A stretch of 61,532 bases of DNA, the filler included. It is 6 parts of 6 records of this genome, joined end to end, with 100 filler letters (N's around TTAATTAATTAA, not from the genome) between each part and the next. Parts side by side here need not be neighbours in the genome. Positions count along the whole stretch, not along the records: positions 28,426 to 38,763 come from SRR31147125_20264; 5 more parts are not named here. The stretch is one strand, 5' to 3'. A program made the position numbers and the translations under genes. The notes below the pieces were generated by a model. The model was not told the DNA's origin, did not search any database, and saw only the letters and a list, made by a program, of their open reading frames with translations. The stretch's first letter is position 1. Each line of letters starts with the position of its first letter. Shown in pieces: positions 1-61,532 of this stretch.

Positions 1-267
1 AAAAAATTAATAATCCCCAGGGATATTTCTCTGATAGGCTATACCGACAGTTACTATACACCATATCTTTTATGTTCTTTAACAACAGTGTCACATCCAC
101 TGGAGGAAATGGGTAGAAAAGCGTTCCAACTTTTGCTGAAAAATATGAACTCAAAAGTACCACTGCCATTTTTACAAATTGTTATCAAGACAGAGTTACA
201 CAAAAGAGCGTCGGTTGACAAACCTAAGGGATGCATGAATATAATTTCGAAAGGAGGTGAGTTATAG
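1..267 (+). CDS. LacI-family transcriptional regulator, C-terminal fragment (5' truncated)
   Basis: Frame 1 reads KKLIIPRDISLIGYTD...LTTVSHPLEEMGRKAFQLL...*, the Peripla_BP_3 sugar-binding C-terminus. Not in the ORF track. Confidence 0.85.
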   Translation, partial: KKLIIPRDISLIGYTDSYYTPYLLCSLTTVSHPLEEMGRKAFQLLLKNMNSKVPLPFLQIVIKTELHKRASVDKPKGCMNIISKGGEL

Positions 268-366
268 TTCGGAAGGTAACAGATAGAATGTGCAAAATAG
301 TTGAACATTTTTCATTCGCGCGTATTCTTAACAATTAAAACTTCTACATTTAAGGAGGTAAGCATA

Positions 367-2637
367 ATGAAGAAAGCTGTTTCAATTTTGGTGGCAAGTT
401 TAATGTTGGTCTTTTTGGTATCCGGGCTTGTCGCTCAGGAATGGTCTGGCCCTAAATTTGATGCACGTTTGGGTGATCCTTATGCTCAGGGTTGGATAGC
501 ACATGATTGTAAGCACCTCATGTATGATGATGCTGGTGCCGTCGTGGAAAACGGAGCTGAAGAAGTAGAGCCTTTTGGTTGTGATACTGACAGCCCATTT
601 TTGTCTCCGGAATATATGTCCATACAAAAAGCATATGGCATTGATATTCTTCATGTTGATTATCGTGTTTATGAGCTGCCAACATGGCAAACACTCACCG
701 AGTGTGCTGATGTGAACACGTATAATGGCCAGATGAAAACAGAAGCTCGTGCCCATCATAATTACCGCCAGAGTTTCCGTCAGCCTTTGAATGATGATGA
801 TGATGAGTGGGAGGGCTACACAGTTGTCTGGATGGCCAGATCCGAGGATCTTCCCGGCAGTATTGGTATGCGAGTCAAAGCCTATGCTGGAGTGGCTGCG
901 GATGCTGAGCCAACAGAAGACAAGGTTCTCAGTGGTTTTGAGGCCCGTTATGGTTGTGTCGATCCTGATACAGACGTTTTTGGCCCAAGTAATCTGGTTG
1001 TAAGAGCCAATCCGGATCCGGCCACAGGTCATGATTATGTATCTTCGTTTGAAGAAGGTAATGAAGCCGACAAATGGCATATTTATCGAATTGCTGTCGA
1101 GGTTGGTGATACCTCCACAACGTCCATGTGTAAGGTTTATGTGGATGAGAATCCCGAACCTGTCATTGTTACAGCTGAGGCCAAACCTGAACGCGGAAGA
1201 ATCGGCAATTATATTCAGTTTGGTGTTGGTGGCTGGAATATGCCCAAGGTGGCTTCCATGGCTTTTGTCCTCAGTACAACTGAAGGTGCTTATAGCCCTG
1301 AAGATTTACCATTACCAGATGATTTTCAGGAAATTTATGCCACAGCAACTGCCTTCCAGAGTGGAACTATGGCACAGCCAGAAGGTTGGGAAGGCCCACT
1401 TTACGATGCTCGCTATGGCGATCCCTATTCACAGGGATGGGTACCTCATGATTGTAAACACGAAGACCTGGACGTTGCCACAGGAATGATGAAGGATAAT
1501 GGTGCCGATGCTGTCAAGGGTTTTGGCTGCTATAATGTTGGACATCCTGCCTTATCTCCGGAATATATGTCTGTTCTTGAAGAGGATGGTATCGCTTCGT
1601 TAAAGGTTGACTATCGAGTTTATAGTCTGCCTACCTGGCAATCATTGACCAGCTGTGCTGATTTGAATACCTATAATGGCCAAATGAAAACCGAAGCCCG
1701 GGCTAATCATAATTACCGCCAGAGTTTCCGTCAGGCCTTGAACGATGCTGATGATGAATGGGAAGGATACACCGTAGTCTGGATGGCGAAAGCTGAAGAT
1801 ATTCCGGGCGTTATTGGTATGCGAGTCAAAGCTTATGCTGGAGTGGCTGCCGATGCTGAGCCAACAGAAGCCAAGGTTCTCAGTGGTTTTGAAGCTCGTT
1901 ATGGTTGTGTCGATCCTGATACCGACGTTTTTGGTCCGGACAATATTGTTGTTAGAGCCAATCCTGATCCAGCCACAGGTCATGATTATGTCACCCAATA
2001 TGAAGAGGGTGATGGTAGTGACAGATGGCACATTTATCGAATTGCTGTTGAGGTAGGTGATACGTCCACAACCTCCTTGTGCAAAGTTTACGTCGATGAA
2101 AATCCGGAACCTGTTATTGTCACAGCAGAGGCCAAACCCGAACGTGGACGAATCGGGAATTACATTAGTTTTGGTGTTGGTGGATGGAATATGCCCAAGG
2201 TCGCATCCATGGCTTTTGTTATGACCACAACAGAAGGTGCATGGAGTCCTGAAGATTTGCCGCTGCCGGCAGAATATACACAAATTTTTAATACCGCACG
2301 TACAAATCAGCAAACATCTGTTAAATATACTGTTGAAAAAGAATCTGGTGTGACACCAAAAACATTTGCATTAGAGCAAAACTATCCGAATCCGTTTAAT
2401 CCAACTACAACCATTAAATATAACTTGAAAACAGCAACCAGAGCTTTTGTCGCTATTTTTAATAGCAATGGCCAATTTGTTACCACATTGGTAAACAAGG
2501 CACAGGAAGCTGGTTCTTATAAAGTTGTATGGGATGGAACAGATCTGTATGGACATAAAGTTCCGAGTGGCGTTTATTTCAGTATGTTAAAAACCCCGGA
2601 ATTTTCAAAAACACAAAAGATGACCTTGCTCAAGTAA
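367..2637 (+). CDS. Secreted protein with two tandem ~315-aa domains and a C-terminal FlgD-Ig/T9SS-type sorting domain
   Basis: AAGGAGG SD before ATG 367; Sec signal MKKAVSIL...VAQ; near-identical internal duplication; C-terminal FALEQNYPNPFNPTTTIKY...WDG...VPSGVYF...KMTLLK. Confidence 0.85.
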   Translation: MKKAVSILVASLMLVFLVSGLVAQEWSGPKFDARLGDPYAQGWIAHDCKHLMYDDAGAVVENGAEEVEPFGCDTDSPFLSPEYMSIQKAYGIDILHVDYRVYELPTWQTLTECADVNTYNGQMKTEARAHHNYRQSFRQPLNDDDDEWEGYTVVWMARSEDLPGSIGMRVKAYAGVAADAEPTEDKVLSGFEARYGCVDPDTDVFGPSNLVVRANPDPATGHDYVSSFEEGNEADKWHIYRIAVEVGDTSTTSMCKVYVDENPEPVIVTAEAKPERGRIGNYIQFGVGGWNMPKVASMAFVLSTTEGAYSPEDLPLPDDFQEIYATATAFQSGTMAQPEGWEGPLYDARYGDPYSQGWVPHDCKHEDLDVATGMMKDNGADAVKGFGCYNVGHPALSPEYMSVLEEDGIASLKVDYRVYSLPTWQSLTSCADLNTYNGQMKTEARANHNYRQSFRQALNDADDEWEGYTVVWMAKAEDIPGVIGMRVKAYAGVAADAEPTEAKVLSGFEARYGCVDPDTDVFGPDNIVVRANPDPATGHDYVTQYEEGDGSDRWHIYRIAVEVGDTSTTSLCKVYVDENPEPVIVTAEAKPERGRIGNYISFGVGGWNMPKVASMAFVMTTTEGAWSPEDLPLPAEYTQIFNTARTNQQTSVKYTVEKESGVTPKTFALEQNYPNPFNPTTTIKYNLKTATRAFVAIFNSNGQFVTTLVNKAQEAGSYKVVWDGTDLYGHKVPSGVYFSMLKTPEFSKTQKMTLLK

Positions 2638-2644
2638 GTTTATT

Positions 2645-2680
2645 AACTTCCCGAAAGCATTACGCTTTCGGGAAGTTTTT
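2645..2680 (+). terminator. Rho-independent terminator
   Basis: AACTTCCCGAAAGC-attac-GCTTTCGGGAAGTT followed by T run, right after the stop. Confidence 0.85.
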
Positions 2681-2857
2681 ATATTGAGAGGTCCAACATT
2701 TTAATATTTAGATCAAGAGATATGGGATACTTGCTGAAATAATCAATTTCAAGCACAACAGCACGTATCTGATATCTTTTGTCGTAAAACGAAAAAGAGC
2801 AAAAGAATCAGTTTTATTAATCCAGTTATTAATTCATAATATTCAAGGAGATGATAC

Positions 2858-3568
2858 ATGTTTCGATTTTTTACGGTATGTGTCGTTTTGACGTGCACAA
2901 CCCTGGTGTGTGTCCTGACTACACCAGCCTCCTCGCAACCGGGTTCTGCTACTGACCGGTGGGGTTTGGGACTCACAACGGATTATAGTTTACCGCTATT
3001 CAAATTTGCGGATCGGTATGAAGGAGCACCCAGGATTGCCGGAAAATTTACTTATGAAAAAAACGGATTGATCTATAATATCGGTTATTTTTATAGTAAT
3101 TTTTCCGATGGTAAAATCGAAAAATCAGATTTTCAGTGGAGTTTTGATGGGGAATATTATTCCAGTCCTAACGCCTCTTCGGAGATGAACTTTACAGGTC
3201 TTGTAGCAAGTCTGCAGAAACCCTTACATTTTACTGTAGGCCCCTTTGTCCCGTTTTGGACTGTTGGATCCGGTTTTATTCATTATAAACAGGAAATAAG
3301 AGATCTGGTTTTTCCCGGACAGTCAAGAGAACCTCTGGATTATAATTTTACCTATTCACCCGAACCGGAAAGCCGCACCATCCTTTGTTTGAATTTTGGC
3401 GGCGGACTGCAATACTCTATTAGCCCGAAAATCAATCTGAACCTAAGTGCTAAATATGATATTATTTTTGGTTCATTACATCCTATGGAAGCCTGGCTTT
3501 TAGAAAAAGTATCGCCTCTGCAGTTATTTAATGTTGGTCTTGATATTACTTATTATCTTTCAAACTAA
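2858..3568 (+). CDS. Outer-membrane beta-barrel protein (OMP_b-brl/porin-like)
   Basis: Signal peptide, alternating amphipathic strands, NFGGGLQY, terminal strand VGLDITYY. Confidence 0.65.
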   Translation: MFRFFTVCVVLTCTTLVCVLTTPASSQPGSATDRWGLGLTTDYSLPLFKFADRYEGAPRIAGKFTYEKNGLIYNIGYFYSNFSDGKIEKSDFQWSFDGEYYSSPNASSEMNFTGLVASLQKPLHFTVGPFVPFWTVGSGFIHYKQEIRDLVFPGQSREPLDYNFTYSPEPESRTILCLNFGGGLQYSISPKINLNLSAKYDIIFGSLHPMEAWLLEKVSPLQLFNVGLDITYYLSN

Positions 3569-3588
3569 AATTGGCAATCGGAGGGTTT

Positions 3589-6500
3589 ATGAAAGTGCGC
3601 TTTAAAATTTTTCCCGGGAAAATAATATGGGTTTTTCTGTCCCTTATTATTTTATCCCTGTTATCAATACAAGTCGCGTTCGGAGCTATTACAGGGAAAA
3701 TAAGCGGTAAAATTACAGATAATGAAGGTAATGCTTTACCTGGTGCTAATGTTATTATTGACGGTACGCAACGTGGAGCTGCCACTGATGTGGATGGGAA
3801 TTATATTATTCTGAGTGTTACACCAGGTACATATTCTGTGAGTGCCACAATGATGGGTTTTCAGAAACTTGTGCAAACAGAAGTTCTTGTCCAGTCCGGT
3901 CGAACAACAGGATTGAATTTTGCTCTGGAAACCACTGTACTTGCCGGTGAGGCCGTTGTTATCAAGGCTGAGCGACCGGTCATCGAAGTGGATCGAACGT
4001 CAACGGAATTTATTGTTAGCTCAAAAGAGATAGCCAATACACCCATCATCGGCAGTGTTGAGGGTCTGATGCGTTTCATGCCTGGCGTGGGTCTGGATGG
4101 CGGAAATAGAATGGTCATCCGTGGTGGTGATAATACGGACGTAGATATGTATTATGATGGTATTCCGATGGATGGTTATCGGGATATTAATATTTTTTCA
4201 ATCGAAGAAGCATCCATTACCACTGGTGGTGTCGGTGTGGAATATGGAAATGCGCAGGGAGGCATCATCAACGTCGTGACAAAGGATGGTGATGATAAAT
4301 TACATGGTACGATAGAATATGGCCTCTCACCTGGTCAAAAAAATCATTGGGGCGCAAATTATTGGGATGATGCCTACCATTTGGATGATCAAGGCAATTC
4401 ACGTTTGCATTGGGATGATCCGGAGTGGGCTAATGAGGTGGATCCTGTGACTGGTAGAAAGGTACATGAAAAAATAGAGTACACCGATATCTGGAGCCAG
4501 AGTGTTAAAATGGCTTTGGCAGGACCACTTTTACTCAAAAATCTCTATTTTTCATTGGGAACCCAATTTAGTCAGGGATCTGCCGGTCCTATGGCTGTAA
4601 CAAAATATTCCTTACCTTATACACGTAATAACTGGAAAGTCACATATAAAGCCAGACCCAACCTGACATTTCAAACAGGTGGATTTTATAACTGGAGCAA
4701 AGGATATAATAGCGGCAGCAACACAGGATCCGGTGTTAGTTTTACAACCGGTGGTCTTGGAAGCCAGGAGATCGATGGAGCTATTCGTGGAATGCGAATT
4801 GGTGACGCCGGTGCATATACCGATGACAGAAATATCTTTTTACCTCTTGACTATTCAGCAGGCGGAACACATACAAGCCAGGACTATCTGACCTATTTAA
4901 GTATGGTTCATATGATAAATCCGTCTACTTTTTATGATTTAAAGATCTACCGTTTTGAAACCAGCCAGAATAACCAAAATGTTCCGGATAGCGTTGTAAC
5001 GACAGCCCGAACAGACCAATCTGGTTGGTATTATATTGATGGTGGCCAGGGTATCCGTTATACAGATGCCAATACGACTCGTACCGGCGCCAAACTGGAT
5101 ATAAACAGCCAGATAACGAATAATCACCTGGTAAAACTTGGGGTCGATTATCAAAAATACAATATCTGGCAAACATCTTATACTCATATGAGTACGGAAC
5201 GCTCCCTGAAACGTATTTGTGATAATTTTGAAACCGGAAAAGGCGTGACTCCAACAAAATTTGCCGCTTACCTGTCTGATAAAATGGAGTTTGGTGGTTT
5301 GGTTGTCAATCTTGGTGGGCGATTTGATTACTATGACTTTGGTGCTACTTTTCCAGTGACCTATGCTCTTTCTAATTTATCCCGCGCTTATAACTCTTTT
5401 ACAAGATTTAACGAATTACCGGATGATTTATGGATCAAACCTGATCCACTGACGGCCCTGAGTCCCCGTCTGGGTCTCTCCCATCCTATTTCGGAAAAAG
5501 CCACTATTCACTTTTATTATGGTCATCTATATCAGTTACCCAGTTTTTATACCATTTACCATGATGAATGGGTGGCGAAAAATCCTAAAAATGAGGATAA
5601 GGACAATAATAAAAATGGTATTGTTGATGAGGCGGAATTATACAATCGGTTGAATGATACCAGCAACAGACTGCATGCCGGCAATTCGACACTTGATTAT
5701 GAAAAGACAACCACCTTTGAAATGGGAGTGGATTGGAATTTTTATGAAGATTATATCCTGACCATGACCACTTATTACAAGAGTGCGGAGAATCAGATAA
5801 AGGGTGGAGCTACCCAACAGTTCTGGGATCCGGCTAGAACTTCTACGGCACCTTACGTACGTGTTAATACCAATACACAATATGAAGATGCCAAGGGTTT
5901 TGAGTTTTTAATCAAAAAACGTTTCAACCAACTCTTTTCTTTTCAGGCAACTTTTAATCTTGGCTGGGCTACAGAGGGATCCTCTGGTGAACGTGTGCGA
6001 ACCTATGTTCCGAATAGCACCTGGGTTGAGAATTACTATTTTGAAAAATATACAACTGACACCAATGGTGATGGTAGCAAGGATGAATTTGATTCCGGAG
6101 CCGAGATTCCGGTACCTTTGACAGAATCGGCAATGGAACGAAAAATGAAGGCTGCAGACGATTATATCGCGCTTTTACGTGAACAGGGAGCCACTCTGCA
6201 CGACGTAGAGGATGTTGAAGGACTCTATTACGTAAGCACTCATTATTCTTCAGTAGGTCATCCCAGAGCCAATATTTCACGCAGAACCAGTTTTAATTTA
6301 ATCCTGTATCTTGATTTACCATCTGATTTTGGTCCGGGTATTCTTGGTTTTAAACCTCTTGCCGATATTCATGCAAATCTGCTCTATAGACATCAGGAGG
6401 GATTGCCCTTCCAATATGCGAGCATAGATGGTAAAGCTTTATGGCGCAGTGCTCCCATGAACAGCACAGCCAATCTTCGTCTGGAAAAAAGTTTTCAATA

Positions 6501-6735
6501 TGCAGGTATGAATAATACCTTTTTTCTGACTATAAATAATTTGTTTAATCAAAAAGACCTTAATAATTCCGGTAGTTTTGATAGTATCGTCAGCTTGCGG
6601 GATTACGTCAGTTATGGTTTGGAAGGTTATTCACCGCTTCAGGATTACGAATTCGATTTTAGAGGTTTAACGGATGGTGGTATCTATTTGGGTTCCCCGC
6701 GCAGTTATAGCTTTGGTGTTCGTGTCAGTTTCTAA
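3589..6735 (+). CDS. TonB-dependent receptor with N-terminal carboxypeptidase-regulatory-like domain
   Basis: GGAGG SD; TGKISGKITD...LPGANV...GAATDVDGNY; plug IRGG...YGNAQGGIINVVTK; C-terminal PRSYSFGVRVSF. Confidence 0.92.
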   Translation: MKVRFKIFPGKIIWVFLSLIILSLLSIQVAFGAITGKISGKITDNEGNALPGANVIIDGTQRGAATDVDGNYIILSVTPGTYSVSATMMGFQKLVQTEVLVQSGRTTGLNFALETTVLAGEAVVIKAERPVIEVDRTSTEFIVSSKEIANTPIIGSVEGLMRFMPGVGLDGGNRMVIRGGDNTDVDMYYDGIPMDGYRDINIFSIEEASITTGGVGVEYGNAQGGIINVVTKDGDDKLHGTIEYGLSPGQKNHWGANYWDDAYHLDDQGNSRLHWDDPEWANEVDPVTGRKVHEKIEYTDIWSQSVKMALAGPLLLKNLYFSLGTQFSQGSAGPMAVTKYSLPYTRNNWKVTYKARPNLTFQTGGFYNWSKGYNSGSNTGSGVSFTTGGLGSQEIDGAIRGMRIGDAGAYTDDRNIFLPLDYSAGGTHTSQDYLTYLSMVHMINPSTFYDLKIYRFETSQNNQNVPDSVVTTARTDQSGWYYIDGGQGIRYTDANTTRTGAKLDINSQITNNHLVKLGVDYQKYNIWQTSYTHMSTERSLKRICDNFETGKGVTPTKFAAYLSDKMEFGGLVVNLGGRFDYYDFGATFPVTYALSNLSRAYNSFTRFNELPDDLWIKPDPLTALSPRLGLSHPISEKATIHFYYGHLYQLPSFYTIYHDEWVAKNPKNEDKDNNKNGIVDEAELYNRLNDTSNRLHAGNSTLDYEKTTTFEMGVDWNFYEDYILTMTTYYKSAENQIKGGATQQFWDPARTSTAPYVRVNTNTQYEDAKGFEFLIKKRFNQLFSFQATFNLGWATEGSSGERVRTYVPNSTWVENYYFEKYTTDTNGDGSKDEFDSGAEIPVPLTESAMERKMKAADDYIALLREQGATLHDVEDVEGLYYVSTHYSSVGHPRANISRRTSFNLILYLDLPSDFGPGILGFKPLADIHANLLYRHQEGLPFQYASIDGKALWRSAPMNSTANLRLEKSFQYAGMNNTFFLTINNLFNQKDLNNSGSFDSIVSLRDYVSYGLEGYSPLQDYEFDFRGLTDGGIYLGSPRSYSFGVRVSF

Positions 6736-6892
6736 CCGGAAGAGTAAACGGTTTTTATGAATTTTAAAACATTTTTACTAACGTTGTCTAGACGGTTTTA
6801 CAGATGGTATCCATTTAAGAATCTAGAAGAGACAACCTTTTTGTAAATAATTATGAATTTAGATACTACGATTTATCATTGGAGGTTTTATT

Positions 6893-9406
6893 ATGGTGGT
6901 TTGTAAGTGGAGTTACTGGAAACTACCAATCCTTATTGTGTTTATTATAATGAGTTTTGGTTTCCAGGCTCAGGCTCAATGGGATAATTCAATCCCACGA
7001 TTTCTGACTCGCAGTAAATTATGGGCGACATATCGTATGACCGGATTGCAGGGCCAGCAAGGCGTTGGGGAATCTTCGGCTAATGATCTTGCAGGCTTGA
7101 GCTATCCCGGTAGCAGTATTAGAACTGGTGAATTTATTGAATACTGGAATGCAAGTATTGTGAATCAATCTTCAGGTGGCGGTGGAGCCGGTGCAATGTC
7201 GCCAAATGCTGCCAGAAATGAGAATTCTCATGGCGAAGGAACCTATATTATTGCCAAAGCCGGCGATAGCAAATTTGTTTCCTATTCCGGTCCACGTGAT
7301 ATTTCTCCTGATGTGGTTAAAATGGGTTATGATCCGGCTACTGGACCAGAAGCGGATCTGGGTGTCGATGACAATAAATCGACTTATTGGCCTGGGGCCG
7401 CTATTGACGATCCGGATGAGCCAATAGAAATTCATAACTACCAGTATCATAAATATATCGGACGTGATAACGAGGCGGAAGAAATTATCATTGTTCGCTG
7501 GACGACCGGCATGGGTATCACTGCCACCAAAAAGGCCAAGGCCTGGAGTTATCAGAAATATGACGATTTTATCATTGTTGAAAATATTTTTGAATATACC
7601 GGAGATTCCAATGGTGATGGTGTGGTAACTGAGGCTGATGTATTCGGTACGGATCTGCCTGAATTATCCGGTGTCTATTTTTCATTTCCAACCATGTTTT
7701 CAAGTTCTCTTCAGGGTGAAACCTGGGGTGAAGCGCCATATATGAGCTGGAGCGATTGGCGGCATAATCCGCTGTCTGCTCAGGATGAACATTATAAATA
7801 TAGTGATTCTCCCGGTTTTCAGGCATTGCTCCCTGAAGATACACCGAATTATATAGGAAAAAAACTGAGTTATGGCTGGGATGGTGATGATCCTACTAAT
7901 GACTATAACGATGCGGGTGAACCCTATGTTGAAAGATATGTACAGCGAAATACGGGTAATGAACAGCAAGGACAAAGTGAAACGCAAATGCTGTCCTTTG
8001 CTTTTCTCGGTTTAGCTCCTTTAGATTATGATCCTACAGATGGCTTTGCCAATGATAATGATACTTATGTTGCTCCGGAAACCATGGATCAGCCATCCAT
8101 TTGCAAGTGGTGGCCTTACAAACGTCTTAGTAATAAACCACTTGAGCCGCATTTGCTCTCATTTACAGCTGATGAAATCTATGACATGATCACCACGGTT
8201 GATCCGGCCAATGGTGATCCGGCTGTTTATGCGGATCCACCTCGTCCGGAAGATTTGTCAGATGTGGGGACTTATATTCCCTTTCAGACCTACGGTCCCT
8301 ATAACTTGCAACCAGGTGATAAGGTAAAAATAGTTATTGTCTATGTTGCGGGTTCTGCCGCTGATTATTTGGCAAATGAGGGAGTCTATGATCCCAGAAC
8401 TGGCCCGGAAAATGAGTGGGCACGATCGCTGCGTCCCGGTAAAATGAAAGAATACGAGTTTGGCGAAAGATCCATATTCCATAATTTATCTCTTGCCCAG
8501 GAAATATATGATCTGGATTATGATGTGCCTGACGCACCCCCTGATGTGCTTATTCAAGATGTCAAACCTAATAAAAATGGTCATTTGCAGGTATTTTGGG
8601 ATGATGAGATCCTTGATGCTGAAGATCCGGATTATGTTGGTGAGGAGGCTAGGGATGTGGCTGGTTTTCGGGTTTACCAGATACTTGTAGGTGGTGCCGC
8701 GGAAAAAGCTGATCCCGCTGAACCGAGAACAGATGACAAGTTGAGCGCTAACTGGCACAATGGTCCTTATAAAATGGTTGATGAGATTGAAAGAGGGCAG
8801 CTCAAGAGTGATTTGGGATTGATTGAGTATGATCCTGAGAAACATCAATATACATTTACAGATCCGACCACAAAGGTTGGCAAGTTTCAATATTTTTACA
8901 GTCTGAGATCCTTTGATACAGGTCATTCTGACTGGAATGGCACCGGACAGGCTATTCCTTCTCTGGAAAGTGGTTTTGCGGCTCCGGAGCAAAAAATGAT
9001 GATTTCAAAGGAAGCCTCAAATCTACCCAGTGAGTCTCTTGACAAGCTGCAGGAAACAGTTCGTGTGGTACCGAATCCTTATAAAACAGATGGAATTCAT
9101 GAATATAATTTATCCAATGCAATCAAATTTTTCAATATTCCACAGAAATGTGTCATCCGTATTTTTTCGGTAAGTGGTGAACTCGTTGCAGAGGTCGAGC
9201 ATGATAAACCAGAGCCGATCGGTGAATGGGGTCAACAAACGGTTAAATTTGCCGGTGATGTGGCACCTGGAATTTATTTCTGGGTAGTCGAGTCGAAAGT
9301 AAACGATTCCTTCAGTTATGTTTCCGCGGAAGGAGATACGTTAGCTCCCGTCGCTGTAAACAGTCAGGGCAAAATTCAAAAAGGAACCTTGTTGATTATT
9401 CGATAA
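6893..9406 (+). CDS. Large secreted TBDR-associated protein with Fn3-like region and C-terminal T9SS-like domain
   Basis: Signal ending AQA; DVPDAPP...GFRVY...Y.FTD...YFYSLRSFD; VRVVPNPY...IKFFNIPQKCVIRIFSVSGELV...APGIYFWVV...GTLLIIR. Confidence 0.75.
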   Translation: MVVCKWSYWKLPILIVFIIMSFGFQAQAQWDNSIPRFLTRSKLWATYRMTGLQGQQGVGESSANDLAGLSYPGSSIRTGEFIEYWNASIVNQSSGGGGAGAMSPNAARNENSHGEGTYIIAKAGDSKFVSYSGPRDISPDVVKMGYDPATGPEADLGVDDNKSTYWPGAAIDDPDEPIEIHNYQYHKYIGRDNEAEEIIIVRWTTGMGITATKKAKAWSYQKYDDFIIVENIFEYTGDSNGDGVVTEADVFGTDLPELSGVYFSFPTMFSSSLQGETWGEAPYMSWSDWRHNPLSAQDEHYKYSDSPGFQALLPEDTPNYIGKKLSYGWDGDDPTNDYNDAGEPYVERYVQRNTGNEQQGQSETQMLSFAFLGLAPLDYDPTDGFANDNDTYVAPETMDQPSICKWWPYKRLSNKPLEPHLLSFTADEIYDMITTVDPANGDPAVYADPPRPEDLSDVGTYIPFQTYGPYNLQPGDKVKIVIVYVAGSAADYLANEGVYDPRTGPENEWARSLRPGKMKEYEFGERSIFHNLSLAQEIYDLDYDVPDAPPDVLIQDVKPNKNGHLQVFWDDEILDAEDPDYVGEEARDVAGFRVYQILVGGAAEKADPAEPRTDDKLSANWHNGPYKMVDEIERGQLKSDLGLIEYDPEKHQYTFTDPTTKVGKFQYFYSLRSFDTGHSDWNGTGQAIPSLESGFAAPEQKMMISKEASNLPSESLDKLQETVRVVPNPYKTDGIHEYNLSNAIKFFNIPQKCVIRIFSVSGELVAEVEHDKPEPIGEWGQQTVKFAGDVAPGIYFWVVESKVNDSFSYVSAEGDTLAPVAVNSQGKIQKGTLLIIR

Positions 9407-9442
9407 AACACATTTCAGTCTTTTATATTAAGGAGAAATCGT

Positions 9443-10414
9443 ATGTTTAAGAAATATACCATCGCGATTTTGGTTATTGTTTTTTCAGCCTGCCCGACTT
9501 TTTTATGGGCACAGGGGGAAGAAGCCTTTACGGACTTTAATCGCGCCGGAAAGACGATATATAACTTTTTACGCGTTGAGCAGGGTGCACGACCGGTTGC
9601 TCTCGGAGGTGCTTTTACTGCCATCGCGGATGATATTAATTCTATATTTTATAATCCAGCAGGCCTTGTTCATGTTGAATCCACGGAGTATATGTTTTCC
9701 TATGCGGATTGGTTGGTAGATTCAAAGTTCTTTTCAGGAGCTTTCGCCTACAGATCGAATTTTGGTACATTTGGTGTAAGTTTCGTCCATTTTGGTATTA
9801 ATGAATTTGAAGAAACCACACCTTTACAACCTGAAGGTACCGGAAGAATGGTTGGAGCAGGAGATCTTGCTCTTGGCCTGGCATACAGCCGTGAAATTAC
9901 AGACAAATTGTCTCTTGGTGGCCATGTGCGATACATTCAGGAAACACTGGATGAGGACACCCGAAGTTCTGTGGCTTTTGATATCGGCACTTTTTACAAT
10001 ATCGGTTTTCGCAACCTCAAGCTGGGTGTGACTTTAAGAAATCTCGGCCCGGATCAGGCTGTCAGTAAAGTGACCTTGTCTGAATCCTTTCCAATGCCGA
10101 TTGATTTTAATGTCACTCTGGCATCGGACATTCTTGGTAGTCGGGGAGGTGATTACTGTCTGACTGTGGCTGTGGAGAATGGTTTTACCATTGATCTTGG
10201 TGATCGCTATCGTGCCGGAGCTGAACTCTGGTTGGCCAATATTATTGCCATTCGCGGTGGTTATCGTTTTAATTACAGTAACCAGGATTTTTCATTAGGT
10301 GCTGGAGTAGCTCCTGTTTTTATGGGTAAAAAAATCAATATTGATGTTGCATATACCCATTTTAATGATTATTTTGATGCTCCCATCCGTATTTCTCTTG
10401 GTGGAGCTTTATGA
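9443..10414 (+). CDS. PorV/PorQ-family (UPF0164-like) outer-membrane barrel
   Basis: FLRVEQGARPVALGGAFTAIADDINSIFYNPAGL motif; C-terminal RISLG strand. Confidence 0.85.
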   Translation: MFKKYTIAILVIVFSACPTFLWAQGEEAFTDFNRAGKTIYNFLRVEQGARPVALGGAFTAIADDINSIFYNPAGLVHVESTEYMFSYADWLVDSKFFSGAFAYRSNFGTFGVSFVHFGINEFEETTPLQPEGTGRMVGAGDLALGLAYSREITDKLSLGGHVRYIQETLDEDTRSSVAFDIGTFYNIGFRNLKLGVTLRNLGPDQAVSKVTLSESFPMPIDFNVTLASDILGSRGGDYCLTVAVENGFTIDLGDRYRAGAELWLANIIAIRGGYRFNYSNQDFSLGAGVAPVFMGKKINIDVAYTHFNDYFDAPIRISLGGAL

Positions 10415-10504
10415 TTTAAATGATATACTTCTTTATTCCTCTGTTTTGGCCTGAATCAAGACAGAAATTATTTTTCTGCAAATATTATTAAAAAATAATG
10501 TGTT

Positions 10505-10550
10505 GACGCCTCCTGAAAAAACGGTTTCAGGAGGCGTCTATAATTTTATT
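10505..10550 (+). terminator. Stem-loop / terminator after the porV-like gene
   Basis: GACGCCTCCTGAAA-aaacgg-TTTCAGGAGGCGTC, 14-bp stem, then T-rich tract. Confidence 0.7.
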
Positions 10551-10590
10551 TATTTGGGACCAATTTTGCCCAAAATAAAGACTTTTATTT

Positions 10591-12038
10591 ATGAAAAAAA
10601 ATACTTACTTTTTCGCCATTGTTTCCCTTGTTACCATTTTTTTGAATGTCTGTGTGTATTCACAATCGTTGGCACCTTCGGAAGTGGAACGCAAGAAAAT
10701 TGTTGAAAAAATGGACAAGCACAATCTGCGATTTCGGACGACTGCTGTTATTGATAAATCGAAAAAAATGCTCCGAATTCCGGAAAAAGTAAAACACCTA
10801 AAAGATCTCACAATTGCGAAAACAACACCAGAGATAGAATTCGCCATTATTCCTCTGGAACACAGATTCCTCAATGAAACACCTGAAGGTTATATTACAG
10901 GTGTATGGTCCAATTGGTCACAAGGTACTTATCATGAGGATTTAAAGAAATTTTATGGAGCTGTTGGAAGCCACCGGTTCTATAAACCCATGTTGCATCT
11001 TGTTGAATATGATACACAGAATAAAACAATAAAAACACTGCCAGAGATTAATACCTTCCTGGGGCGCTCTTCGGCAGATTATGGCGATGGGAAAATACAT
11101 GGCTGGCTCGATTTTTACAATGGAGCTGATCTGTATTTTTGTACATATTGGTGTAAATATCCCGAACCTTCCGAGGAAGAATTTCAGAGTGGATATGAAG
11201 GTGGTTGCGTTCTTAGTTATAATGTGATTACCGGTAAATTTACAAATTATGGTGTTCCCTTAAAAGATCCTCATGGCCTTATCACAGAGTGGACACAAAA
11301 CGTGGTATGCTCTACGCAGTAGGAATGTTTGGCGAATTTCTTGCTTTTGATTTAAAAGAGAAAAAAGTCCACTTTGCCGGTTATCCACCTCCTGGAATGC
11401 GGTGGTTTTGGAGAACAATGCTTATTGATGAAGAGACAGGCTATGTCTATTCTTCCAATAATCTTGAAGAGGATAAGAGTGTTCATTTTATAAAGTATGA
11501 TCCGGTCAAGAATCGTTTTTATAAAATGAATAGCATTGTGCCTCCGGATTCTATTTCAGATGATAAAGGGCAGATGCGGGCTCATACAGCTTTTAAAACT
11601 AAAGATGGCTGGGTTATGGGGGTATCCCTCGGTGGTGAACTATTCAGGTTTTACCCGGATGAGGATCGTGTCGAAGATTTAGGTGTATGCTGGCCTGGCC
11701 AGTACCGGTACACGGCCAGTTTGGCCATGAGTCCGGATGAAAAGTATGTCTATTATGTTCCGGCAGCACATGGAAAGGCTTACCTGGAAGGTACTCCGGT
11801 TATTCAATACAATACGAAAACCGGTGAACGCAAAGTTCTTTCTTTCTTGTTTCCCTTTTATTATGACAAATATGGTTATATCCCTGGAGGAACCTATTCT
11901 GTCAAATTGGATGAAAAGGGCGAGAAACTTTTTATTCTTTTTAACGGTGTTTTTAACGAATACAATCCTGAGGGTGGAGATTCTTTTGGTGATCCCTCTG
12001 TTATGGTGATTCATATACCACTGTCGGAGCGACAGTAG
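10591..12038 (+). CDS. Secreted beta-propeller protein, one gene split by a 1-nt deletion at ~11262
   Basis: Adding one A to CCCTTAAAAGATCC joins ORFs 10591-11322 and 11289-12038 as GVPLKRSSWPYHRVDTKRG; signal peptide; DGKIHG and SPDEKYVYY propeller-like motifs. Confidence 0.7.
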
Positions 12039-12103
12039 ATTCATAGTGTATTAACATTAACAAAACAATACGGTAGGATATTTACGAAAATGGAGGAAGA
12101 CAA

Positions 12104-13837
12104 TTGCAGGGACAATTTAGTATTCGACTAGGAGACATCATCACAATTGCTGTCTATTTTATAGGCTTGATTGGTCTGGGCCTGTGGACAACCCGAAAAA
12201 TAAAAAAAACAGATGATTATTTTGTAGGTGGTCGCTCAATGCCTGGGTGGGCTGTTGGTATTTCCATGTTAGGAACAGCCATTAGCTCGGTCACTTTTCT
12301 GGCATATCCGGGATCGGCTTTTGAGGGAAATTGGAGCAGACTGGTTCCCGGTTTCATGTTGCCTATTGCTGCCGTGGTAGCTATTTTGTTTTTCGTTGAA
12401 TTTTATCGACGTAGCGGTTTCGTTAGCGCTTATGAATATTTTGAAAAGCGTTTTGGTGGTTGGGGACGGAGTTATGCCAGTTTTGTTTATATTCTTTATG
12501 CTGTATACCGTGTTGGTACAGTTTTGTTTTTGCTGGCACTCCCGGTTAGAGTTTTAACAGGTTGGAGTTTGGGAACAATTATCATTGTTGTTGGTATTCT
12601 GGTAACTGTTTATACTGTTCTTGGTGGACTTGAAGCTGTTATCTGGACGGATGTCATTCAAACAATCTTTCTCGTGCTTGGCGGATTTGTTACCATAACT
12701 ATTGTTTTCTTTAAAGTAAAAGGAGGCATGTTTGAAGTCTTGAGCACTGCCGCTGCTGCCAATAAATTTACCATGAGCGCATCCTGGGACTGGGATTTGA
12801 CAAGAGATACTTTTTGGATGTTTGCTTTAACTGGAATTATTGGTAATATACACGAATTTTCTACAGACCAGGTAAAAATCCAACGTTATGCTGCACCCAG
12901 GTCAGATGCTGAGGCCAAGCGCGCTGCCCTGACAGTTGGTTTGGGTTGTATTCCGTTATGGGTGCTTTTTATGTTTGTTGGTACCTGTTTATGGGTCTTC
13001 TATCAATACTATCCTGAAATGCTGCGTCTTGGGCTTCGTCCTGATGAAGTATTCCCGCATTTTATTCTTACACAATTACCTGTTGGGCTTGGTGGTTTTG
13101 TTATCGCCGCTGTTATGGCTGCAGCCATGTCCACGATTGATTCCGGATTAAATGCCGGTGCCACAGTTGCGACTGTTGACTGGTATAAAAAGTTTTTTGT
13201 CAAAGGACGGGATGATAGCCATTATTTAAAAAGTGCCCGTGTTATAACCCTTATTTTTGGTGGATTAGGCATTGTTGCAGCGTTATCACTCACCGGAATT
13301 GATATGAGAACTTTCCTGGATCTTGCTTTCTTTCTTGGTGCCGTATTTTCTGCGGGTCTCGGTGGATTTTTTCTGCTTGGATTCTTTTTCAAAAGAGCAA
13401 ATCGAAAAGGGGCTATCGTTGGAGTCTCTGCCGGCGTTCTTATGATTTTATGGTTAACTGTCAGTAATATGGCAACATTTAAGGTTACGGATCAATCAAT
13501 GACTCAAATGCAGGCAAATCAGATCCCGACAAGCGTCATTGAAAAATTAGCAAGTATTAAAGATCAATCTGTTCGAGGTAAAGGAGATTTTACAAACAAA
13601 ATTGAAGATGCGATTGGCGAGCAACAAACGGATCAATATAAAAACGTGATTATGAAGAGTTGCAATAGTTACACACTTTTACCTTTCGCCTTGAATAGTT
13701 CTATACATCCTTTTGTCATCAATGTGTTTGGCAATTTAACGGTCTTGTTCGTTGGCCTTTTAGCCAGTTTCTTGTGGCCGGCACCTTCTGATGACGAATT
13801 AAAACGTGTAACCTGGTGGACAAGGCATGTTAAATAA
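12104..13837 (+). CDS. Sodium:solute symporter (SSS family)
   Basis: DDYFVGGRSMPGW, SAYEYFEKRFG, YTVLGGLEAVIWTDVIQ, AAAMSTIDSGLN; many TM helices. Confidence 0.93.
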   Translation: MQGQFSIRLGDIITIAVYFIGLIGLGLWTTRKIKKTDDYFVGGRSMPGWAVGISMLGTAISSVTFLAYPGSAFEGNWSRLVPGFMLPIAAVVAILFFVEFYRRSGFVSAYEYFEKRFGGWGRSYASFVYILYAVYRVGTVLFLLALPVRVLTGWSLGTIIIVVGILVTVYTVLGGLEAVIWTDVIQTIFLVLGGFVTITIVFFKVKGGMFEVLSTAAAANKFTMSASWDWDLTRDTFWMFALTGIIGNIHEFSTDQVKIQRYAAPRSDAEAKRAALTVGLGCIPLWVLFMFVGTCLWVFYQYYPEMLRLGLRPDEVFPHFILTQLPVGLGGFVIAAVMAAAMSTIDSGLNAGATVATVDWYKKFFVKGRDDSHYLKSARVITLIFGGLGIVAALSLTGIDMRTFLDLAFFLGAVFSAGLGGFFLLGFFFKRANRKGAIVGVSAGVLMILWLTVSNMATFKVTDQSMTQMQANQIPTSVIEKLASIKDQSVRGKGDFTNKIEDAIGEQQTDQYKNVIMKSCNSYTLLPFALNSSIHPFVINVFGNLTVLFVGLLASFLWPAPSDDELKRVTWWTRHVK

Positions 13838-15101
13838 AACGAACAAAATTCGAATGATATATACAGGAAAAACTCGAATGAGATTAAAAAAATCGTTATA
13901 TTTGCGATATTATGTTGTTTTTCTGGCCATGTTTATGATCGTTTTCTGTCAATCTGTACCCGTCTTTGCTCAGAAAAGTTGGGATTGTCAAATATTTCCT
14001 TCCGAGCGGGAAATTGTAACAGATGAAAAAAGTGGGGCAAAAATTATTTTTGCCACCACTGCCACAGCAAATGATAATAATCTGTATTTTCATGACCGAT
14101 GCTGGTTGCCCAATGAGAAAATGATGCTGTTTATGTCGGATCGTACTGGTCGAAATGAGATCTTTGCTTTTATTTCACAAACGGGTGAACTGGTTAGGCT
14201 AAACCGAGAAAACGATCAGGCTGCTGAAAGACCTGTTGCTTCGAAATATGGTGATTGCATCTATGTCGTGCGTGATATGGTTATTTACAAGTGGAATCTG
14301 AACTTAAAAACAGAACCCAGGACAAGCGTCACAGTGACTGAGGAAAAAATCTGTGCCTTTCCTGAAAATGTAACTCAATCATCCGGGCTAAATGAAAGCT
14401 GTGATGGTAAATGGGTTAGTTATGGATATCAACTAAAAGATAAAGAACAAAGCAAGGTTTGTGTTGTAAATGTGGAAACCAGGGAAACTAAAATTGTCGC
14501 TGACATTAATTTTTCCATTCAACACATTCAGTTTAGCTGGACCCGACCTGATTTGCTGTCCTTTGCCAGAGGATATGGAAATGATACGGCGCCCTTATCA
14601 CCCGATGAGGAGCCGCATGCCCGCATTTGGTTTGTAAATACAGATACCAAACTACCACTCCCTGCTTTTTATCAAAGACCTGGTGAGCTGGTTACGCATG
14701 AGTGCTGGTGGTTAAATGACAAAATCACATTTATTGGCGGCGATCGGCCGGAAGAGGGTCATGTTCGTATCCTGGATCTGCACACCGGTGATATTCGTAT
14801 TATTGGTGCCGGTGCCTGGTGGCCAAATGGTGAAGCCAGGGAAATGGCAAAAGTGAACTGGTGGCACCAGTCCGGCAGCCCTGATGGGCGCTGGATTGCT
14901 GCTGATAACTGGCATGGTATTATTGCCATATTTGATGCCAAAACAACAGAAAAGAAAATTTTAACCCAGGGACATCGAATTTATGGTAAAGGAGCCCATC
15001 CTCATGTTGGATGGGATTTAACAGGTAAAAGCGTTGAATTCACCTCAAATAAGAGAGGTAATGCGGACGTGTGTATCGGCTATATTCCAAAAGAATGGTA
15101 A
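13827..15101 (+). CDS. Oligogalacturonate lyase-like (PL22/Ogl-type) beta-propeller; true start probably downstream (~13878)
   Basis: TDEKSGAKI...LYFHDRCW, HIQFS, THECW, WHQSGSPDG, HPHVGW metal-binding His pattern; signal peptide. Confidence 0.65.
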   Translation: MLNKTNKIRMIYTGKTRMRLKKSLYLRYYVVFLAMFMIVFCQSVPVFAQKSWDCQIFPSEREIVTDEKSGAKIIFATTATANDNNLYFHDRCWLPNEKMMLFMSDRTGRNEIFAFISQTGELVRLNRENDQAAERPVASKYGDCIYVVRDMVIYKWNLNLKTEPRTSVTVTEEKICAFPENVTQSSGLNESCDGKWVSYGYQLKDKEQSKVCVVNVETRETKIVADINFSIQHIQFSWTRPDLLSFARGYGNDTAPLSPDEEPHARIWFVNTDTKLPLPAFYQRPGELVTHECWWLNDKITFIGGDRPEEGHVRILDLHTGDIRIIGAGAWWPNGEAREMAKVNWWHQSGSPDGRWIAADNWHGIIAIFDAKTTEKKILTQGHRIYGKGAHPHVGWDLTGKSVEFTSNKRGNADVCIGYIPKEW

Positions 15102-15377
15102 TATAGTTGTATTGTTATTGTAATAATCGTACCACTTTAATAATACAAATCGGATAAATTTTGGATCCGGTTCTCCGGATCCATCCGGTTTTAAATAGTT
15201 ATAAAAAAAGACGAATGGCAGACTCGTCAAGTTTGCCATTCTATGCAAAATGTCAAAAAAAAGTATTTTAATTATTTACCCGATCTGGTTTCTGATGAGT
15301 AAGGACAACCTTGTTCTAATGCGAAAACCAGCAAGTTGTAATTTTAAGGATATTACGAAAAAAAGGAGTAAGAAAGA

Positions 15378-17461
15378 GTGAGCAGTAAGAACCAATTTCA
15401 TTTTATCCCCAATACGCATTGGGATCGCGAATGGTTGTACAACTTTCAGGAAACCCGAATGTTTCTCGTCGAGTTTATGGACAAACTTTTAGATATTTTT
15501 GCTTCTTATCCGGGTTATAAAACTTACTTGTTGGATTCTCAATCGATTCCAATAGAGGACTATCTTAAAGTTCGGCCTGAGAAAGAAGATGAAGTTAAGC
15601 AAAGAGTGAAAGAAAAACGCCTTTTTATTGGTCCATGGTATACACTACCGGAGGAGCATCTGGTAAACGGTGAATCACTTGTCAGAAACCTGTTGATTGG
15701 ACACCGTGTCGCTGAGAGTTATGGTCATGTCATGAAGGTTGGCTATAGCCCGTTTTCTTACGGTCAGGCGTCGCAAATGCCGCAAATTTATCAAGGCTTT
15801 GATATTGATACAATCCTTTTTTATCATGGTATTCAGCCGGATGAATCCAGGTCTGAGTTTATTTTTGAAGGCCCGGATGGTTCACAGCTCTTTGCTTCCA
15901 GAATGGGTTCCAATGCCCGTTATAATTACTTTTTTAGTATTTTTCGACCATTTGTTTACGGCAAGAAAGCTCTTGAGAGGAATTATGAATGGAGTGACGC
16001 AGGCCTGCCATTTCATCTATGCAGTGAAGATCATTGTATGGAACACCATATTTTACTCGATCCGTTAAAACAGTATAATGCTGATAAAATGCCTGAGTTA
16101 ATGAAAGAATTTAAAAAGGCAGAACGGGATCATTGTACGACCGAGCATATTGCCTGTATGCAAGGCATGGATAGTACCCAGCCAGACATACTTGAGGCAA
16201 AATCTGTTGAAGAGGCAGCCAAAATACTTAAAGACGATACTATTTTTCACAGCAGTCTTCCGGATTGGATCAACGCAGTCAAAGCAGCTGTCAAAAAGGA
16301 AGATCTTGTTGTATTAAATGGAGAGCGCCGTACTCCACGAAATCTGGGCACCCGGGTTCATCTCTACGGGGATGTGACATCTGCACGCACGAAAATGAAA
16401 CGAAAAAATGCCCAGGCAGAACAGGAACTGCAACGGAAAGCGGAACCATTTGCTGTTTTAGCTTATTTACTTGGTGCGGATTATCCAAAGTCGTTGCTTG
16501 ATATGAGTTGGAAATATTTACTGCAATGTCATCCGCATGATAGTATCGCCGGTACAGGTGTTGACCAAATAGAAAAAGATATGCATCACCGCCTGGACCA
16601 AAGTCGCAATATTTCTGCCGGTGTCATGCGTCGCGCTTTACAAGCTATACAAATGAAAATTGACAATTCCAAAGTAAAAGAAAATCAGGTTGTCCTCACT
16701 GTTTTTAATCCTTCACCTTACTCACGTACAGAAGTTGTTACAGCCGTACTTGATTTACCTGCTGATAAAGATAATAAACAATATGGTGTTTGGGATGCGG
16801 ACACGGGTAATGCTATAGAATTTCAGGAAGCATGCCGATATGAACATCCGGCTGTGGTTCGGCATCTTGGTGATGCTACCATGGAAATGCCTTCATTGCG
16901 GGTTCATATACATGTTCCCCTGAAAGATGTACCGGCATTAGGGTATAAAACATTGCTTGTCAAGCCCCAAAAGACTTTTGAGCGGCCGGCAGGGAACCTG
17001 GCATCTGCCAGAAATACCATGGAAAATGAGTTTATACAAGTATGTATCAATCCCAATGGCACACTGGATCTGACCCATAAAGAATCCGGACGAACGTTAA
17101 CCGGTCTTCATTATTTTGAGGATAGCGGTGAAGCAGGACACGCCTGGCGACATGTACCACCTGCATTTGATCGGGTTTTGACGACGCATGAGGCAAAACC
17201 AAAAATTGAACTGTTGCAAGCAGGCCCTTTTTTGTCACAATATTCCATTACCTACAAATGGGATATTCCTGCCAATTTGGCTGAGGGTAAGGGAGATTAT
17301 GTTCGACGACTGGATGCAGAAGGAGATGATGCAACCAGATCTGAGGAAACAAGAGAAATTGTAATCAAATCCGTGCTTACATTACATAAAGAGGCACAGG
17401 GTCTGGAAATCAATACCACGATTCTGAATGCCAGTAAAGATCATCGTTTACGAGCCATGTT
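15378..17461 (+). CDS. Glycoside hydrolase family 38 (alpha-mannosidase / mannosylglycerate hydrolase-like), 3' truncated
   Basis: THWDREW, LLDSQ, IGPWYTLPEE, GESLVRNLLIG, HPHDSIAG, VFNP, VPALGYK, MENEF. Confidence 0.92.
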
Positions 17462-17561
17462 NNNNNNNNNNNNNNNNNNNNNNNNNNNNNNNNNNNNNNN
17501 NNNNNTTAATTAATTAANNNNNNNNNNNNNNNNNNNNNNNNNNNNNNNNNNNNNNNNNNNN
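17462..17561. other. Artificial contig-joining linker
   Basis: N run with central TTAATTAATTAA (stops in all six frames). Confidence 0.98.
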
Positions 17562-18687
17562 AGCAGAAGAAAGTGATCGTTTAAAATCAGCCTTCATGGC
17601 CAACATGAGCCATGAGATTCGAACACCAATGAATGGTATTCTAGGATTTGCGGATCTTTTAAAGGAACCTAAATTATCTTCAGACCAACACCTTCGCTAT
17701 ATTAATGTAATTCAAAAAAGTGGTCGTCGAATGTTAAATATTATCAATGATCTAATTGATATTTCAAAAATTGAAGCGAACCAAATGGAAATGGAAATTA
17801 GCGAAACGAACGTCAATAAAAAAATTGAATACCTCTATTCATTTTTTAAACCTGAAGCTATAGAGAAAGGGTTGCATTTATTCTACAAAATAGATTTATC
17901 CAAAAATGAATCAATTATTGAAACCGACAAAGACAAACTATTAGCCATACTGATCAATCTTTTAAAAAATGCAATTAAATATACAAATCAAGGAAGCATT
18001 GAATTTGGCTATAAAATAAAACCAAAAAATATTGAATTTTATGTAACCGATACTGGAATTGGCATCCCTCAAGATCATCATCAATTAATCTTCGAGCGTT
18101 TTACTCAGTCTGATATGAGTATGACTAAACCATACGAAGGTGCTGGTTTAGGTCTTTCAATTACAAAAGCCTATATCGAGTTGCTTGGTGGAAAAATATG
18201 GCTAGAGTCGAAGGTAGGCATAGGTACAACATTCTATTTCACACTACCATTAAAAGAACAAAAAGGTAAAAAGGTAATCAAAAAACAATTAAAAGTAGCA
18301 GTTGATAACACTTCAAACATTAAGAATAAAACGATACTTACGGCTGAAGATGATGAGATTGCAACTATTTTTCTTTCTGAAATACTAAAGGATAAATGCA
18401 AAGAACTTATTCAGGTTAAGAATGGCTACGAAGCAGTTGAAACATGCAAAACAAACAATGAAATTGATATGGTTTTAATGGACATGAAAATGCCTGAAAT
18501 GGATGGATCCGAAGCAACGCGATTGATTCGCAAGTTTAATAATGACATTGTCATTATTGCTCAAACAGCCTACGCATTACCCGAAGATCGTGAAAAAGCG
18601 ATTCAAGCAGGGTGCAACGATTACATTTCAAAACCAATAAAAATAGATGAACTACTAGTCCTATTAAATAAGTTTAACCACGAGTAA
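17562..18687 (+). CDS. Hybrid sensor histidine kinase/response regulator, 5' truncated
   Basis: AEESDRLKSAFMANMSHEIRTPMNGI H-box, NLLKNAIKYT, DTGIGI, GAGLGLSI, receiver LMDMKMPEMDG...KP. Confidence 0.95.
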
Positions 18688-18727
18688 GTTGAATTCATAA
18701 TTCTGATCATCAATATAAATGAATGTT

Positions 18728-18759
18728 TTTTTTGAACCTTTCACACTTATAGTGTATTA
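18728..18759 (+). promoter_or_regulatory. Putative ECF sigma promoter GAACC-N15-GTATT
   Basis: TTTTTTGAACCTTTcacacttatAGTGTATTA upstream of the DUF3098-sigma operon; matching copy on the minus strand at 22916-22947. Confidence 0.7.
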
Positions 18760-18776
18760 GCATAAAAACATGTACC

Positions 18777-19010
18777 ATGATTTTTGATCGAAAAAAGTAT
18801 ATCGAACTTATTATTACTCTATTTTTATTATTTCTGGGCTTTGTACTAATGAGTGGTCCTGAAAATAATCGACCTGACTTATTTCAATCGGAGATTTATA
18901 GTTTCAGAAGAATTACATTTTCACCAATCTTAATTCTGGGAACCTATGCTGGAATAATTTTCCTAATTTTGAAACAACCAAAAAAGCATGTTCGGCAAAA
19001 AAGGAAATAA
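18777..19010 (+). CDS. DUF3098-family small membrane protein
   Basis: LGFVLMSG...F.SEIYSFRRITFSPILIL pattern, two TM helices. Confidence 0.8.
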   Translation: MIFDRKKYIELIITLFLLFLGFVLMSGPENNRPDLFQSEIYSFRRITFSPILILGTYAGIIFLILKQPKKHVRQKRK

Positions 19011-19560
19011 AATTAGTGATGAGAAACTAATGCAACTGATATGCTCTGGCGATCGAAGTGCATTTGATGAGCTGTACACTCGTTACAACAAACGCTTATA
19101 TTATTATTTCTTCAGAATGCTTGGAAACTCTTCTGAACAAGCTAACGATTTTTTGCAAGAAGTATTTTTAAAGATCATAGAAAAACCTGAACGTTATAAT
19201 CCTGCTTATTCTTTTTCGGCTTGGCTATTTACAATAGCTCATAACTTATGCAAGAATGAATACAGAAGGCGTGATGTTCGCAAAGAAGTATCGGAGTCTG
19301 GTGAAAACTTTGCCGATGAAACTCAGTCTTTTTTCAAAATTGACAAACATGAACTTGTTGGGCGCATTTACAACAGTTTAAATGAACTAAAACCTGAACA
19401 ACGATCCGCATTTTTACTTTTCTACCGTGAAGGATTCTCAATAAACGAAATTGCTAAAATATTGGAGCTTCCCAATGGTACTGTAAAATCTAGACTTCAT
19501 TATACTCGCAAGTTTATTGAAGATAAATTTGAGCATTTAAAAGATGAAATTGAATTCTAA
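18988..19560 (+). CDS. ECF RNA polymerase sigma-70 factor
   Basis: SDEKLM...AFDELY, DFLQEVFLK, FSAWLFTIAHN, EIAKILELPNGTVKSRLH. Confidence 0.95.
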   Translation: MFGKKGNKISDEKLMQLICSGDRSAFDELYTRYNKRLYYYFFRMLGNSSEQANDFLQEVFLKIIEKPERYNPAYSFSAWLFTIAHNLCKNEYRRRDVRKEVSESGENFADETQSFFKIDKHELVGRIYNSLNELKPEQRSAFLLFYREGFSINEIAKILELPNGTVKSRLHYTRKFIEDKFEHLKDEIEF

Positions 19561-19571
19561 TAACATTAGAG

Positions 19572-19922
19572 ATGAACAGAAAAGAACTTGAAAAACTAAT
19601 TATTAATGATCAGATTGGCAACGCCGATCCGAAAATAAAAAGCCGACTTGATCATGCTTTCATGCTAAAATCTTCGAATTATTCGATCCGACAAAATTCA
19701 TTTTTCGGATTTTTCACTTGGGTATTCTCATTAAACGGGATTGGAATTAAAGCTGCAATTTCATGTTTATTTATTGTCTATTTCATGTTTAATCAGAACA
19801 TAAAAATTGAAACTGAAAATTCTATTAGCTTGGACACAACAACTGTCACCCAGATTATAAAAATTGATTCATCTCTTTTTCAACCAAATACGAATATTTT
19901 AAACGACAGTGTGATTCTCTAA
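19572..19922 (+). CDS. Putative single-TM anti-sigma factor
   Basis: Directly follows the ECF sigma; central hydrophobic helix. Confidence 0.55.
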   Translation: MNRKELEKLIINDQIGNADPKIKSRLDHAFMLKSSNYSIRQNSFFGFFTWVFSLNGIGIKAAISCLFIVYFMFNQNIKIETENSISLDTTTVTQIIKIDSSLFQPNTNILNDSVIL

Positions 19923-19925
19923 CCC

Positions 19926-22896
19926 TCATATTCCTTCTACTAATTGATAATAATTTTTGAAACGTTCGTTTATCAATTTTGCATCATCACAATTAAATTC
20001 AGTCGAAATTTCAGCAAGCATCTGATATAAATACAATTTCATTGAATACTCATCATTTCGCATTAAAGGAATCTTACCATCAAAATTACATAAGTAATCG
20101 AGCCATTCTTCCAATTCTTTTTGAATTTTCAATAAGCTTTTTTGTCCAGCTTCAAATTCTCCAGCTTCAAAATAAAGTCGTGCTAGCAGTACCGAGTGAT
20201 AATCGTACTCCCACAAATGCGAAGGCAAAACTTCTTCCCCTTCCTTAATTACCTCTATTGCTTTAGATGTATTTCCTTCTTTTATTAATTGCTCGGCCAA
20301 TCTATAAAAAGCTGTTCGCATACGAGTAACAGCAAACATTCTTCGATGATGCCAATCAAAATAAACATCACTATCTTTCTGATTTTCCCACTCACATTTA
20401 GTCATCAAATTATCATACAATACCGAACTATCTACCTTCCCCATTTCTGAAATTGATTCAGATTTACTGTATTCCGGAATCAATTTATAAACCAAGCCAT
20501 CATACCGAAGGTAATTTTGCAAATTATATTGTTTTGGATCGGCATATGATGTAAAATAGATTGGTCTTTCATTTATATTATTGGCTAAAATATCCCAGAA
20601 TACAATCTCATTTCGAAGCAAATAATTCTTCTTTAAAGATATTGGCACTGAATAATCCCCAACCAAAAGTGCCATTTTATCAACAGGGACAAATCGAACT
20701 TTCTCACCCGAGTTCAATGGAATTTTGGCTTGAGTTGAATCACTCGAAACAAAATCCAAAATCCGTTGAATTGAATGTGTCGTTTTAATTTTTGGGAGAA
20801 TTGGTAAATAATCAAATTCTCCAGTCCGATAATCACTTTCAGATATTGACAATTTTATGCCTTCATTATCATTTATCTTTCTATTTATTTGTTTTATATA
20901 CCAACCTGCATTCAAATATGGCATTACAATTACCCTTACATCCGTTCGAACACCTTCAACTTCCTGACAGTACCACAAGGGATAAGTATCGTTATCGGCA
21001 TGTGTAAATAAAATTGCATTAGGTTCACAGCTCTCAAGATAATTCTTTGCCAAATCACGAGCTGTATAACGTCCGGATCGATCATGATCGTCGTAGTTCT
21101 GTTGAAGCAAAATTCCAGGCGCAGCAATTACACCCAAAGTTCCTCCAATAATTAAAGCCCATGTCACCCCTATCCTTTTTGTTAAAATCTGAACAAGCGC
21201 CATTGCTCCCAGCCCAATCCAAATAGCAAACACATAAAAAGACCCTACAAAAACATAATCGCGCTCGCGAGGTGTAATGGGAATTTCATTTAAATAAACA
21301 ACCAACCCAACGCTCATTATCAGAAAAAGAAAAAGAAATATCCAGAATGAGTTTTTATCTTTTTTATAGTGATACCAGAGTCCAAGTATTCCAAGAATTA
21401 GTGGAAGAAAATAATATCTATTTCGAGCTCGGTTATTCTTCATTTCAGTAGGTAAACTTGATTGATCTCCTAGCCTTAACTCATCCAACGGTTTTATTCC
21501 CGACAACCAATTCCCTTTTAATACTCCTCCAAATCCCTGAATATCATTTTGCTTTCCAACAAAATTCCACATAAAATACCGAACATACATATGTCCAAGT
21601 TGGTAACTCAAAAAGAAACTCACATTCTCAAAAAAAGTTGGGATAGTCGTTTTTACAACTTCCCCATCTTTTTTTCTTACCCTAACCGATTTTCCATGCA
21701 TGTTTACCCAATTTCCATAAGCCTTTAAATGCTCTTTATCATTACTGTGTAACCGCGGAAAAAAACTGGTTGTGCTTCCTTCGTATGAAACGTTTGGATT
21801 AAGACGAGTCTCAAAATATTCATCACCATTAAAATCATATGTTTTACGTTCCCGGTATGATTTAACTATAGAACCGTAATTCTCACCGTACAATATTGGT
21901 CGACTTCCGTAACTTTCACGATTTAAATAGTTGATTAGTTCGAATGTAGTTTCTGGATTTCCCTGATCAACTGGAGGATTTGCAGACGAACGAATAAAGC
22001 TGGTCATGTATGAAGTATAACCCAACAATAGAAACAAGGCGCAAAGAACCATCAAATTCAACAACCTTTTTCCATATTTATGAGAATATATTATTAAGCC
22101 AGAAAAGATTGCAACCAACAATAAGAGATAGAAAAAAATCCAGAGTTTATTGGTAATCCGAACGAATTTACAGCCAGCAATTCCAATGGTCCTGACAAGG
22201 AAAAAACCCCGGGTATGAAAATTTTCATAAGAAAAAGAATGAAAAACCCGGAACCAGAAATGACACCAATAATTCCGAGAAAACTAGATCGGTATTTTCG
22301 AAGATACATGATTAACGCAACAGTTGGAAGAACCAACAAATTAAGCAAATGCACACCGATAGAGAGTCCTGTAAGAAAGAAAATGAGCAAGAGCCATCTA
22401 TCAGAATTTGGTGCATCTGCTTCTCTTTCCCAACGAGTAGATGCCCAAAGTAAAAGAGCAACAAAAAATGACGATAAAGCGTAAACCTCTGCCTCAACTG
22501 CTGAAAACCAAAATGAATCGGTAAATGCATAAGCAAGAGCTCCAATACATGCCGATAAAAGAATTCCTATCTCATTTGTTGAGTTTATTTTTTTAAGCAA
22601 CCAAACAATAGTCCAAAAAAGTAACATTACTGTTCCTGCACTTGAAACTGCAGAAACCATATTCACCATTAAAGCAGCTTTTTCCATATTCCCAAAACTG
22701 AATAATGAAAACATTCTACCTAAAAGCATAAACAGAGGTGCACCCGGGGCATGACTAATCTCTAACTTAATTGCAGAAACTAATAATTCGCCACAATCCC
22801 AAAGGCTTAGGGTGGGCTCAATTGTTAGAATGTATACAAATAATGAGATAGAAAATGTAATCCAACCTGCTAAATTATTTTTTTCTGAAATGACAT
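19926..22896 (-). CDS. DUF2723 (TMEM260-like, GT-C fold) membrane glycosyltransferase; two homopolymer frameshifts (~22880, ~22135)
   Basis: Reconstructed MSFQKKNNLAGW...SLWDCGE...HAPGAPLF, FWFSAVEAEVY, GVHLL, YLNRESYG, PRERDY, DHDRS, ADNDTYPLWY. Confidence 0.88.
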
Positions 22897-22915
22897 GTAA
22901 CGATTATTTGTTCAA

Positions 22916-22947
22916 TAATACACTTCAACTTACAAAGGTTCAAAAAA
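22916..22947 (-). promoter_or_regulatory. Putative ECF sigma promoter GAACC-N15-GTATT for DUF2723
   Basis: Minus strand TTTTTTGAACCTTTgtaagttgaAGTGTATTA, ~20 nt before ATG 22896. Confidence 0.7.
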
Positions 22948-23185
22948 CTTTTTCTTTGTTAACAATAAAGAATACTTTATCAAGATTCATCATGTTTTTG
23001 AATACGAATAGTATTAATTCTTAAATATGAGTAATTGAGCATTAACAAAGCATCAATCATTTTTTAATTAAGACTTTTTAAATCGAATCTAATAAATTGC
23101 AAGCCGATCAAAATAGAAAAGGCAGACCAGAAAGAATGGAATCATTAACAGGGAAATACCCACCTTCTATTGAAGGATCCCCTGG

Positions 23186-23217
23186 AGAGGCTGGCTACAG
23201 TCAGCCTCTTTTATTTA
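23186..23217 (+). terminator. Rho-independent terminator oriented on the plus strand
   Basis: AGAGGCTGGCT-ac-AGTCAGCCTCT then TTTATTT. Confidence 0.7.
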
Positions 23218-23227
23218 AAAAATTGAT

Positions 23228-24193
23228 CTAATAGCAATATTCAGCCATCAAAAAAGATTGGACATAATCCTTAACTGAATCTTCAAGACTTGTAAATTCT
23301 TTTTTATAACCAGCTTCTCTTAGCTTTTGAATATCAGCACAAGTATAATATTGATAACCTTCTCGAATATCTAATGGTGTATCCAGAAAGCTTATATCCT
23401 CTTGTAGTTTCATTGAACTAAAAACAGCTCTCGTCAAATCCAGATAAGTACGTGCCTGCCCAGTTCCAACATTATAAATTCCTGAATGCTTTCGAATATT
23501 CATAAAGTGTAACATTACACTTGTAATATCTTCAACATAAATAAAATCACGAGATTGATGTCCATCTTTAAAATCAGGATTGTGTGAACGGAACAATTTC
23601 ATTTTACCCGTTTCTGAAATGCGGTTGAATGCCTGATAAACAACGGACGCCATTCTTCCTTTATGATATTCATTTGGACCAAATACATTAAAAAACTTTA
23701 AACCAGCCCAAAAATAAGGTTGTTTTTCCTGTTCCAATGCCCAACAATCAAAATCATGTTTCGATTGTGCGTAATGATTTAGTGGTTTTAAGTTTTGTAT
23801 TCCTTCATGTGCATCATTAAATCCAAGAGTTCCATCGCCATAAGTTGATGCTGAAGAAGCATAAATTAGTGGTAACCCATATTGAATGCAGCTTTTCCAG
23901 ATTTCTTTTGAATAATGAAAATTGAGTTGTTGATAAACTTCTGATTCTTGCCCGATAGTATCGGTTCGTGCACCTAAGTGAATAATAAATTGGACATGCT
24001 GATTATTCTCTTCGAGCCATTCAAAAAAATCATCTCTATCAACAATACTTGAGTAGTTCTTTGAAACATAGTTCGATATCTTCATCGGATCATCAAACTT
24101 ATCAACCAATACTACATCTTGGTAGCCTTCACGATTAAGACGACCAACCATATAGCTTCCAATAAAACCTGCTGCACCCGTAACAACAATCAT
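23228..24193 (-). CDS. rfaD: ADP-L-glycero-D-manno-heptose 6-epimerase
   Basis: MIVVTGAAGFIGS, HLGARTDT, YASSASTYG, PLNHYAQSK, FFNVFGPNEYHKGRMASV, YQYYTCAD. Confidence 0.93.
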   Translation of the reverse strand: MIVVTGAAGFIGSYMVGRLNREGYQDVVLVDKFDDPMKISNYVSKNYSSIVDRDDFFEWLEENNQHVQFIIHLGARTDTIGQESEVYQQLNFHYSKEIWKSCIQYGLPLIYASSASTYGDGTLGFNDAHEGIQNLKPLNHYAQSKHDFDCWALEQEKQPYFWAGLKFFNVFGPNEYHKGRMASVVYQAFNRISETGKMKLFRSHNPDFKDGHQSRDFIYVEDITSVMLHFMNIRKHSGIYNVGTGQARTYLDLTRAVFSSMKLQEDISFLDTPLDIREGYQYYTCADIQKLREAGYKKEFTSLEDSVKDYVQSFLMAEYCY

Positions 24194-24467
24194 AAAATCC
24201 TTTTTTCTATACCAAATTAAGTCAATTCTTAATTTAGAACTTTTACTCCTTCACTTTTATTGTATAATTGCACCTGTTTTTTTTAACGGTTATTAACAAT
24301 TATTAAAAGTGATAAATCCTTCTAATGGATACACAACCTCAACGGTTGCTTTTTCAAATGCAAAAATAAGATTGAAAAGCTTATTACAAACAAGTTCAGT
24401 CCATTATTTTTCAAAAAAGACTAACAATCAAACTCTAGTCTTTCTGGTGATTTTAGAGATTTAGTAA

Positions 24468-24475
24468 TACATTTG
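24468..24475 (+). promoter_or_regulatory. Bacteroidota housekeeping -7 promoter element TAnnTTTG
   Basis: TACATTTG 28 nt upstream of folE. Confidence 0.5.
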
Positions 24476-24502
24476 CCTAAGAAATAAGAAATTTATTAGA
24501 AT

Positions 24503-25126
24503 ATGGAGCATTCTTTTAACGGAAAGCAAAGTGGATATCAACGGATTGATAAGTTTGACAGTAAAAATACTGAAGATCTTAGTACACATTATAAAAAGAT
24601 ACTGGATTTATTGGGCGAGGATGCAAATCGGGAAGGACTAAAAGATACTCCGGTAAGAGTTGCAAAGGCCATGCAGTTTTTGCTTCAGGGGTATGATCAG
24701 GATCCGGAGGGGATGCTGCGTTCTGCTATGTTCAAAGAAGATTATCAGCAAATGGTGATTGTAAAAGACATTGAGATTTTTTCAATGTGTGAACACCACA
24801 TGTTACCATTTATTGGTAAGGCACATGTTGGCTATATCCCCAATGGTTATATTACAGGACTTAGTAAAATTGCCCGAGTTGTTGATGCCTTTTCCCGTCG
24901 TTTACAAGTTCAGGAACGATTAACCTTACAAATCAAGGAATGTATTCAACAAACATTAAACCCGCTTGGGGTTGCGGTAGTTATTGAAGCTCAACACTTA
25001 TGCATGCAAATGCGAGGTATTCAAAAACAGCATTCGATTACAACTACTTCCGATTTTACAGGTGCTTTTGAACGTGTTGCCACACGCGAAGAATTTATTC
25101 GTTTAATCAGTTCAAATCTTTCATGA
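24503..25126 (+). CDS. folE: GTP cyclohydrolase I
   Basis: [51 protein letters not shown]. Confidence 0.97.
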
Positions 25127-25288
25127 TTTTACATATTCGTAATATTCTTTAAATTTCATTTTTAATTTACGATTTGCCTCTATTTTTATATTATTTTAGC
25201 AGATAATCTACCAACCATACTAAATCAAAGACTAAATAGTAATTTGAAAAAATTAAAAATTGGACTCTATCAAACTAAATACAAGAAG

Positions 25289-26119
25289 ATGAAAACACCA
25301 AAAACACTTAAATTCATTTCGTTAGCTCTAGTTTCAGGACTTCTTTTTGCAGGTATGACTTCATGCATCAGTAAAAGTTCAAAAAAAGAAAGTCCAAAGG
25401 TTTCTGAAGAAACTATTCAAAAAGAAATTGAAGATTACAGCTATCCGCTTCCTTCTGCATTTGAAGTAACAAATATGCTTAATGAGATTGAAGCAAGCTT
25501 TATTGTTGGTATTGCTCAAAATCCAGAAAAAGCAGATTCATATTTTACTGAAAAAAGCAAAGCTTTAAATCTTGGAATATACACCGCAGATTTAGCCTAT
25601 GCAACTACTTACAATCAAAAAGCTGAGATTGAGAATTATCTTAAAGCTACAGAAAAGCTTGCAATGGAGTTGGATTTGAGAGCAGCTTTTAGTGATGATA
25701 TCCCTGGCGAACTTGAGGCAAATATGGATAACAAAGAAAAGTTAGTTGAGATTGTAACAGAAATGTTTCAAAGCGCTTATAGCTATCTAAATAAACAAGG
25801 CAGAACTGAAGTTTCATATCTTGTACTTGCAGGCACCGTATTTGAAGGGTTATACTTAACAACTCATATTTCTGAGAATACGTTCCAAAATCCGAAGATT
25901 ATTGAAACCATTCTTTTTCAAAAAGATCCTTTGTCTGAATTGGAAAAAATGATGACTCCATATAAAGACTCTGAATTACTAAAAGATACATACGAAAACT
26001 TAAAAGCTGTAAATTTAATTTATGCGCTGGAAGAAGGCACTACCTCTATGACTAAAGAACAAGTGCTAAAGCTTACTGAAACAATTACTTCAATTAGAGA
26101 AAAAAATATTCAGCAATAA
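25289..26119 (+). CDS. Uncharacterised helical lipoprotein
   Basis: Lipobox MTSC after a hydrophobic stretch; KALNLGIYTADLAY motif. Confidence 0.7.
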   Translation: MKTPKTLKFISLALVSGLLFAGMTSCISKSSKKESPKVSEETIQKEIEDYSYPLPSAFEVTNMLNEIEASFIVGIAQNPEKADSYFTEKSKALNLGIYTADLAYATTYNQKAEIENYLKATEKLAMELDLRAAFSDDIPGELEANMDNKEKLVEIVTEMFQSAYSYLNKQGRTEVSYLVLAGTVFEGLYLTTHISENTFQNPKIIETILFQKDPLSELEKMMTPYKDSELLKDTYENLKAVNLIYALEEGTTSMTKEQVLKLTETITSIREKNIQQ

Positions 26120-26134
26120 TCTAAATTCATTGTT

Positions 26135-26183
26135 GAAAACGGGCTTTTGCTTTTCTATTCATTGGGTGCAAAAGCCCGTTTTC
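26135..26183 (+). terminator. Long stem-loop, probable terminator
   Basis: GAAAACGGGCTTTTGC...GCAAAAGCCCGTTTTC, 16-bp perfect stem. Confidence 0.65.
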
Positions 26184-26196
26184 TAATTTTACAACT

Positions 26197-28325
26197 ATGC
26201 ACGAAGGTATCATTGAAAACCTCATCAAGCTTTTTGCCATCATAACCAATTATGATGATAAGAAAGATGCTGATCAAGCAAAAGCATTGGTGAATTCATA
26301 CCTTCAGGAAAATTTCAGCAGAGATCTGGTTGAAAAATACTTAGCACGATACTCCAGTTTTGTAAATTATTATCACAGCCAAAATAAAGAGATACTATAC
26401 GAAGGAAAAGGTACTGGTCGAAAAATTATAAATAAATCCTATCTCAATACGATTTGTTCTGAAATCGCAGATCAGTTCGGTTTGGATACCGTGTTTATGA
26501 TTGTGGTACAGCTGTTAAATTTCATTCAAAAAGAAAGTAGTACAGAACAAGCTGATATTGAAACTGTAGATACAGTTGCCGAAGGTCTTAAGATTAATCC
26601 CAAGGAATATGAAGATCTTTCTCTTTTCTATTTACAAACCATTCATAAAGTAAAAGACAAACGCAATTTATTTGTTGTAAATGGAAATGAAGAATATCCA
26701 TCAAAAGACATTAAACACCTTTACCGGGAAAACCAAACTGTTGAACTAGAGCTAATACGAATTAGTAGTATCAACACCCTTTTCCTAAAGTACCAGGGGC
26801 CACGAAACATGTACCTCAATGGTCACCGACTTTCACAAAAAGGCTATACGTTTTCCCTCAAGGTGGCATTTTGCGTACATCCCGTATTATTCCAATATAT
26901 TACAGTAGTATTATGTCCAGGTTTATTCAGCAACAGGGTAAACCAAAAATTGTATTTAATGCTGAAAATATTGAATACCGATTTGGTCGCAGACATTTTG
27001 GACTTCACCCACTAAGTTTTCAGGAACGATCTGGTGACTTAGTTGGTATTTTAGGTGGTAGCGGTGTAGGAAAAACAACCCTTTTAAATGTATTGAACGG
27101 AAAGTTAAAACCCAATACTGGTCGTATTATCATAAACGGATATGATCTTCATGATCCTGAGAACAAAGAAGTTCTTGATGGAACAATTGGTTACATCCCT
27201 CAAGATGATTTACTTCTCGAAGAACTTAGTGTTTACAAAAACCTGGAGTTTAATGCCAAACTATGCTTCGATGATATAAGTATTGAGAAGCTTCATGAAA
27301 TAGTTGAACATACATTATTGGATTTTGACTTGGTTGAAGCTCGTGATCTGGTTGTAGGAAATCCATTAAAAAAGATACTAAGCGGAGGACAGCGAAAGCG
27401 ACTTAACATTGCCCTTGAATTAATGCGTGAACCATCTATTCTTTTTGTAGATGAACCAACCTCTGGACTTTCCTCTTCTGATTCTGAAAAAGTCATGTAC
27501 CTTTTAAAAAGACAATGTTTAAAAGGGAAACTTGTTTTTGCAAACATCCATCAGCCTTCAAGTGATATATACAAACTCTTTGACCGAATGATTGTGATGG
27601 ACAAAGGGGGAAGAGTTGTCTTTTTTGGAAATCCGATGGAAGCCATCACCTACTTTAAAGAGCAGGCAAATTATATCAATCCTGACAAAAGCGAATGCCT
27701 GGCTTGTGGTAATGTTAAAGCAGAACAGCCCCTGCAAATTATTGAAACCAGAATGGTTGACCCATTTGGGAAAAGCATTCGTCAACGTAAAATTTCTCCG
27801 GAAGACTGGTATCAGCGATATAAAGAAAAGGTTGAGCCTCGAGTCGTAAATTTCATGAAGCTCAATCCAAATGAGAAAGAAGTTTTACCGGAGGCTCTTT
27901 TCAAAAGTCCAAAATGGTTTGAACAGCTAAAGCTTTTTATAAAAAGAGACTTTGCTACAAAAAAAGCAAACAGACAGTACTTGGCAATTGCATTGCTTCA
28001 AGCTCCATTTTTAGCAATCCTTCTTGGCTTCTTTTCAAAGTTTTCAAGCACTGAAAAATATTTGTTCAGATACAATGATAACATCCCAGCCTTCCTCTTT
28101 ATGAGTGTGGTTGTTGCTCTATTTATTGGCTTAACCATTAGTGCTGAAGAAATTTTCAAAGATCGAAAAATCCGAAAGCGTGAAGAATTTCTGAACCTGA
28201 GCAAAGGTGCTTACTTTGTATCTAAAATCCTTATCTTATTTTCAATATCGGCCGTTCAAGTTCTTTCATTTGTCCTTATTGGCAACTGGATGTTAGGAGT
28301 TGAGCAGATGACATTTTCAACCTGG
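26197..28325 (+). CDS. ABCG-type ABC transporter (N-terminal TerB-like extension + ATPase + permease); frameshift at ~26838, 3' truncated
   Basis: Adding one A gives SQKRLYVFPQGGILRTSR, joining the two ORFs; GGSGVGKTT, LSGGQRKR, LFVDEPTSGL, NIHQPS. Confidence 0.85.
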
Positions 28326-28425
28326 NNNNNNNNNNNNNNNNNNNNNNNNNNNNNNNNNNNNNNNNNNNNTTAATTAATTAANNNNNNNNNNNNNNNNNNN
28401 NNNNNNNNNNNNNNNNNNNNNNNNN
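28326..28425. other. Artificial contig-joining linker
   Basis: N run with TTAATTAATTAA. Confidence 0.98.
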
Positions 28426-28456
28426 TTTTTTTCTTTTCCATTTTTCATTATTCACC

Positions 28457-29011
28457 TCAATAAAATATTCCGACAACGACATAATCGATCTCATCGAACC
28501 GTACCTTTCCGTCACTTTCAGTACAATGATCGCCTTTTGTGATGCAATACCATCCGTCGGCATCTTCTTCTATTTTGATTATCCTGTGAAGGATGTTAGT
28601 TGGAGTATCATCCTTATTGAATGATACCATGTCACCGACCTGAAGATCTTTTTCCAGATGAACAGGACATTTGATGATACTATGATTCCCGTGTATCACC
28701 GGGCGCATGGAACCCGTTGCAGCAATTTTACCTTTTGTGCAATCTTCAGGGAGCTGCATGACAAAAAGGTTTGAATTGTAACTTTTGTTGTTAAGCAGGT
28801 AATCAATATCGCCTGTAATATTGCCTAAGCTCGTCGAAAGCAGTAGGGTACTATTTTCCACGCTTGCATCGTAATCGTCTGCTACAAACCATTTCTCGCT
28901 TAACCTGATGTCAGGAGCAACATCAATCGCATTAGCGTTGAACGTGATGATTGCTCCAAAGAATGCAAACAGTAAAAACATCATTACTAACCAAAATGTA
29001 AAAATATTCAT
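28457..29011 (-). CDS. S26-family signal peptidase (Sec11/SipW-like Ser-His type)
   Basis: N-terminal TM; TGSMRPVI; LQVGDMVSF; ILHRII; ITKGDH. Confidence 0.8.
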   Translation of the reverse strand: MNIFTFWLVMMFLLFAFFGAIITFNANAIDVAPDIRLSEKWFVADDYDASVENSTLLLSTSLGNITGDIDYLLNNKSYNSNLFVMQLPEDCTKGKIAATGSMRPVIHGNHSIIKCPVHLEKDLQVGDMVSFNKDDTPTNILHRIIKIEEDADGWYCITKGDHCTESDGKVRFDEIDYVVVGIFY

Positions 29012-29028
29012 TCAATTCAGCACCTCAT

Positions 29029-29992
29029 TCATATAAACCACGACTTGACAGTAACCCACCAGTCAGACCCATCACTTTCAGAGCCAGTGTCATTATCAGC
29101 AACAACTGATGCAGGAGCATCGTCAAGCAAGTCATCAAGCGCATCCTGCCACTTTTCAAGCTCTTCAGCCAATCTCAGCTCATCCGTGAGCGTGATATCA
29201 GTCCTCTTGAGCTCAGCTTCAACCTCAGCGATCTTGCTTTGGACATATGCAATCTCAGCCTCAAGTTGTTCCTGTTCCCTGAACTCGTCATATGTTCCGT
29301 CTTCAGCAACATAGATTGTCCGTGATTTTTCATCATAACTGAAATCGTTGTCAACCGTTAGAGCGTAATCGATCAGTGAAGTAGGATATACATATTCATC
29401 TCTTGTCCTTGGGAAAGGTCCTTTGTATTCACAGGGCATATACTTGACATATGAAGGGAATGCACTTCCCATGTATTCTTCAATCTTGTCGCCATCTGCT
29501 TCCCTGTCACCGTCAGGGCAATCCCTTAGCTTGTAAAGATGCTCGTCATCAACATCCGGGCTTCTTGAAGTCATCGAATATCTCACTGATAATGTATGGA
29601 TGCCTTCGCTGACACCTGAAATAGTGACGTTTCTTCTAAGCTCAGTTGCATCCTTTCCGGCATGGTTTGAATTGGTTGAGCAGAAAAACACGCTTTCCTG
29701 CACATCATCGTCAACTAAAAGTTCGATAAATCCGCACCACGTTCTCTGCCTGCCATGAAAATATGCCGAATATTCAACCTGAAATGGTGTTCCTTCTTCA
29801 ACGGCAGGGCTTAGTGTGTAGGGAGCATCGACCCCAACATAGTCACCTGAAAACCTGGTGATCGCTAATCCCTGGCTATCTCCTGTTTGATTTAAACCAA
29901 AAGACCATATCCCGGCTATCACCATGACAATGAAAATTGCACCTAATCCATATAAAAGGGAGTTCCCCTTTTTTATTTTTTGCGATTTTCAT
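29029..29992 (-). CDS. Secreted/membrane protein with class III-like signal peptide and C-terminal coiled coil; frameshift near ~29970
   Basis: Removing one A gives MKIAKNKKG|NSLLYGLGAIFIVMVIAG, continuous with ORF 29029-29925; ends in amphipathic WWVTVKSWFI. Confidence 0.6.
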
Positions 29993-29995
29993 CCT

Positions 29996-30327
29996 TTATC
30001 CACCCCTGACCATGCTCAGAGCTTGACCTGCTGTGATATCAAGACCGACCCATTCGCCTTTGAACAAAAGCACCAAAGCAAGGATAGCCATTACACCGAG
30101 CACGTATGGGTTCGTATATCCTCTGTAAAGCATCATCAGACCAATTACTATCACTGCTGCTCCGAGCAGCTTATCCATGAAAAAGATCGATGAAAACAGT
30201 ACTATCAAGACAAATATTGCAACACCGAGCCATACCCAAACATTGAGTAGTAATGGCAATAACAGCTGCACATAACCTTTCTTTGACTTCAGGATTCGTA
30301 AGTTTCGTATTTTTCTTTGAGATTCAT
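29996..30327 (-). CDS. Small multi-TM protein with class III-like N-terminus; frameshift near ~30312
   Basis: GGTGA SD + ATG 30327; adding one A gives MNLKEKIRNLRILKSKKG|YVQLLLPLLL. Confidence 0.55.
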
Positions 30328-30332
30328 TCTTA

Positions 30333-31298
30333 TCACCATGCTATCCACATTATCAGATTGATTATCAGACCGAGCAATGCGCCGACTATTGCGAATATCA
30401 ACCCTACAGAAAGACCGCCTAACCATATTGTGCCTGCAATGAGACCAATGATCGCTAATGCTCCGACCCAACCCCACTTGAATGAGTAACTGGTCTCAAG
30501 GTCAGTATCCGATGGTGACGTGACAGATCCGCCCGGAACGGTCACAGTTTCCTCTTCATCAGATTCGTCATCGTCAGCGGAATCTTCTTTATAATCCTCG
30601 GTTGAACAGGTTTTTACTAATATAGGCATGCCTTCAGTGCTTCCGGTGGCTCGTGCATCGTAGCAGATCCTTGTCTGGTAAAGTTTACCTTTAGAGTCAG
30701 CCGTGCATTCGCCCCAATCATGACAGATCCAGTCGGGTTCGATATCAAGAGGATCAATGCAATAACCGTTGTCGCAGTATTCGCCGTCGTCGCACTCTAT
30801 GGCGTAACCATAGAACTTGTTACTGATGCAGCTCTGCTTTGATGTCATTGTTTTGCAAGCGTAACCTACAGCGTTTGACGTGCATTCCTTCTCTGCCTGG
30901 CAGGTGTAACATTCCCAGCCCCACATGCCTGCTTCAGTCGTCTTGAACGTTGCCGGGCTTTCGAATTCGCCGCCCTTACCAAAGTCCCAGTTGCCTTTAT
31001 CATTGACATAATACAGGTTGATGAGCGCAGGCTCGTCCTCGCACTGCATCTGGATAGTGAAGCCTTTGGTCGGCAGGTTGATCGTATGCGATTCAACAGG
31101 CAGTTCCGTGCATTGTCTTTGTTCCCCTGCAATCGTCAGGGATTTTACTGATTCGCTGAACCAGAAACTGTCTTCCAGGTTATCCACCACATAACCGTGA
31201 GGGAACGCTGTCACAGAGCCGCCTAAGACAGCGATCAGGGATAGTATCAGTAGGATTTTCAGTGTAATTGTTGTATTTTTGTTTTCCACATAGATCAC
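30333..31298 (-). CDS. Cys-rich surface protein with signal peptide and two C-terminal TM helices (spike-like topology)
   Basis: CDDGEYCDNGYC, PDWICHDWGEC...QTRICYD (TSP1-like), acidic linker, C-terminal Gly-rich TMs. Confidence 0.65.
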   Translation of the reverse strand: MIYVENKNTTITLKILLILSLIAVLGGSVTAFPHGYVVDNLEDSFWFSESVKSLTIAGEQRQCTELPVESHTINLPTKGFTIQMQCEDEPALINLYYVNDKGNWDFGKGGEFESPATFKTTEAGMWGWECYTCQAEKECTSNAVGYACKTMTSKQSCISNKFYGYAIECDDGEYCDNGYCIDPLDIEPDWICHDWGECTADSKGKLYQTRICYDARATGSTEGMPILVKTCSTEDYKEDSADDDESDEEETVTVPGGSVTSPSDTDLETSYSFKWGWVGALAIIGLIAGTIWLGGLSVGLIFAIVGALLGLIINLIMWIAW

Positions 31299-31299
31299 C

Positions 31300-31857
31300 T
31301 CATGATTCTGTATATTTACCGTTCCTGAACTTCAGGAGCTTTTCGTAAGTGTGTTCGTCGCCGTCTTCAAATACAGTCGCACGCAGCTTTGCATCGAAAT
31401 CGTCGATTATGTCATCGCAGTTGTTGTCAAGGATAGTGAAGTCAAGCACATATTCCGGTCTCTGGATCGTGCTGCCGCCGGGATGAGTATCATCGCCGCT
31501 GTCGGATGCAATGACGTTGTTTGTCCTAGTATTGATAAGCTCAACTTTCCATTCATAATCTTGTTTGGTGATGCCAAGTGACGGAGTATATTGCCGGACT
31601 TCGGAAACATCGATCTCGACCGGTTCAGGTTCTACGCCCCAGAACGCTGTATCTTCAATATATATCTCGCCGCCGATCCTGACGCCCATGTAAGTTGCTT
31701 TGCATGAGTCTGTTGATGGGGTCAGGCTGTCAAGACCTGTCATTGCACCTGCGTTCTGTGCGTACAGTATGATCGCTACGATCACGAGCGCTATCGCCGC
31801 TACTATGCCGATGGTTTTCGGGTCCAATTGACCTTTTTTCATTTCGATAAGTTTCAT
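31300..31857 (-). CDS. Protein with class III (prepilin-like) signal peptide
   Basis: MKLIEMKKG|QLDPKTIGIVAAIALVIVAII; beta-rich C-terminal domain. Confidence 0.65.
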   Translation of the reverse strand: MKLIEMKKGQLDPKTIGIVAAIALVIVAIILYAQNAGAMTGLDSLTPSTDSCKATYMGVRIGGEIYIEDTAFWGVEPEPVEIDVSEVRQYTPSLGITKQDYEWKVELINTRTNNVIASDSGDDTHPGGSTIQRPEYVLDFTILDNNCDDIIDDFDAKLRATVFEDGDEHTYEKLLKFRNGKYTES

Positions 31858-31873
31858 TTGATTAACACCTCAA

Positions 31874-32122
31874 TTAAAAGATTTTGCCGATTATGAGACC
31901 TGCGCCGTAAGGTACAGTGATTGCGTACACCCACGGATATGATTGGATGAGATTACTGAAAGCAGGATAACCGAGTGATTCGAGCATCCCTGCAAGCATG
32001 ATGAGAATCATGAGCACAGTTATCCCTAAAAGGACGTAACCGAACACAGGCGGAAGCTTGCCGCTGGTGTACCCCAGCAGTCCAAAAACGACTACCATGA
32101 TGATTATCAGTCCTATGTCCAT
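31874..32122 (-). CDS. Small 3-TM membrane protein
   Basis: GAGGTGA SD; almost entirely hydrophobic, 82 aa. Confidence 0.7.
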   Translation of the reverse strand: MDIGLIIIMVVVFGLLGYTSGKLPPVFGYVLLGITVLMILIMLAGMLESLGYPAFSNLIQSYPWVYAITVPYGAGLIIGKIF

Positions 32123-32442
32123 ATGGATGTCACCTCACACTCAAGCATCCTGACCTGGCATCTGTGGTTCACGCACTTACTCTGGAATGATCGGGTTATC
32201 CCTTTATCAAGAGCGTAATCTTCGCAATCTTCATAATCGTCGCATTCAGGTTTTCCCGGCATGTCCTGCCACGCAATCTCAGGACAGGTATCTTCCTTTT
32301 CGTTTTCATTAATCTCAATGTCTTTAGGGTCAAGCTTTTTGCAGGCCTTGAAGGCAACTATTACGAACATGGCAAGTATCATTATTCCTATCAATGTCAT
32401 GATTGGCAGCATGCCCCTTTTATCCGGTTTGATATGTCTCAT
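32113..32442 (-). CDS. Cys-rich protein with class III signal peptide
   Basis: ATGA overlap with upstream stop; MRHIKPDKRG|MLPIMTLIGIMILAMFVIV; ECDDYEDC...CVNHRC. Confidence 0.65.
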   Translation of the reverse strand: MRHIKPDKRGMLPIMTLIGIMILAMFVIVAFKACKKLDPKDIEINENEKEDTCPEIAWQDMPGKPECDDYEDCEDYALDKGITRSFQSKCVNHRCQVRMLECEVTSIWT

Positions 32443-33146
32443 GATACTATGCTCAACCCCTGTGCTGATGCGTCTATTATTGCGTTCCAGCCGTAGTGTG
32501 AATTGTTGCCTGGGTCTTCGCCGAGCTTGAGCACGTAAAGTATTAGCCATACCATCATGACTATACCTGCAAAGATCATTGCGCTCAGTGCAAGACCATA
32601 CGCTACGACATGGAAAATTGGGAAACCGACGATAATCATGGCGAATGCTATAATGTCTGAACCCAGATATTGCCTGATAATCTCAAACAGAGTGAAAAAG
32701 GTCTTGTTCTCTACGAAGCCGAGAACGCCTGTGAGTAACGGCGCAAACGTGCTTCCGAGGTCAGACGCTACTGATAAGCTTGGAACGCCGAGGATGGAAA
32801 AGTTCTGATTGCTTTGCATCCCTATCATCAATACGAAAACAATGCCTGAGATGATCCATGTAAATATTACATATCCTATTCCCTTGAACTCGTTCCCGTT
32901 CTCGACTTCATCTGAATCGAACTTGTTTAAGTTTGAGGTTTTGATCTGAAGACTGCCAAGTCTCATTATCATGTAAAATAAAAGCCCAAACATGTAAAAA
33001 GTCGATACCCATGACTTGTCAAGGTTGGCGTATGCAAACCAGAATGTGCAGAATATGATAATGTCTGCAAACTCCGGGGCGATCAGATTATCGACCAGGC
33101 TAAGCATTATAAGGTATGCAAATGCGATTATCAGTTCAGTCAGCAT
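32439..33146 (-). CDS. CPBP (CAAX/Abi)-like intramembrane protease, divergent
   Basis: Multi-TM; GFVENKTFF (degenerate EExxxR), FPIFH (FxxxH), SHYGWN (HxxxN). Confidence 0.6.
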   Translation of the reverse strand: MLTELIIAFAYLIMLSLVDNLIAPEFADIIIFCTFWFAYANLDKSWVSTFYMFGLLFYMIMRLGSLQIKTSNLNKFDSDEVENGNEFKGIGYVIFTWIISGIVFVLMIGMQSNQNFSILGVPSLSVASDLGSTFAPLLTGVLGFVENKTFFTLFEIIRQYLGSDIIAFAMIIVGFPIFHVVAYGLALSAMIFAGIVMMVWLILYVLKLGEDPGNNSHYGWNAIIDASAQGLSIVS

Positions 33147-33250
33147 GTCCGGGGAGCACCTCTGGTTATTATTGGATTATTGATTAAGCATGAATGTGGA
33201 TGAAAAGAGGAATGTGAAAATAACGGGAAAGTGTTATCTGTGCGGCTCTC

Positions 33251-33275
33251 GAAAAAGAGAGAAAAAAGAAAAAAG
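33251..33275 (-). terminator. Archaeal oligo-T terminator
   Basis: Consecutive T runs on the minus strand just after the 33289 stop. Confidence 0.5.
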
Positions 33276-33288
33276 TTATTGTTCAGAC

Positions 33289-34338
33289 TTACACAGTCAT
33301 GACAATCTTTGGGTTTGCAGCTCCAACATCAGTTGAACTGGTGTCATCTTTTGCGATACCTTCGTCGACTGTCTTTACGTCAACACTCAAAAACTTAGCA
33401 CCATCATAGATATACCAGTTGATGTTCTGACCTGTCTGTCCCTGTTTCAATTGCACGCATGCAGTTGCAACAGTCACAAGACCTTTCTCGCCAGATAAGC
33501 TGTGTCCGCCAGGAAGAAGACCGTTCAAGTCAAGCTCATAGCCTTTTTTCATGCCGTCATCGATCATCTTGTTGAACATGTTGTCAAGTTCTGATCCGCC
33601 GTCTAAGCTGATCGAATACTTGGTGATCGGTGCGTCATGAGCAAGATATATTCCTGTTGAACCATAGTTCTTGATAGCGGAATTGATCTGCATCTTGATA
33701 TCATAGCACTTGGTTGTACCTGCTGTGATTGAGACGCTTGTCATGGTGATTGTGTTGGTTGTGGTGTTGTAGTTGTTGCTCTCGAAAGAGTTAGCTGTCT
33801 GGTCGAAGATCTCAACATTGATCTCTGTGTCAGCTGGATATTTCACAACACCTGCGACAACAGGTTTAGGGTTTGAGTTTGCATCGACTTCATCCTCAAC
33901 GCCATAGAATCCTGTTCCATAGACGAAATATGGAATCTCTTTACCGAATGGTACGCTCACGCTTGTTGCAGCTGTGCTGACAACGCTGTTAGATTCTTGC
34001 TCACCTGCGATGAATGATACAACTGTACCGTTCAGGTAAGATACGCCAGAAGTGATGTTAAGCTCATCTCTGATCCTGAATTTCAGTGTAGCTGTTGCGT
34101 CTGCATCAACAGATTTCAGGATGACTTCCTTTTCCCCATCCTCAGAGGCTTCCTCTGCAGTATCCAAGAACTTCCCGGAGATGTCCAATGTCTTACCGTC
34201 AAGGTCAACATTAGTGTCATCTTTCATTATGGCAATGCCTATGAGTGTCCCTACTACAATCATCGCCATAACGATGATTATAGTCAATTGGGCAAACCCC
34301 TTTTTGTTTTTTTGTATTCTATTTTTTTTATATTTCAT
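33289..34338 (-). CDS. Putative major structural protein with class III signal peptide
   Basis: GAGGTGA SD; MKYKKNRIQKNKKG|FAQLTIIIVMAMIVVG; S/T/V-rich beta domains with several NxS/T sequons; own TATA promoter and terminator. Confidence 0.6.
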   Translation of the reverse strand: MKYKKNRIQKNKKGFAQLTIIIVMAMIVVGTLIGIAIMKDDTNVDLDGKTLDISGKFLDTAEEASEDGEKEVILKSVDADATATLKFRIRDELNITSGVSYLNGTVVSFIAGEQESNSVVSTAATSVSVPFGKEIPYFVYGTGFYGVEDEVDANSNPKPVVAGVVKYPADTEINVEIFDQTANSFESNNYNTTTNTITMTSVSITAGTTKCYDIKMQINSAIKNYGSTGIYLAHDAPITKYSISLDGGSELDNMFNKMIDDGMKKGYELDLNGLLPGGHSLSGEKGLVTVATACVQLKQGQTGQNINWYIYDGAKFLSVDVKTVDEGIAKDDTSSTDVGAANPKIVMTV

Positions 34339-34403
34339 TGAGTTTATTCACCTCAAAAATTTTTAAATTAAAATGATTGTTGCTGATAGAAATGAGATTG
34401 AGG

Positions 34404-34412
34404 TTTATATAT
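34404..34412 (-). promoter_or_regulatory. Archaeal TATA box
   Basis: Minus strand ATATATAAA ~65 nt upstream of ATG 34338. Confidence 0.55.
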
Positions 34413-34417
34413 TGGTT

Positions 34418-34480
34418 GGTACAGATTCTGAATATACTATGGTACAGATTCTGAATAAACTATGGTACAGATTTTGAATA
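34418..34480. repeat. Three direct repeats GGTACAGATTYTGAATA with 23-bp period
   Basis: Copies start at 34418, 34441 and 34464. Confidence 0.92.
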
Positions 34481-35057
34481 AGGTTGCAGAGATTATCCCG
34501 ACATATCGTCGTGAAATTAATTTTGGTATTGCACTGATCGTACGGTACTGGGACTCATTATATATACTTCTCTCTTCATACAATCAATATCACCCTATAA
34601 ATTCAATACTATACAATCCATACAATCAAATCCATCCATACGAACAATAACAACAGGCTGAAAGCCTTGATAATAGCGGCGCAAACGGCGCAAATTACCC
34701 CCGGAGCGGAGCGGAGGGGATATCAATCCCCGTATCCGGCAACGGATACCAATATGAGACCGATGTCCTTGCTAAAGGGCTAAGGGCGATAATAGCACTG
34801 CAATCCAATGCACAATATCATACCGCACTATAACGCACTGCCACTGCATCACCACTATCACTTAAACTTCCACAATCACTACCACTAAGACCGAAAGGCC
34901 ACATCAAAACCTATCATCGGGGCAAAGAATCAGCACGATTATACAGGCTCCCGATAGTCAACATTCAATAATCCAAAAATTTAAAAAGAAAAATAATAAA
35001 GCTTTTTATGGTCATAAACCTTTTGTTGTTTCAAACAACATAAGCTACTGGTGGGGG

Positions 35058-35309
35058 TCATACCTCGCCGTAGATTCTTACCATCTCACTTACCTCATTC
35101 TGCTCGGCAAGAGCACTTAACTCGTTTCGCATCACGCTAATCGCTTCCTGACTGAAACAGTCATACAAGATGCCATAATGCGCAAGAACACTGGGGAATT
35201 CATTTCCCTCAATATCATCGACATCCCAGTTGAACCCGTCGTCAATGAAACTGACATGCTTAATATACTCAATCGTCTTATGCACTCGCATCGCCTCAAT
35301 CGGGTTCAT
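35058..35309 (-). CDS. Hypothetical protein
   Basis: 83-aa ORF coupled (ATGA) to the upstream gene, GGAGGTG SD. Confidence 0.6.
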   Translation of the reverse strand: MNPIEAMRVHKTIEYIKHVSFIDDGFNWDVDDIEGNEFPSVLAHYGILYDCFSQEAISVMRNELSALAEQNEVSEMVRIYGEV

Positions 35310-35626
35310 GCTTCCACCTCCTTTCTTTCAACAACAGAAGAGGGAGTGGTCCCTCTCTCGTCATCGATGTTCAATTCGGCAAGAGCTATCGCCAAATCCC
35401 TCAACTGATGAGGGTCGCACCATATAGTCTGTCTTTTCCAGTCATTTCCTACCTTTCTACTTAACTGGATGCTTGCTCTTGTCACATCGATGCTCCTCTC
35501 AGGAACATATCCTACCTCATGACTCTTCGGAGCGAATGTCTTTGTTCGCTTCCATACACACACCTGGAATCCTCCGTGCTTTGACTTCATCATTGGTCCT
35601 TTCTTTTCTTCTAATACCATTTTCAT
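35306..35626 (-). CDS. PC4/Whirly-like putative ssDNA-binding protein
   Basis: GGFQVCVW...SIQLSRKVGNDWKRQTIWCDPHQLRDLAIAL, resembling the small G-I-x-x-x-W / SYK-D-G-W / DL family. Confidence 0.5.
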   Translation of the reverse strand: MKMVLEEKKGPMMKSKHGGFQVCVWKRTKTFAPKSHEVGYVPERSIDVTRASIQLSRKVGNDWKRQTIWCDPHQLRDLAIALAELNIDDERGTTPSSVVERKEVEA

Positions 35627-36104
35627 GTTTTTCCTCGTTTAGTTTTTATCGATTATCCAATAATTTGATTGGACATCTGACTTACAATCAAATTTATTCA
35701 TCGAGAGAGTTCATCGGCAGAGAAGGAAGAGTCAGGCGTACTTAGATGGGTTTCATCGGGTACGACATCGCCAGGTGGGGCTTCGAGGCATTAATATGCC
35801 GAGGCAGAATCGCGCTACTGCACGAAGACCAAAGGCTTTAAGTTGGGCGGTCGTACAAGGTAGACCGTCTCTTAATGTTTTTGAGTGACCGAAGGGAACG
35901 TGTCACACTGTAATCAGCTTGGTTCTTAGAATCAGTTTATTCGCCATTGTTACATAGCGGGTACATAGGCTGTCGAGGATAGGCTTGAGTTTATCCGCAA
36001 AAATAGGCGCTGGTGTTACGGTGGTAATAAATTCCTGATCTTTCCTCTATATCCATCAACAATCATAATGGTATTTTATCCGTAAAATCATACATCATTG
36101 TTTA

Positions 36105-36988
36105 TCACCCGGTTATATTCTCCTGATCCTTTTTGCAGTCCTTTCTTATCATTTGGAATAGGATGTCATCTTTTGTTGTATATTGACCATAATGTAGTGA
36201 ACTCTCGTAATAATCAATGAGTTCATCGCAGGAAAGGTCAGCGATTGTTTTCTCCCGGCAGACATCTTTATATGTCATTGTGCAGTTCAGCCATCCGGGT
36301 TCCGAATCCATAAAATCAACAAGACATTCTGGTGTTCCGGAATAGGGTTCCTCGAAGTTGCAATCCATCCATTCACAAGTATCAATCCATTCTATATGAG
36401 GCTCTTTACAGTAATAGATATGGAAAAATTCATCCAATTCCTCATAATATATTCCTTTTTCACTATAATTAGCTGTGACCCAACCATCTCCTAAATATTT
36501 ACCGCTGCATTGGTAACTGTTTGGGATCTTTTCAGTTATATACATGGGATCGCCATCATCACATGGGGTTTTCTCTCTGGCAGATAGGCAGTAACGGAAG
36601 TTGTACGAACACACCTTATCTTCTGTAATATTGCACCATTTCCCTTCAGGGCAATTAATATTATAAACACACACAGGGTCATCGTTAGAACATTCAAAAG
36701 TGATATAATCATCATTGCTCCATTCAGTGCATACGCATTCGCTGTCGCAATATGCAGTCCAGCCATCAAGGCATTTATCGCAGAAGGTCTTGTCACGCCA
36801 GTCCATACAATAGGACGGTTCAGTGTCAGACGATAAAAGGCAAATGTGCTTATCTGGGTTGAATGAAGGCTCGCCTCCAATAAATCCGAATATGAAGACA
36901 ACTAACATTAACAGAGCAATTGCTATGATAATCTTTGCAAAACGTGACTTTGCCCGCTCTTGATTCTTTTCATTTCCTTTGTTTTCAT
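36105..36988 (-). CDS. Cys-rich secreted protein; probable frameshift near ~36941
   Basis: Adding one T gives MKTKEMKRIKSG|QSHVFAKIIIAIALLMLVV; repeated C..W/aR.KT.C motif. Confidence 0.55.
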
Positions 36989-37001
36989 TTGCGATTGTTG
37001 A

Positions 37002-37331
37002 TCACCTGTATTGAGTTATGTAATTTAAACATAAATGATTCGGAATGTTGATCTTGTCGCAGGAAGGTCGTTTCTGACAGCGATAACATGGATTAATTAT
37101 CTTGAGTGGCTTATCATCTATATCAGTGCTTAAATTCCTTTGCGCTCGTCTTTTCTTGAAATTCTCGAAGTTATATCTTCTATCAGGAACAACAGCTGAC
37201 GGTCTATCCCTTGAACAGCCAGGCTTATGATCCTTCGTTTCAATTATCCCTCTTTTATTCCTGTAGGTAATGACCCTGCATTCAGGGCATTTCCATTCAG
37301 TATTTATCACCACTTTTTCATTCAGCCTCAC
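37002..37331 (-). CDS. Zn-ribbon/Cys-rich hypothetical protein
   Basis: WKCPEC...HKPGC and PCYRC...C...C. Confidence 0.6.
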   Translation of the reverse strand: MRLNEKVVINTEWKCPECRVITYRNKRGIIETKDHKPGCSRDRPSAVVPDRRYNFENFKKRRAQRNLSTDIDDKPLKIINPCYRCQKRPSCDKINIPNHLCLNYITQYR

Positions 37332-37480
37332 TTATGCATGCGCTGTTTGCAATCATCGCAATACAGTCTTAGCAGATGCTTACACTCGAACATCCTGCCG
37401 CAGCGTTTGCACTTTCGCTTTTCCTTGAAGTGACGTCCGTTGATCTTTTCGAGGTTTTTCAGTCCATAAATGTCTCTCAT
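37328..37480 (-). CDS. 50-aa C4 zinc-finger protein (not in ORF track)
   Basis: MRDIYGLKNLEKINGRHFKEKRKCKRCGRMFECKHLLRLYCDDCKQRMHK*; GTGA overlap with the next gene. Confidence 0.6.
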   Translation of the reverse strand: MRDIYGLKNLEKINGRHFKEKRKCKRCGRMFECKHLLRLYCDDCKQRMHK

Positions 37481-37525
37481 TCTTCTTCATCTCTGATAAT
37501 TTTTAGTTCCTTCCCTCTATCTCCT

Positions 37526-38077
37526 CTATTTCTTCAGTTGCTTTCGGATATCTTGGATTGCATCATTCAATTCCTGCATCGCTTTATCATCACCGCCTTT
37601 GTCGGCATGTAGTTCCTTTGCACGCTGCCTGTATTTGAATTCAATATATTCAAGGTCCTTGCTGGTCTCATCTACGCCGATGATCTGTCGCGGCGTCTTG
37701 ATCTTTTCACCGTCAGGGTCATAGCCGATCCGGAACTGGTTCATGACCTGGCCGAATGTCTTGATGCCACGCTCGATGAATATGACCTCGTAATGCACGA
37801 GCTGCTCGATTGCAGCAACGCAGCCGGTCGCATTCTCCTGACTGTCGCATCTGTAATAATGTTCCTTTCCGTTGACCATCCACTTGATCTCTGCAAATGG
37901 TTCCTCGTAACCGTAATGGCTGTTCTCAATACTGATGTGATCCTTCTCGATACCGATCCTTGAAAGCCATCTGATGATATCAGTTCTGTATCGCTGGATG
38001 TTCTTTGAAGCGCTGACCTTGTTGATGTTTATTTCAATTTCCTTTCCGTTCACTTGGATTTTTTGGTTCATTTTCAT
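37526..38077 (-). CDS. Virus-type protein with C-terminal DnaJ J-domain (HAD in place of HPD)
   Basis: PRQIIGV...IEFKYRQRAKELHADKGGDDKAMQELNDA. Confidence 0.8.
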   Translation of the reverse strand: MKMNQKIQVNGKEIEININKVSASKNIQRYRTDIIRWLSRIGIEKDHISIENSHYGYEEPFAEIKWMVNGKEHYYRCDSQENATGCVAAIEQLVHYEVIFIERGIKTFGQVMNQFRIGYDPDGEKIKTPRQIIGVDETSKDLEYIEFKYRQRAKELHADKGGDDKAMQELNDAIQDIRKQLKK

Positions 38078-38264
38078 ATTCTCTGAAGTTCATGTTCTGG
38101 CAACAATCCTTGCATAACAGCAGCTTCTTATCATCATCAGCTGATACAAAACTCTCAAAATCATTCATATTGAAATTATAATCATTTAAAGTGAATGTCT
38201 GAGCGACCTTATCTCCAACACCAAGTTTTATTCCACAGCAATCGCATTTCTTATCATTTCCCAT
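38034..38264 (-). CDS. Small Zn-finger protein
   Basis: KCDCCG...LLCKDCC. Confidence 0.55.
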   Translation of the reverse strand: MGNDKKCDCCGIKLGVGDKVAQTFTLNDYNFNMNDFESFVSADDDKKLLLCKDCCQNMNFREYENEPKNPSERKGN

Positions 38265-38513
38265 CTATTCGACCTCATATACCTTGACTCTTTCATCCGC
38301 TCCAGCAGCTGCTTTTGAAATTAAACCCATTATCCAATCTACACTAAGCTTTGGATCATCATCCGTAGAAACGCAATCTTTGACTTCATCTATGATTTCT
38401 TTTTTAATGACAACGACTTTATAAAGCGTACCTTCTCTTGAAATTTGTTTGCTGAAAAAATCGCCTTTCTCTATTGGTATATCTTTCTCGTTATTGACTT
38501 TAATTGGTTCCAT
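38265..38513 (-). CDS. Hypothetical protein flanked by 17-bp direct repeats
   Basis: 82-aa ORF; TATGAGGTCGAATAGAT at both ends. Confidence 0.55.
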   Translation of the reverse strand: MEPIKVNNEKDIPIEKGDFFSKQISREGTLYKVVVIKKEIIDEVKDCVSTDDDPKLSVDWIMGLISKAAAGADERVKVYEVE

Positions 38514-38763
38514 TATCTATTCGACCTCATAAATTAAATGTCATACCCCTTATCCCTGCAATCAGTTAAATTATGGTATAACAAGCACTGATTCATAGCT
38601 GCTGTTGATATCAATATACTCCATTGCACACCGCCACTGGATTGCCTCACGCATACTGTCAGCATCGAATATTGCGTTGTCTTCGGGGTTTAGCATATAA
38701 TCCATTTTTTGCATGCAATATGCAGAAGGATAATCTACTAAGAACTCCGTCCATAAGTTACTA

Positions 38764-38863
38764 NNNNNNNNNNNNNNNNNNNNNNNNNNNNNNNNNNNNN
38801 NNNNNNNTTAATTAATTAANNNNNNNNNNNNNNNNNNNNNNNNNNNNNNNNNNNNNNNNNNNN
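38764..38863. other. Artificial contig-joining linker
   Basis: N run with TTAATTAATTAA. Confidence 0.98.
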
Positions 38864-38930
38864 TTATCTCAATTGGACAAAGAGCTTTAATGATTTGGTG
38901 TGCTTGTTTTTTACTTTCAATAAAAACAGG

Positions 38931-40634
38931 TTAATTAATAGTTGTTACTTTACTGGAAACGGTAAAGCTTTTATAAACAGTTCCACTAGAATATGTCCCA
39001 TCTGTATAAAGGCCATCTGTTGCTGTACCGGTTGAACTTCCTCCCAGGTAAACATTGTAGGAGGTTCCGGTTGTAAGCAGTGGGGAAGAAAACACCACAG
39101 ACTGGTACGATTTGGAGGGGCTGAATGTCAGAACATCCGAACCTGCCTGGGTTTCAATATGAATCAACGCACCGGCACTCTGCGTCGAGCTCAAATTCAC
39201 CAAAATAGAATTTTGGCCTGATGATGTGCTAAGAGCTTGTGTCATTCTCGAATAGCTACCGGCGGCCACAAGAAATCCTCCATTCATTACAAACGAGCCA
39301 TTGTAATCCAGGGCGCTGTTGTTAGTGGCTGTTGAACCACTCACAATTAAATCTCCATCTGCCATAACGACCGAAGCATTTGCATCAACTCCGTCACCAC
39401 CTGCATCAACGACAATATAGCCGCCATTAATATATAAATAGTTGCCGGTGGACACGGAACCTTGACCCGGGCCAGAATCGCCACCTGCGGCTAAATTAAG
39501 TCCATCGTCACTGGAAACAAGATGAATCTCACCACCGTTAATTGTAATATCACCTACGGCGCTTTCAATGCCTTCATAAGATTTTGTAATTTTTATGTCA
39601 CCATCGTTAATAACCAGATCATCGTCGGCATGAAGGCCGTCATCATCAGAAGAGATATCAAGATAGCCATCATTAATTGTTACAAATCCATTTGAATGAA
39701 TTGCATCACCATCAGAGATAATTTCTAAAGCCCCACCATCAATTGTTACGTTAATGGCTGCGTTTATCCCATGTTCTTCGGAGGACAGATCAATTTCTCC
39801 TGATGTGATTGTTACATCTTTTTCAGCATCAATGGCATTCTCGTCGGCAGTAATGTTTAATGCACCATTCTCAACTGCAATATAACCCAATGAGGCGTCA
39901 TCAGAATTATCAGATTTCAAACCATCTCCGCCCGCTTGCACAGTAATATTGCCATCTTTAAAAATAAGATAATCTTTACCCCTAATACCGTCGTCAACTG
40001 CATTCACATTTATGGTTCCCGATGTAATGATCAATCCGTCTTTACTTGCAATGCCATCGTTATAATTACCATCAACCGATAATTTTCCATACCCATAAAT
40101 ACTAAGGTTAGATTTGCTAAAAATGGCTGCATTAGGTTCATCGGAATCAGCATCTGCAAGAATGTATGATGTTCCGTCGGTCACATTATTCTCCGTATTA
40201 TCTGCGATAACAATCATTGCTTTCTCCGCATCAGCGATATAAATTGGTGCATTTGTGGAGCAGTTGAGATCGACTCCGTTTAGGATGAGCCTAACAATTT
40301 CTTCATCTGTTGTGTTTACAATTATCTGGCCATTGTCAAGAGAACCGGTAAACCGATAAGTTCCTGCGGATGTGATTGTGACCGTGCTGCCTTCAGCAGT
40401 GGCACCACTACCAGCAACAGCTATCTCATTGGATTTTAGCGTTACTTGAATTTCTTTAGAACTATCCCAGCTATAATCTCCCGAATAGTCGTGATTTGTA
40501 CCACTTTCAACAATGACAATTTCCTCTTCCTCAGTTGCGGTTTCTTCAATTTCCGGTTCTACAACATTACTGCAACCAAAATACCCAATCACCATAGTTG
40601 CTATTATCAGCATAACAAATCTATTTTTATTCAT
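38931..40634 (-). CDS. DUF4353/Cthe_2159-like beta-helix carbohydrate-binding lipoprotein
   Basis: Lipobox YFGC; VTITSAGTY..G...GQI.V, NAAIFSK, DGIASKD, repeated DDG/GDG turns, ALDYNG, YQSVVFSSP. Confidence 0.85.
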   Translation of the reverse strand: MNKNRFVMLIIATMVIGYFGCSNVVEPEIEETATEEEEIVIVESGTNHDYSGDYSWDSSKEIQVTLKSNEIAVAGSGATAEGSTVTITSAGTYRFTGSLDNGQIIVNTTDEEIVRLILNGVDLNCSTNAPIYIADAEKAMIVIADNTENNVTDGTSYILADADSDEPNAAIFSKSNLSIYGYGKLSVDGNYNDGIASKDGLIITSGTINVNAVDDGIRGKDYLIFKDGNITVQAGGDGLKSDNSDDASLGYIAVENGALNITADENAIDAEKDVTITSGEIDLSSEEHGINAAINVTIDGGALEIISDGDAIHSNGFVTINDGYLDISSDDDGLHADDDLVINDGDIKITKSYEGIESAVGDITINGGEIHLVSSDDGLNLAAGGDSGPGQGSVSTGNYLYINGGYIVVDAGGDGVDANASVVMADGDLIVSGSTATNNSALDYNGSFVMNGGFLVAAGSYSRMTQALSTSSGQNSILVNLSSTQSAGALIHIETQAGSDVLTFSPSKSYQSVVFSSPLLTTGTSYNVYLGGSSTGTATDGLYTDGTYSSGTVYKSFTVSSKVTTIN

Positions 40635-40651
40635 TTCGATCTCCAAGTTAG

Positions 40652-41326
40652 TTAGATCTGTTCCTCATCAAAAAAGAGGTTAATATTTTTCACACCTTGT
40701 GTCCCATCCAGTTCACGAATAAACTGGGGATTCTTTTCTTTGTTTTTTAATTTCACATAATAAGACAACTCGATTATTTCCTGATCATCCATTGTTTTTG
40801 CATTAATAATATTATGCCGCCGGCAATATTTATTTAAAACCGGAAGATAAGGAGGTAAATCGCTGCCATTTGATTGAAAAGAGAATTGCAATAAATAATC
40901 ATCATTGCGGATTGATGTAACATTTGATTTGACCAGCATCATTATAATCATTCCAACGAATATTGATCCAAAGATAGCGATTCTAAAATATCCCACTCCC
41001 GAGGCCATACCAATGGCCAGAGCAAAAAAGATGAACACAATATCCTGCGTGTCTTTTACGGCTGTTCTGAAGCGAATGATGGACATTGCACCGACAAGTC
41101 CAAAAGCACGGGCTAAATTATTACCAATAACCATGATTACGATGGCGGTGACCATGGTCAGAATAATCATGGAATTGACAAATGCTGCTGAATATCCGGC
41201 CCCACGATAGGATTTGCGATAAATCCAGGCAATAAAAAGCCCGCAGCACAAAGCAACAATCACATTTGTTATTATTTCATAGATCGAAACGGGAAACAGG
41301 TTCATATTTGATAATCCATTAAGCAT
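40652..41326 (-). CDS. DUF4956-family membrane protein
   Basis: IGNNLARAFGLVGAMSIIRFRTAVKDTQD, AIGMASGVG. Confidence 0.9.
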   Translation of the reverse strand: MLNGLSNMNLFPVSIYEIITNVIVALCCGLFIAWIYRKSYRGAGYSAAFVNSMIILTMVTAIVIMVIGNNLARAFGLVGAMSIIRFRTAVKDTQDIVFIFFALAIGMASGVGYFRIAIFGSIFVGMIIMMLVKSNVTSIRNDDYLLQFSFQSNGSDLPPYLPVLNKYCRRHNIINAKTMDDQEIIELSYYVKLKNKEKNPQFIRELDGTQGVKNINLFFDEEQI

Positions 41327-42101
41327 AGCGAGACTCCCGGTGGTTTCCAATCATCTTCATTCTGGCGTAGCGTGTATTATTAAATTCTTCATGAGAGTCC
41401 AGGGTCATGGTATATTTTGAGAGCGCCCTTCGGTTCAGGTTAAACCTGGTAATAAGCGACCTAATCCAAGTGGGCAACGTCCCGAAAAATTTTACTTCAA
41501 AAATAAAGTTGTTTACCATTGTTGATTTGGCTGTATCTTCATTATAAAGTTGATTGAGATCAGGATAAATAACGCTGCGCAGGTTTTTATCAAAGGTTAA
41601 TCTTAAAGATGGATCAAACTTGCCGAGAAAAGCTTCACGATCATAAATTACCAAAACGGCAGGACGTAAATTTTTCAGATAATAGTAATAGAGGAATTTT
41701 TGAGCATCTTTTTTCTCCACGCCATTGCCGCTAAACGAGAGAACAAAATCGTCTATGCGCCTGGAGTTGAGTGACTTGGCCACGTTTGTATAGTAAAGCG
41801 GCGCCCGGCTTTTGGAGATGCAATTTGTGTTTTTACGTTTAATCTCCAAAAAAGTTATGCTTTCCTTTGATAGTTTGTCATAACCTCTAATACGATATTT
41901 GTTTCTTATTTTGAGGCCATCCATCTTTTCTTTGTAGCAAGTAAATTGTGGCGAGTCATAATAAATGCTTCTAACGGTATATTCACCACTATCATGTTTT
42001 TTAGCAAATTCATCCAATTCCATATAGGGGGATAATTCTTTTCTCAGCTCACTTAAAAGGCTGTTGGGAACCAAATATTTATATTCAAATCTTGAAGCCA
42101 T
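41319..42101 (-). CDS. VTC-domain (polyphosphate polymerase-like, CYTH fold) protein
   Basis: RFEYKY, YTVRSIYYDS, RNKYRIRGY, FLEIKRK, YDREAF, RLTFDKNL, FEVKF, LSKY. Confidence 0.9.
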   Translation of the reverse strand: MASRFEYKYLVPNSLLSELRKELSPYMELDEFAKKHDSGEYTVRSIYYDSPQFTCYKEKMDGLKIRNKYRIRGYDKLSKESITFLEIKRKNTNCISKSRAPLYYTNVAKSLNSRRIDDFVLSFSGNGVEKKDAQKFLYYYYLKNLRPAVLVIYDREAFLGKFDPSLRLTFDKNLRSVIYPDLNQLYNEDTAKSTMVNNFIFEVKFFGTLPTWIRSLITRFNLNRRALSKYTMTLDSHEEFNNTRYARMKMIGNHRESRYA

Positions 42102-42110
42102 TGTTATTTC

Positions 42111-43166
42111 CTAATTGAGAATATTCCGTTTAATAAAAGTTTGTAAAGGCACAGAACCACAATTAATTTCCGCTTGGGAAATAATGCCGGATATAAAGTC
42201 ATTTGTTAGATTCTTTACAGTAGCCAAAACCATAATGCACTGTTTTCCATCAACAAGCTGCATAACCGGCTGTTTCATTTGAATGTTACCGGACAACGAA
42301 TCCATCATTCCATTTGTATTAAATATAACTTTTTCGCCCTCATTAATGTGAGCGGCTTTTTCCAAAGCAACCGGCATAAATGCAATTCCAGAATCGATAT
42401 TTGATAAAACGAAAAGTGTATCTGACGAAAACGATCTTTCAATCCGTCCATCAAAAGGAGCAATGATTGTATTTTGCGAATCAATTTGTTGCTGAAAAAA
42501 AGTCAGTTCATTTTCAACGGCGGTAATTTGCTCTTTTAACATGTTTATTTCTTCAGCTTTTTCGCCACTCAAACTCGATTCCAATTCGGCCTGCCGAACG
42601 TTAACAGCTTTGGAAAGCACGTTTAACTCGTCCTTTGCTGTTTGGTAATCTGCTTCAGCTATGAGATTTTTTTCATAAAGCGCCTTTAAACGTTCAACAA
42701 CTTTGTTCTGTTTTTCAAATTCAACCTTTGCTTGTGCAAGTCTTTCCTGGGCTTCACGCACAATCGTCTTTTTATCTCCACTTTTGTTCGCTTCAAGTGT
42801 TGCCGTTAAAACCTGCAACTCACCTTTTAACTTGATGAGATTTTCCTGCCGGCTGCTTGAATAAATAACGCCCAGTGTATCTCCCTTTTCCACAGTTTGT
42901 CCGTTTTCCAATGAAGGATCAATGTCCAGGATTATTGATTCTCCTCTTTCAAAAGAGTAAAGTCGGGAAGAATAATTCATACCGCTGATATTATTTTTTG
43001 TGTTTGTCAAAATTTCGCCATCATTTCCACGGGATAAAATCCATTGCTGTGCAGGCAATATTTTGGCAACGCTGTTTATTGCATAAGGGATTTTAACCGG
43101 CAAAAAGAAAATCCCAATCAGGACAAAACTTGCAGCAAGAATAATTAGGATTCGATTTACTTTCAA
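42111..43166 (-). CDS. HlyD-like membrane fusion protein
   Basis: N-terminal TM, NGQTVEKGDTL lipoyl half-motif, coiled coil, IIAPFDG. Confidence 0.75.
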   Translation of the reverse strand: MKVNRILIILAASFVLIGIFFLPVKIPYAINSVAKILPAQQWILSRGNDGEILTNTKNNISGMNYSSRLYSFERGESIILDIDPSLENGQTVEKGDTLGVIYSSSRQENLIKLKGELQVLTATLEANKSGDKKTIVREAQERLAQAKVEFEKQNKVVERLKALYEKNLIAEADYQTAKDELNVLSKAVNVRQAELESSLSGEKAEEINMLKEQITAVENELTFFQQQIDSQNTIIAPFDGRIERSFSSDTLFVLSNIDSGIAFMPVALEKAAHINEGEKVIFNTNGMMDSLSGNIQMKQPVMQLVDGKQCIMVLATVKNLTNDFISGIISQAEINCGSVPLQTFIKRNILN

Positions 43167-43228
43167 TTTTTCACCTTTCTTTGTTTGACATCCATAAAGA
43201 AATTTTATTCCAATCTTCTATTAATTAT

Positions 43229-43254
43229 GACGCCGTTTGTGAAGAAAATTTGCG
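43229..43254 (-). promoter_or_regulatory. Putative ECF promoter CGCA-N18-CGTC
   Basis: Minus strand CGCAaattttcttcacaaacggCGTC; two further copies in this contig. Confidence 0.6.
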
Positions 43255-43290
43255 CATAACTTTATACTAAATTTGCATTCGTGATAGAAT

Positions 43291-43324
43291 AAAAAAGCTT
43301 TTCATCTTTATGGACAAAGGGCTT
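43291..43324 (-). terminator. Rho-independent terminator
   Basis: AAGCCCTTTGTC...GATGAAAAGCTTTTTT (imperfect stem) after the DUF1566 gene. Confidence 0.5.
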
Positions 43325-43349
43325 GAAGTAGTGATGTATATAATGCTAT

Positions 43350-45446
43350 TTATTTCAATAATATCATCCGCCTCGTTTGCGAAAACGAACTGCTTTCCAA
43401 AGTATAAAAATAAGTTCCACTCGGCATATTAACTGCCTGCCATTGAAACTCATGATGTCCCTGCGAAAGTTGTTCGTCAACCAGCGTTGTTTGTAGTTGC
43501 CCAATCATGTTATAAATTTTTAGCGACACCTGGCTTGTGGAAGGTAAAGAAAACGAAATCGTCGTACTTGGATTAAACGGATTGGGATAATTTTGTCCCA
43601 ATTCAAATCCTTGTGGTTGGGAATTTTCATTTTCGCCAACACCAGTTTCCGTATCGGCATCTCGTACCAAACGGACATAATTATAAATTCTGACAGCATC
43701 GCCCTGTGGCCCACGGCCCTCTGAAAAATCATCGGGATTTCCTGTTTTGGGATCACTACGTTGAGAACCCGCTCCATGAATATCAATCCATCCATTCATA
43801 TTTCCTAAACTACGCCCAAAGGCAACATAGGCAGCAGCTCCTCCCGAGTTCATTGATGCATGCGTGGTGCTGCTCCAGTACCACGGATAATCAGCCTCAC
43901 CTGACTCGTTGGTGATTTGTGTACAATTAAAAAGCGGGTCTATAGCGGCAGAATTTGTTGTTGCCGGTGAGCGTGTATAATCGACAATACTTTGCAACTC
44001 TTTGGCATCGGGTAACCGCCAGTCAGAATAACCGGCAAATTCTTTACCTTCTGCATAAGCCAATGCATCCTGCCACAATACGCCTTCTCCGTTATCATCC
44101 TGCATCCACATTAATCCGGTTGCCTGATCGCTAATTGTACCATCACCGTTATCCACAAAATTGTTTATCCCATAAGATGTATTACCTCGAACCAGCAAAT
44201 AATCAAACGCTTTATCCTCGCTACCCATTTTTGTACCATAGCCTTTTATCCGGCCATCGGCAAAGTTTACACCGAATACTGTTTCTGGTACCTCGTTGCT
44301 GACATAAACATTCGTTGTAGCACATTGCATGTCAATCAACCGTTCACCGGCATCCAAATCACCATAAGCAAATTCAAAGGTTTCGTTGTCGATAAATGGG
44401 GTTAAACCAACGGTTGAAGTGCCTTCCGGGGATATATCTCTGCCGCTAAAAAGAATTAACGAATACATTTCTTTAATGGTCGGCAAACGCCAATCGTCAT
44501 AGCCGGCAAATGTAACTCCACCCTCAACAAGGGCAATTAACTCATTATAAGTAAGATTATCATCATAATTAATCTCACCGTCACCATTATGGTCGAAAGA
44601 TTGTTGCCACATTAAACCGGTTACCATGTCGGTTACTGTTCCGTCGCCATTGTCAACGTAATTTGGGGCATTTCCCGGATAGTGTGCATCCTGACCATAA
44701 AATGCCTCGCCCGATGATGGTTCGGAAATATTTGTGGTATTGTTAAAAAAAGTTGTTTGATTGGTACCGACTATTGGATATGTGTTCGTATAATCTCTTT
44801 CATCCAGGGTCAATACTGCTTCTTCAGACGTTGCGGAACCATAATCATTGCTTACCACACATCGATAGCTGCCAATATCGCCTTCAGCAAAAGAATTGAT
44901 TGTAAATGTTGAATTTGTCGCATCGGAAATATCGGCGCCATCTTTTTGCCATTGATAGCTAAGCGGATAGCTGCCATACGCACTCACAGAAAGCGTTACT
45001 GACCTGCCTGATAAAACAGACCTTGACTTTGGTTGGGCTGTGAGACTTGGAGGCGTATTCAGCAACTCCGTGACAGTAAACCCTCCCGTTATAGAAAAGA
45101 CAAGAGGTTCGGCTTTATCTGGCGGAGACATAAAAGTAATGGTTACGTCTTTAGCACCGGCAGCTTCATCAAATGGAATATCAAAAATAGCTGTTACGAT
45201 CGTATCATTCCGTGTCATTGAGGTTGAGCTGATGCTGCCAATCGTCGCACTCGATAACGGAGCATCCGGTGGAGGCATTTCCATGTCACCGGGATTTAGT
45301 GTGATGTAAACTGAGAGATCTGTAGCGCCTTGGGTCGCAGAATCGGGAACTACCGATGTTATAGTTTGGGCATTTGCTGCAAAAGTAAAAGCAAGCAAAA
45401 TAAAAATGCCAACATGAATGTGTTTTTTAATACTTTTTAGAACCAT
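43350..45446 (-). CDS. Secreted Ig-like + two DUF1566 (Lcl-C) domains + FlgD-Ig/T9SS-type C-terminal domain
   Basis: PLSYQWQKDG...YRCVVSN; two DNGDGTvtD..TGLMW...GYxDWRLP; QNYPNPFNPST. Confidence 0.9.
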   Translation of the reverse strand: MVLKSIKKHIHVGIFILLAFTFAANAQTITSVVPDSATQGATDLSVYITLNPGDMEMPPPDAPLSSATIGSISSTSMTRNDTIVTAIFDIPFDEAAGAKDVTITFMSPPDKAEPLVFSITGGFTVTELLNTPPSLTAQPKSRSVLSGRSVTLSVSAYGSYPLSYQWQKDGADISDATNSTFTINSFAEGDIGSYRCVVSNDYGSATSEEAVLTLDERDYTNTYPIVGTNQTTFFNNTTNISEPSSGEAFYGQDAHYPGNAPNYVDNGDGTVTDMVTGLMWQQSFDHNGDGEINYDDNLTYNELIALVEGGVTFAGYDDWRLPTIKEMYSLILFSGRDISPEGTSTVGLTPFIDNETFEFAYGDLDAGERLIDMQCATTNVYVSNEVPETVFGVNFADGRIKGYGTKMGSEDKAFDYLLVRGNTSYGINNFVDNGDGTISDQATGLMWMQDDNGEGVLWQDALAYAEGKEFAGYSDWRLPDAKELQSIVDYTRSPATTNSAAIDPLFNCTQITNESGEADYPWYWSSTTHASMNSGGAAAYVAFGRSLGNMNGWIDIHGAGSQRSDPKTGNPDDFSEGRGPQGDAVRIYNYVRLVRDADTETGVGENENSQPQGFELGQNYPNPFNPSTTISFSLPSTSQVSLKIYNMIGQLQTTLVDEQLSQGHHEFQWQAVNMPSGTYFYTLESSSFSQTRRMILLK

Positions 45447-45480
45447 TTTTTTCTCCTATTTAATTATCATTTGATATTTT

Positions 45481-45957
45481 TTATAATTCTTCCGTGTCCA
45501 AATAATTCTCATCTTCTTCATCCTCGGTCAATAACGAGATATCATCCTCTGGTGGCGAACCTTGAGGGCCTTTCGGAGGTGGCCCCTGAGGATGTGCACC
45601 TTTCATTTGTGAAGCATGTTCAGCGAATTCAGTCAATGTCTCTTCCAAATCGATACCAGCCTCTTCAGCAATGACTTTGAGGGTGTCACTGGCTTCTTCG
45701 GCCAGACTTTTCGCATCAAAATCATCGCTTTGCAACGCTTCAAAAATGCTTTCATGAAACTGTTTCAAATCACTCTGTACAGCTTTCCCTGATTCCTGAA
45801 CGGCAGAAAACAATTGGCCAAGCGAACTGATTTGTGTATCGAATGGCGGAGAAGTGGAAAAGCTGTTTTGTTCCTGCGGATCCTGGTGTTGTTTTGGTTG
45901 CATATTCATCGGGGCTTGGATTCCCTGTGTTCCGTTAATATTGTTTATGCCGTCCAT
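45481..45957 (-). CDS. Acidic, Pro-rich hypothetical protein (second half of fused ORF 45481-46407)
   Basis: AAAGGA SD before MDGINNING; QISSLGQLFS; GPPP tail. Confidence 0.55.
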   Translation of the reverse strand: MDGINNINGTQGIQAPMNMQPKQHQDPQEQNSFSTSPPFDTQISSLGQLFSAVQESGKAVQSDLKQFHESIFEALQSDDFDAKSLAEEASDTLKVIAEEAGIDLEETLTEFAEHASQMKGAHPQGPPPKGPQGSPPEDDISLLTEDEEDENYLDTEEL

Positions 45958-46012
45958 ACTATTTCCTTTCTTTTGCACTTTTGTAATTTCGTTTTTCAAC
46001 TTTTTATTGGAT

Positions 46013-46407
46013 TCATCTCTTCCTGCCAGGCCGGAGTCTGTGTTTTTCAAAAACGTGTCATATTGGACCTGTTGTTCCTCGCTTAAAACGGTTTTAACCT
46101 GATCTTCCAGCTTTTTATGTAACTGATCCATCGCTTCACGTCCTTTTTCCCTGTCATTTTTATTGTTTTGTATCACTTTTTTAGCCTCTTTAAAATGAGC
46201 AAAAAACAATGTGGACACCTGTGCTTTTTGTTCATCAGTCATGGATATCGCAACAGCCAGTTCATTCACCATTTCCACGATGCGACTGGAATCGGGTAAC
46301 ATGGGTGGGCGATGTTGTCCGGGTTGAGCCCAACCTGTGGTGGATAACAAGATAATTCCTGAAATCAGAATCAGAATCCCATGATACATTTTACTTTGCG
46401 TGTTCAT
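46013..46407 (-). CDS. Spy/CpxP-like periplasmic helical protein; frameshift at ~46051
   Basis: Signal ...GWAQP, MTDEQKAQV, VLSEEQQVQY; adding one A ends the gene as LKKHRLRPGRKR*. Confidence 0.6.
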
Positions 46408-46454
46408 AGGTTTCTCCTTTATTTATATGTATAGTGATTGCTTTTGATTATTGA

Positions 46455-46479
46455 GACGACGTAGAATGAAAAACATGCG
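46455..46479 (-). promoter_or_regulatory. Putative ECF promoter CGCA-N17-CGTC
   Basis: Minus strand CGCAtgtttttcattctacgtCGTC. Confidence 0.6.
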
Positions 46480-46506
46480 CAGTTTTTATGGATTTTGTTA
46501 ATTTAC

Positions 46507-46544
46507 AAAAAAAAAGCCCTTCATCCGTAACAGACAAAGGGCTT
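46507..46544 (-). terminator. Rho-independent terminator
   Basis: AAGCCCTTTGTC-tgttacg-GATGAAGGGCTT followed by T run. Confidence 0.75.
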
Positions 46545-46565
46545 AAAAATTTGATTTTTATATGA

Positions 46566-47117
46566 CTAATGTTTTACCGGAGGCCTTTGTTGAGGCGGCC
46601 CTCCATCAGGAGGTGGTGGAGGACCTCCTTTGGTTTCCATGTGTTGTGCACGGAAAAGTTCGTGCATGAGTAGTTGCAGCTTTTTCTGCTGCTCAGAGTT
46701 ACATATTTTTTTCAGATCCAGAAAATACTGAAAGGTTAATTTTTCGATTCGGGCCTGCTTTTCCTGCGCCAGATTTAAAAGAGAATCAGACAGCGTTGGC
46801 TGCGGATTATCCTGCAATACTTCATCAAACATCTGCTTTTTTATCTGCCGAACCTCTTCCTTTAACTGATCAGCTTGCTCTCTGAGCTTCCCCCGTATGA
46901 GGATAAATTGTTCGATTTGTGCTTTATCAAATCCAAGTTCATCTTTGAGCATTCGATGAACTTGCGCCCGCTCCTTCCCTGGACGTGGGGGACGCTGGAA
47001 TTCTGCCCGACGTGGCGGTCTACCGATCCACAGCATCACCAACATACTCACATTAAAGATAACCAGCAAAATGATCAATAAAAGCATGTAACGTTTTTGC
47101 TTAAAAATATCCATCAT
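46566..47117 (-). CDS. Periplasmic heavy-metal-sensor (ZraP/Spy/CpxP-like) protein
   Basis: TM with N, LKDELGFDKAQ, LKKICNSEQQKKL, poly-Pro tail. Confidence 0.75.
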   Translation of the reverse strand: MMDIFKQKRYMLLLIILLVIFNVSMLVMLWIGRPPRRAEFQRPPRPGKERAQVHRMLKDELGFDKAQIEQFILIRGKLREQADQLKEEVRQIKKQMFDEVLQDNPQPTLSDSLLNLAQEKQARIEKLTFQYFLDLKKICNSEQQKKLQLLMHELFRAQHMETKGGPPPPPDGGPPQQRPPVKH

Positions 47118-47123
47118 ACCTTC

Positions 47124-47450
47124 CTACTCGATAATGAAAAAATTACTCTCTTGATTCTCCAGGTTTAAATCACCGGCCAGGATGTCTATCAACTCCTCCC
47201 GGGAATCGGTTTGATATTGTTGATCGCCACCGCTCATGTACCAGAAAGCGGTGCCCAGGTTGACCACAACCAATACTGTAAGTAAGGCTGGTTTCAGAAT
47301 CGCAGAGTAAATGCTCCGCTTCCTGCGCCGTTCTTCCAACCGTGCCTGCAGGCGTGTGTAAAAATATGGGTTCGGTGGCAGCTTTTCCGCCGAATCAAAT
47401 AAATCCAGCGTCTTTTGGATTTCCTGTTCAATTTTTTCTTTTTTATTCAT
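47124..47450 (-). CDS. Putative anti-sigma factor
   Basis: Follows the ECF sigma; PNPYFYTRLQARL then a TM helix. Confidence 0.7.
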   Translation of the reverse strand: MNKKEKIEQEIQKTLDLFDSAEKLPPNPYFYTRLQARLEERRRKRSIYSAILKPALLTVLVVVNLGTAFWYMSGGDQQYQTDSREELIDILAGDLNLENQESNFFIIE

Positions 47451-47462
47451 TTCTTTCCTCAC

Positions 47463-47955
47463 CTATTTGGACGATATTTTTATCCAAAACATGCGGTGTT
47501 TATGTACTTTTTCAAAATAAAAGGTTAATCTCTTTTCAAGATTCTTTTTGGCGCGATGAATCAACGCCTCTACCGCAGTCAACGACATGTTCATTGTAGA
47601 AACAATTTCCTTATTAGTGAAACCTTCATATTTACTCAGAATAATGGCTTTTTTCTGGTTTTCAGGTAGCTTTTCAATTGCCCAATCCAGTATCTGTTTT
47701 CGTTCTTTATCTTCCAGTTCCTGCTGCGGATTACCCTCCGCAGGAAGCACAATTTCCTCTTTTTCCTCATGAATTCCAAACAAAGAAGTGAGTTGCGCAA
47801 AGCGCTTTTTACGCTTCTGCCTGCGCAGAAAATCCAGCGACTTGTTCACAGCAATACGATAGATCCATGTCGATAGCTCGGCGTCCTCACGGAAATGAGA
47901 CAACGATTCGTAAACCTGGATAAACACCTCTTGCGCCACATCATCCGCGTCTTCC
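47463..47955 (-). CDS. ECF sigma-70 factor, 5' truncated
   Basis: EDADDVAQEVF, FREDAELSTWIYRIAVN, LPENQKKAIILSKYEG, AVEALIHRAK. Confidence 0.92.
47470..47495 (-). promoter_or_regulatory. Putative ECF promoter CGCA-N18-CGTC between sigma and anti-sigma
   Basis: Minus strand CGCAtgttttggataaaaatatCGTC. Confidence 0.6.
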
Positions 47956-48055
47956 NNNNNNNNNNNNNNNNNNNNNNNNNNNNNNNNNNNNNNNNNNNNT
48001 TAATTAATTAANNNNNNNNNNNNNNNNNNNNNNNNNNNNNNNNNNNNNNNNNNNN
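47956..48055. other. Artificial contig-joining linker
   Basis: N run with TTAATTAATTAA. Confidence 0.98.
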
Positions 48056-48974
48056 CGCTATAATCAATTTTTTTATCAATCTCGAATGCTTTAGGGAAAT
48101 AGCTTGATCCTTCAGTCATGCCAGGAACTAAATTTGCTTCGATAAAATGACAAATACCCTCTTCATCCATTTTGATATCAATTCTTCCAAAATCTCTAAC
48201 GCCTAAAGCATCAAAACAATTCAGTGCTAGCTTTTCTAACTTAAATTTAAGTATCTCATCCGTCACCTTTTTGATTTTTTCAGTATTTTCAGTTTTTACT
48301 TTTTCACCGAGTATTCTGATATTATCTTTATTTTTAGGTGGAACAATTTCTATTGGGGCAACAATAATCGATTGTTTTACCTCGTTTTCTATAATCGCTA
48401 CTGTAAATTCTCGTCCTGATAAATATTTTTCAGCTAATACTACTTTCCCATACTTGCTGAACAATTTTTCAGACTTGTTCTTAAAATTTTTATAATCGTA
48501 AACCAACGACTCGTCATCAACACCATTGCCATTTGCGGCGTCTAGCGGTTTTAAGAAAATCGGAAAAGGTATTTTTATATCTTTTTCTAGCAAGAAATCG
48601 TCCTCAAACACAACATGAAATTCTGATGTCGCTAAACCTTTTTTAATTAATTGCTCTTTTGCTTTGATTTTATTTGAATCAAATTCTAGAACTTCTCTTT
48701 TTGATCCGGTATAATTCATATTTCCTTTTTCAAAATATTCAGACAGCCAAATCTTTTTATCGTTATCCACTTGCACATATTTCGATGCGAGTATAATGAA
48801 ATCAGGGAATTTATCAACAACCGCTTCTAAATCTTTTTCATCATTACATACTTTTATGTTAACATCAATAATGCTCTTTTTAAGTGCTTTTTTAACAGCC
48901 ATGCACGCTTTCATACCGCCAAAACCTGTTTCCCTCAATCCTTTGTTTCCAGTTGTTACAATTATTATTTTCAT
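48056..48974 (-). CDS. D-Ala-D-Ala ligase-like ATP-grasp enzyme, 3' truncated
   Basis: YTGS, NKIKAK, FPIFLKP, EKYLSGREFTV, GRIDIK, FIEANLVPGM. Confidence 0.85.
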
Positions 48975-49236
48975 AATAGATTTCTCCTTAGTTTTCTTTT
49001 AAAATAATGAAGCATTGTTGTAATTCGATTGGTTGAATCTGTAAAATAGGCGCGCCAAAACACATAGTTTGGAATTCGTCATACGCAGACTATGTAATGC
49101 ATGCCCTGTTGCTCCATTTTGTTGTGTAATCGTACATATTGCACAAATGGAAATTAAGTGTGTGAATTAAGATGTGTTTTATTCTTTGCTAAATAATTTA
49201 ACTATTTCTTCTTCTGTTCAAACCAGAATCTAATGC

Positions 49237-49443
49237 TTACTCCTTTATTAATGAAGTTCCTTTTGCAGTAATAATAAATCGCCTATCACCCCAGGCTGTT
49301 GTTTCTATGCATGTAATATATTTTTCATTTTCAACTTGCTTTATTTCTTTATCAGAAAAATCCTTGCCTCTAAGGTCAATATCAGCAATTTTACTGTTGG
49401 GTTTAAAGTAATAAAGCATTTTCTTTATTCTATCATTTTCCAT
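49237..49443 (-). CDS. Small hypothetical protein (winged-helix-like C-terminus)
   Basis: AGGAG SD before MENDRIKK; ends ITAKGTSLIKE. Confidence 0.45.
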   Translation of the reverse strand: MENDRIKKMLYYFKPNSKIADIDLRGKDFSDKEIKQVENEKYITCIETTAWGDRRFIITAKGTSLIKE

Positions 49444-50167
49444 AGTTACTCCTGTCTTCATAAACAATTGTCAATTTTTTTAATGGCACTCGTACATATT
49501 TTAAAGATTGGGTCATTAAATCGCCTAATTTGCGTATATTACCTGCAAACTAAGCGTGGTTATTCTTCAACCGATTTTCGCATTGAAAAATATTGTTCTT
49601 TTTTTGTTTTCTTTCAGTATTCTGTGAACTTGCATTTCGCCAAAATGATTGTTAAGAGCGGCGACTAAGAGGTGGTCTCTATTTATTTATTATTATATAA
49701 CATTATGCTATAAATAGCGAGCAATTTCGCGTTTACAATCTAATTGTCAATACTCTATTATAATATTGCTATTATAAACCAAAACTCTTCTGTTTCTCTT
49801 AGGAATAAGCGCGCTACCCCTTCCCCATAAAATCTCTGGAGTTACACCATTTATTAACTTATACTTCTCTTAAGCACTATTTAAAATTGTTATATCTTTT
49901 CTGTCCACCAAATACAAATAGTCACCTTGCGGTGACCTGAATTACTCAAAAGCATTTATACTGCTTCCGCTCAGAACTACATTACTGATATTTATTCTTA
50001 AGCGACCGCCTCGCTTTCCTCTTATAACCCACCACAATACATATGTTATTATGCAAACAAAATATCTCATCAATTACTTATGCTTGCCATTTGTAGATGT
50101 CAGAAGTATACTATTAATATAGCAACTAGATATTGCAACATAAAATTGTAATGTAAGGATAATTAAG

Positions 50168-51001
50168 TTGAGTTCCCAGCCTATTAACTTTGAAAGAAAA
50201 TACTATCTATCTGAACATCTGTATGCTACTACTGAAAGAAGTTACTCTAAATCTACTGAAAAAAGAATCTTTTCAGAAACTTCAGGCAGATGCCCTAAAT
50301 GCAAAAAGCCATTAAATTGGGTAGATTTTCAAGGAAATCAATCGTCTAGAGATAACCAAATTGCACATATTTATTCCAGAAAAGAATTTGAAAAATTTGG
50401 ATTACCTCTTAATCAACCTTATCATATTAATTCTTTAGATGAAATTGATAGCTATCATAATCTCGTTGTTTTGTGCGGCAAGTGTCATCCTGAATACGAT
50501 AATAACACAACTTATGAAGACTATACACTCCTTTTGAAGTTAAAAAAGTTATGGTACAATGCTGATATTAATGAATTGATATATGAATTATTTGACGATA
50601 CATTAAATGCAATTAAAAATAATTATTTAGATTCTATCTACTCTAATAGCCCAAACAACTACAATTACGACAAGATTTATCTACAAACAAAGTTAGATTA
50701 CAACAATATCACTGTGCCTCATCAAGTAGAAATAAAAACGGACATTACTAATTATTTTTTAACTATTCAAGAATGCATTGAGGAATATGAACGCAACTAT
50801 GGTAGTGTTGGGAGCATACTTAATGAGTTTAGAAATATTTATAATAAGTTAAAGCTTAAGTACTCCGATAAAAACAAGGTCATAAGAATACTTAAAAACT
50901 CAATTATACAGTCTATCGATGAAAGCTTAGATATTACAGCAATGATACTAATTTCTTATATGATTATGAAATGTGAGGTTCTAGATAATGCTCCCGAATA
51001 A
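50168..51001 (+). CDS. HNH endonuclease effector with ABC-three-component C-terminal domain (LmuA-like)
   Basis: CPKC...QIAHIY...NLVVLCGKCH; C-terminal ILISYMIMKCEV. Confidence 0.75.
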   Translation: MSSQPINFERKYYLSEHLYATTERSYSKSTEKRIFSETSGRCPKCKKPLNWVDFQGNQSSRDNQIAHIYSRKEFEKFGLPLNQPYHINSLDEIDSYHNLVVLCGKCHPEYDNNTTYEDYTLLLKLKKLWYNADINELIYELFDDTLNAIKNNYLDSIYSNSPNNYNYDKIYLQTKLDYNNITVPHQVEIKTDITNYFLTIQECIEEYERNYGSVGSILNEFRNIYNKLKLKYSDKNKVIRILKNSIIQSIDESLDITAMILISYMIMKCEVLDNAPE

Positions 51002-51179
51002 ATACATCCCTGTAAGCAAGTCGAAAATATATAAATCTTTAGAGTTCTATTATTCCTTTAATAATATGTTTATATTAATTAATGATGTAACATGTTACGA
51101 TCATATCGAGTATTTAACAATACTATTTGCACTCGGAAAAATAAAAGAAGTTGGAGAAGGAGTATACTATAGATGTTAG
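50988..51179 (+). CDS. ABC-three-component middle component (LmuC-like)
   Basis: 63 aa, MLPNKYI...S, LTILFALGKI; overlaps both neighbours. Confidence 0.7.
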   Translation: MLPNKYIPVSKSKIYKSLEFYYSFNNMFILINDVTCYDHIEYLTILFALGKIKEVGEGVYYRC

Positions 51180-52590
51180 ATTATATAAATGTTAACAACA
51201 GGATATTCCCTTTCAAAAATGGATTGAACTTAATTGTTTCCAAAGAAAATAGCCTGAGAATTAACAATATCGGAAAGACTTCTTTTATTCACCTATTACA
51301 ATTCATATATGGTCAGCCAAAAAAGCGTCAGTACTAACCAATATTTCTAATAGAATTATTGGTCAAAACAAACCTTTAAAAATAGAATGGAGTTTTATTA
51401 TCGATAATGCTGACTGGACTTTTTTCTATGATATAAAAGAGTATGATTTAATAAAATACAAAGAAGAATATATCACATTCGAGGAATATAGAAATATAGT
51501 AAATGATATATTAGATAATCAAATACGTGTTATTGCAAATAATTTTAACAAGGACTTTCTATTTATCAGACAATCTAGGGACAATATTAGACTTTCAGAT
51601 ATTTTCAATTATAGGAGTTCTACATATATTGCAATGTTTTTGCTAAAAATCCTCTTGCATGATGAAGAGAACAAAAGCGATTTAACAACAATTGAAAATT
51701 ATTATAAAAATGTTGCTAAAAGAAATAGTTATAGAAATATAAGAGGTAAGTATTATAAAGATTTAATTGAGGAGCTAGAGAATGCTAGTATTTTCAAAAA
51801 AAGTCGTGATATAAAACAGTTGAAAAAGAGATTAAGAAAACTCAAATCTGTTGCACCAGATAGTCCTAATATTCAAATAGTTGAAGAAATCAAACAAATC
51901 AAATTAGATGTTCCAATAGACAAAGTAGTTGAGTTTCATAACAAAGTAGTTGAAGATTACAATAGTATAATTGAAATCGAAAAATTAAGCCTTAAAAAAG
52001 AAATCGACACCTTAGAAAAAAGGCTCACTGATAGTTCAATAAATAATTACGATCAACTTGATATTAACATAGCAACAGAAATATCAGAGTATATGAATGA
52101 TCGACTCGTTGAATTGAAAGAAGAATATAATTCCGTTAAACAAACAATACAAAATCTAATTGATAAAGGTAATGAAATAATTAGTGAAAGCAATGAATTG
52201 TATAATAACTTCTTCCATAACAATACTATTCGATCTACTGCAGACAACTGTTTTGTTTTACCTCCTCTAAGAAATGAAATATCAGAGACTATGCGGTTTA
52301 AACAGTTGGTTAGCAATAATGGTAATGCGAATGACGAGATTAATAAGTTAATATTTAATGCTGTTGTATTAAAAAATAGTACTGTTAATATAGTTGCAGT
52401 TGATACTCTGCATTCAGCAGAAATAAAAGATGATATCAATGGTGTTTTAGAAATAATCAGTAATACTGTTGAAGAAAAACAATATTTGATGATGTTTTTT
52501 GGTAATGAAATTAATCAATCAAAATATAGCAAAAATATAATTGGAAAATTGGGTGCAGGTACGGATTCTTTGCTAGGATATGATATTTAA
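51173..52590 (+). CDS. SMC-like ABC ATPase (DUF2326/LmuB-like); frameshift at ~51322
   Basis: Unannotated N-terminus MLDYI...FKNGLNLIV...NNIGKTSFIHLLQFIYG joins ORF 51634-52590 when one A is added; coiled coil; VVEFHNKV; terminal LLGYDI. Confidence 0.7.
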
Positions 52591-53602
52591 ATCTCAGCTT
52601 AACCAATACACATAAATTGCTCTATTTGCATAAAGTCTACACGTCTTTTATTATTGTATGATTCCATCTGTAAAAATATCCTACTATGAATATAGTATAC
52701 TGACCTCTTAAATTTATTTTAGGAGGTTTTCTTATAATGAAAACAATTTACACAGAAAAGCAAAAACAAGAATTAGTAAAAGAAGAATCAACGAGTTTAG
52801 TCTTTCTAAAGAAGAGTTTTCAAATGACGTTGATAATCCATATCATATATATTTCAATATAGTCGCATTATTTGCTTTAATTGTTTATATTGTTTCATCT
52901 ATTATCATATGTTATAATAGTATCTCAAAACAATATAAACTGCTTTGATTATATTTAAGTATTAAGATAATTAACAATCGAATTTTCAATTATAATTGAT
53001 TAAGTATACTAAGCAACAAACTATTTGATATTAGGATATATCTCTTTGAGTAATTACACTCTATCTACATATGTCTGGGATGGATATTAATAGATTATTT
53101 AATATTGGTCCATATTCATATTACTCTACTCCACACTCAAAATACGAAGAGTTTGATTTAGACTGAGCAAAAAAATTATTATGAAACAAAAAATCGAATT
53201 TGATTTTTAACCTGAAGATTTAATATCTGAGATTGGAAAAATATCAATATTATACTATTTTACTTGTAACTAAACTAGAATTTATAAATCCAATGAATTC
53301 TATAGCAATTCTTTATACAAATGAATTTACAAGCACATTATCGGGGAATATGGTCGGACACAAATACTTACTGATAGTGCTAAAAGGATACTAACAGATA
53401 AAGTAATGGAGCAAATCATATATATTGGAAAAAACTAATGAAAAATCATACCTGTACAGCTGCTGAATTTCATTTATTATCGAGCTTCATTCTCAAGATA
53501 TCGTTTCAAAACAATATCTCAAAGCTTGTTTTCGAATTCAATCAATGAAAACATTTTGTTTAGAAAACTAAATAATCTGTTATAAAATATGGAGGATTTA
53601 AA

Positions 53603-54088
53603 ATGAATTTAGAACTTTTTATAAGTATAACCGCCTTAATAGTTTCTTCAGTCACAGTTTTCATAGCATGGAGAATATATCTAAAAGATCATGAAAGAAG
53701 AAAAAAACAAGCAACTATCGAACAATACAATCTGCTAGTGCAGATGAATTTTGATATTGAAGCTGAAATAAATACATATTTCGGAGGCAAAGAACCAACT
53801 TTAGAACTAATCAACTCCGACAAGCATATCTTAAAAATAGTTACCTTTGTTCTATCTTCATATGAACGGTTTAGTGTCGGTGTAAATACTAATATCTTTG
53901 ATTTTGATATTATAGATAGAATGGCAGGCTCATACCTCATTGTTCTCTATACAAAATTTGCACCTTATATTGAGAGTATAAGAAATAAATATAATAGAAA
54001 AACATCTTATATTGAATTTGAAGAACTTGTTTCAAAAATCAAATCTAAAAGATCAAATTATCGCAATAACGAATATATTAAACACTAA
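53603..54088 (+). CDS. DUF4760-family protein
   Basis: N-terminal TM, RRKKQATI, YERFSVGVNTNIFDFDII, YIEFEELV. Confidence 0.7.
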   Translation: MNLELFISITALIVSSVTVFIAWRIYLKDHERRKKQATIEQYNLLVQMNFDIEAEINTYFGGKEPTLELINSDKHILKIVTFVLSSYERFSVGVNTNIFDFDIIDRMAGSYLIVLYTKFAPYIESIRNKYNRKTSYIEFEELVSKIKSKRSNYRNNEYIKH

Positions 54089-54266
54089 ATAAATTTTGAA
54101 TCTTAAGCAAGGTATTTAGTAGGTCAATAATCCTTATGTGGATTAAGCTGGATAAGTTTTTTTGAGATCTTTGCTTATACCCAAGTAAAGTGCTATAAGC
54201 AATTTTTCTTTTGCTTGTGCAAATCTTTTTCGCACACTCCCTTTTAAATTTTCTGAAATTGATTCA

Positions 54267-54366
54267 NNNNNNNNNNNNNNNNNNNNNNNNNNNNNNNNNN
54301 NNNNNNNNNNTTAATTAATTAANNNNNNNNNNNNNNNNNNNNNNNNNNNNNNNNNNNNNNNNNNNN
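54267..54366. other. Artificial contig-joining linker
   Basis: N run with TTAATTAATTAA. Confidence 0.98.
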
Positions 54367-54390
54367 TGTAAGTGCAAAGGGGGATATATA

Positions 54391-54693
54391 ATGACTATCT
54401 TTGAAATAATTGGATTAACATTTATATTTATTGGATTTGTATTTATGATCTTTGGAACTATTGCTCTATTTAGATATAAAGACTTTTATGCACGTATGCT
54501 AAGTTCTTGTATAATCGACGTAACTGGATTATTAACAATAATTGTTGGAATAATATTCTACAGAGGAAAAGAGATAGGAATATTTAAGTTAATATTCCTT
54601 GCTATACTCTACATTGTTCTTAATAGTATCAGTTCCCACGTATTGGCACGTGGTGCATATCTAAGTGGGGAATATGTAAAAGAGGAGAAGTGA
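54391..54693 (+). CDS. mnhG: Mrp/Mnh antiporter subunit G
   Basis: GTIALFRYKDFYARM...D..G, SSHVLARGAY. Confidence 0.85.
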   Translation: MTIFEIIGLTFIFIGFVFMIFGTIALFRYKDFYARMLSSCIIDVTGLLTIIVGIIFYRGKEIGIFKLIFLAILYIVLNSISSHVLARGAYLSGEYVKEEK

Positions 54694-54697
54694 TTTT

Positions 54698-55210
54698 ATG
54701 CATATACTTATATTGCTGGGAATGATTATTGCATCACTTTTTGTGATTGAATCAAATATTATCAGAAGGTCAATTATATATCTAGAGGTTCTTTCACTTC
54801 TAGCAGTATTTTCATATACTTACCTAAACGCCCCAGATGTTGCTTTGGCTGAGATAGTTATAGGGTGTTTATTCAGTACTATACTGCTACTAATCGCACT
54901 TCGTGAGAAGAAAATATTCCGTATAGGGTATTTCAGAACTGAGAATGTAAGTAGTTTTCAGATTGAGAAACATTTTTTTTATTTTGCAAAGGAACATGAG
55001 CTTCAACTTGATATAGTTGAACGTTTAAATGATTTTAGCATTGTTAGAGATAGAAGAGAGTGTGATATTATCCTGAGAGTTATTGATAACCAATATCACA
55101 TCTACTTTACTTTTAGAGTGTTTAAACAGGAAGAGTTAAGAGAGTGGGTAGAGTCAAACAGAATGCCTAACTCAGTAATTCACCTAAATGAAAAGGGGGC
55201 TAAGATATGA
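54698..55210 (+). CDS. DUF4040 / MbhD-like subunit with soluble C-terminal extension
   Basis: YLNAPDVALAEIVIG. Confidence 0.8.
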   Translation: MHILILLGMIIASLFVIESNIIRRSIIYLEVLSLLAVFSYTYLNAPDVALAEIVIGCLFSTILLLIALREKKIFRIGYFRTENVSSFQIEKHFFYFAKEHELQLDIVERLNDFSIVRDRRECDIILRVIDNQYHIYFTFRVFKQEELREWVESNRMPNSVIHLNEKGAKI

Positions 55211-55482
55211 AAATATATTCAATAATTTTGAGTTCATTAATGCTTCTGCTTATATTTTCTCTCCTTGGTGACTTTATAGGATTTGAAACTTTAAATACTG
55301 ATACTGCCGAATACCTAATGAATGAACTGCAAGCAGAGTCAGGATCAGCAAATATAGTAACAGCTGTCTATCTGCAAACAAGGGTTTTCGATACTCTTTT
55401 TGAGACTTTATTATTACTAGTAAGTATCGTAGGGGTACTTCATTTCTCAAAAGAAAAAGGGGGTAAGAATAAAAAATGGTAG
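55207..55482 (+). CDS. MbhE-like subunit (MnhB N-terminal part)
   Basis: NIVTAVYLQTRVFDTLFE. Confidence 0.8.
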   Translation: MKIYSIILSSLMLLLIFSLLGDFIGFETLNTDTAEYLMNELQAESGSANIVTAVYLQTRVFDTLFETLLLLVSIVGVLHFSKEKGGKNKKW

Positions 55483-55859
55483 CTAATTCATCTATTATCA
55501 AAAAAATAATACCACTTCTTAACCCTATAATATTTCTATTTGGTATCTATATAATAGTAAATGGAACCACATCACCTGGAGGGGGATTTCAGGGAGGAGC
55601 TGTATTAGCTGGTGGCTTAATACTAAGATATCTCGTATTTGGAGTCTCAAAAGCTGATATGAAGCTTATACAGCTACTAGAAAAGTCTCTGTTTCTATTA
55701 ATAATAATTTTAACAGTATTATTAGTCTTTAATGGAAATCCATATTCAAGTGCAAATACTAATTTAGTATATATTAGAATCGTTAACCTGCTAATAGGGT
55801 TAAAAGTATACTGTGGATTATCTGTTATTTTATTGATATTTATCTTTAATAAAGAGTAG
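55476..55859 (+). CDS. mnhB: Mrp/Mnh antiporter subunit B
   Basis: NGTTSPGGGFQGG, IGLKV. Confidence 0.85.
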   Translation: MVANSSIIKKIIPLLNPIIFLFGIYIIVNGTTSPGGGFQGGAVLAGGLILRYLVFGVSKADMKLIQLLEKSLFLLIIILTVLLVFNGNPYSSANTNLVYIRIVNLLIGLKVYCGLSVILLIFIFNKE

Positions 55860-55869
55860 GTGCAGTTCT

Positions 55870-56223
55870 ATGTTTACTAATATGGCTTTATACACCAGTC
55901 TTATTCTATTTTGTATTGGATTATATGGAATAATGTTTAATAAAAGTGTTTTGAAGAGTATAATTTGCCTGAACATTATGCAAGTTGGGGTTATCCTATT
56001 TTTCATAACAATAGGGAATAACAGTAGCCAAATACCACCAATAGGGGAAGGGGCAAAAATGTCTGACCCAATGCCTCAAGCTCTTATGTTAACAGCTGTT
56101 GTAATTGGACTAGCTGTGATATCACTTTCTCTGACTTTATATATTAGAATGGTTAGAAAATATGGGAGCAGTTACTGGGATAAGATTTTGATACGAAAAA
56201 GGGAGGAGCATGATGAACATTAG
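55870..56223 (+). CDS. mnhC: Mrp/Mnh antiporter subunit C
   Basis: IGLYG, DPMPQALMLTAVVIG. Confidence 0.9.
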   Translation: MFTNMALYTSLILFCIGLYGIMFNKSVLKSIICLNIMQVGVILFFITIGNNSSQIPPIGEGAKMSDPMPQALMLTAVVIGLAVISLSLTLYIRMVRKYGSSYWDKILIRKREEHDEH

Positions 56224-57835
56224 TCTATTTTGGTTCGTTCTCCTGCCAATCTCTATTGGAGTGTTTTTTTATTTGGTAAAATCTAAACACTACAGGAAAA
56301 CTACCATAATATTTCAAACAATTTTTTTCATAATTGCAATTAGGAAATACATATCAATTCTTAATAACGGAACAATAGTTGAGCTAACTGGTAGATGGAA
56401 AGCTCCAATTGGTATTGCATTAAAAGGAGATAGGATAAACTTTATATTCGTTGTACTCACAACATTTGTATTTCTTATTCTATTTATTTATTCATACAGA
56501 GACCATTACTTTGACCATAAATTTATGTTTCTTAGTTTGGTTTTGGAGGGATTACTCGCGGGAGTATTTACATCAAATGATCTATTTAATATCTATGTAT
56601 TAATTGAGGTTTCAACTATTATCACTACGATATTGATAATGTATAAAAAAGATGAAACTGTAATCTATGATGGAATGGTCTATTTCCTACTTAATATGAC
56701 CGCCATGATGTTTTTCTTACTGGCACTAGGGTTTACCTATAAAATATTTGGTACTCTGGATATTGATCTTTTAAAAGAGTTAACTCATAATGCTGACTAT
56801 GATAAGCGGGTACTCATATTACCATATGGATTCTTTATGACTGCTGCTGCATTTAAATGTGGAATGGCTCCATTATGGGGCTGGGTAACACGTGCATATG
56901 CTACACCTGCTGTTCCTGCTGTTATATCAATGGTATTAGCGGGAGTTACATCGAAATCAAGCTTTATAATATTCTATAGACTTGACTATATATTTGCTGA
57001 TATATTTAAGCTAGATTATGTATTTATGACACTTGGTGCAATAACTGCAATACTTGCATTTATATTTGCTCTTTCTCAAAGTGACTTGCGTAAAATTTTG
57101 GCATATCACTCTATTAGCCAAATGGGACTAATCATATTTGCATTTCATTTACCTAGTAAGTATGCATTCTATGGTGCGCTATATCATAGTATAAATCACA
57201 GTTTATTCAAAGGATTACTGTTTATTACACTTGCTATATTAACAACAGTATATGGCTCAAGTAATATAAAGAAAATAAACGGTGTTATAAAAGAATATCC
57301 ATATGTGGCGATACCTCTAATAGTAGGTATGTTATCCATCACGGGAGCCCCACTTTTTAATGGGAGTATCTCGAAATATTACATTTCAAAAGGGGCAAAT
57401 ACACCTCTGTTTGAATATACATTACACATAATAAATATAGGAACAATTCTTAGTTTTATCAAATTTTCAACTATACTATTTGGAGATAGTAGTTTAACTG
57501 AACTATGTAAGAAAAGGCACCGAATCTCACGAAGTCGATATATAGGTATCTATGCACTGTCAATAGCATGCTTCATAGGTGGTATCTTCGGAAGTAAAAT
57601 CATGAGTACTCTATATGGAGTGGAATTTCATCTAGAGTCCACTAAATATATAAATAAGAGTATCATATATGGGTTAATGGTAATTAGTGGATTATTCTTT
57701 TACAAATATCTATATAATAGAATTGCTTTATTTAAGCTAATTAAAAAAACTGAGTTTGATTTTAGAATAATGGTTAGTACAATCGCTCTATTTTTTGTTA
57801 GTTTTACTTTTTTGCTTAAATTAGTAGTTAAGTAA
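56210..57835 (+). CDS. mnhD: Mrp/Mnh antiporter subunit D (MbhH-like)
   Basis: W.APIGI, DLFNIYVLIEV, DLRKILAYHSISQMG, NHSLFKGLLF, GAPLFNGSISK. Confidence 0.88.
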   Translation: MMNISLFWFVLLPISIGVFFYLVKSKHYRKTTIIFQTIFFIIAIRKYISILNNGTIVELTGRWKAPIGIALKGDRINFIFVVLTTFVFLILFIYSYRDHYFDHKFMFLSLVLEGLLAGVFTSNDLFNIYVLIEVSTIITTILIMYKKDETVIYDGMVYFLLNMTAMMFFLLALGFTYKIFGTLDIDLLKELTHNADYDKRVLILPYGFFMTAAAFKCGMAPLWGWVTRAYATPAVPAVISMVLAGVTSKSSFIIFYRLDYIFADIFKLDYVFMTLGAITAILAFIFALSQSDLRKILAYHSISQMGLIIFAFHLPSKYAFYGALYHSINHSLFKGLLFITLAILTTVYGSSNIKKINGVIKEYPYVAIPLIVGMLSITGAPLFNGSISKYYISKGANTPLFEYTLHIINIGTILSFIKFSTILFGDSSLTELCKKRHRISRSRYIGIYALSIACFIGGIFGSKIMSTLYGVEFHLESTKYINKSIIYGLMVISGLFFYKYLYNRIALFKLIKKTEFDFRIMVSTIALFFVSFTFLLKLVVK

Positions 57836-57875
57836 ATTAACCCACAAGCACTAAATGCTCTGTGGGTTAATTTTT
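57834..57875. terminator. Bidirectional terminator between convergent operons
   Basis: AAATTAACCCACAAGCA-ctaaa-TGCTCTGTGGGTTAATTT. Confidence 0.75.
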
Positions 57876-57917
57876 AAATGCCACTATAAAATGACTAAAT
57901 CCCTGCATCAAACATCT

Positions 57918-59291
57918 TTAAAAATCAAATTCTCTTAAAATATCTTGCGTGAGTTTAGATAAAGTATCTCCTCTATCTATCCTATCTTGATAAGGCTGTT
58001 TTATAATTTTTTCCAGTTCTTTAATTTCTTTTCTATACTTTTCTTTTAAAGTTTTATTATTTTCTTCTGTTAAAGGGTTTTCATCAAATAATTCTTCAAT
58101 ACTTCCTAGATATTCTTCAGGATAATATTCGATATTATGAAGCATATTAAGTATATATTTATTATGAGAGGTTTTATAAACTTCAGATAATTTAAATATT
58201 TTTATTGATTTTTCTATTCTTTCATCTAGATTAAAATCTTTTGAAGATTTCAATTTAATTTTAATTTCTAATTTATTTTCATTAGAATTTAACACTGCTT
58301 CTACTTGAGAAGCCCCTGTAGTGAATTTTGCATTCTCACCAAATTCATCCTCATAAGGATATAAGTGCCCCTCTTTATTCCCTTTCATTCTTGAATTACA
58401 TATTTGACAACTAGGTATAAAATTATAAAGCGATAGAGCTAAGTAAGGATATTTTGCTTGAGGATAATAATGGTCTAAATCTGCCGTTGTTTTTATAGTT
58501 GAATCATCAGTATAGTTCGTAGTATAGTTCGTAATATAGTTTCGATTACAATAAGGACAAACTTCTATATTTAAGCTACTCATAATCTTATGCCTTCCAT
58601 AATCTTTATTTTTACCAAATTTAGTATAATTAAAAATCCTTTCAAATTCTTCAAGATTTTTATCTTTTAAAATATAATCTAGTCTATATTTTTTATTATT
58701 ATCAATAAAATTATCAATTATACCTTGATATTCATCTATATTTTTTATTCTTTTACCATATTTATCATATTCTTTTTTATTACAGTTAATTTCATCTTTT
58801 AACACTTTATGAATAAGCACTTCTTCTAATTCAGACTTCTGTTGTTTAGCCACATAATTTCCTGCTTCACATTTAGATAAAAATTTCAGGAAAATATTTT
58901 TTTCATAATCAAAATAGCAATCTTCAAATGATTCTAAAAATTTCTTTGCTTTCTCAATATCAATTTTTTGATTATAAAATTTACTTTTCTTATCAGTAGT
59001 AGTATATTTATTAAAATAATTATTAATCTCGTATATTTTAGAATTATTTAACAAATTTCCAAATAAACTAACAAACTCTTTATTTATTTCTTCTAAAGTT
59101 ATTAATTTCTCTGAAAGAAATACCCTTTCTATATTTTTATAACCTACTAGCATAGAGGATAAATTTTCTGTAATCCATGTTATTAATTCAGGGTCTAAAG
59201 AACTTTCTTCTAATCTCTTATTTATTGAGTTTTTCCAGTATTTATAATATTCTTCTTCTACAGTATAACTAAACTTATCTATCCTAATCAT
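57918..59291 (-). CDS. HNH endonuclease (Septu PtuB-like, long form)
   Basis: VCPYCNRNYI, DLDHYYPQAKYPYLALSLYNFIPSCQICN; start overlaps the ATPase stop. Confidence 0.85.
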   Translation of the reverse strand: MIRIDKFSYTVEEEYYKYWKNSINKRLEESSLDPELITWITENLSSMLVGYKNIERVFLSEKLITLEEINKEFVSLFGNLLNNSKIYEINNYFNKYTTTDKKSKFYNQKIDIEKAKKFLESFEDCYFDYEKNIFLKFLSKCEAGNYVAKQQKSELEEVLIHKVLKDEINCNKKEYDKYGKRIKNIDEYQGIIDNFIDNNKKYRLDYILKDKNLEEFERIFNYTKFGKNKDYGRHKIMSSLNIEVCPYCNRNYITNYTTNYTDDSTIKTTADLDHYYPQAKYPYLALSLYNFIPSCQICNSRMKGNKEGHLYPYEDEFGENAKFTTGASQVEAVLNSNENKLEIKIKLKSSKDFNLDERIEKSIKIFKLSEVYKTSHNKYILNMLHNIEYYPEEYLGSIEELFDENPLTEENNKTLKEKYRKEIKELEKIIKQPYQDRIDRGDTLSKLTQDILREFDF

Positions 59292-61275
59292 TCTTATCAC
59301 CACTAAAATACTTTCTAAATTCATCTTTTGATAAACCAGATTTTCTAATTAGATTCTCAATTTTAAATGTACTATCTGTATTGTTTTTATAGTCTAGATA
59401 ATCATCATACATTTTTTGTAATTTTTCCCTTATTAACTTTTCTCCGATAGAATTTATTAAGTACTCTATCTCACTTCTTTTTCCCTCTATTTCTTTTTCA
59501 TTCTCGTAGATTACTTTTCCATCAATTTTATTCTTTTCTGATTTAAGTAAATTAATAATTTCTTGGATTTTTTCTTTCCCAAACTCTCCAAATGTTGAAT
59601 CCATGAAAAAAGAATCTTTGTATAATTCAAAAATATTAGCACCAAATGTGTTAGGTTTCTTTTTTACAACAATACAGTTGCCTGTTTTTTCGTCTTTATC
59701 TAACATAATTATATTTTCTTTTGGTAAATCAGAAGCGATAAATGGTGAATGTGATGTTAGAATTATTTGGATATTTTTCTTTTGTGAAAGTGCATTATCT
59801 TGAAGAAATTCTTTTAGATATATCTCGGAAAAATAAATATTTACAAATTGTATAAATTTTCTCTTCCATTCTGGGTGATACGTTGCTTCAGGTTCATCCA
59901 TCAATATTAAAAGATTTTTACTCCTTGGTTTTAGAACATCCACAGATATATATGAAAATCTACCCATAAAGTTTAGTAATGACAGTTCCCCAGAACTTAA
60001 TTGTTTCCCCCAATTATAATCTATTAAGGAATAACGATTTAGAGTTGAAAGCATTCCTGAAAACTCTTGATAAGTGTTCATATTAAAATCAATCTCCACT
60101 TCAAACTTATTTCTTACATCAAATTTATATTCCTTATCACCAAACATTATTTTTTTATCTGTTAGTTTATGAGTTAATAAATTTTTAATTACGTTGAGAA
60201 ATCCTGTGTTAGTTCTTGCCGACTCAGGAGCTTTTATTTCTTTAGCTTCTTTATCATAGATTTCTATATGCTTTTCTATTTCGAGAATAAATAAGTTTAT
60301 TCTGTGAAAACTTTCTGATTCTTCAATTATTCCCCAGTTAATATGTTCCTTATCTATTTTATTTTTATCAATATCATCTAAAACATTTATAATCAATTTA
60401 TCAACACATATTGAAACTAAGCTCATTATAAATTTTTCTAATATTTTATCTTCTAATGATAAATTCAAATCTTTTAGTTTTTTTAGTTTATTAGTATATT
60501 CTATATAATCATTAGCTTTTTCACTTAATCTTTGCGATTTAAGAATCATTACTATAGATTTTATCGAAGATAATTTATTAATATATTCTTTATAAGATAA
60601 TTTTGATAGCAATTCTTTTTTAGAAGATAAAAAATACATTTGTTTTCTTGTATCATTTATATTTAATCTTGGCATCATATCTAGTTTAATATCTATTTCT
60701 TGTTTTGTTTCTATCCTCTCTTTTTGTACAGTTTCATATTCTATTTTTTCCAATTCCTCTTGTAAAAAGTACCCTGTTGAAATATTATAAAATCCTGTAT
60801 AATTATATCTATTGTAATTGTTATGATTATTAATTATATCTGAATAAAATAATATTTTTAATTCTAGTTTATCTTTAGTTTCTTTTGTTACTTTGTATGA
60901 TTTACTTTTATCCAATTCTTCTAGATTTTCAACAACAATATTTTCTGCAACAAATACTAATTTTTCTCCATCATAACAAACAAAATAATAATAAAAGTTT
61001 TCAAATGATTTTTCTCTATTATCTTTTAAAGTAGCTAGTAATTCCAGGATTGATGATTTTCCAGTTCCATTTTTTCCGATGATAGCATTAATATTTACTA
61101 TATTTTCTCCAAATAACTTTACTTTGTTTTCGTGATCTTCGATTGAAGCTTGAACTGAATAACCATCTACATCATTAGGTTTCATTTTAGTATTTATAGT
61201 AAATTTTGAACTAAAATTAAAACCTTGCATTTTGATATTTTTATATTCTTTTACCCATAAATATATTAGCTCCAC
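59284..61275 (-). CDS. AAA/ABC-type ATPase (Septu PtuA-like)
   Basis: MELIYLWV..YKNI, IIGKNGTGKSS, LSSGE, LMDEPEATYHPEW, LTSHSPFIASDLP, TFGANI. Confidence 0.88.
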   Translation of the reverse strand: MELIYLWVKEYKNIKMQGFNFSSKFTINTKMKPNDVDGYSVQASIEDHENKVKLFGENIVNINAIIGKNGTGKSSILELLATLKDNREKSFENFYYYFVCYDGEKLVFVAENIVVENLEELDKSKSYKVTKETKDKLELKILFYSDIINNHNNYNRYNYTGFYNISTGYFLQEELEKIEYETVQKERIETKQEIDIKLDMMPRLNINDTRKQMYFLSSKKELLSKLSYKEYINKLSSIKSIVMILKSQRLSEKANDYIEYTNKLKKLKDLNLSLEDKILEKFIMSLVSICVDKLIINVLDDIDKNKIDKEHINWGIIEESESFHRINLFILEIEKHIEIYDKEAKEIKAPESARTNTGFLNVIKNLLTHKLTDKKIMFGDKEYKFDVRNKFEVEIDFNMNTYQEFSGMLSTLNRYSLIDYNWGKQLSSGELSLLNFMGRFSYISVDVLKPRSKNLLILMDEPEATYHPEWKRKFIQFVNIYFSEIYLKEFLQDNALSQKKNIQIILTSHSPFIASDLPKENIIMLDKDEKTGNCIVVKKKPNTFGANIFELYKDSFFMDSTFGEFGKEKIQEIINLLKSEKNKIDGKVIYENEKEIEGKRSEIEYLINSIGEKLIREKLQKMYDDYLDYKNNTDSTFKIENLIRKSGLSKDEFRKYFSGDKND

Positions 61276-61532
61276 TAAATCAACTCCCTTTACTACATAT
61301 TATCAAGTTTTTCTCCCACATTATTTGAATTGTATCACTATCTAACTCCATTAGTCAATGCAAAGTACCTCTATAAAATGACACAAAATGTTATTTTATT
61401 TAAAATACACTATTTTAATCGCATTCAAAATAAAAATACTAAACTTTTCATCAAACAAGTCTCTAGCTAAGCATTAGATTTATTCACCAAAAATAGTAAA
61501 ACCACTAATTTTAAGTGATTCTTTTAAATTTT

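Follow-up and report, generated by a model that had tools for sequence, protein, structure and literature searches.

Gene layout of the contig

The region described here (positions 28426-38763, GC 42.7%) corresponds to an entire contig, 10,338 bp long, from a mixed bin. The window, i.e. the entire stretch of DNA analysed (61,532 nucleotides), joins six contigs by N linkers, and N44-TTAATTAATTAA-N44 linkers flank this one on both sides. Bacteroidota hallmarks are present in the other contigs of the window, but these are unlinked to the region and therefore provide no context for it. Its composition also differs from theirs, with a DE/KR ratio of 1.77 versus 0.93-1.54 in the five other contigs and a Cys content of 2.8% versus 0.5-1.1%. 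The first-pass annotation of this DNA had considered the contig partial, and a 35,187-bp Logan contig from a public run contains it internally (record positions 18744-29082), the only differences being 3 indels (0 substitutions). This run is probably the source sample, so the longer contig is not independent of the window. Since the whole stretch is internal to it, about 25 kb of the molecule lie outside our view, with 18.7 kb preceding the stretch upstream. The features are as follows.

28426..38763, no strand: whole contig, covering an internal 29% of a molecule that measures 35,187 bp or more
38571..38714, minus: g1, 47-aa acidic ORF without SD, uncertain gene (ORF call)
38265..38513, minus: g2, 82 aa, cytoplasmic, GAGGT SD, no assigned family (ORF, Pfam and SD search)
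38034..38264, minus: g3, 76 aa, zinc-ribbon-like, CxCC...CxxCC, 6 Cys (sequence)
37526..38077, minus: g4, 183-aa J-domain protein (phrog_9210, PF00226 on homologues, fold)
37328..37480, minus: g5, 50-aa basic zinc-ribbon, CxxC...CxxC (weak DZR_2/C1 matches)
37002..37331, minus: g6, 109-aa basic protein, two CxxC pairs (sequence)
36105..36908, minus: g7, 267 aa, acidic, 23 Cys, short hydrophobic N-terminus, probably secreted (no phage match)
35627..36104, no strand: 478-bp non-coding stretch (no Rfam match, fold z -1.8)
35306..35626, minus: g8, 106 aa, no assigned family (ORF call)
35058..35309, minus: g9, 83 aa, acidic, GGAGGTG SD, T-rich tract behind (SD search)
34339..35057, no strand: 719-bp non-coding control region, precedes block 2
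34417..34485, no strand: three tandem 23-bp repeats, 100/96/78% identity (repeat family D1)
33289..34338, minus: g10, 349 aa, putative major surface protein (homologues and structure model)
33251..33274, minus: T-rich tract without hairpin (TTTTTTCTTTTTTCTCTCTTTTTC), 14 nt past the g10 stop
32439..33146, minus: g11, 235-aa multi-TM protein, no family (Pfam, PHROG, NCBIfam)
32113..32442, minus: g12, KRG motif, one TM, Cys-rich ectodomain (sequence)
31874..32122, minus: g13, 82 aa, nearly all hydrophobic helices (sequence)
31300..31857, minus: g14, 185 aa, KKG|Q N-terminus, one TM, acidic ectodomain (sequence)
30333..31298, minus: g15, about 318-321 aa, type-I membrane protein (homologue alignment)
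29996..30271, minus: g16, 91 aa, hydrophobic helical (sequence)
29029..29925, minus: g17, 298 aa, very acidic (61 D/E vs 25 K/R), coiled-coil-like C-terminal segment, no TM
28457..29011, minus: g18, 184-aa Sec11/archaeal-type (S26B) signal peptidase I, N-terminal TM (TIGR02228, Sec11A/C alignment)
28426..28448, minus: g19, first 7 codons (MKNGKEK...), GAGGTGA SD, truncated where the contig ends

The 18 complete ORFs and the cut one are all on the minus strand, close to the initial count of about 17 co-oriented short genes. The archaeal (GA)GGTGA SD motifs reported along with that count were recovered as a GAGGTG-type SD, (G)AGGT(G), located 5-12 nt before the start of 11 of the 19 genes. Sigma-70-like sites showed no enrichment (24 against an expected 24.9), the T-tracts behind g9 and g10 have no hairpins, and no hairpin terminators appeared at the coding-strand gene ends. 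The tract behind g10, where no stem-loop was called on the minus strand, is a candidate archaeal-type terminator. The SD motifs, the hairpin-less T-tracts, the lack of a sigma-70 excess and the Sec11/archaeal-type signal peptidase are all features that, judged from the sequence, look archaeal.

The control region divides the genes into two blocks. It holds the T-rich end of block 1, hairpins, GATTGTATG repeats and the 23-bp tandem repeats, which are candidate regulator-binding sites or iterons. A TATA-like ATATATAAA box is found about 75 nt ahead of g10, in agreement with a promoter-led second block as first proposed. Predicted TM segments are found in 8 of the 9 complete proteins of block 2 versus none of the 9 of block 1. 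Block 1 (g1-g9) is characterized by three small CxxC proteins, corresponding to the Zn-finger genes noticed at first, and by the J-domain protein. The PC4-like gene of the same annotation is not supported: the candidate (g8) has no match in Pfam, PHROG, NCBIfam or PDB sequences.

None of the 18 proteins reached the Pfam gathering score, PADLOC matched 0 of 10 proteins, and neither tRNA nor rRNA genes were found in the stretch. The visible 10.3 kb, 29% of the molecule, contain no capsid, terminase, portal, Rep, integrase or packaging (or other) ATPase gene, as the initial reading had also stated for all but the portal, and no other hallmark of a virus, plasmid or conjugative class. Its claim that housekeeping genes are missing needs a caveat, because signal peptidase I (g18) is normally a cellular housekeeping enzyme.

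Putative surface proteins and signal peptidase of block 2

The first-pass annotation described block 2 as holding only membrane or secreted proteins plus two proteases. The former is accurate except for g17, which has no TM segment; as to the proteases, g18 stands whereas g11, with no match in Pfam, PHROG or NCBIfam, is not supported as one. The KKG|Q-type N-termini that it listed were found again, as [KR][KR]G in g10, g12 and g14, and its Cys-rich WxCxxWxxC...QTRxC motif occurs once, in g15. Translation of g12 probably starts from an ATG at 32442 that shares the sequence ATGA with the stop of g11, for a protein of 109 aa.

The first gene of the block, g10, is probably highly expressed. Its model has an N-terminal TM helix and a flexible acidic linker of about 40 residues, followed by two predicted beta-sandwich domains, one transthyretin/CnaB-like (80-168) and the other cohesin-like (169-349). 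The fold is similar to beta-sandwich arrays of the S-layer stalk and pilin types (SlaB, Z 9.9), and Gram-positive pilins are among the matches; no capsid fold was matched. The ESM look-alikes were Bacillota cohesins with low scores (0.84-0.85), and the C-terminus is not LPXTG-like. The idea that the element is built from prepilin-type proteins is not supported: no pilin HMM of Pfam or NCBIfam matched, the g10 model is not a type IV pilin fold, and only 7 of the 12 members of its family carry [KR]xG. The family is rare, with 11 representatives among 1.84 billion proteins, all of them from metagenomes, and a single close homologue among 5.8 billion, whose listed longest contig measures 33,151 bp. 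Neither the g10 family motif nor A1 had any match in GTDB (one genome for each of 185,579 species).

A single close homologue among 5.8 billion proteins, with the same listed longest contig of 33,151 bp, was also found for g15. This protein has a signal peptide ending in SVTA|FPHG, an ectodomain, an acidic stalk and a C-terminal TM anchor. The ectodomain contains 14 Cys, including WICHDWGEC...QTRIC, and the homologue conserves all 14 together with the canonical cleavage site.

The Ser (GSMRP), His (LHRI) and GD boxes of g18 align with the corresponding catalytic boxes (Ser, His, Asp) of SEC11A/C, and Sec11A/C are its best solved relatives. As in SipW-TasA operons, the gene of a dedicated ER/archaeal-type signal peptidase is found next to likely secreted beta-sandwich substrates, which here are not of the TasA/camelysin family (no Pfam match). 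It matches TIGR02228 with E 1.1e-10 (41.6 bits, below the 51.85 cut-off) and SipW with E 1e-6 (28.5 bits), and carries an N-terminal extension of about 90 residues. Among 50,697 phage and archaeal-virus records there was no relative of g10, g18, g17, g15 or g7, and IMG/VR had none of g10, g15 or their families. A set of 72,556 plasmids gave no match for g10 or g4 and a single weak one for g18, in a Clostridia record.

The J-domain protein and its viral relatives

The J-domain assignment of g4 held. A conserved N-domain (RGIKTFGQVMNQF motif) precedes the C-terminal J domain; the protein itself hits Pfam DnaJ only below the cut-off (E 0.0015), but PF00226 was found on all 30 of its homologues, and the AF2 model (pLDDT 85.5) has a J-domain fold (Z 7-8.8). 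The J domain carries HAD where 23 of 23 aligned homologues have HPD, so Hsp70 stimulation may be lost.

The match of g4 to the phage family phrog_9210 (E 4.6e-11) is shared by a protein of the IMG/VR virus IMGVR_UViG_3300035698_006020 (L001), which is 40% identical over the full length. L001 encodes TerL (phrog_2), a portal with Mu-F (PF04860, 100.6 bits) and an S78 protease; its g4 relative sits 3.4 kb upstream of TerL. The portal is nearest to those of Halorubrum tailed virus 28 (E 2e-19) and HSTV-1 (E 4e-9), with bacterial phages at about 1e-6. Through g4, by phrog_9210 and this head-tailed virus, the sole family link of our contig is viral, as far as sequence comparison indicates. No other gene is common to both, and in place of our zinc-ribbon and membrane proteins L001 encodes terminase, portal and protease. 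L001 also lacks SD motifs and has a GC content of 36.6%, for which reason its host is probably different, and its g4 relative retains HPD. In size they are alike: the reference viruses nearest to L001 measure 32-35 kb, similar to our molecule of at least 35.2 kb. The 35,187-bp contig, the 33,151-bp contig of the g10 and g15 relatives and L001 (27% complete at 10.1 kb) all fall within the 32-37 kb range of small archaeal viruses.

Probable nature of the molecule

We propose, with moderate confidence, that the contig represents part of an archaeal virus or mobile element that carries a self-processing module of surface proteins. As a whole, the molecule is most likely the genome of an uncultured archaeal virus, or else of a mobile element resembling one, and may be free or integrated. 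That this is a virus or mobile element and not core chromosome was already the first interpretation, and the lack of families above threshold, the g4 link to phrog_9210 and L001 and the rarity of g10 and g15 point in the same direction. Nineteen unrecognisable co-oriented genes would likewise be typical of such elements. Against a viral nature, g4 is the only tie of the contig to a virus, and both g4 and g18 score below curated cut-offs.

The g4 family is also found in NCBI records labelled '[archaeon]', on contigs of 49.8-75.8 kb and on one of 1,056,171 bp, so g4 may be cellular or proviral. This would suit a non-mobile chromosomal island for cell-surface proteins in an archaeon with a small genome (DPANN-like or other), in which fast-evolving envelope or attachment proteins are accompanied by the organism's own signal peptidase I and a conserved cellular J-protein. 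The housekeeping character of the peptidase and the S-layer-like fold of g10 would also be accommodated. We nevertheless regard such an island as rather unlikely, given that no protein belongs to a recognised family, that GTDB has no match to the g10 motif or A1, that g10 and g15 have one close homologue each versus 30 for g4, that the known context of the g4 family is viral, and that the stretch has no tRNA or rRNA.

That same context could indicate the accessory arm of a head-tailed archaeal virus (Caudoviricetes) of about 35 kb, a size which the viruses nearest to L001 would fit. The capsid and tail genes would be in the upstream 18.7 kb, long enough for a head-tail module, and block 2 would serve envelope remodelling, exclusion or egress. 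The only g4 relative with a known context does lie close to TerL, but one shared gene and the probably different host of L001 make this unlikely. Besides, tailed viruses do not usually devote six kb in a row to membrane proteins with a peptidase of their own.

The membrane character of block 2 and the [KR][KR]G N-termini could instead correspond to a module for the morphogenesis of an enveloped or pleomorphic virus, or of a vesicle-forming plasmid, of DPANN archaea, with a particle made of prepilin-type (class III signal peptide) proteins. Because no capsid, packaging or replication gene is visible in the 29% at hand, this is one possibility among several, and a doubtful one. As in Pleolipoviridae (VP3 membrane, VP4 spike), there is a membrane module with a spike-like protein, g15, with signal peptide and C-terminal anchor. 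However, no pleolipovirus protein was matched by PHROG or tblastn, the stretch has no VP8-type NTPase, and pleolipovirus genomes measure 7-17 kb, below the 35 kb or more of our molecule. The layout also resembles His1 (NC_007914), where blocks of small CxxC proteins and a structural-type block of small proteins with 2-3 TM segments and of proteins with signal peptide and C-terminal anchor are likewise found. His1 VP27 is among the weak structural matches of g10 (E 6e-4, TM 0.16-0.23), but comparison with 31 His1 proteins gave no significant sequence similarity. A passage of 10.1101/2025.02.15.638363 gives a small hydrophobic alpha-helical MCP plus an AAA+ ATPase as the signature of spindle-shaped viruses (Halspiviridae); our 10.3 kb have neither an AAA+ ATPase nor a protein-primed polymerase, and the molecule exceeds His1 more than twofold in size. 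Furthermore, g18 is a type I enzyme and no prepilin (A24) peptidase is present, the pilin searches were negative, and the bin-mates are Bacteroidota-like.

Very improbable is a phage or island of bacteria (e.g., Bacillota) in which the signal peptidase would be of SipW type and the surface proteins sortase-pilin-like. GAGGTG SDs are also found in Bacillota, and the SipW and Clostridia matches of g18, the Gram-positive pilins and the Bacillota cohesins would be consistent. Yet the archaeal-type model outscores SipW for g18, with Sec11A/C as best solved relatives. The C-terminus of g10, the sigma-70 and terminator results and the archaeal affiliation of the g4 family are equally unfavourable, and Cys-rich ectodomains are atypical of Bacillota. 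Even less probable is a conjugative or T4SS-like module (Ced/Ted-type) on an archaeal plasmid or integrative element, where the signal peptidase would mature g13 and g16 as VirB2-like pilins and g11 would form a VirB6-like channel. Passages of PMC9905601 describe a Ted VirB2-like pilin cut by signal peptidase I and components without recognisable sequence similarity between systems, and the helical hydrophobic g13 and g16 (82-91 aa) and the multi-TM g11 would conform. However, the 10.3 kb hold no VirB4/TraG-like ATPase and the plasmids gave only the weak g18 match.

Under the preferred interpretation of an archaeal virus or mobile element, the genes would form two co-directional units, g1-g9 and g10-g19. 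The small cytoplasmic proteins of the first, three zinc-ribbon proteins and the J-domain co-chaperone-like protein, may act early in the cycle on host nucleic acids and the Hsp70 system. After the control region with its repeats and TATA-like box, the second unit would constitute a self-contained secretory and surface module formed by g10, the disulfide-rich type-I protein g15, the small hydrophobic helical g13 and g16, the N-anchored ectoproteins g12 and g14, and g18. The peptidase would cleave the Sec-type signal peptides of the element's own surface proteins, most clearly that of g15 at VTA|F. Such processing would give rise either to the proteins of a membrane-associated particle like that of spindle-shaped or pleomorphic archaeal viruses, or to a host envelope in remodelled form.

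Physical context and gene layout

The stretch from 28426 to 38763 is exactly the third contig of the window (10,338 bp). The window is made up of six contigs with joiners of the form N44-TTAATTAATTAA-N44 and GC contents of 41.5, 33.9, 42.7, 40.4, 28.7 and 27.5%, so its flanks are uninformative on the physical neighbourhood of this contig, and adjacency in such a heterogeneous bin (GC 27.5 to 42.7%) does not mean physical linkage. A family scan of ten large ORFs from four of the five other contigs found a SusC-type receptor and a T9SS-sorted protein, which are hallmarks of Bacteroidota and not of DPANN archaea. The last contig also carries an ATPase that could be a defence-type gene.

Joiners and genes outside the third contig
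17462-17561, 28326-28425, 38764-38863, 47956-48055 and 54267-54366: N runs within the window (1-61532)
3571-6735: SusC-type TonB receptor (CarboxypepD_reg + Plug)
43350-45446: Lcl_C/Ig protein with T9SS Por_Secre_tail
59284-61275, minus strand: 663-aa AAA_21/AAA_15 (AbiEii/OLD-like ABC-type) ATPase, last contig (27.5% GC)

The protein composition of the third contig is unlike that of all five others, with a DE/KR ratio of 1.77 (vs 0.93-1.54), a median pI of 4.4 (vs 4.9-6.9) and 2.8% Cys (vs 0.5-1.1%). Ninety-nine percent of its sampled words were present in one public sequencing run (X1), probably the source sample; a second run (X2) had next to none and carries no evidential weight. The whole stretch sits inside a single 35,187-bp Logan contig of X1 (positions 18,744-29,082). 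The two differ by three 1-nt indels (29969, 30309 and 33261) and by no substitution; the indels are all in intergenic, homopolymer-rich stretches where no ORF is touched. In gene orientation there are at least 18.7 kb upstream of the first gene and at least 6.1 kb downstream of the last; our analysis covers the 10.3 kb, and the other ~25 kb lie outside it. The first-pass annotation had taken the contig to be partial, which this extension confirmed, and had proposed a check for circularity, to which no joint seen within the stretch in the comparison with X1 points.

Every gene is on the minus strand: 18 complete ORFs (g1-g18) and a nineteenth, g19, of which the contig has the initial seven codons. 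A (G)AGGT(G) motif precedes the start by 5-12 nt in 11 of the 19 genes. The description of the genes as co-oriented was sound, as was that of (GA)GGTGA-type SD motifs for these 11. The nine proteins of the first block (g1-g9), none with a predicted TM segment, include small CxxC proteins (g3, g5 and g6), the J-domain protein g4 and g7, which is acidic and has 23 Cys among its 267 aa; the three CxxC proteins and the J-domain fold of g4 bear out its characterization as a block of small Zn-finger and J-domain genes. The second block (g10-g18) has predicted TM segments in eight of nine proteins, and the ectodomains are strongly acidic. It had been said to hold only membrane or secreted proteins, which stands for these eight and not for the one without a TM segment. 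We rejected a halophile reading of the acidic proteins since the strong acidity is confined to the ectodomains. The most likely start of g12 is the ATG at 32442, which overlaps the stop of g11 as ATGA (32439-32442) and suggests translational coupling of the two genes within the second block.

Non-coding regions of the contig
35627-36104: first non-coding stretch, fold z -1.8
34339-35057: second non-coding stretch, fold z -1.1
34417-34485: three tandem 23-bp repeats at the end of 34339-35057, followed by a ATATATAAA box
34600-34780, minus strand: two short hairpins side by side, both perfect, GGTATCCG..CGGATACG and GGGGAT..ATCCCC

By these z values neither non-coding stretch folds unusually well, and both were unmatched in Rfam even at E <= 1. 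The second opens with a T-rich tract behind g9, carries GATTGTATG repeats as well as short hairpins without mismatches, and leads to the ATATATAAA box, located ~75 nt before g10. The two hairpins, together with three GATTGTATG repeats, are upstream of the 23-bp repeats and could be origin or operator features. Another T-rich tract, of 24 nt and without a hairpin, begins 14 nt after the stop of g10. Sigma-70-like sites are not enriched (24 found vs 24.9 +/- 5.0 expected), and of the 13 terminator-like sites only four are on the coding strand and none at a gene end. The tRNA search of the contig retrieved none.

Surface proteins and a predicted signal peptidase

The proteins of this contig are largely foreign to reference families. 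The Pfam gathering score was reached by none of the 18, and the PHROG scan of 17 gave one solid match, for g4 (phrog_9210, function not assigned, E 4.6e-11), besides a weak one for g9 (E 0.009). Only g18 had a meaningful match among ten proteins compared with NCBIfam; PADLOC matched none of ten, and no exact copy of ten of the window's proteins was found in a 15-billion protein collection. Family searches found no HK97-fold capsid protein, large terminase or portal within the 10.3 kb, in agreement with the earlier statement that neither an HK97 capsid nor a terminase was visible.

The match of g18 was to TIGR02228, the archaeal-type signal peptidase I (E 1.1e-10, 41.6 bits, below the 51.85 cut-off), ahead of SipW (28.5 bits) and the bacterial type (17.4 bits); no Pfam S24/S26 match was obtained. 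Its nearest solved relatives are human SEC11A and SEC11C. Residues 96-166 align with SEC11A 52-122, with GSM.P,.HR.. and KGD conserved, and the boxes appear in the right order: Ser (GSMRP), His (LHRI, with HR and not the bacterial Lys) and GD. Since these boxes are kept relative to SEC11A/SEC11C, g18 is, judged by its sequence, an ER/archaeal-type signal peptidase I (MEROPS S26B, Sec11), that is, a Ser/His peptidase with a predicted N-terminal membrane anchor. Of the two proteases that the first-pass annotation had proposed, this one is supported by the catalytic boxes and the TIGR02228 match.

The other proposed protease (g11) went unmatched in Pfam, PHROG and NCBIfam, which give this assignment no support. 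The CPBP/Abi intramembrane proteases have the motifs EExxxR, FxxxH and HxxxN. Compared with this family (PF02517), g11 has the strings FPIFH and HYGWN and a degenerate EExxxR. The label 'PC4-like' given to g8 fared no better. As a PC4/Whirly-type ssDNA-binding protein (PF02229) it found no support by sequence, with no family in Pfam, PHROG or NCBIfam, and its best matches among PDB sequences, none of them PC4-like, were unrelated repeat proteins at E >= 0.07.

The signal peptide of g15 ends in SVTA|FPHG. The corresponding residues of P0002 (64% identity), the one homologue of g15, are SALA|FPHG, and the two proteins have each of the 14 Cys in common. By sequence, the g15 site is a textbook signal peptidase I substrate, and g18 would cleave g15 and other exported proteins of the second block. 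The ESM Atlas returned nothing for g15. The Cys motif put forward earlier (WICxDWGxC) had four matches in IMG/VR, which we discarded as chance occurrences in frames with stops.

The first gene after the control region, with the T-rich tract behind it, is g10, which encodes the putative major protein. One close homologue (P0001, 69% identity) was found among 5.8 billion clustered proteins, and HMMER, run exhaustively over 1.84 billion representatives, retrieved 11 relatives at E <= 1e-3 (312-377 aa). The ten proteins looked up (nine of these 11, plus P0002) are all unnamed and come from ENA/Logan metagenome assemblies, on contigs of at most 33 kb. The AlphaFold model, built from a 12-sequence alignment (pLDDT 74, core about 85-90), starts with a helix (5-38), continues through an acidic linker without order (39-79) and ends in two independent beta-sandwich domains. 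The first domain (80-168) resembles transthyretin/CnaB (Z 10.4, rmsd 1.8 A over 79 residues) and the second (169-349) a cohesin (Z about 7.5). Taken whole, the protein matches surface proteins of several domains, among them SlaB, the S-layer stalk of Sulfolobus (Z 9.9), and pilins of Gram-positive bacteria, and the look-alikes in the ESM Atlas are cohesins with low scores. The best viral fold match was BFVD A0A5Q2WAX2 (E 1e-11, TM 0.52/0.58); HK97 and double or single jelly-roll capsid folds are absent from the match lists of the model, where a missing match excludes none of them.

The first-pass annotation had described the element as built from prepilin-type proteins. We rejected g10 as a type IV pilin because the model consists of a helix, the 39-79 linker and two sandwiches, with no helix packed on a beta-sheet head. 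Searched with g10, g12 and g14, Pfam and NCBIfam gave no match at E <= 0.1 to pilin or archaellin N-terminal families, and neither database revealed an A24-like prepilin peptidase on the contig. A [KR]G motif does precede the hydrophobic helix in g10, g12 and g14; within the g10 family, [KR]xG is found in seven of 12 members and AxA-like type-I sites behind the hydrophobic segment in at least six of 12 (by a rough rule). The fold of g10 and these two proportions leave the prepilin label unsupported.

The J-protein and the relatives of the element

The g4 search retrieved 30 full-length homologues with 40-70% identity, all 30 with a precomputed DnaJ domain (PF00226). Their contigs include several of 36-76 kb and one of 1,056,171 bp; one NCBI protein is labelled '[archaeon]'. 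The Pfam DnaJ score of g4 itself is 19 bits vs a cut-off of 27.8. In its model (pLDDT 85.5), residues 127-183 match J domains over 56-57 residues (Z 7-8.8, rmsd 1.5-1.7 A) and the alpha/beta N-domain has weak look-alikes only (Z 6-6.8); as modelled, 127-183 is a genuine four-helix J-domain. The tripeptide at residue 158 is HAD in g4 and HPD in all 23 homologues aligned (out of 30, with P0023, P0025, P0027, P0031, P0032, P0039 and P0045 omitted). J-domains need HPD for stimulation of Hsp70, and HAD may reflect either a real loss of this activity or an assembly or strain variant.

A scan of IMG/VR with the g4-family alignment (A3) gave one locus, L001 (IMGVR_UViG_3300035698_006020). It is a head-tailed virus fragment along its whole length (1-10131), and its 10,131 bp are 27% complete by CheckV, which implies a genome of about 37 kb. 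The order is J-protein gene, two N6/N4 methylases, HTH protein, TerL (phrog_2, E 1.3e-13), portal (PF04860, 100.6 bits) with Mu-F (PF04233), and S78 protease. One of the methylases is a fusion of ParB-N and N6/N4 methylase, and portal and Mu-F are also fused. The nearest relatives of the portal are in Halorubrum tailed virus 28 (35,270 bp, E 2e-19) and in HSTV-1 (32,189 bp, E 4e-9), with bacterial phages at about 1e-6; TerL had no tblastn match. L001 has no SD motifs and 36.6% GC. As g4 is the only gene common to L001 and our contig, the link is one of a single gene and not of synteny.

The IMG/VR queries were g10, g4, A3, three further queries (A1, A4 and A5) and two back-translated motifs, and A3 alone yielded a real locus. 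The IMG/VR check proposed by the first-pass annotation provided L001 through the g4 family and nothing related to g10, to g15 or to the families of these two. JGI metagenomes and GTDB species genomes had nothing for A1 or the g10-family motif; these scans, like that of IMG/VR, depend on a small number of peptide patterns, and no more than five of the 12 g10-family members agree with the motif. In tblastn against 50,697 phage and archaeal-virus records g10, g18, g17, g15 and g7 were unmatched, and g4 matched among phages only Caulobacter phage Sansa (E 2e-3). Plasmids provided one weak match for g18 and none for g10 or g4.

Term searches found signal peptidase and DnaJ unmentioned in the Nanohaloarchaeota virome preprint (10.1101/2025.02.15.638363), which does not contain 'J domain' either, in the AMD CPR/DPANN virus paper (PMC12647753) and in the archaeal virus database paper (PMC13465236). 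Full-text searches of the literature retrieved no account of an archaeal-virus signal peptidase I, of the g4 J-protein family or of such a gene set, and our claim of novelty extends no further than these searches.

Nature of the element

Of the readings weighed, the one with most support, at about even odds, takes the stretch as part of an archaeal virus or of a mobile element that is virus-like. Several lines lead to it. Nineteen co-oriented genes follow one another unbroken with no recognised family among them, and the sole link to a family, through phrog_9210 and L001, is viral. The families of the surface proteins are extremely rare, and the Logan contig, the contig of a relative and L001 fall in one size class of 33-37 kb. 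The expression signals are archaeal in style, and the peptidase is of archaeal/ER type. The second block would make particle proteins or else remodel the host envelope. Most likely, the element is a new, sequence-isolated archaeal virus-like element, distinguished by a module of surface proteins that includes a Sec11-type signal peptidase of its own. What the first-pass annotation observed is largely real, and its interpretation is partly supported.

The spindle-shaped archaeal viruses have a small hydrophobic alpha-helical MCP, whose size and hydrophobicity g13 (82 aa) and g16 (91 aa) fit, and the annotated structural block of His1 resembles the second block in layout, with small 2-3-TM and signal-plus-anchor proteins. 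However, there is no sequence similarity between His1 and this block, g13 and g16 have no significant similarity to His1 ORF21 and no PHROG match, and the AAA+ ATPase of the spindle-virus morphogenetic module is absent within the 10.3 kb. Pleolipoviridae are characterized by a VP4-like spike, a VP3-like membrane protein, a VP8 NTPase and genomes of 7-17 kb. This family was rejected, as g15 and g10 lack PHROG or tblastn matches and the molecule has at least 35,187 bp.

The main rival reading places a surface island in the chromosome of a small archaeon, which we consider unlikely although it deserves attention: the g4 family occurs on the 1.06-Mb contig and carries the '[archaeon]' label, and signal peptidase I is of housekeeping nature. 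A bacterial (Bacillota) origin is less likely, given the higher score of the archaeal-type model over SipW, the SEC11A/SEC11C relatives, the lack of sigma-70-like enrichment and of coding-strand terminators at gene ends, the '[archaeon]' label, and the haloarchaeal affinity of the L001 portal. A Ced/Ted-like conjugation module appears very improbable with no ATPase within the 10.3 kb, even if, according to PMC9905601, recognisable similarity is lacking from one such system to the next and the maturation of TedC is carried out by signal peptidase I.

Within the archaeal virus reading, a more specific and clearly more speculative proposal is an undescribed virus family of ~35 kb. Its particle or envelope would consist of the double beta-sandwich protein with its membrane anchor, a spike rich in disulfides and small hydrophobic proteins, all matured by its own Sec11-type signal peptidase. 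If true, no virus before this one would have been shown to encode an archaeal-type signal peptidase I, and the enzyme would come together with a viral J-domain co-chaperone. The present value of the finding is that of a well-defined lead, not of a discovery. Should the element indeed be viral or mobile, it would represent a lineage that neither IMG/VR nor the phage and archaeal-virus reference records searched contain, one that carries its own secretory-pathway protease together with the substrates. The g4 family, common to a head-tailed archaeal-type virus, offers a second handle and suggests that archaeal viruses recruit the host Hsp70 system. Such a virus or mobile element would give the study of archaeal protein export a small enzyme-substrate pair open to experiment, and possibly a new design for virions or envelope remodelling.
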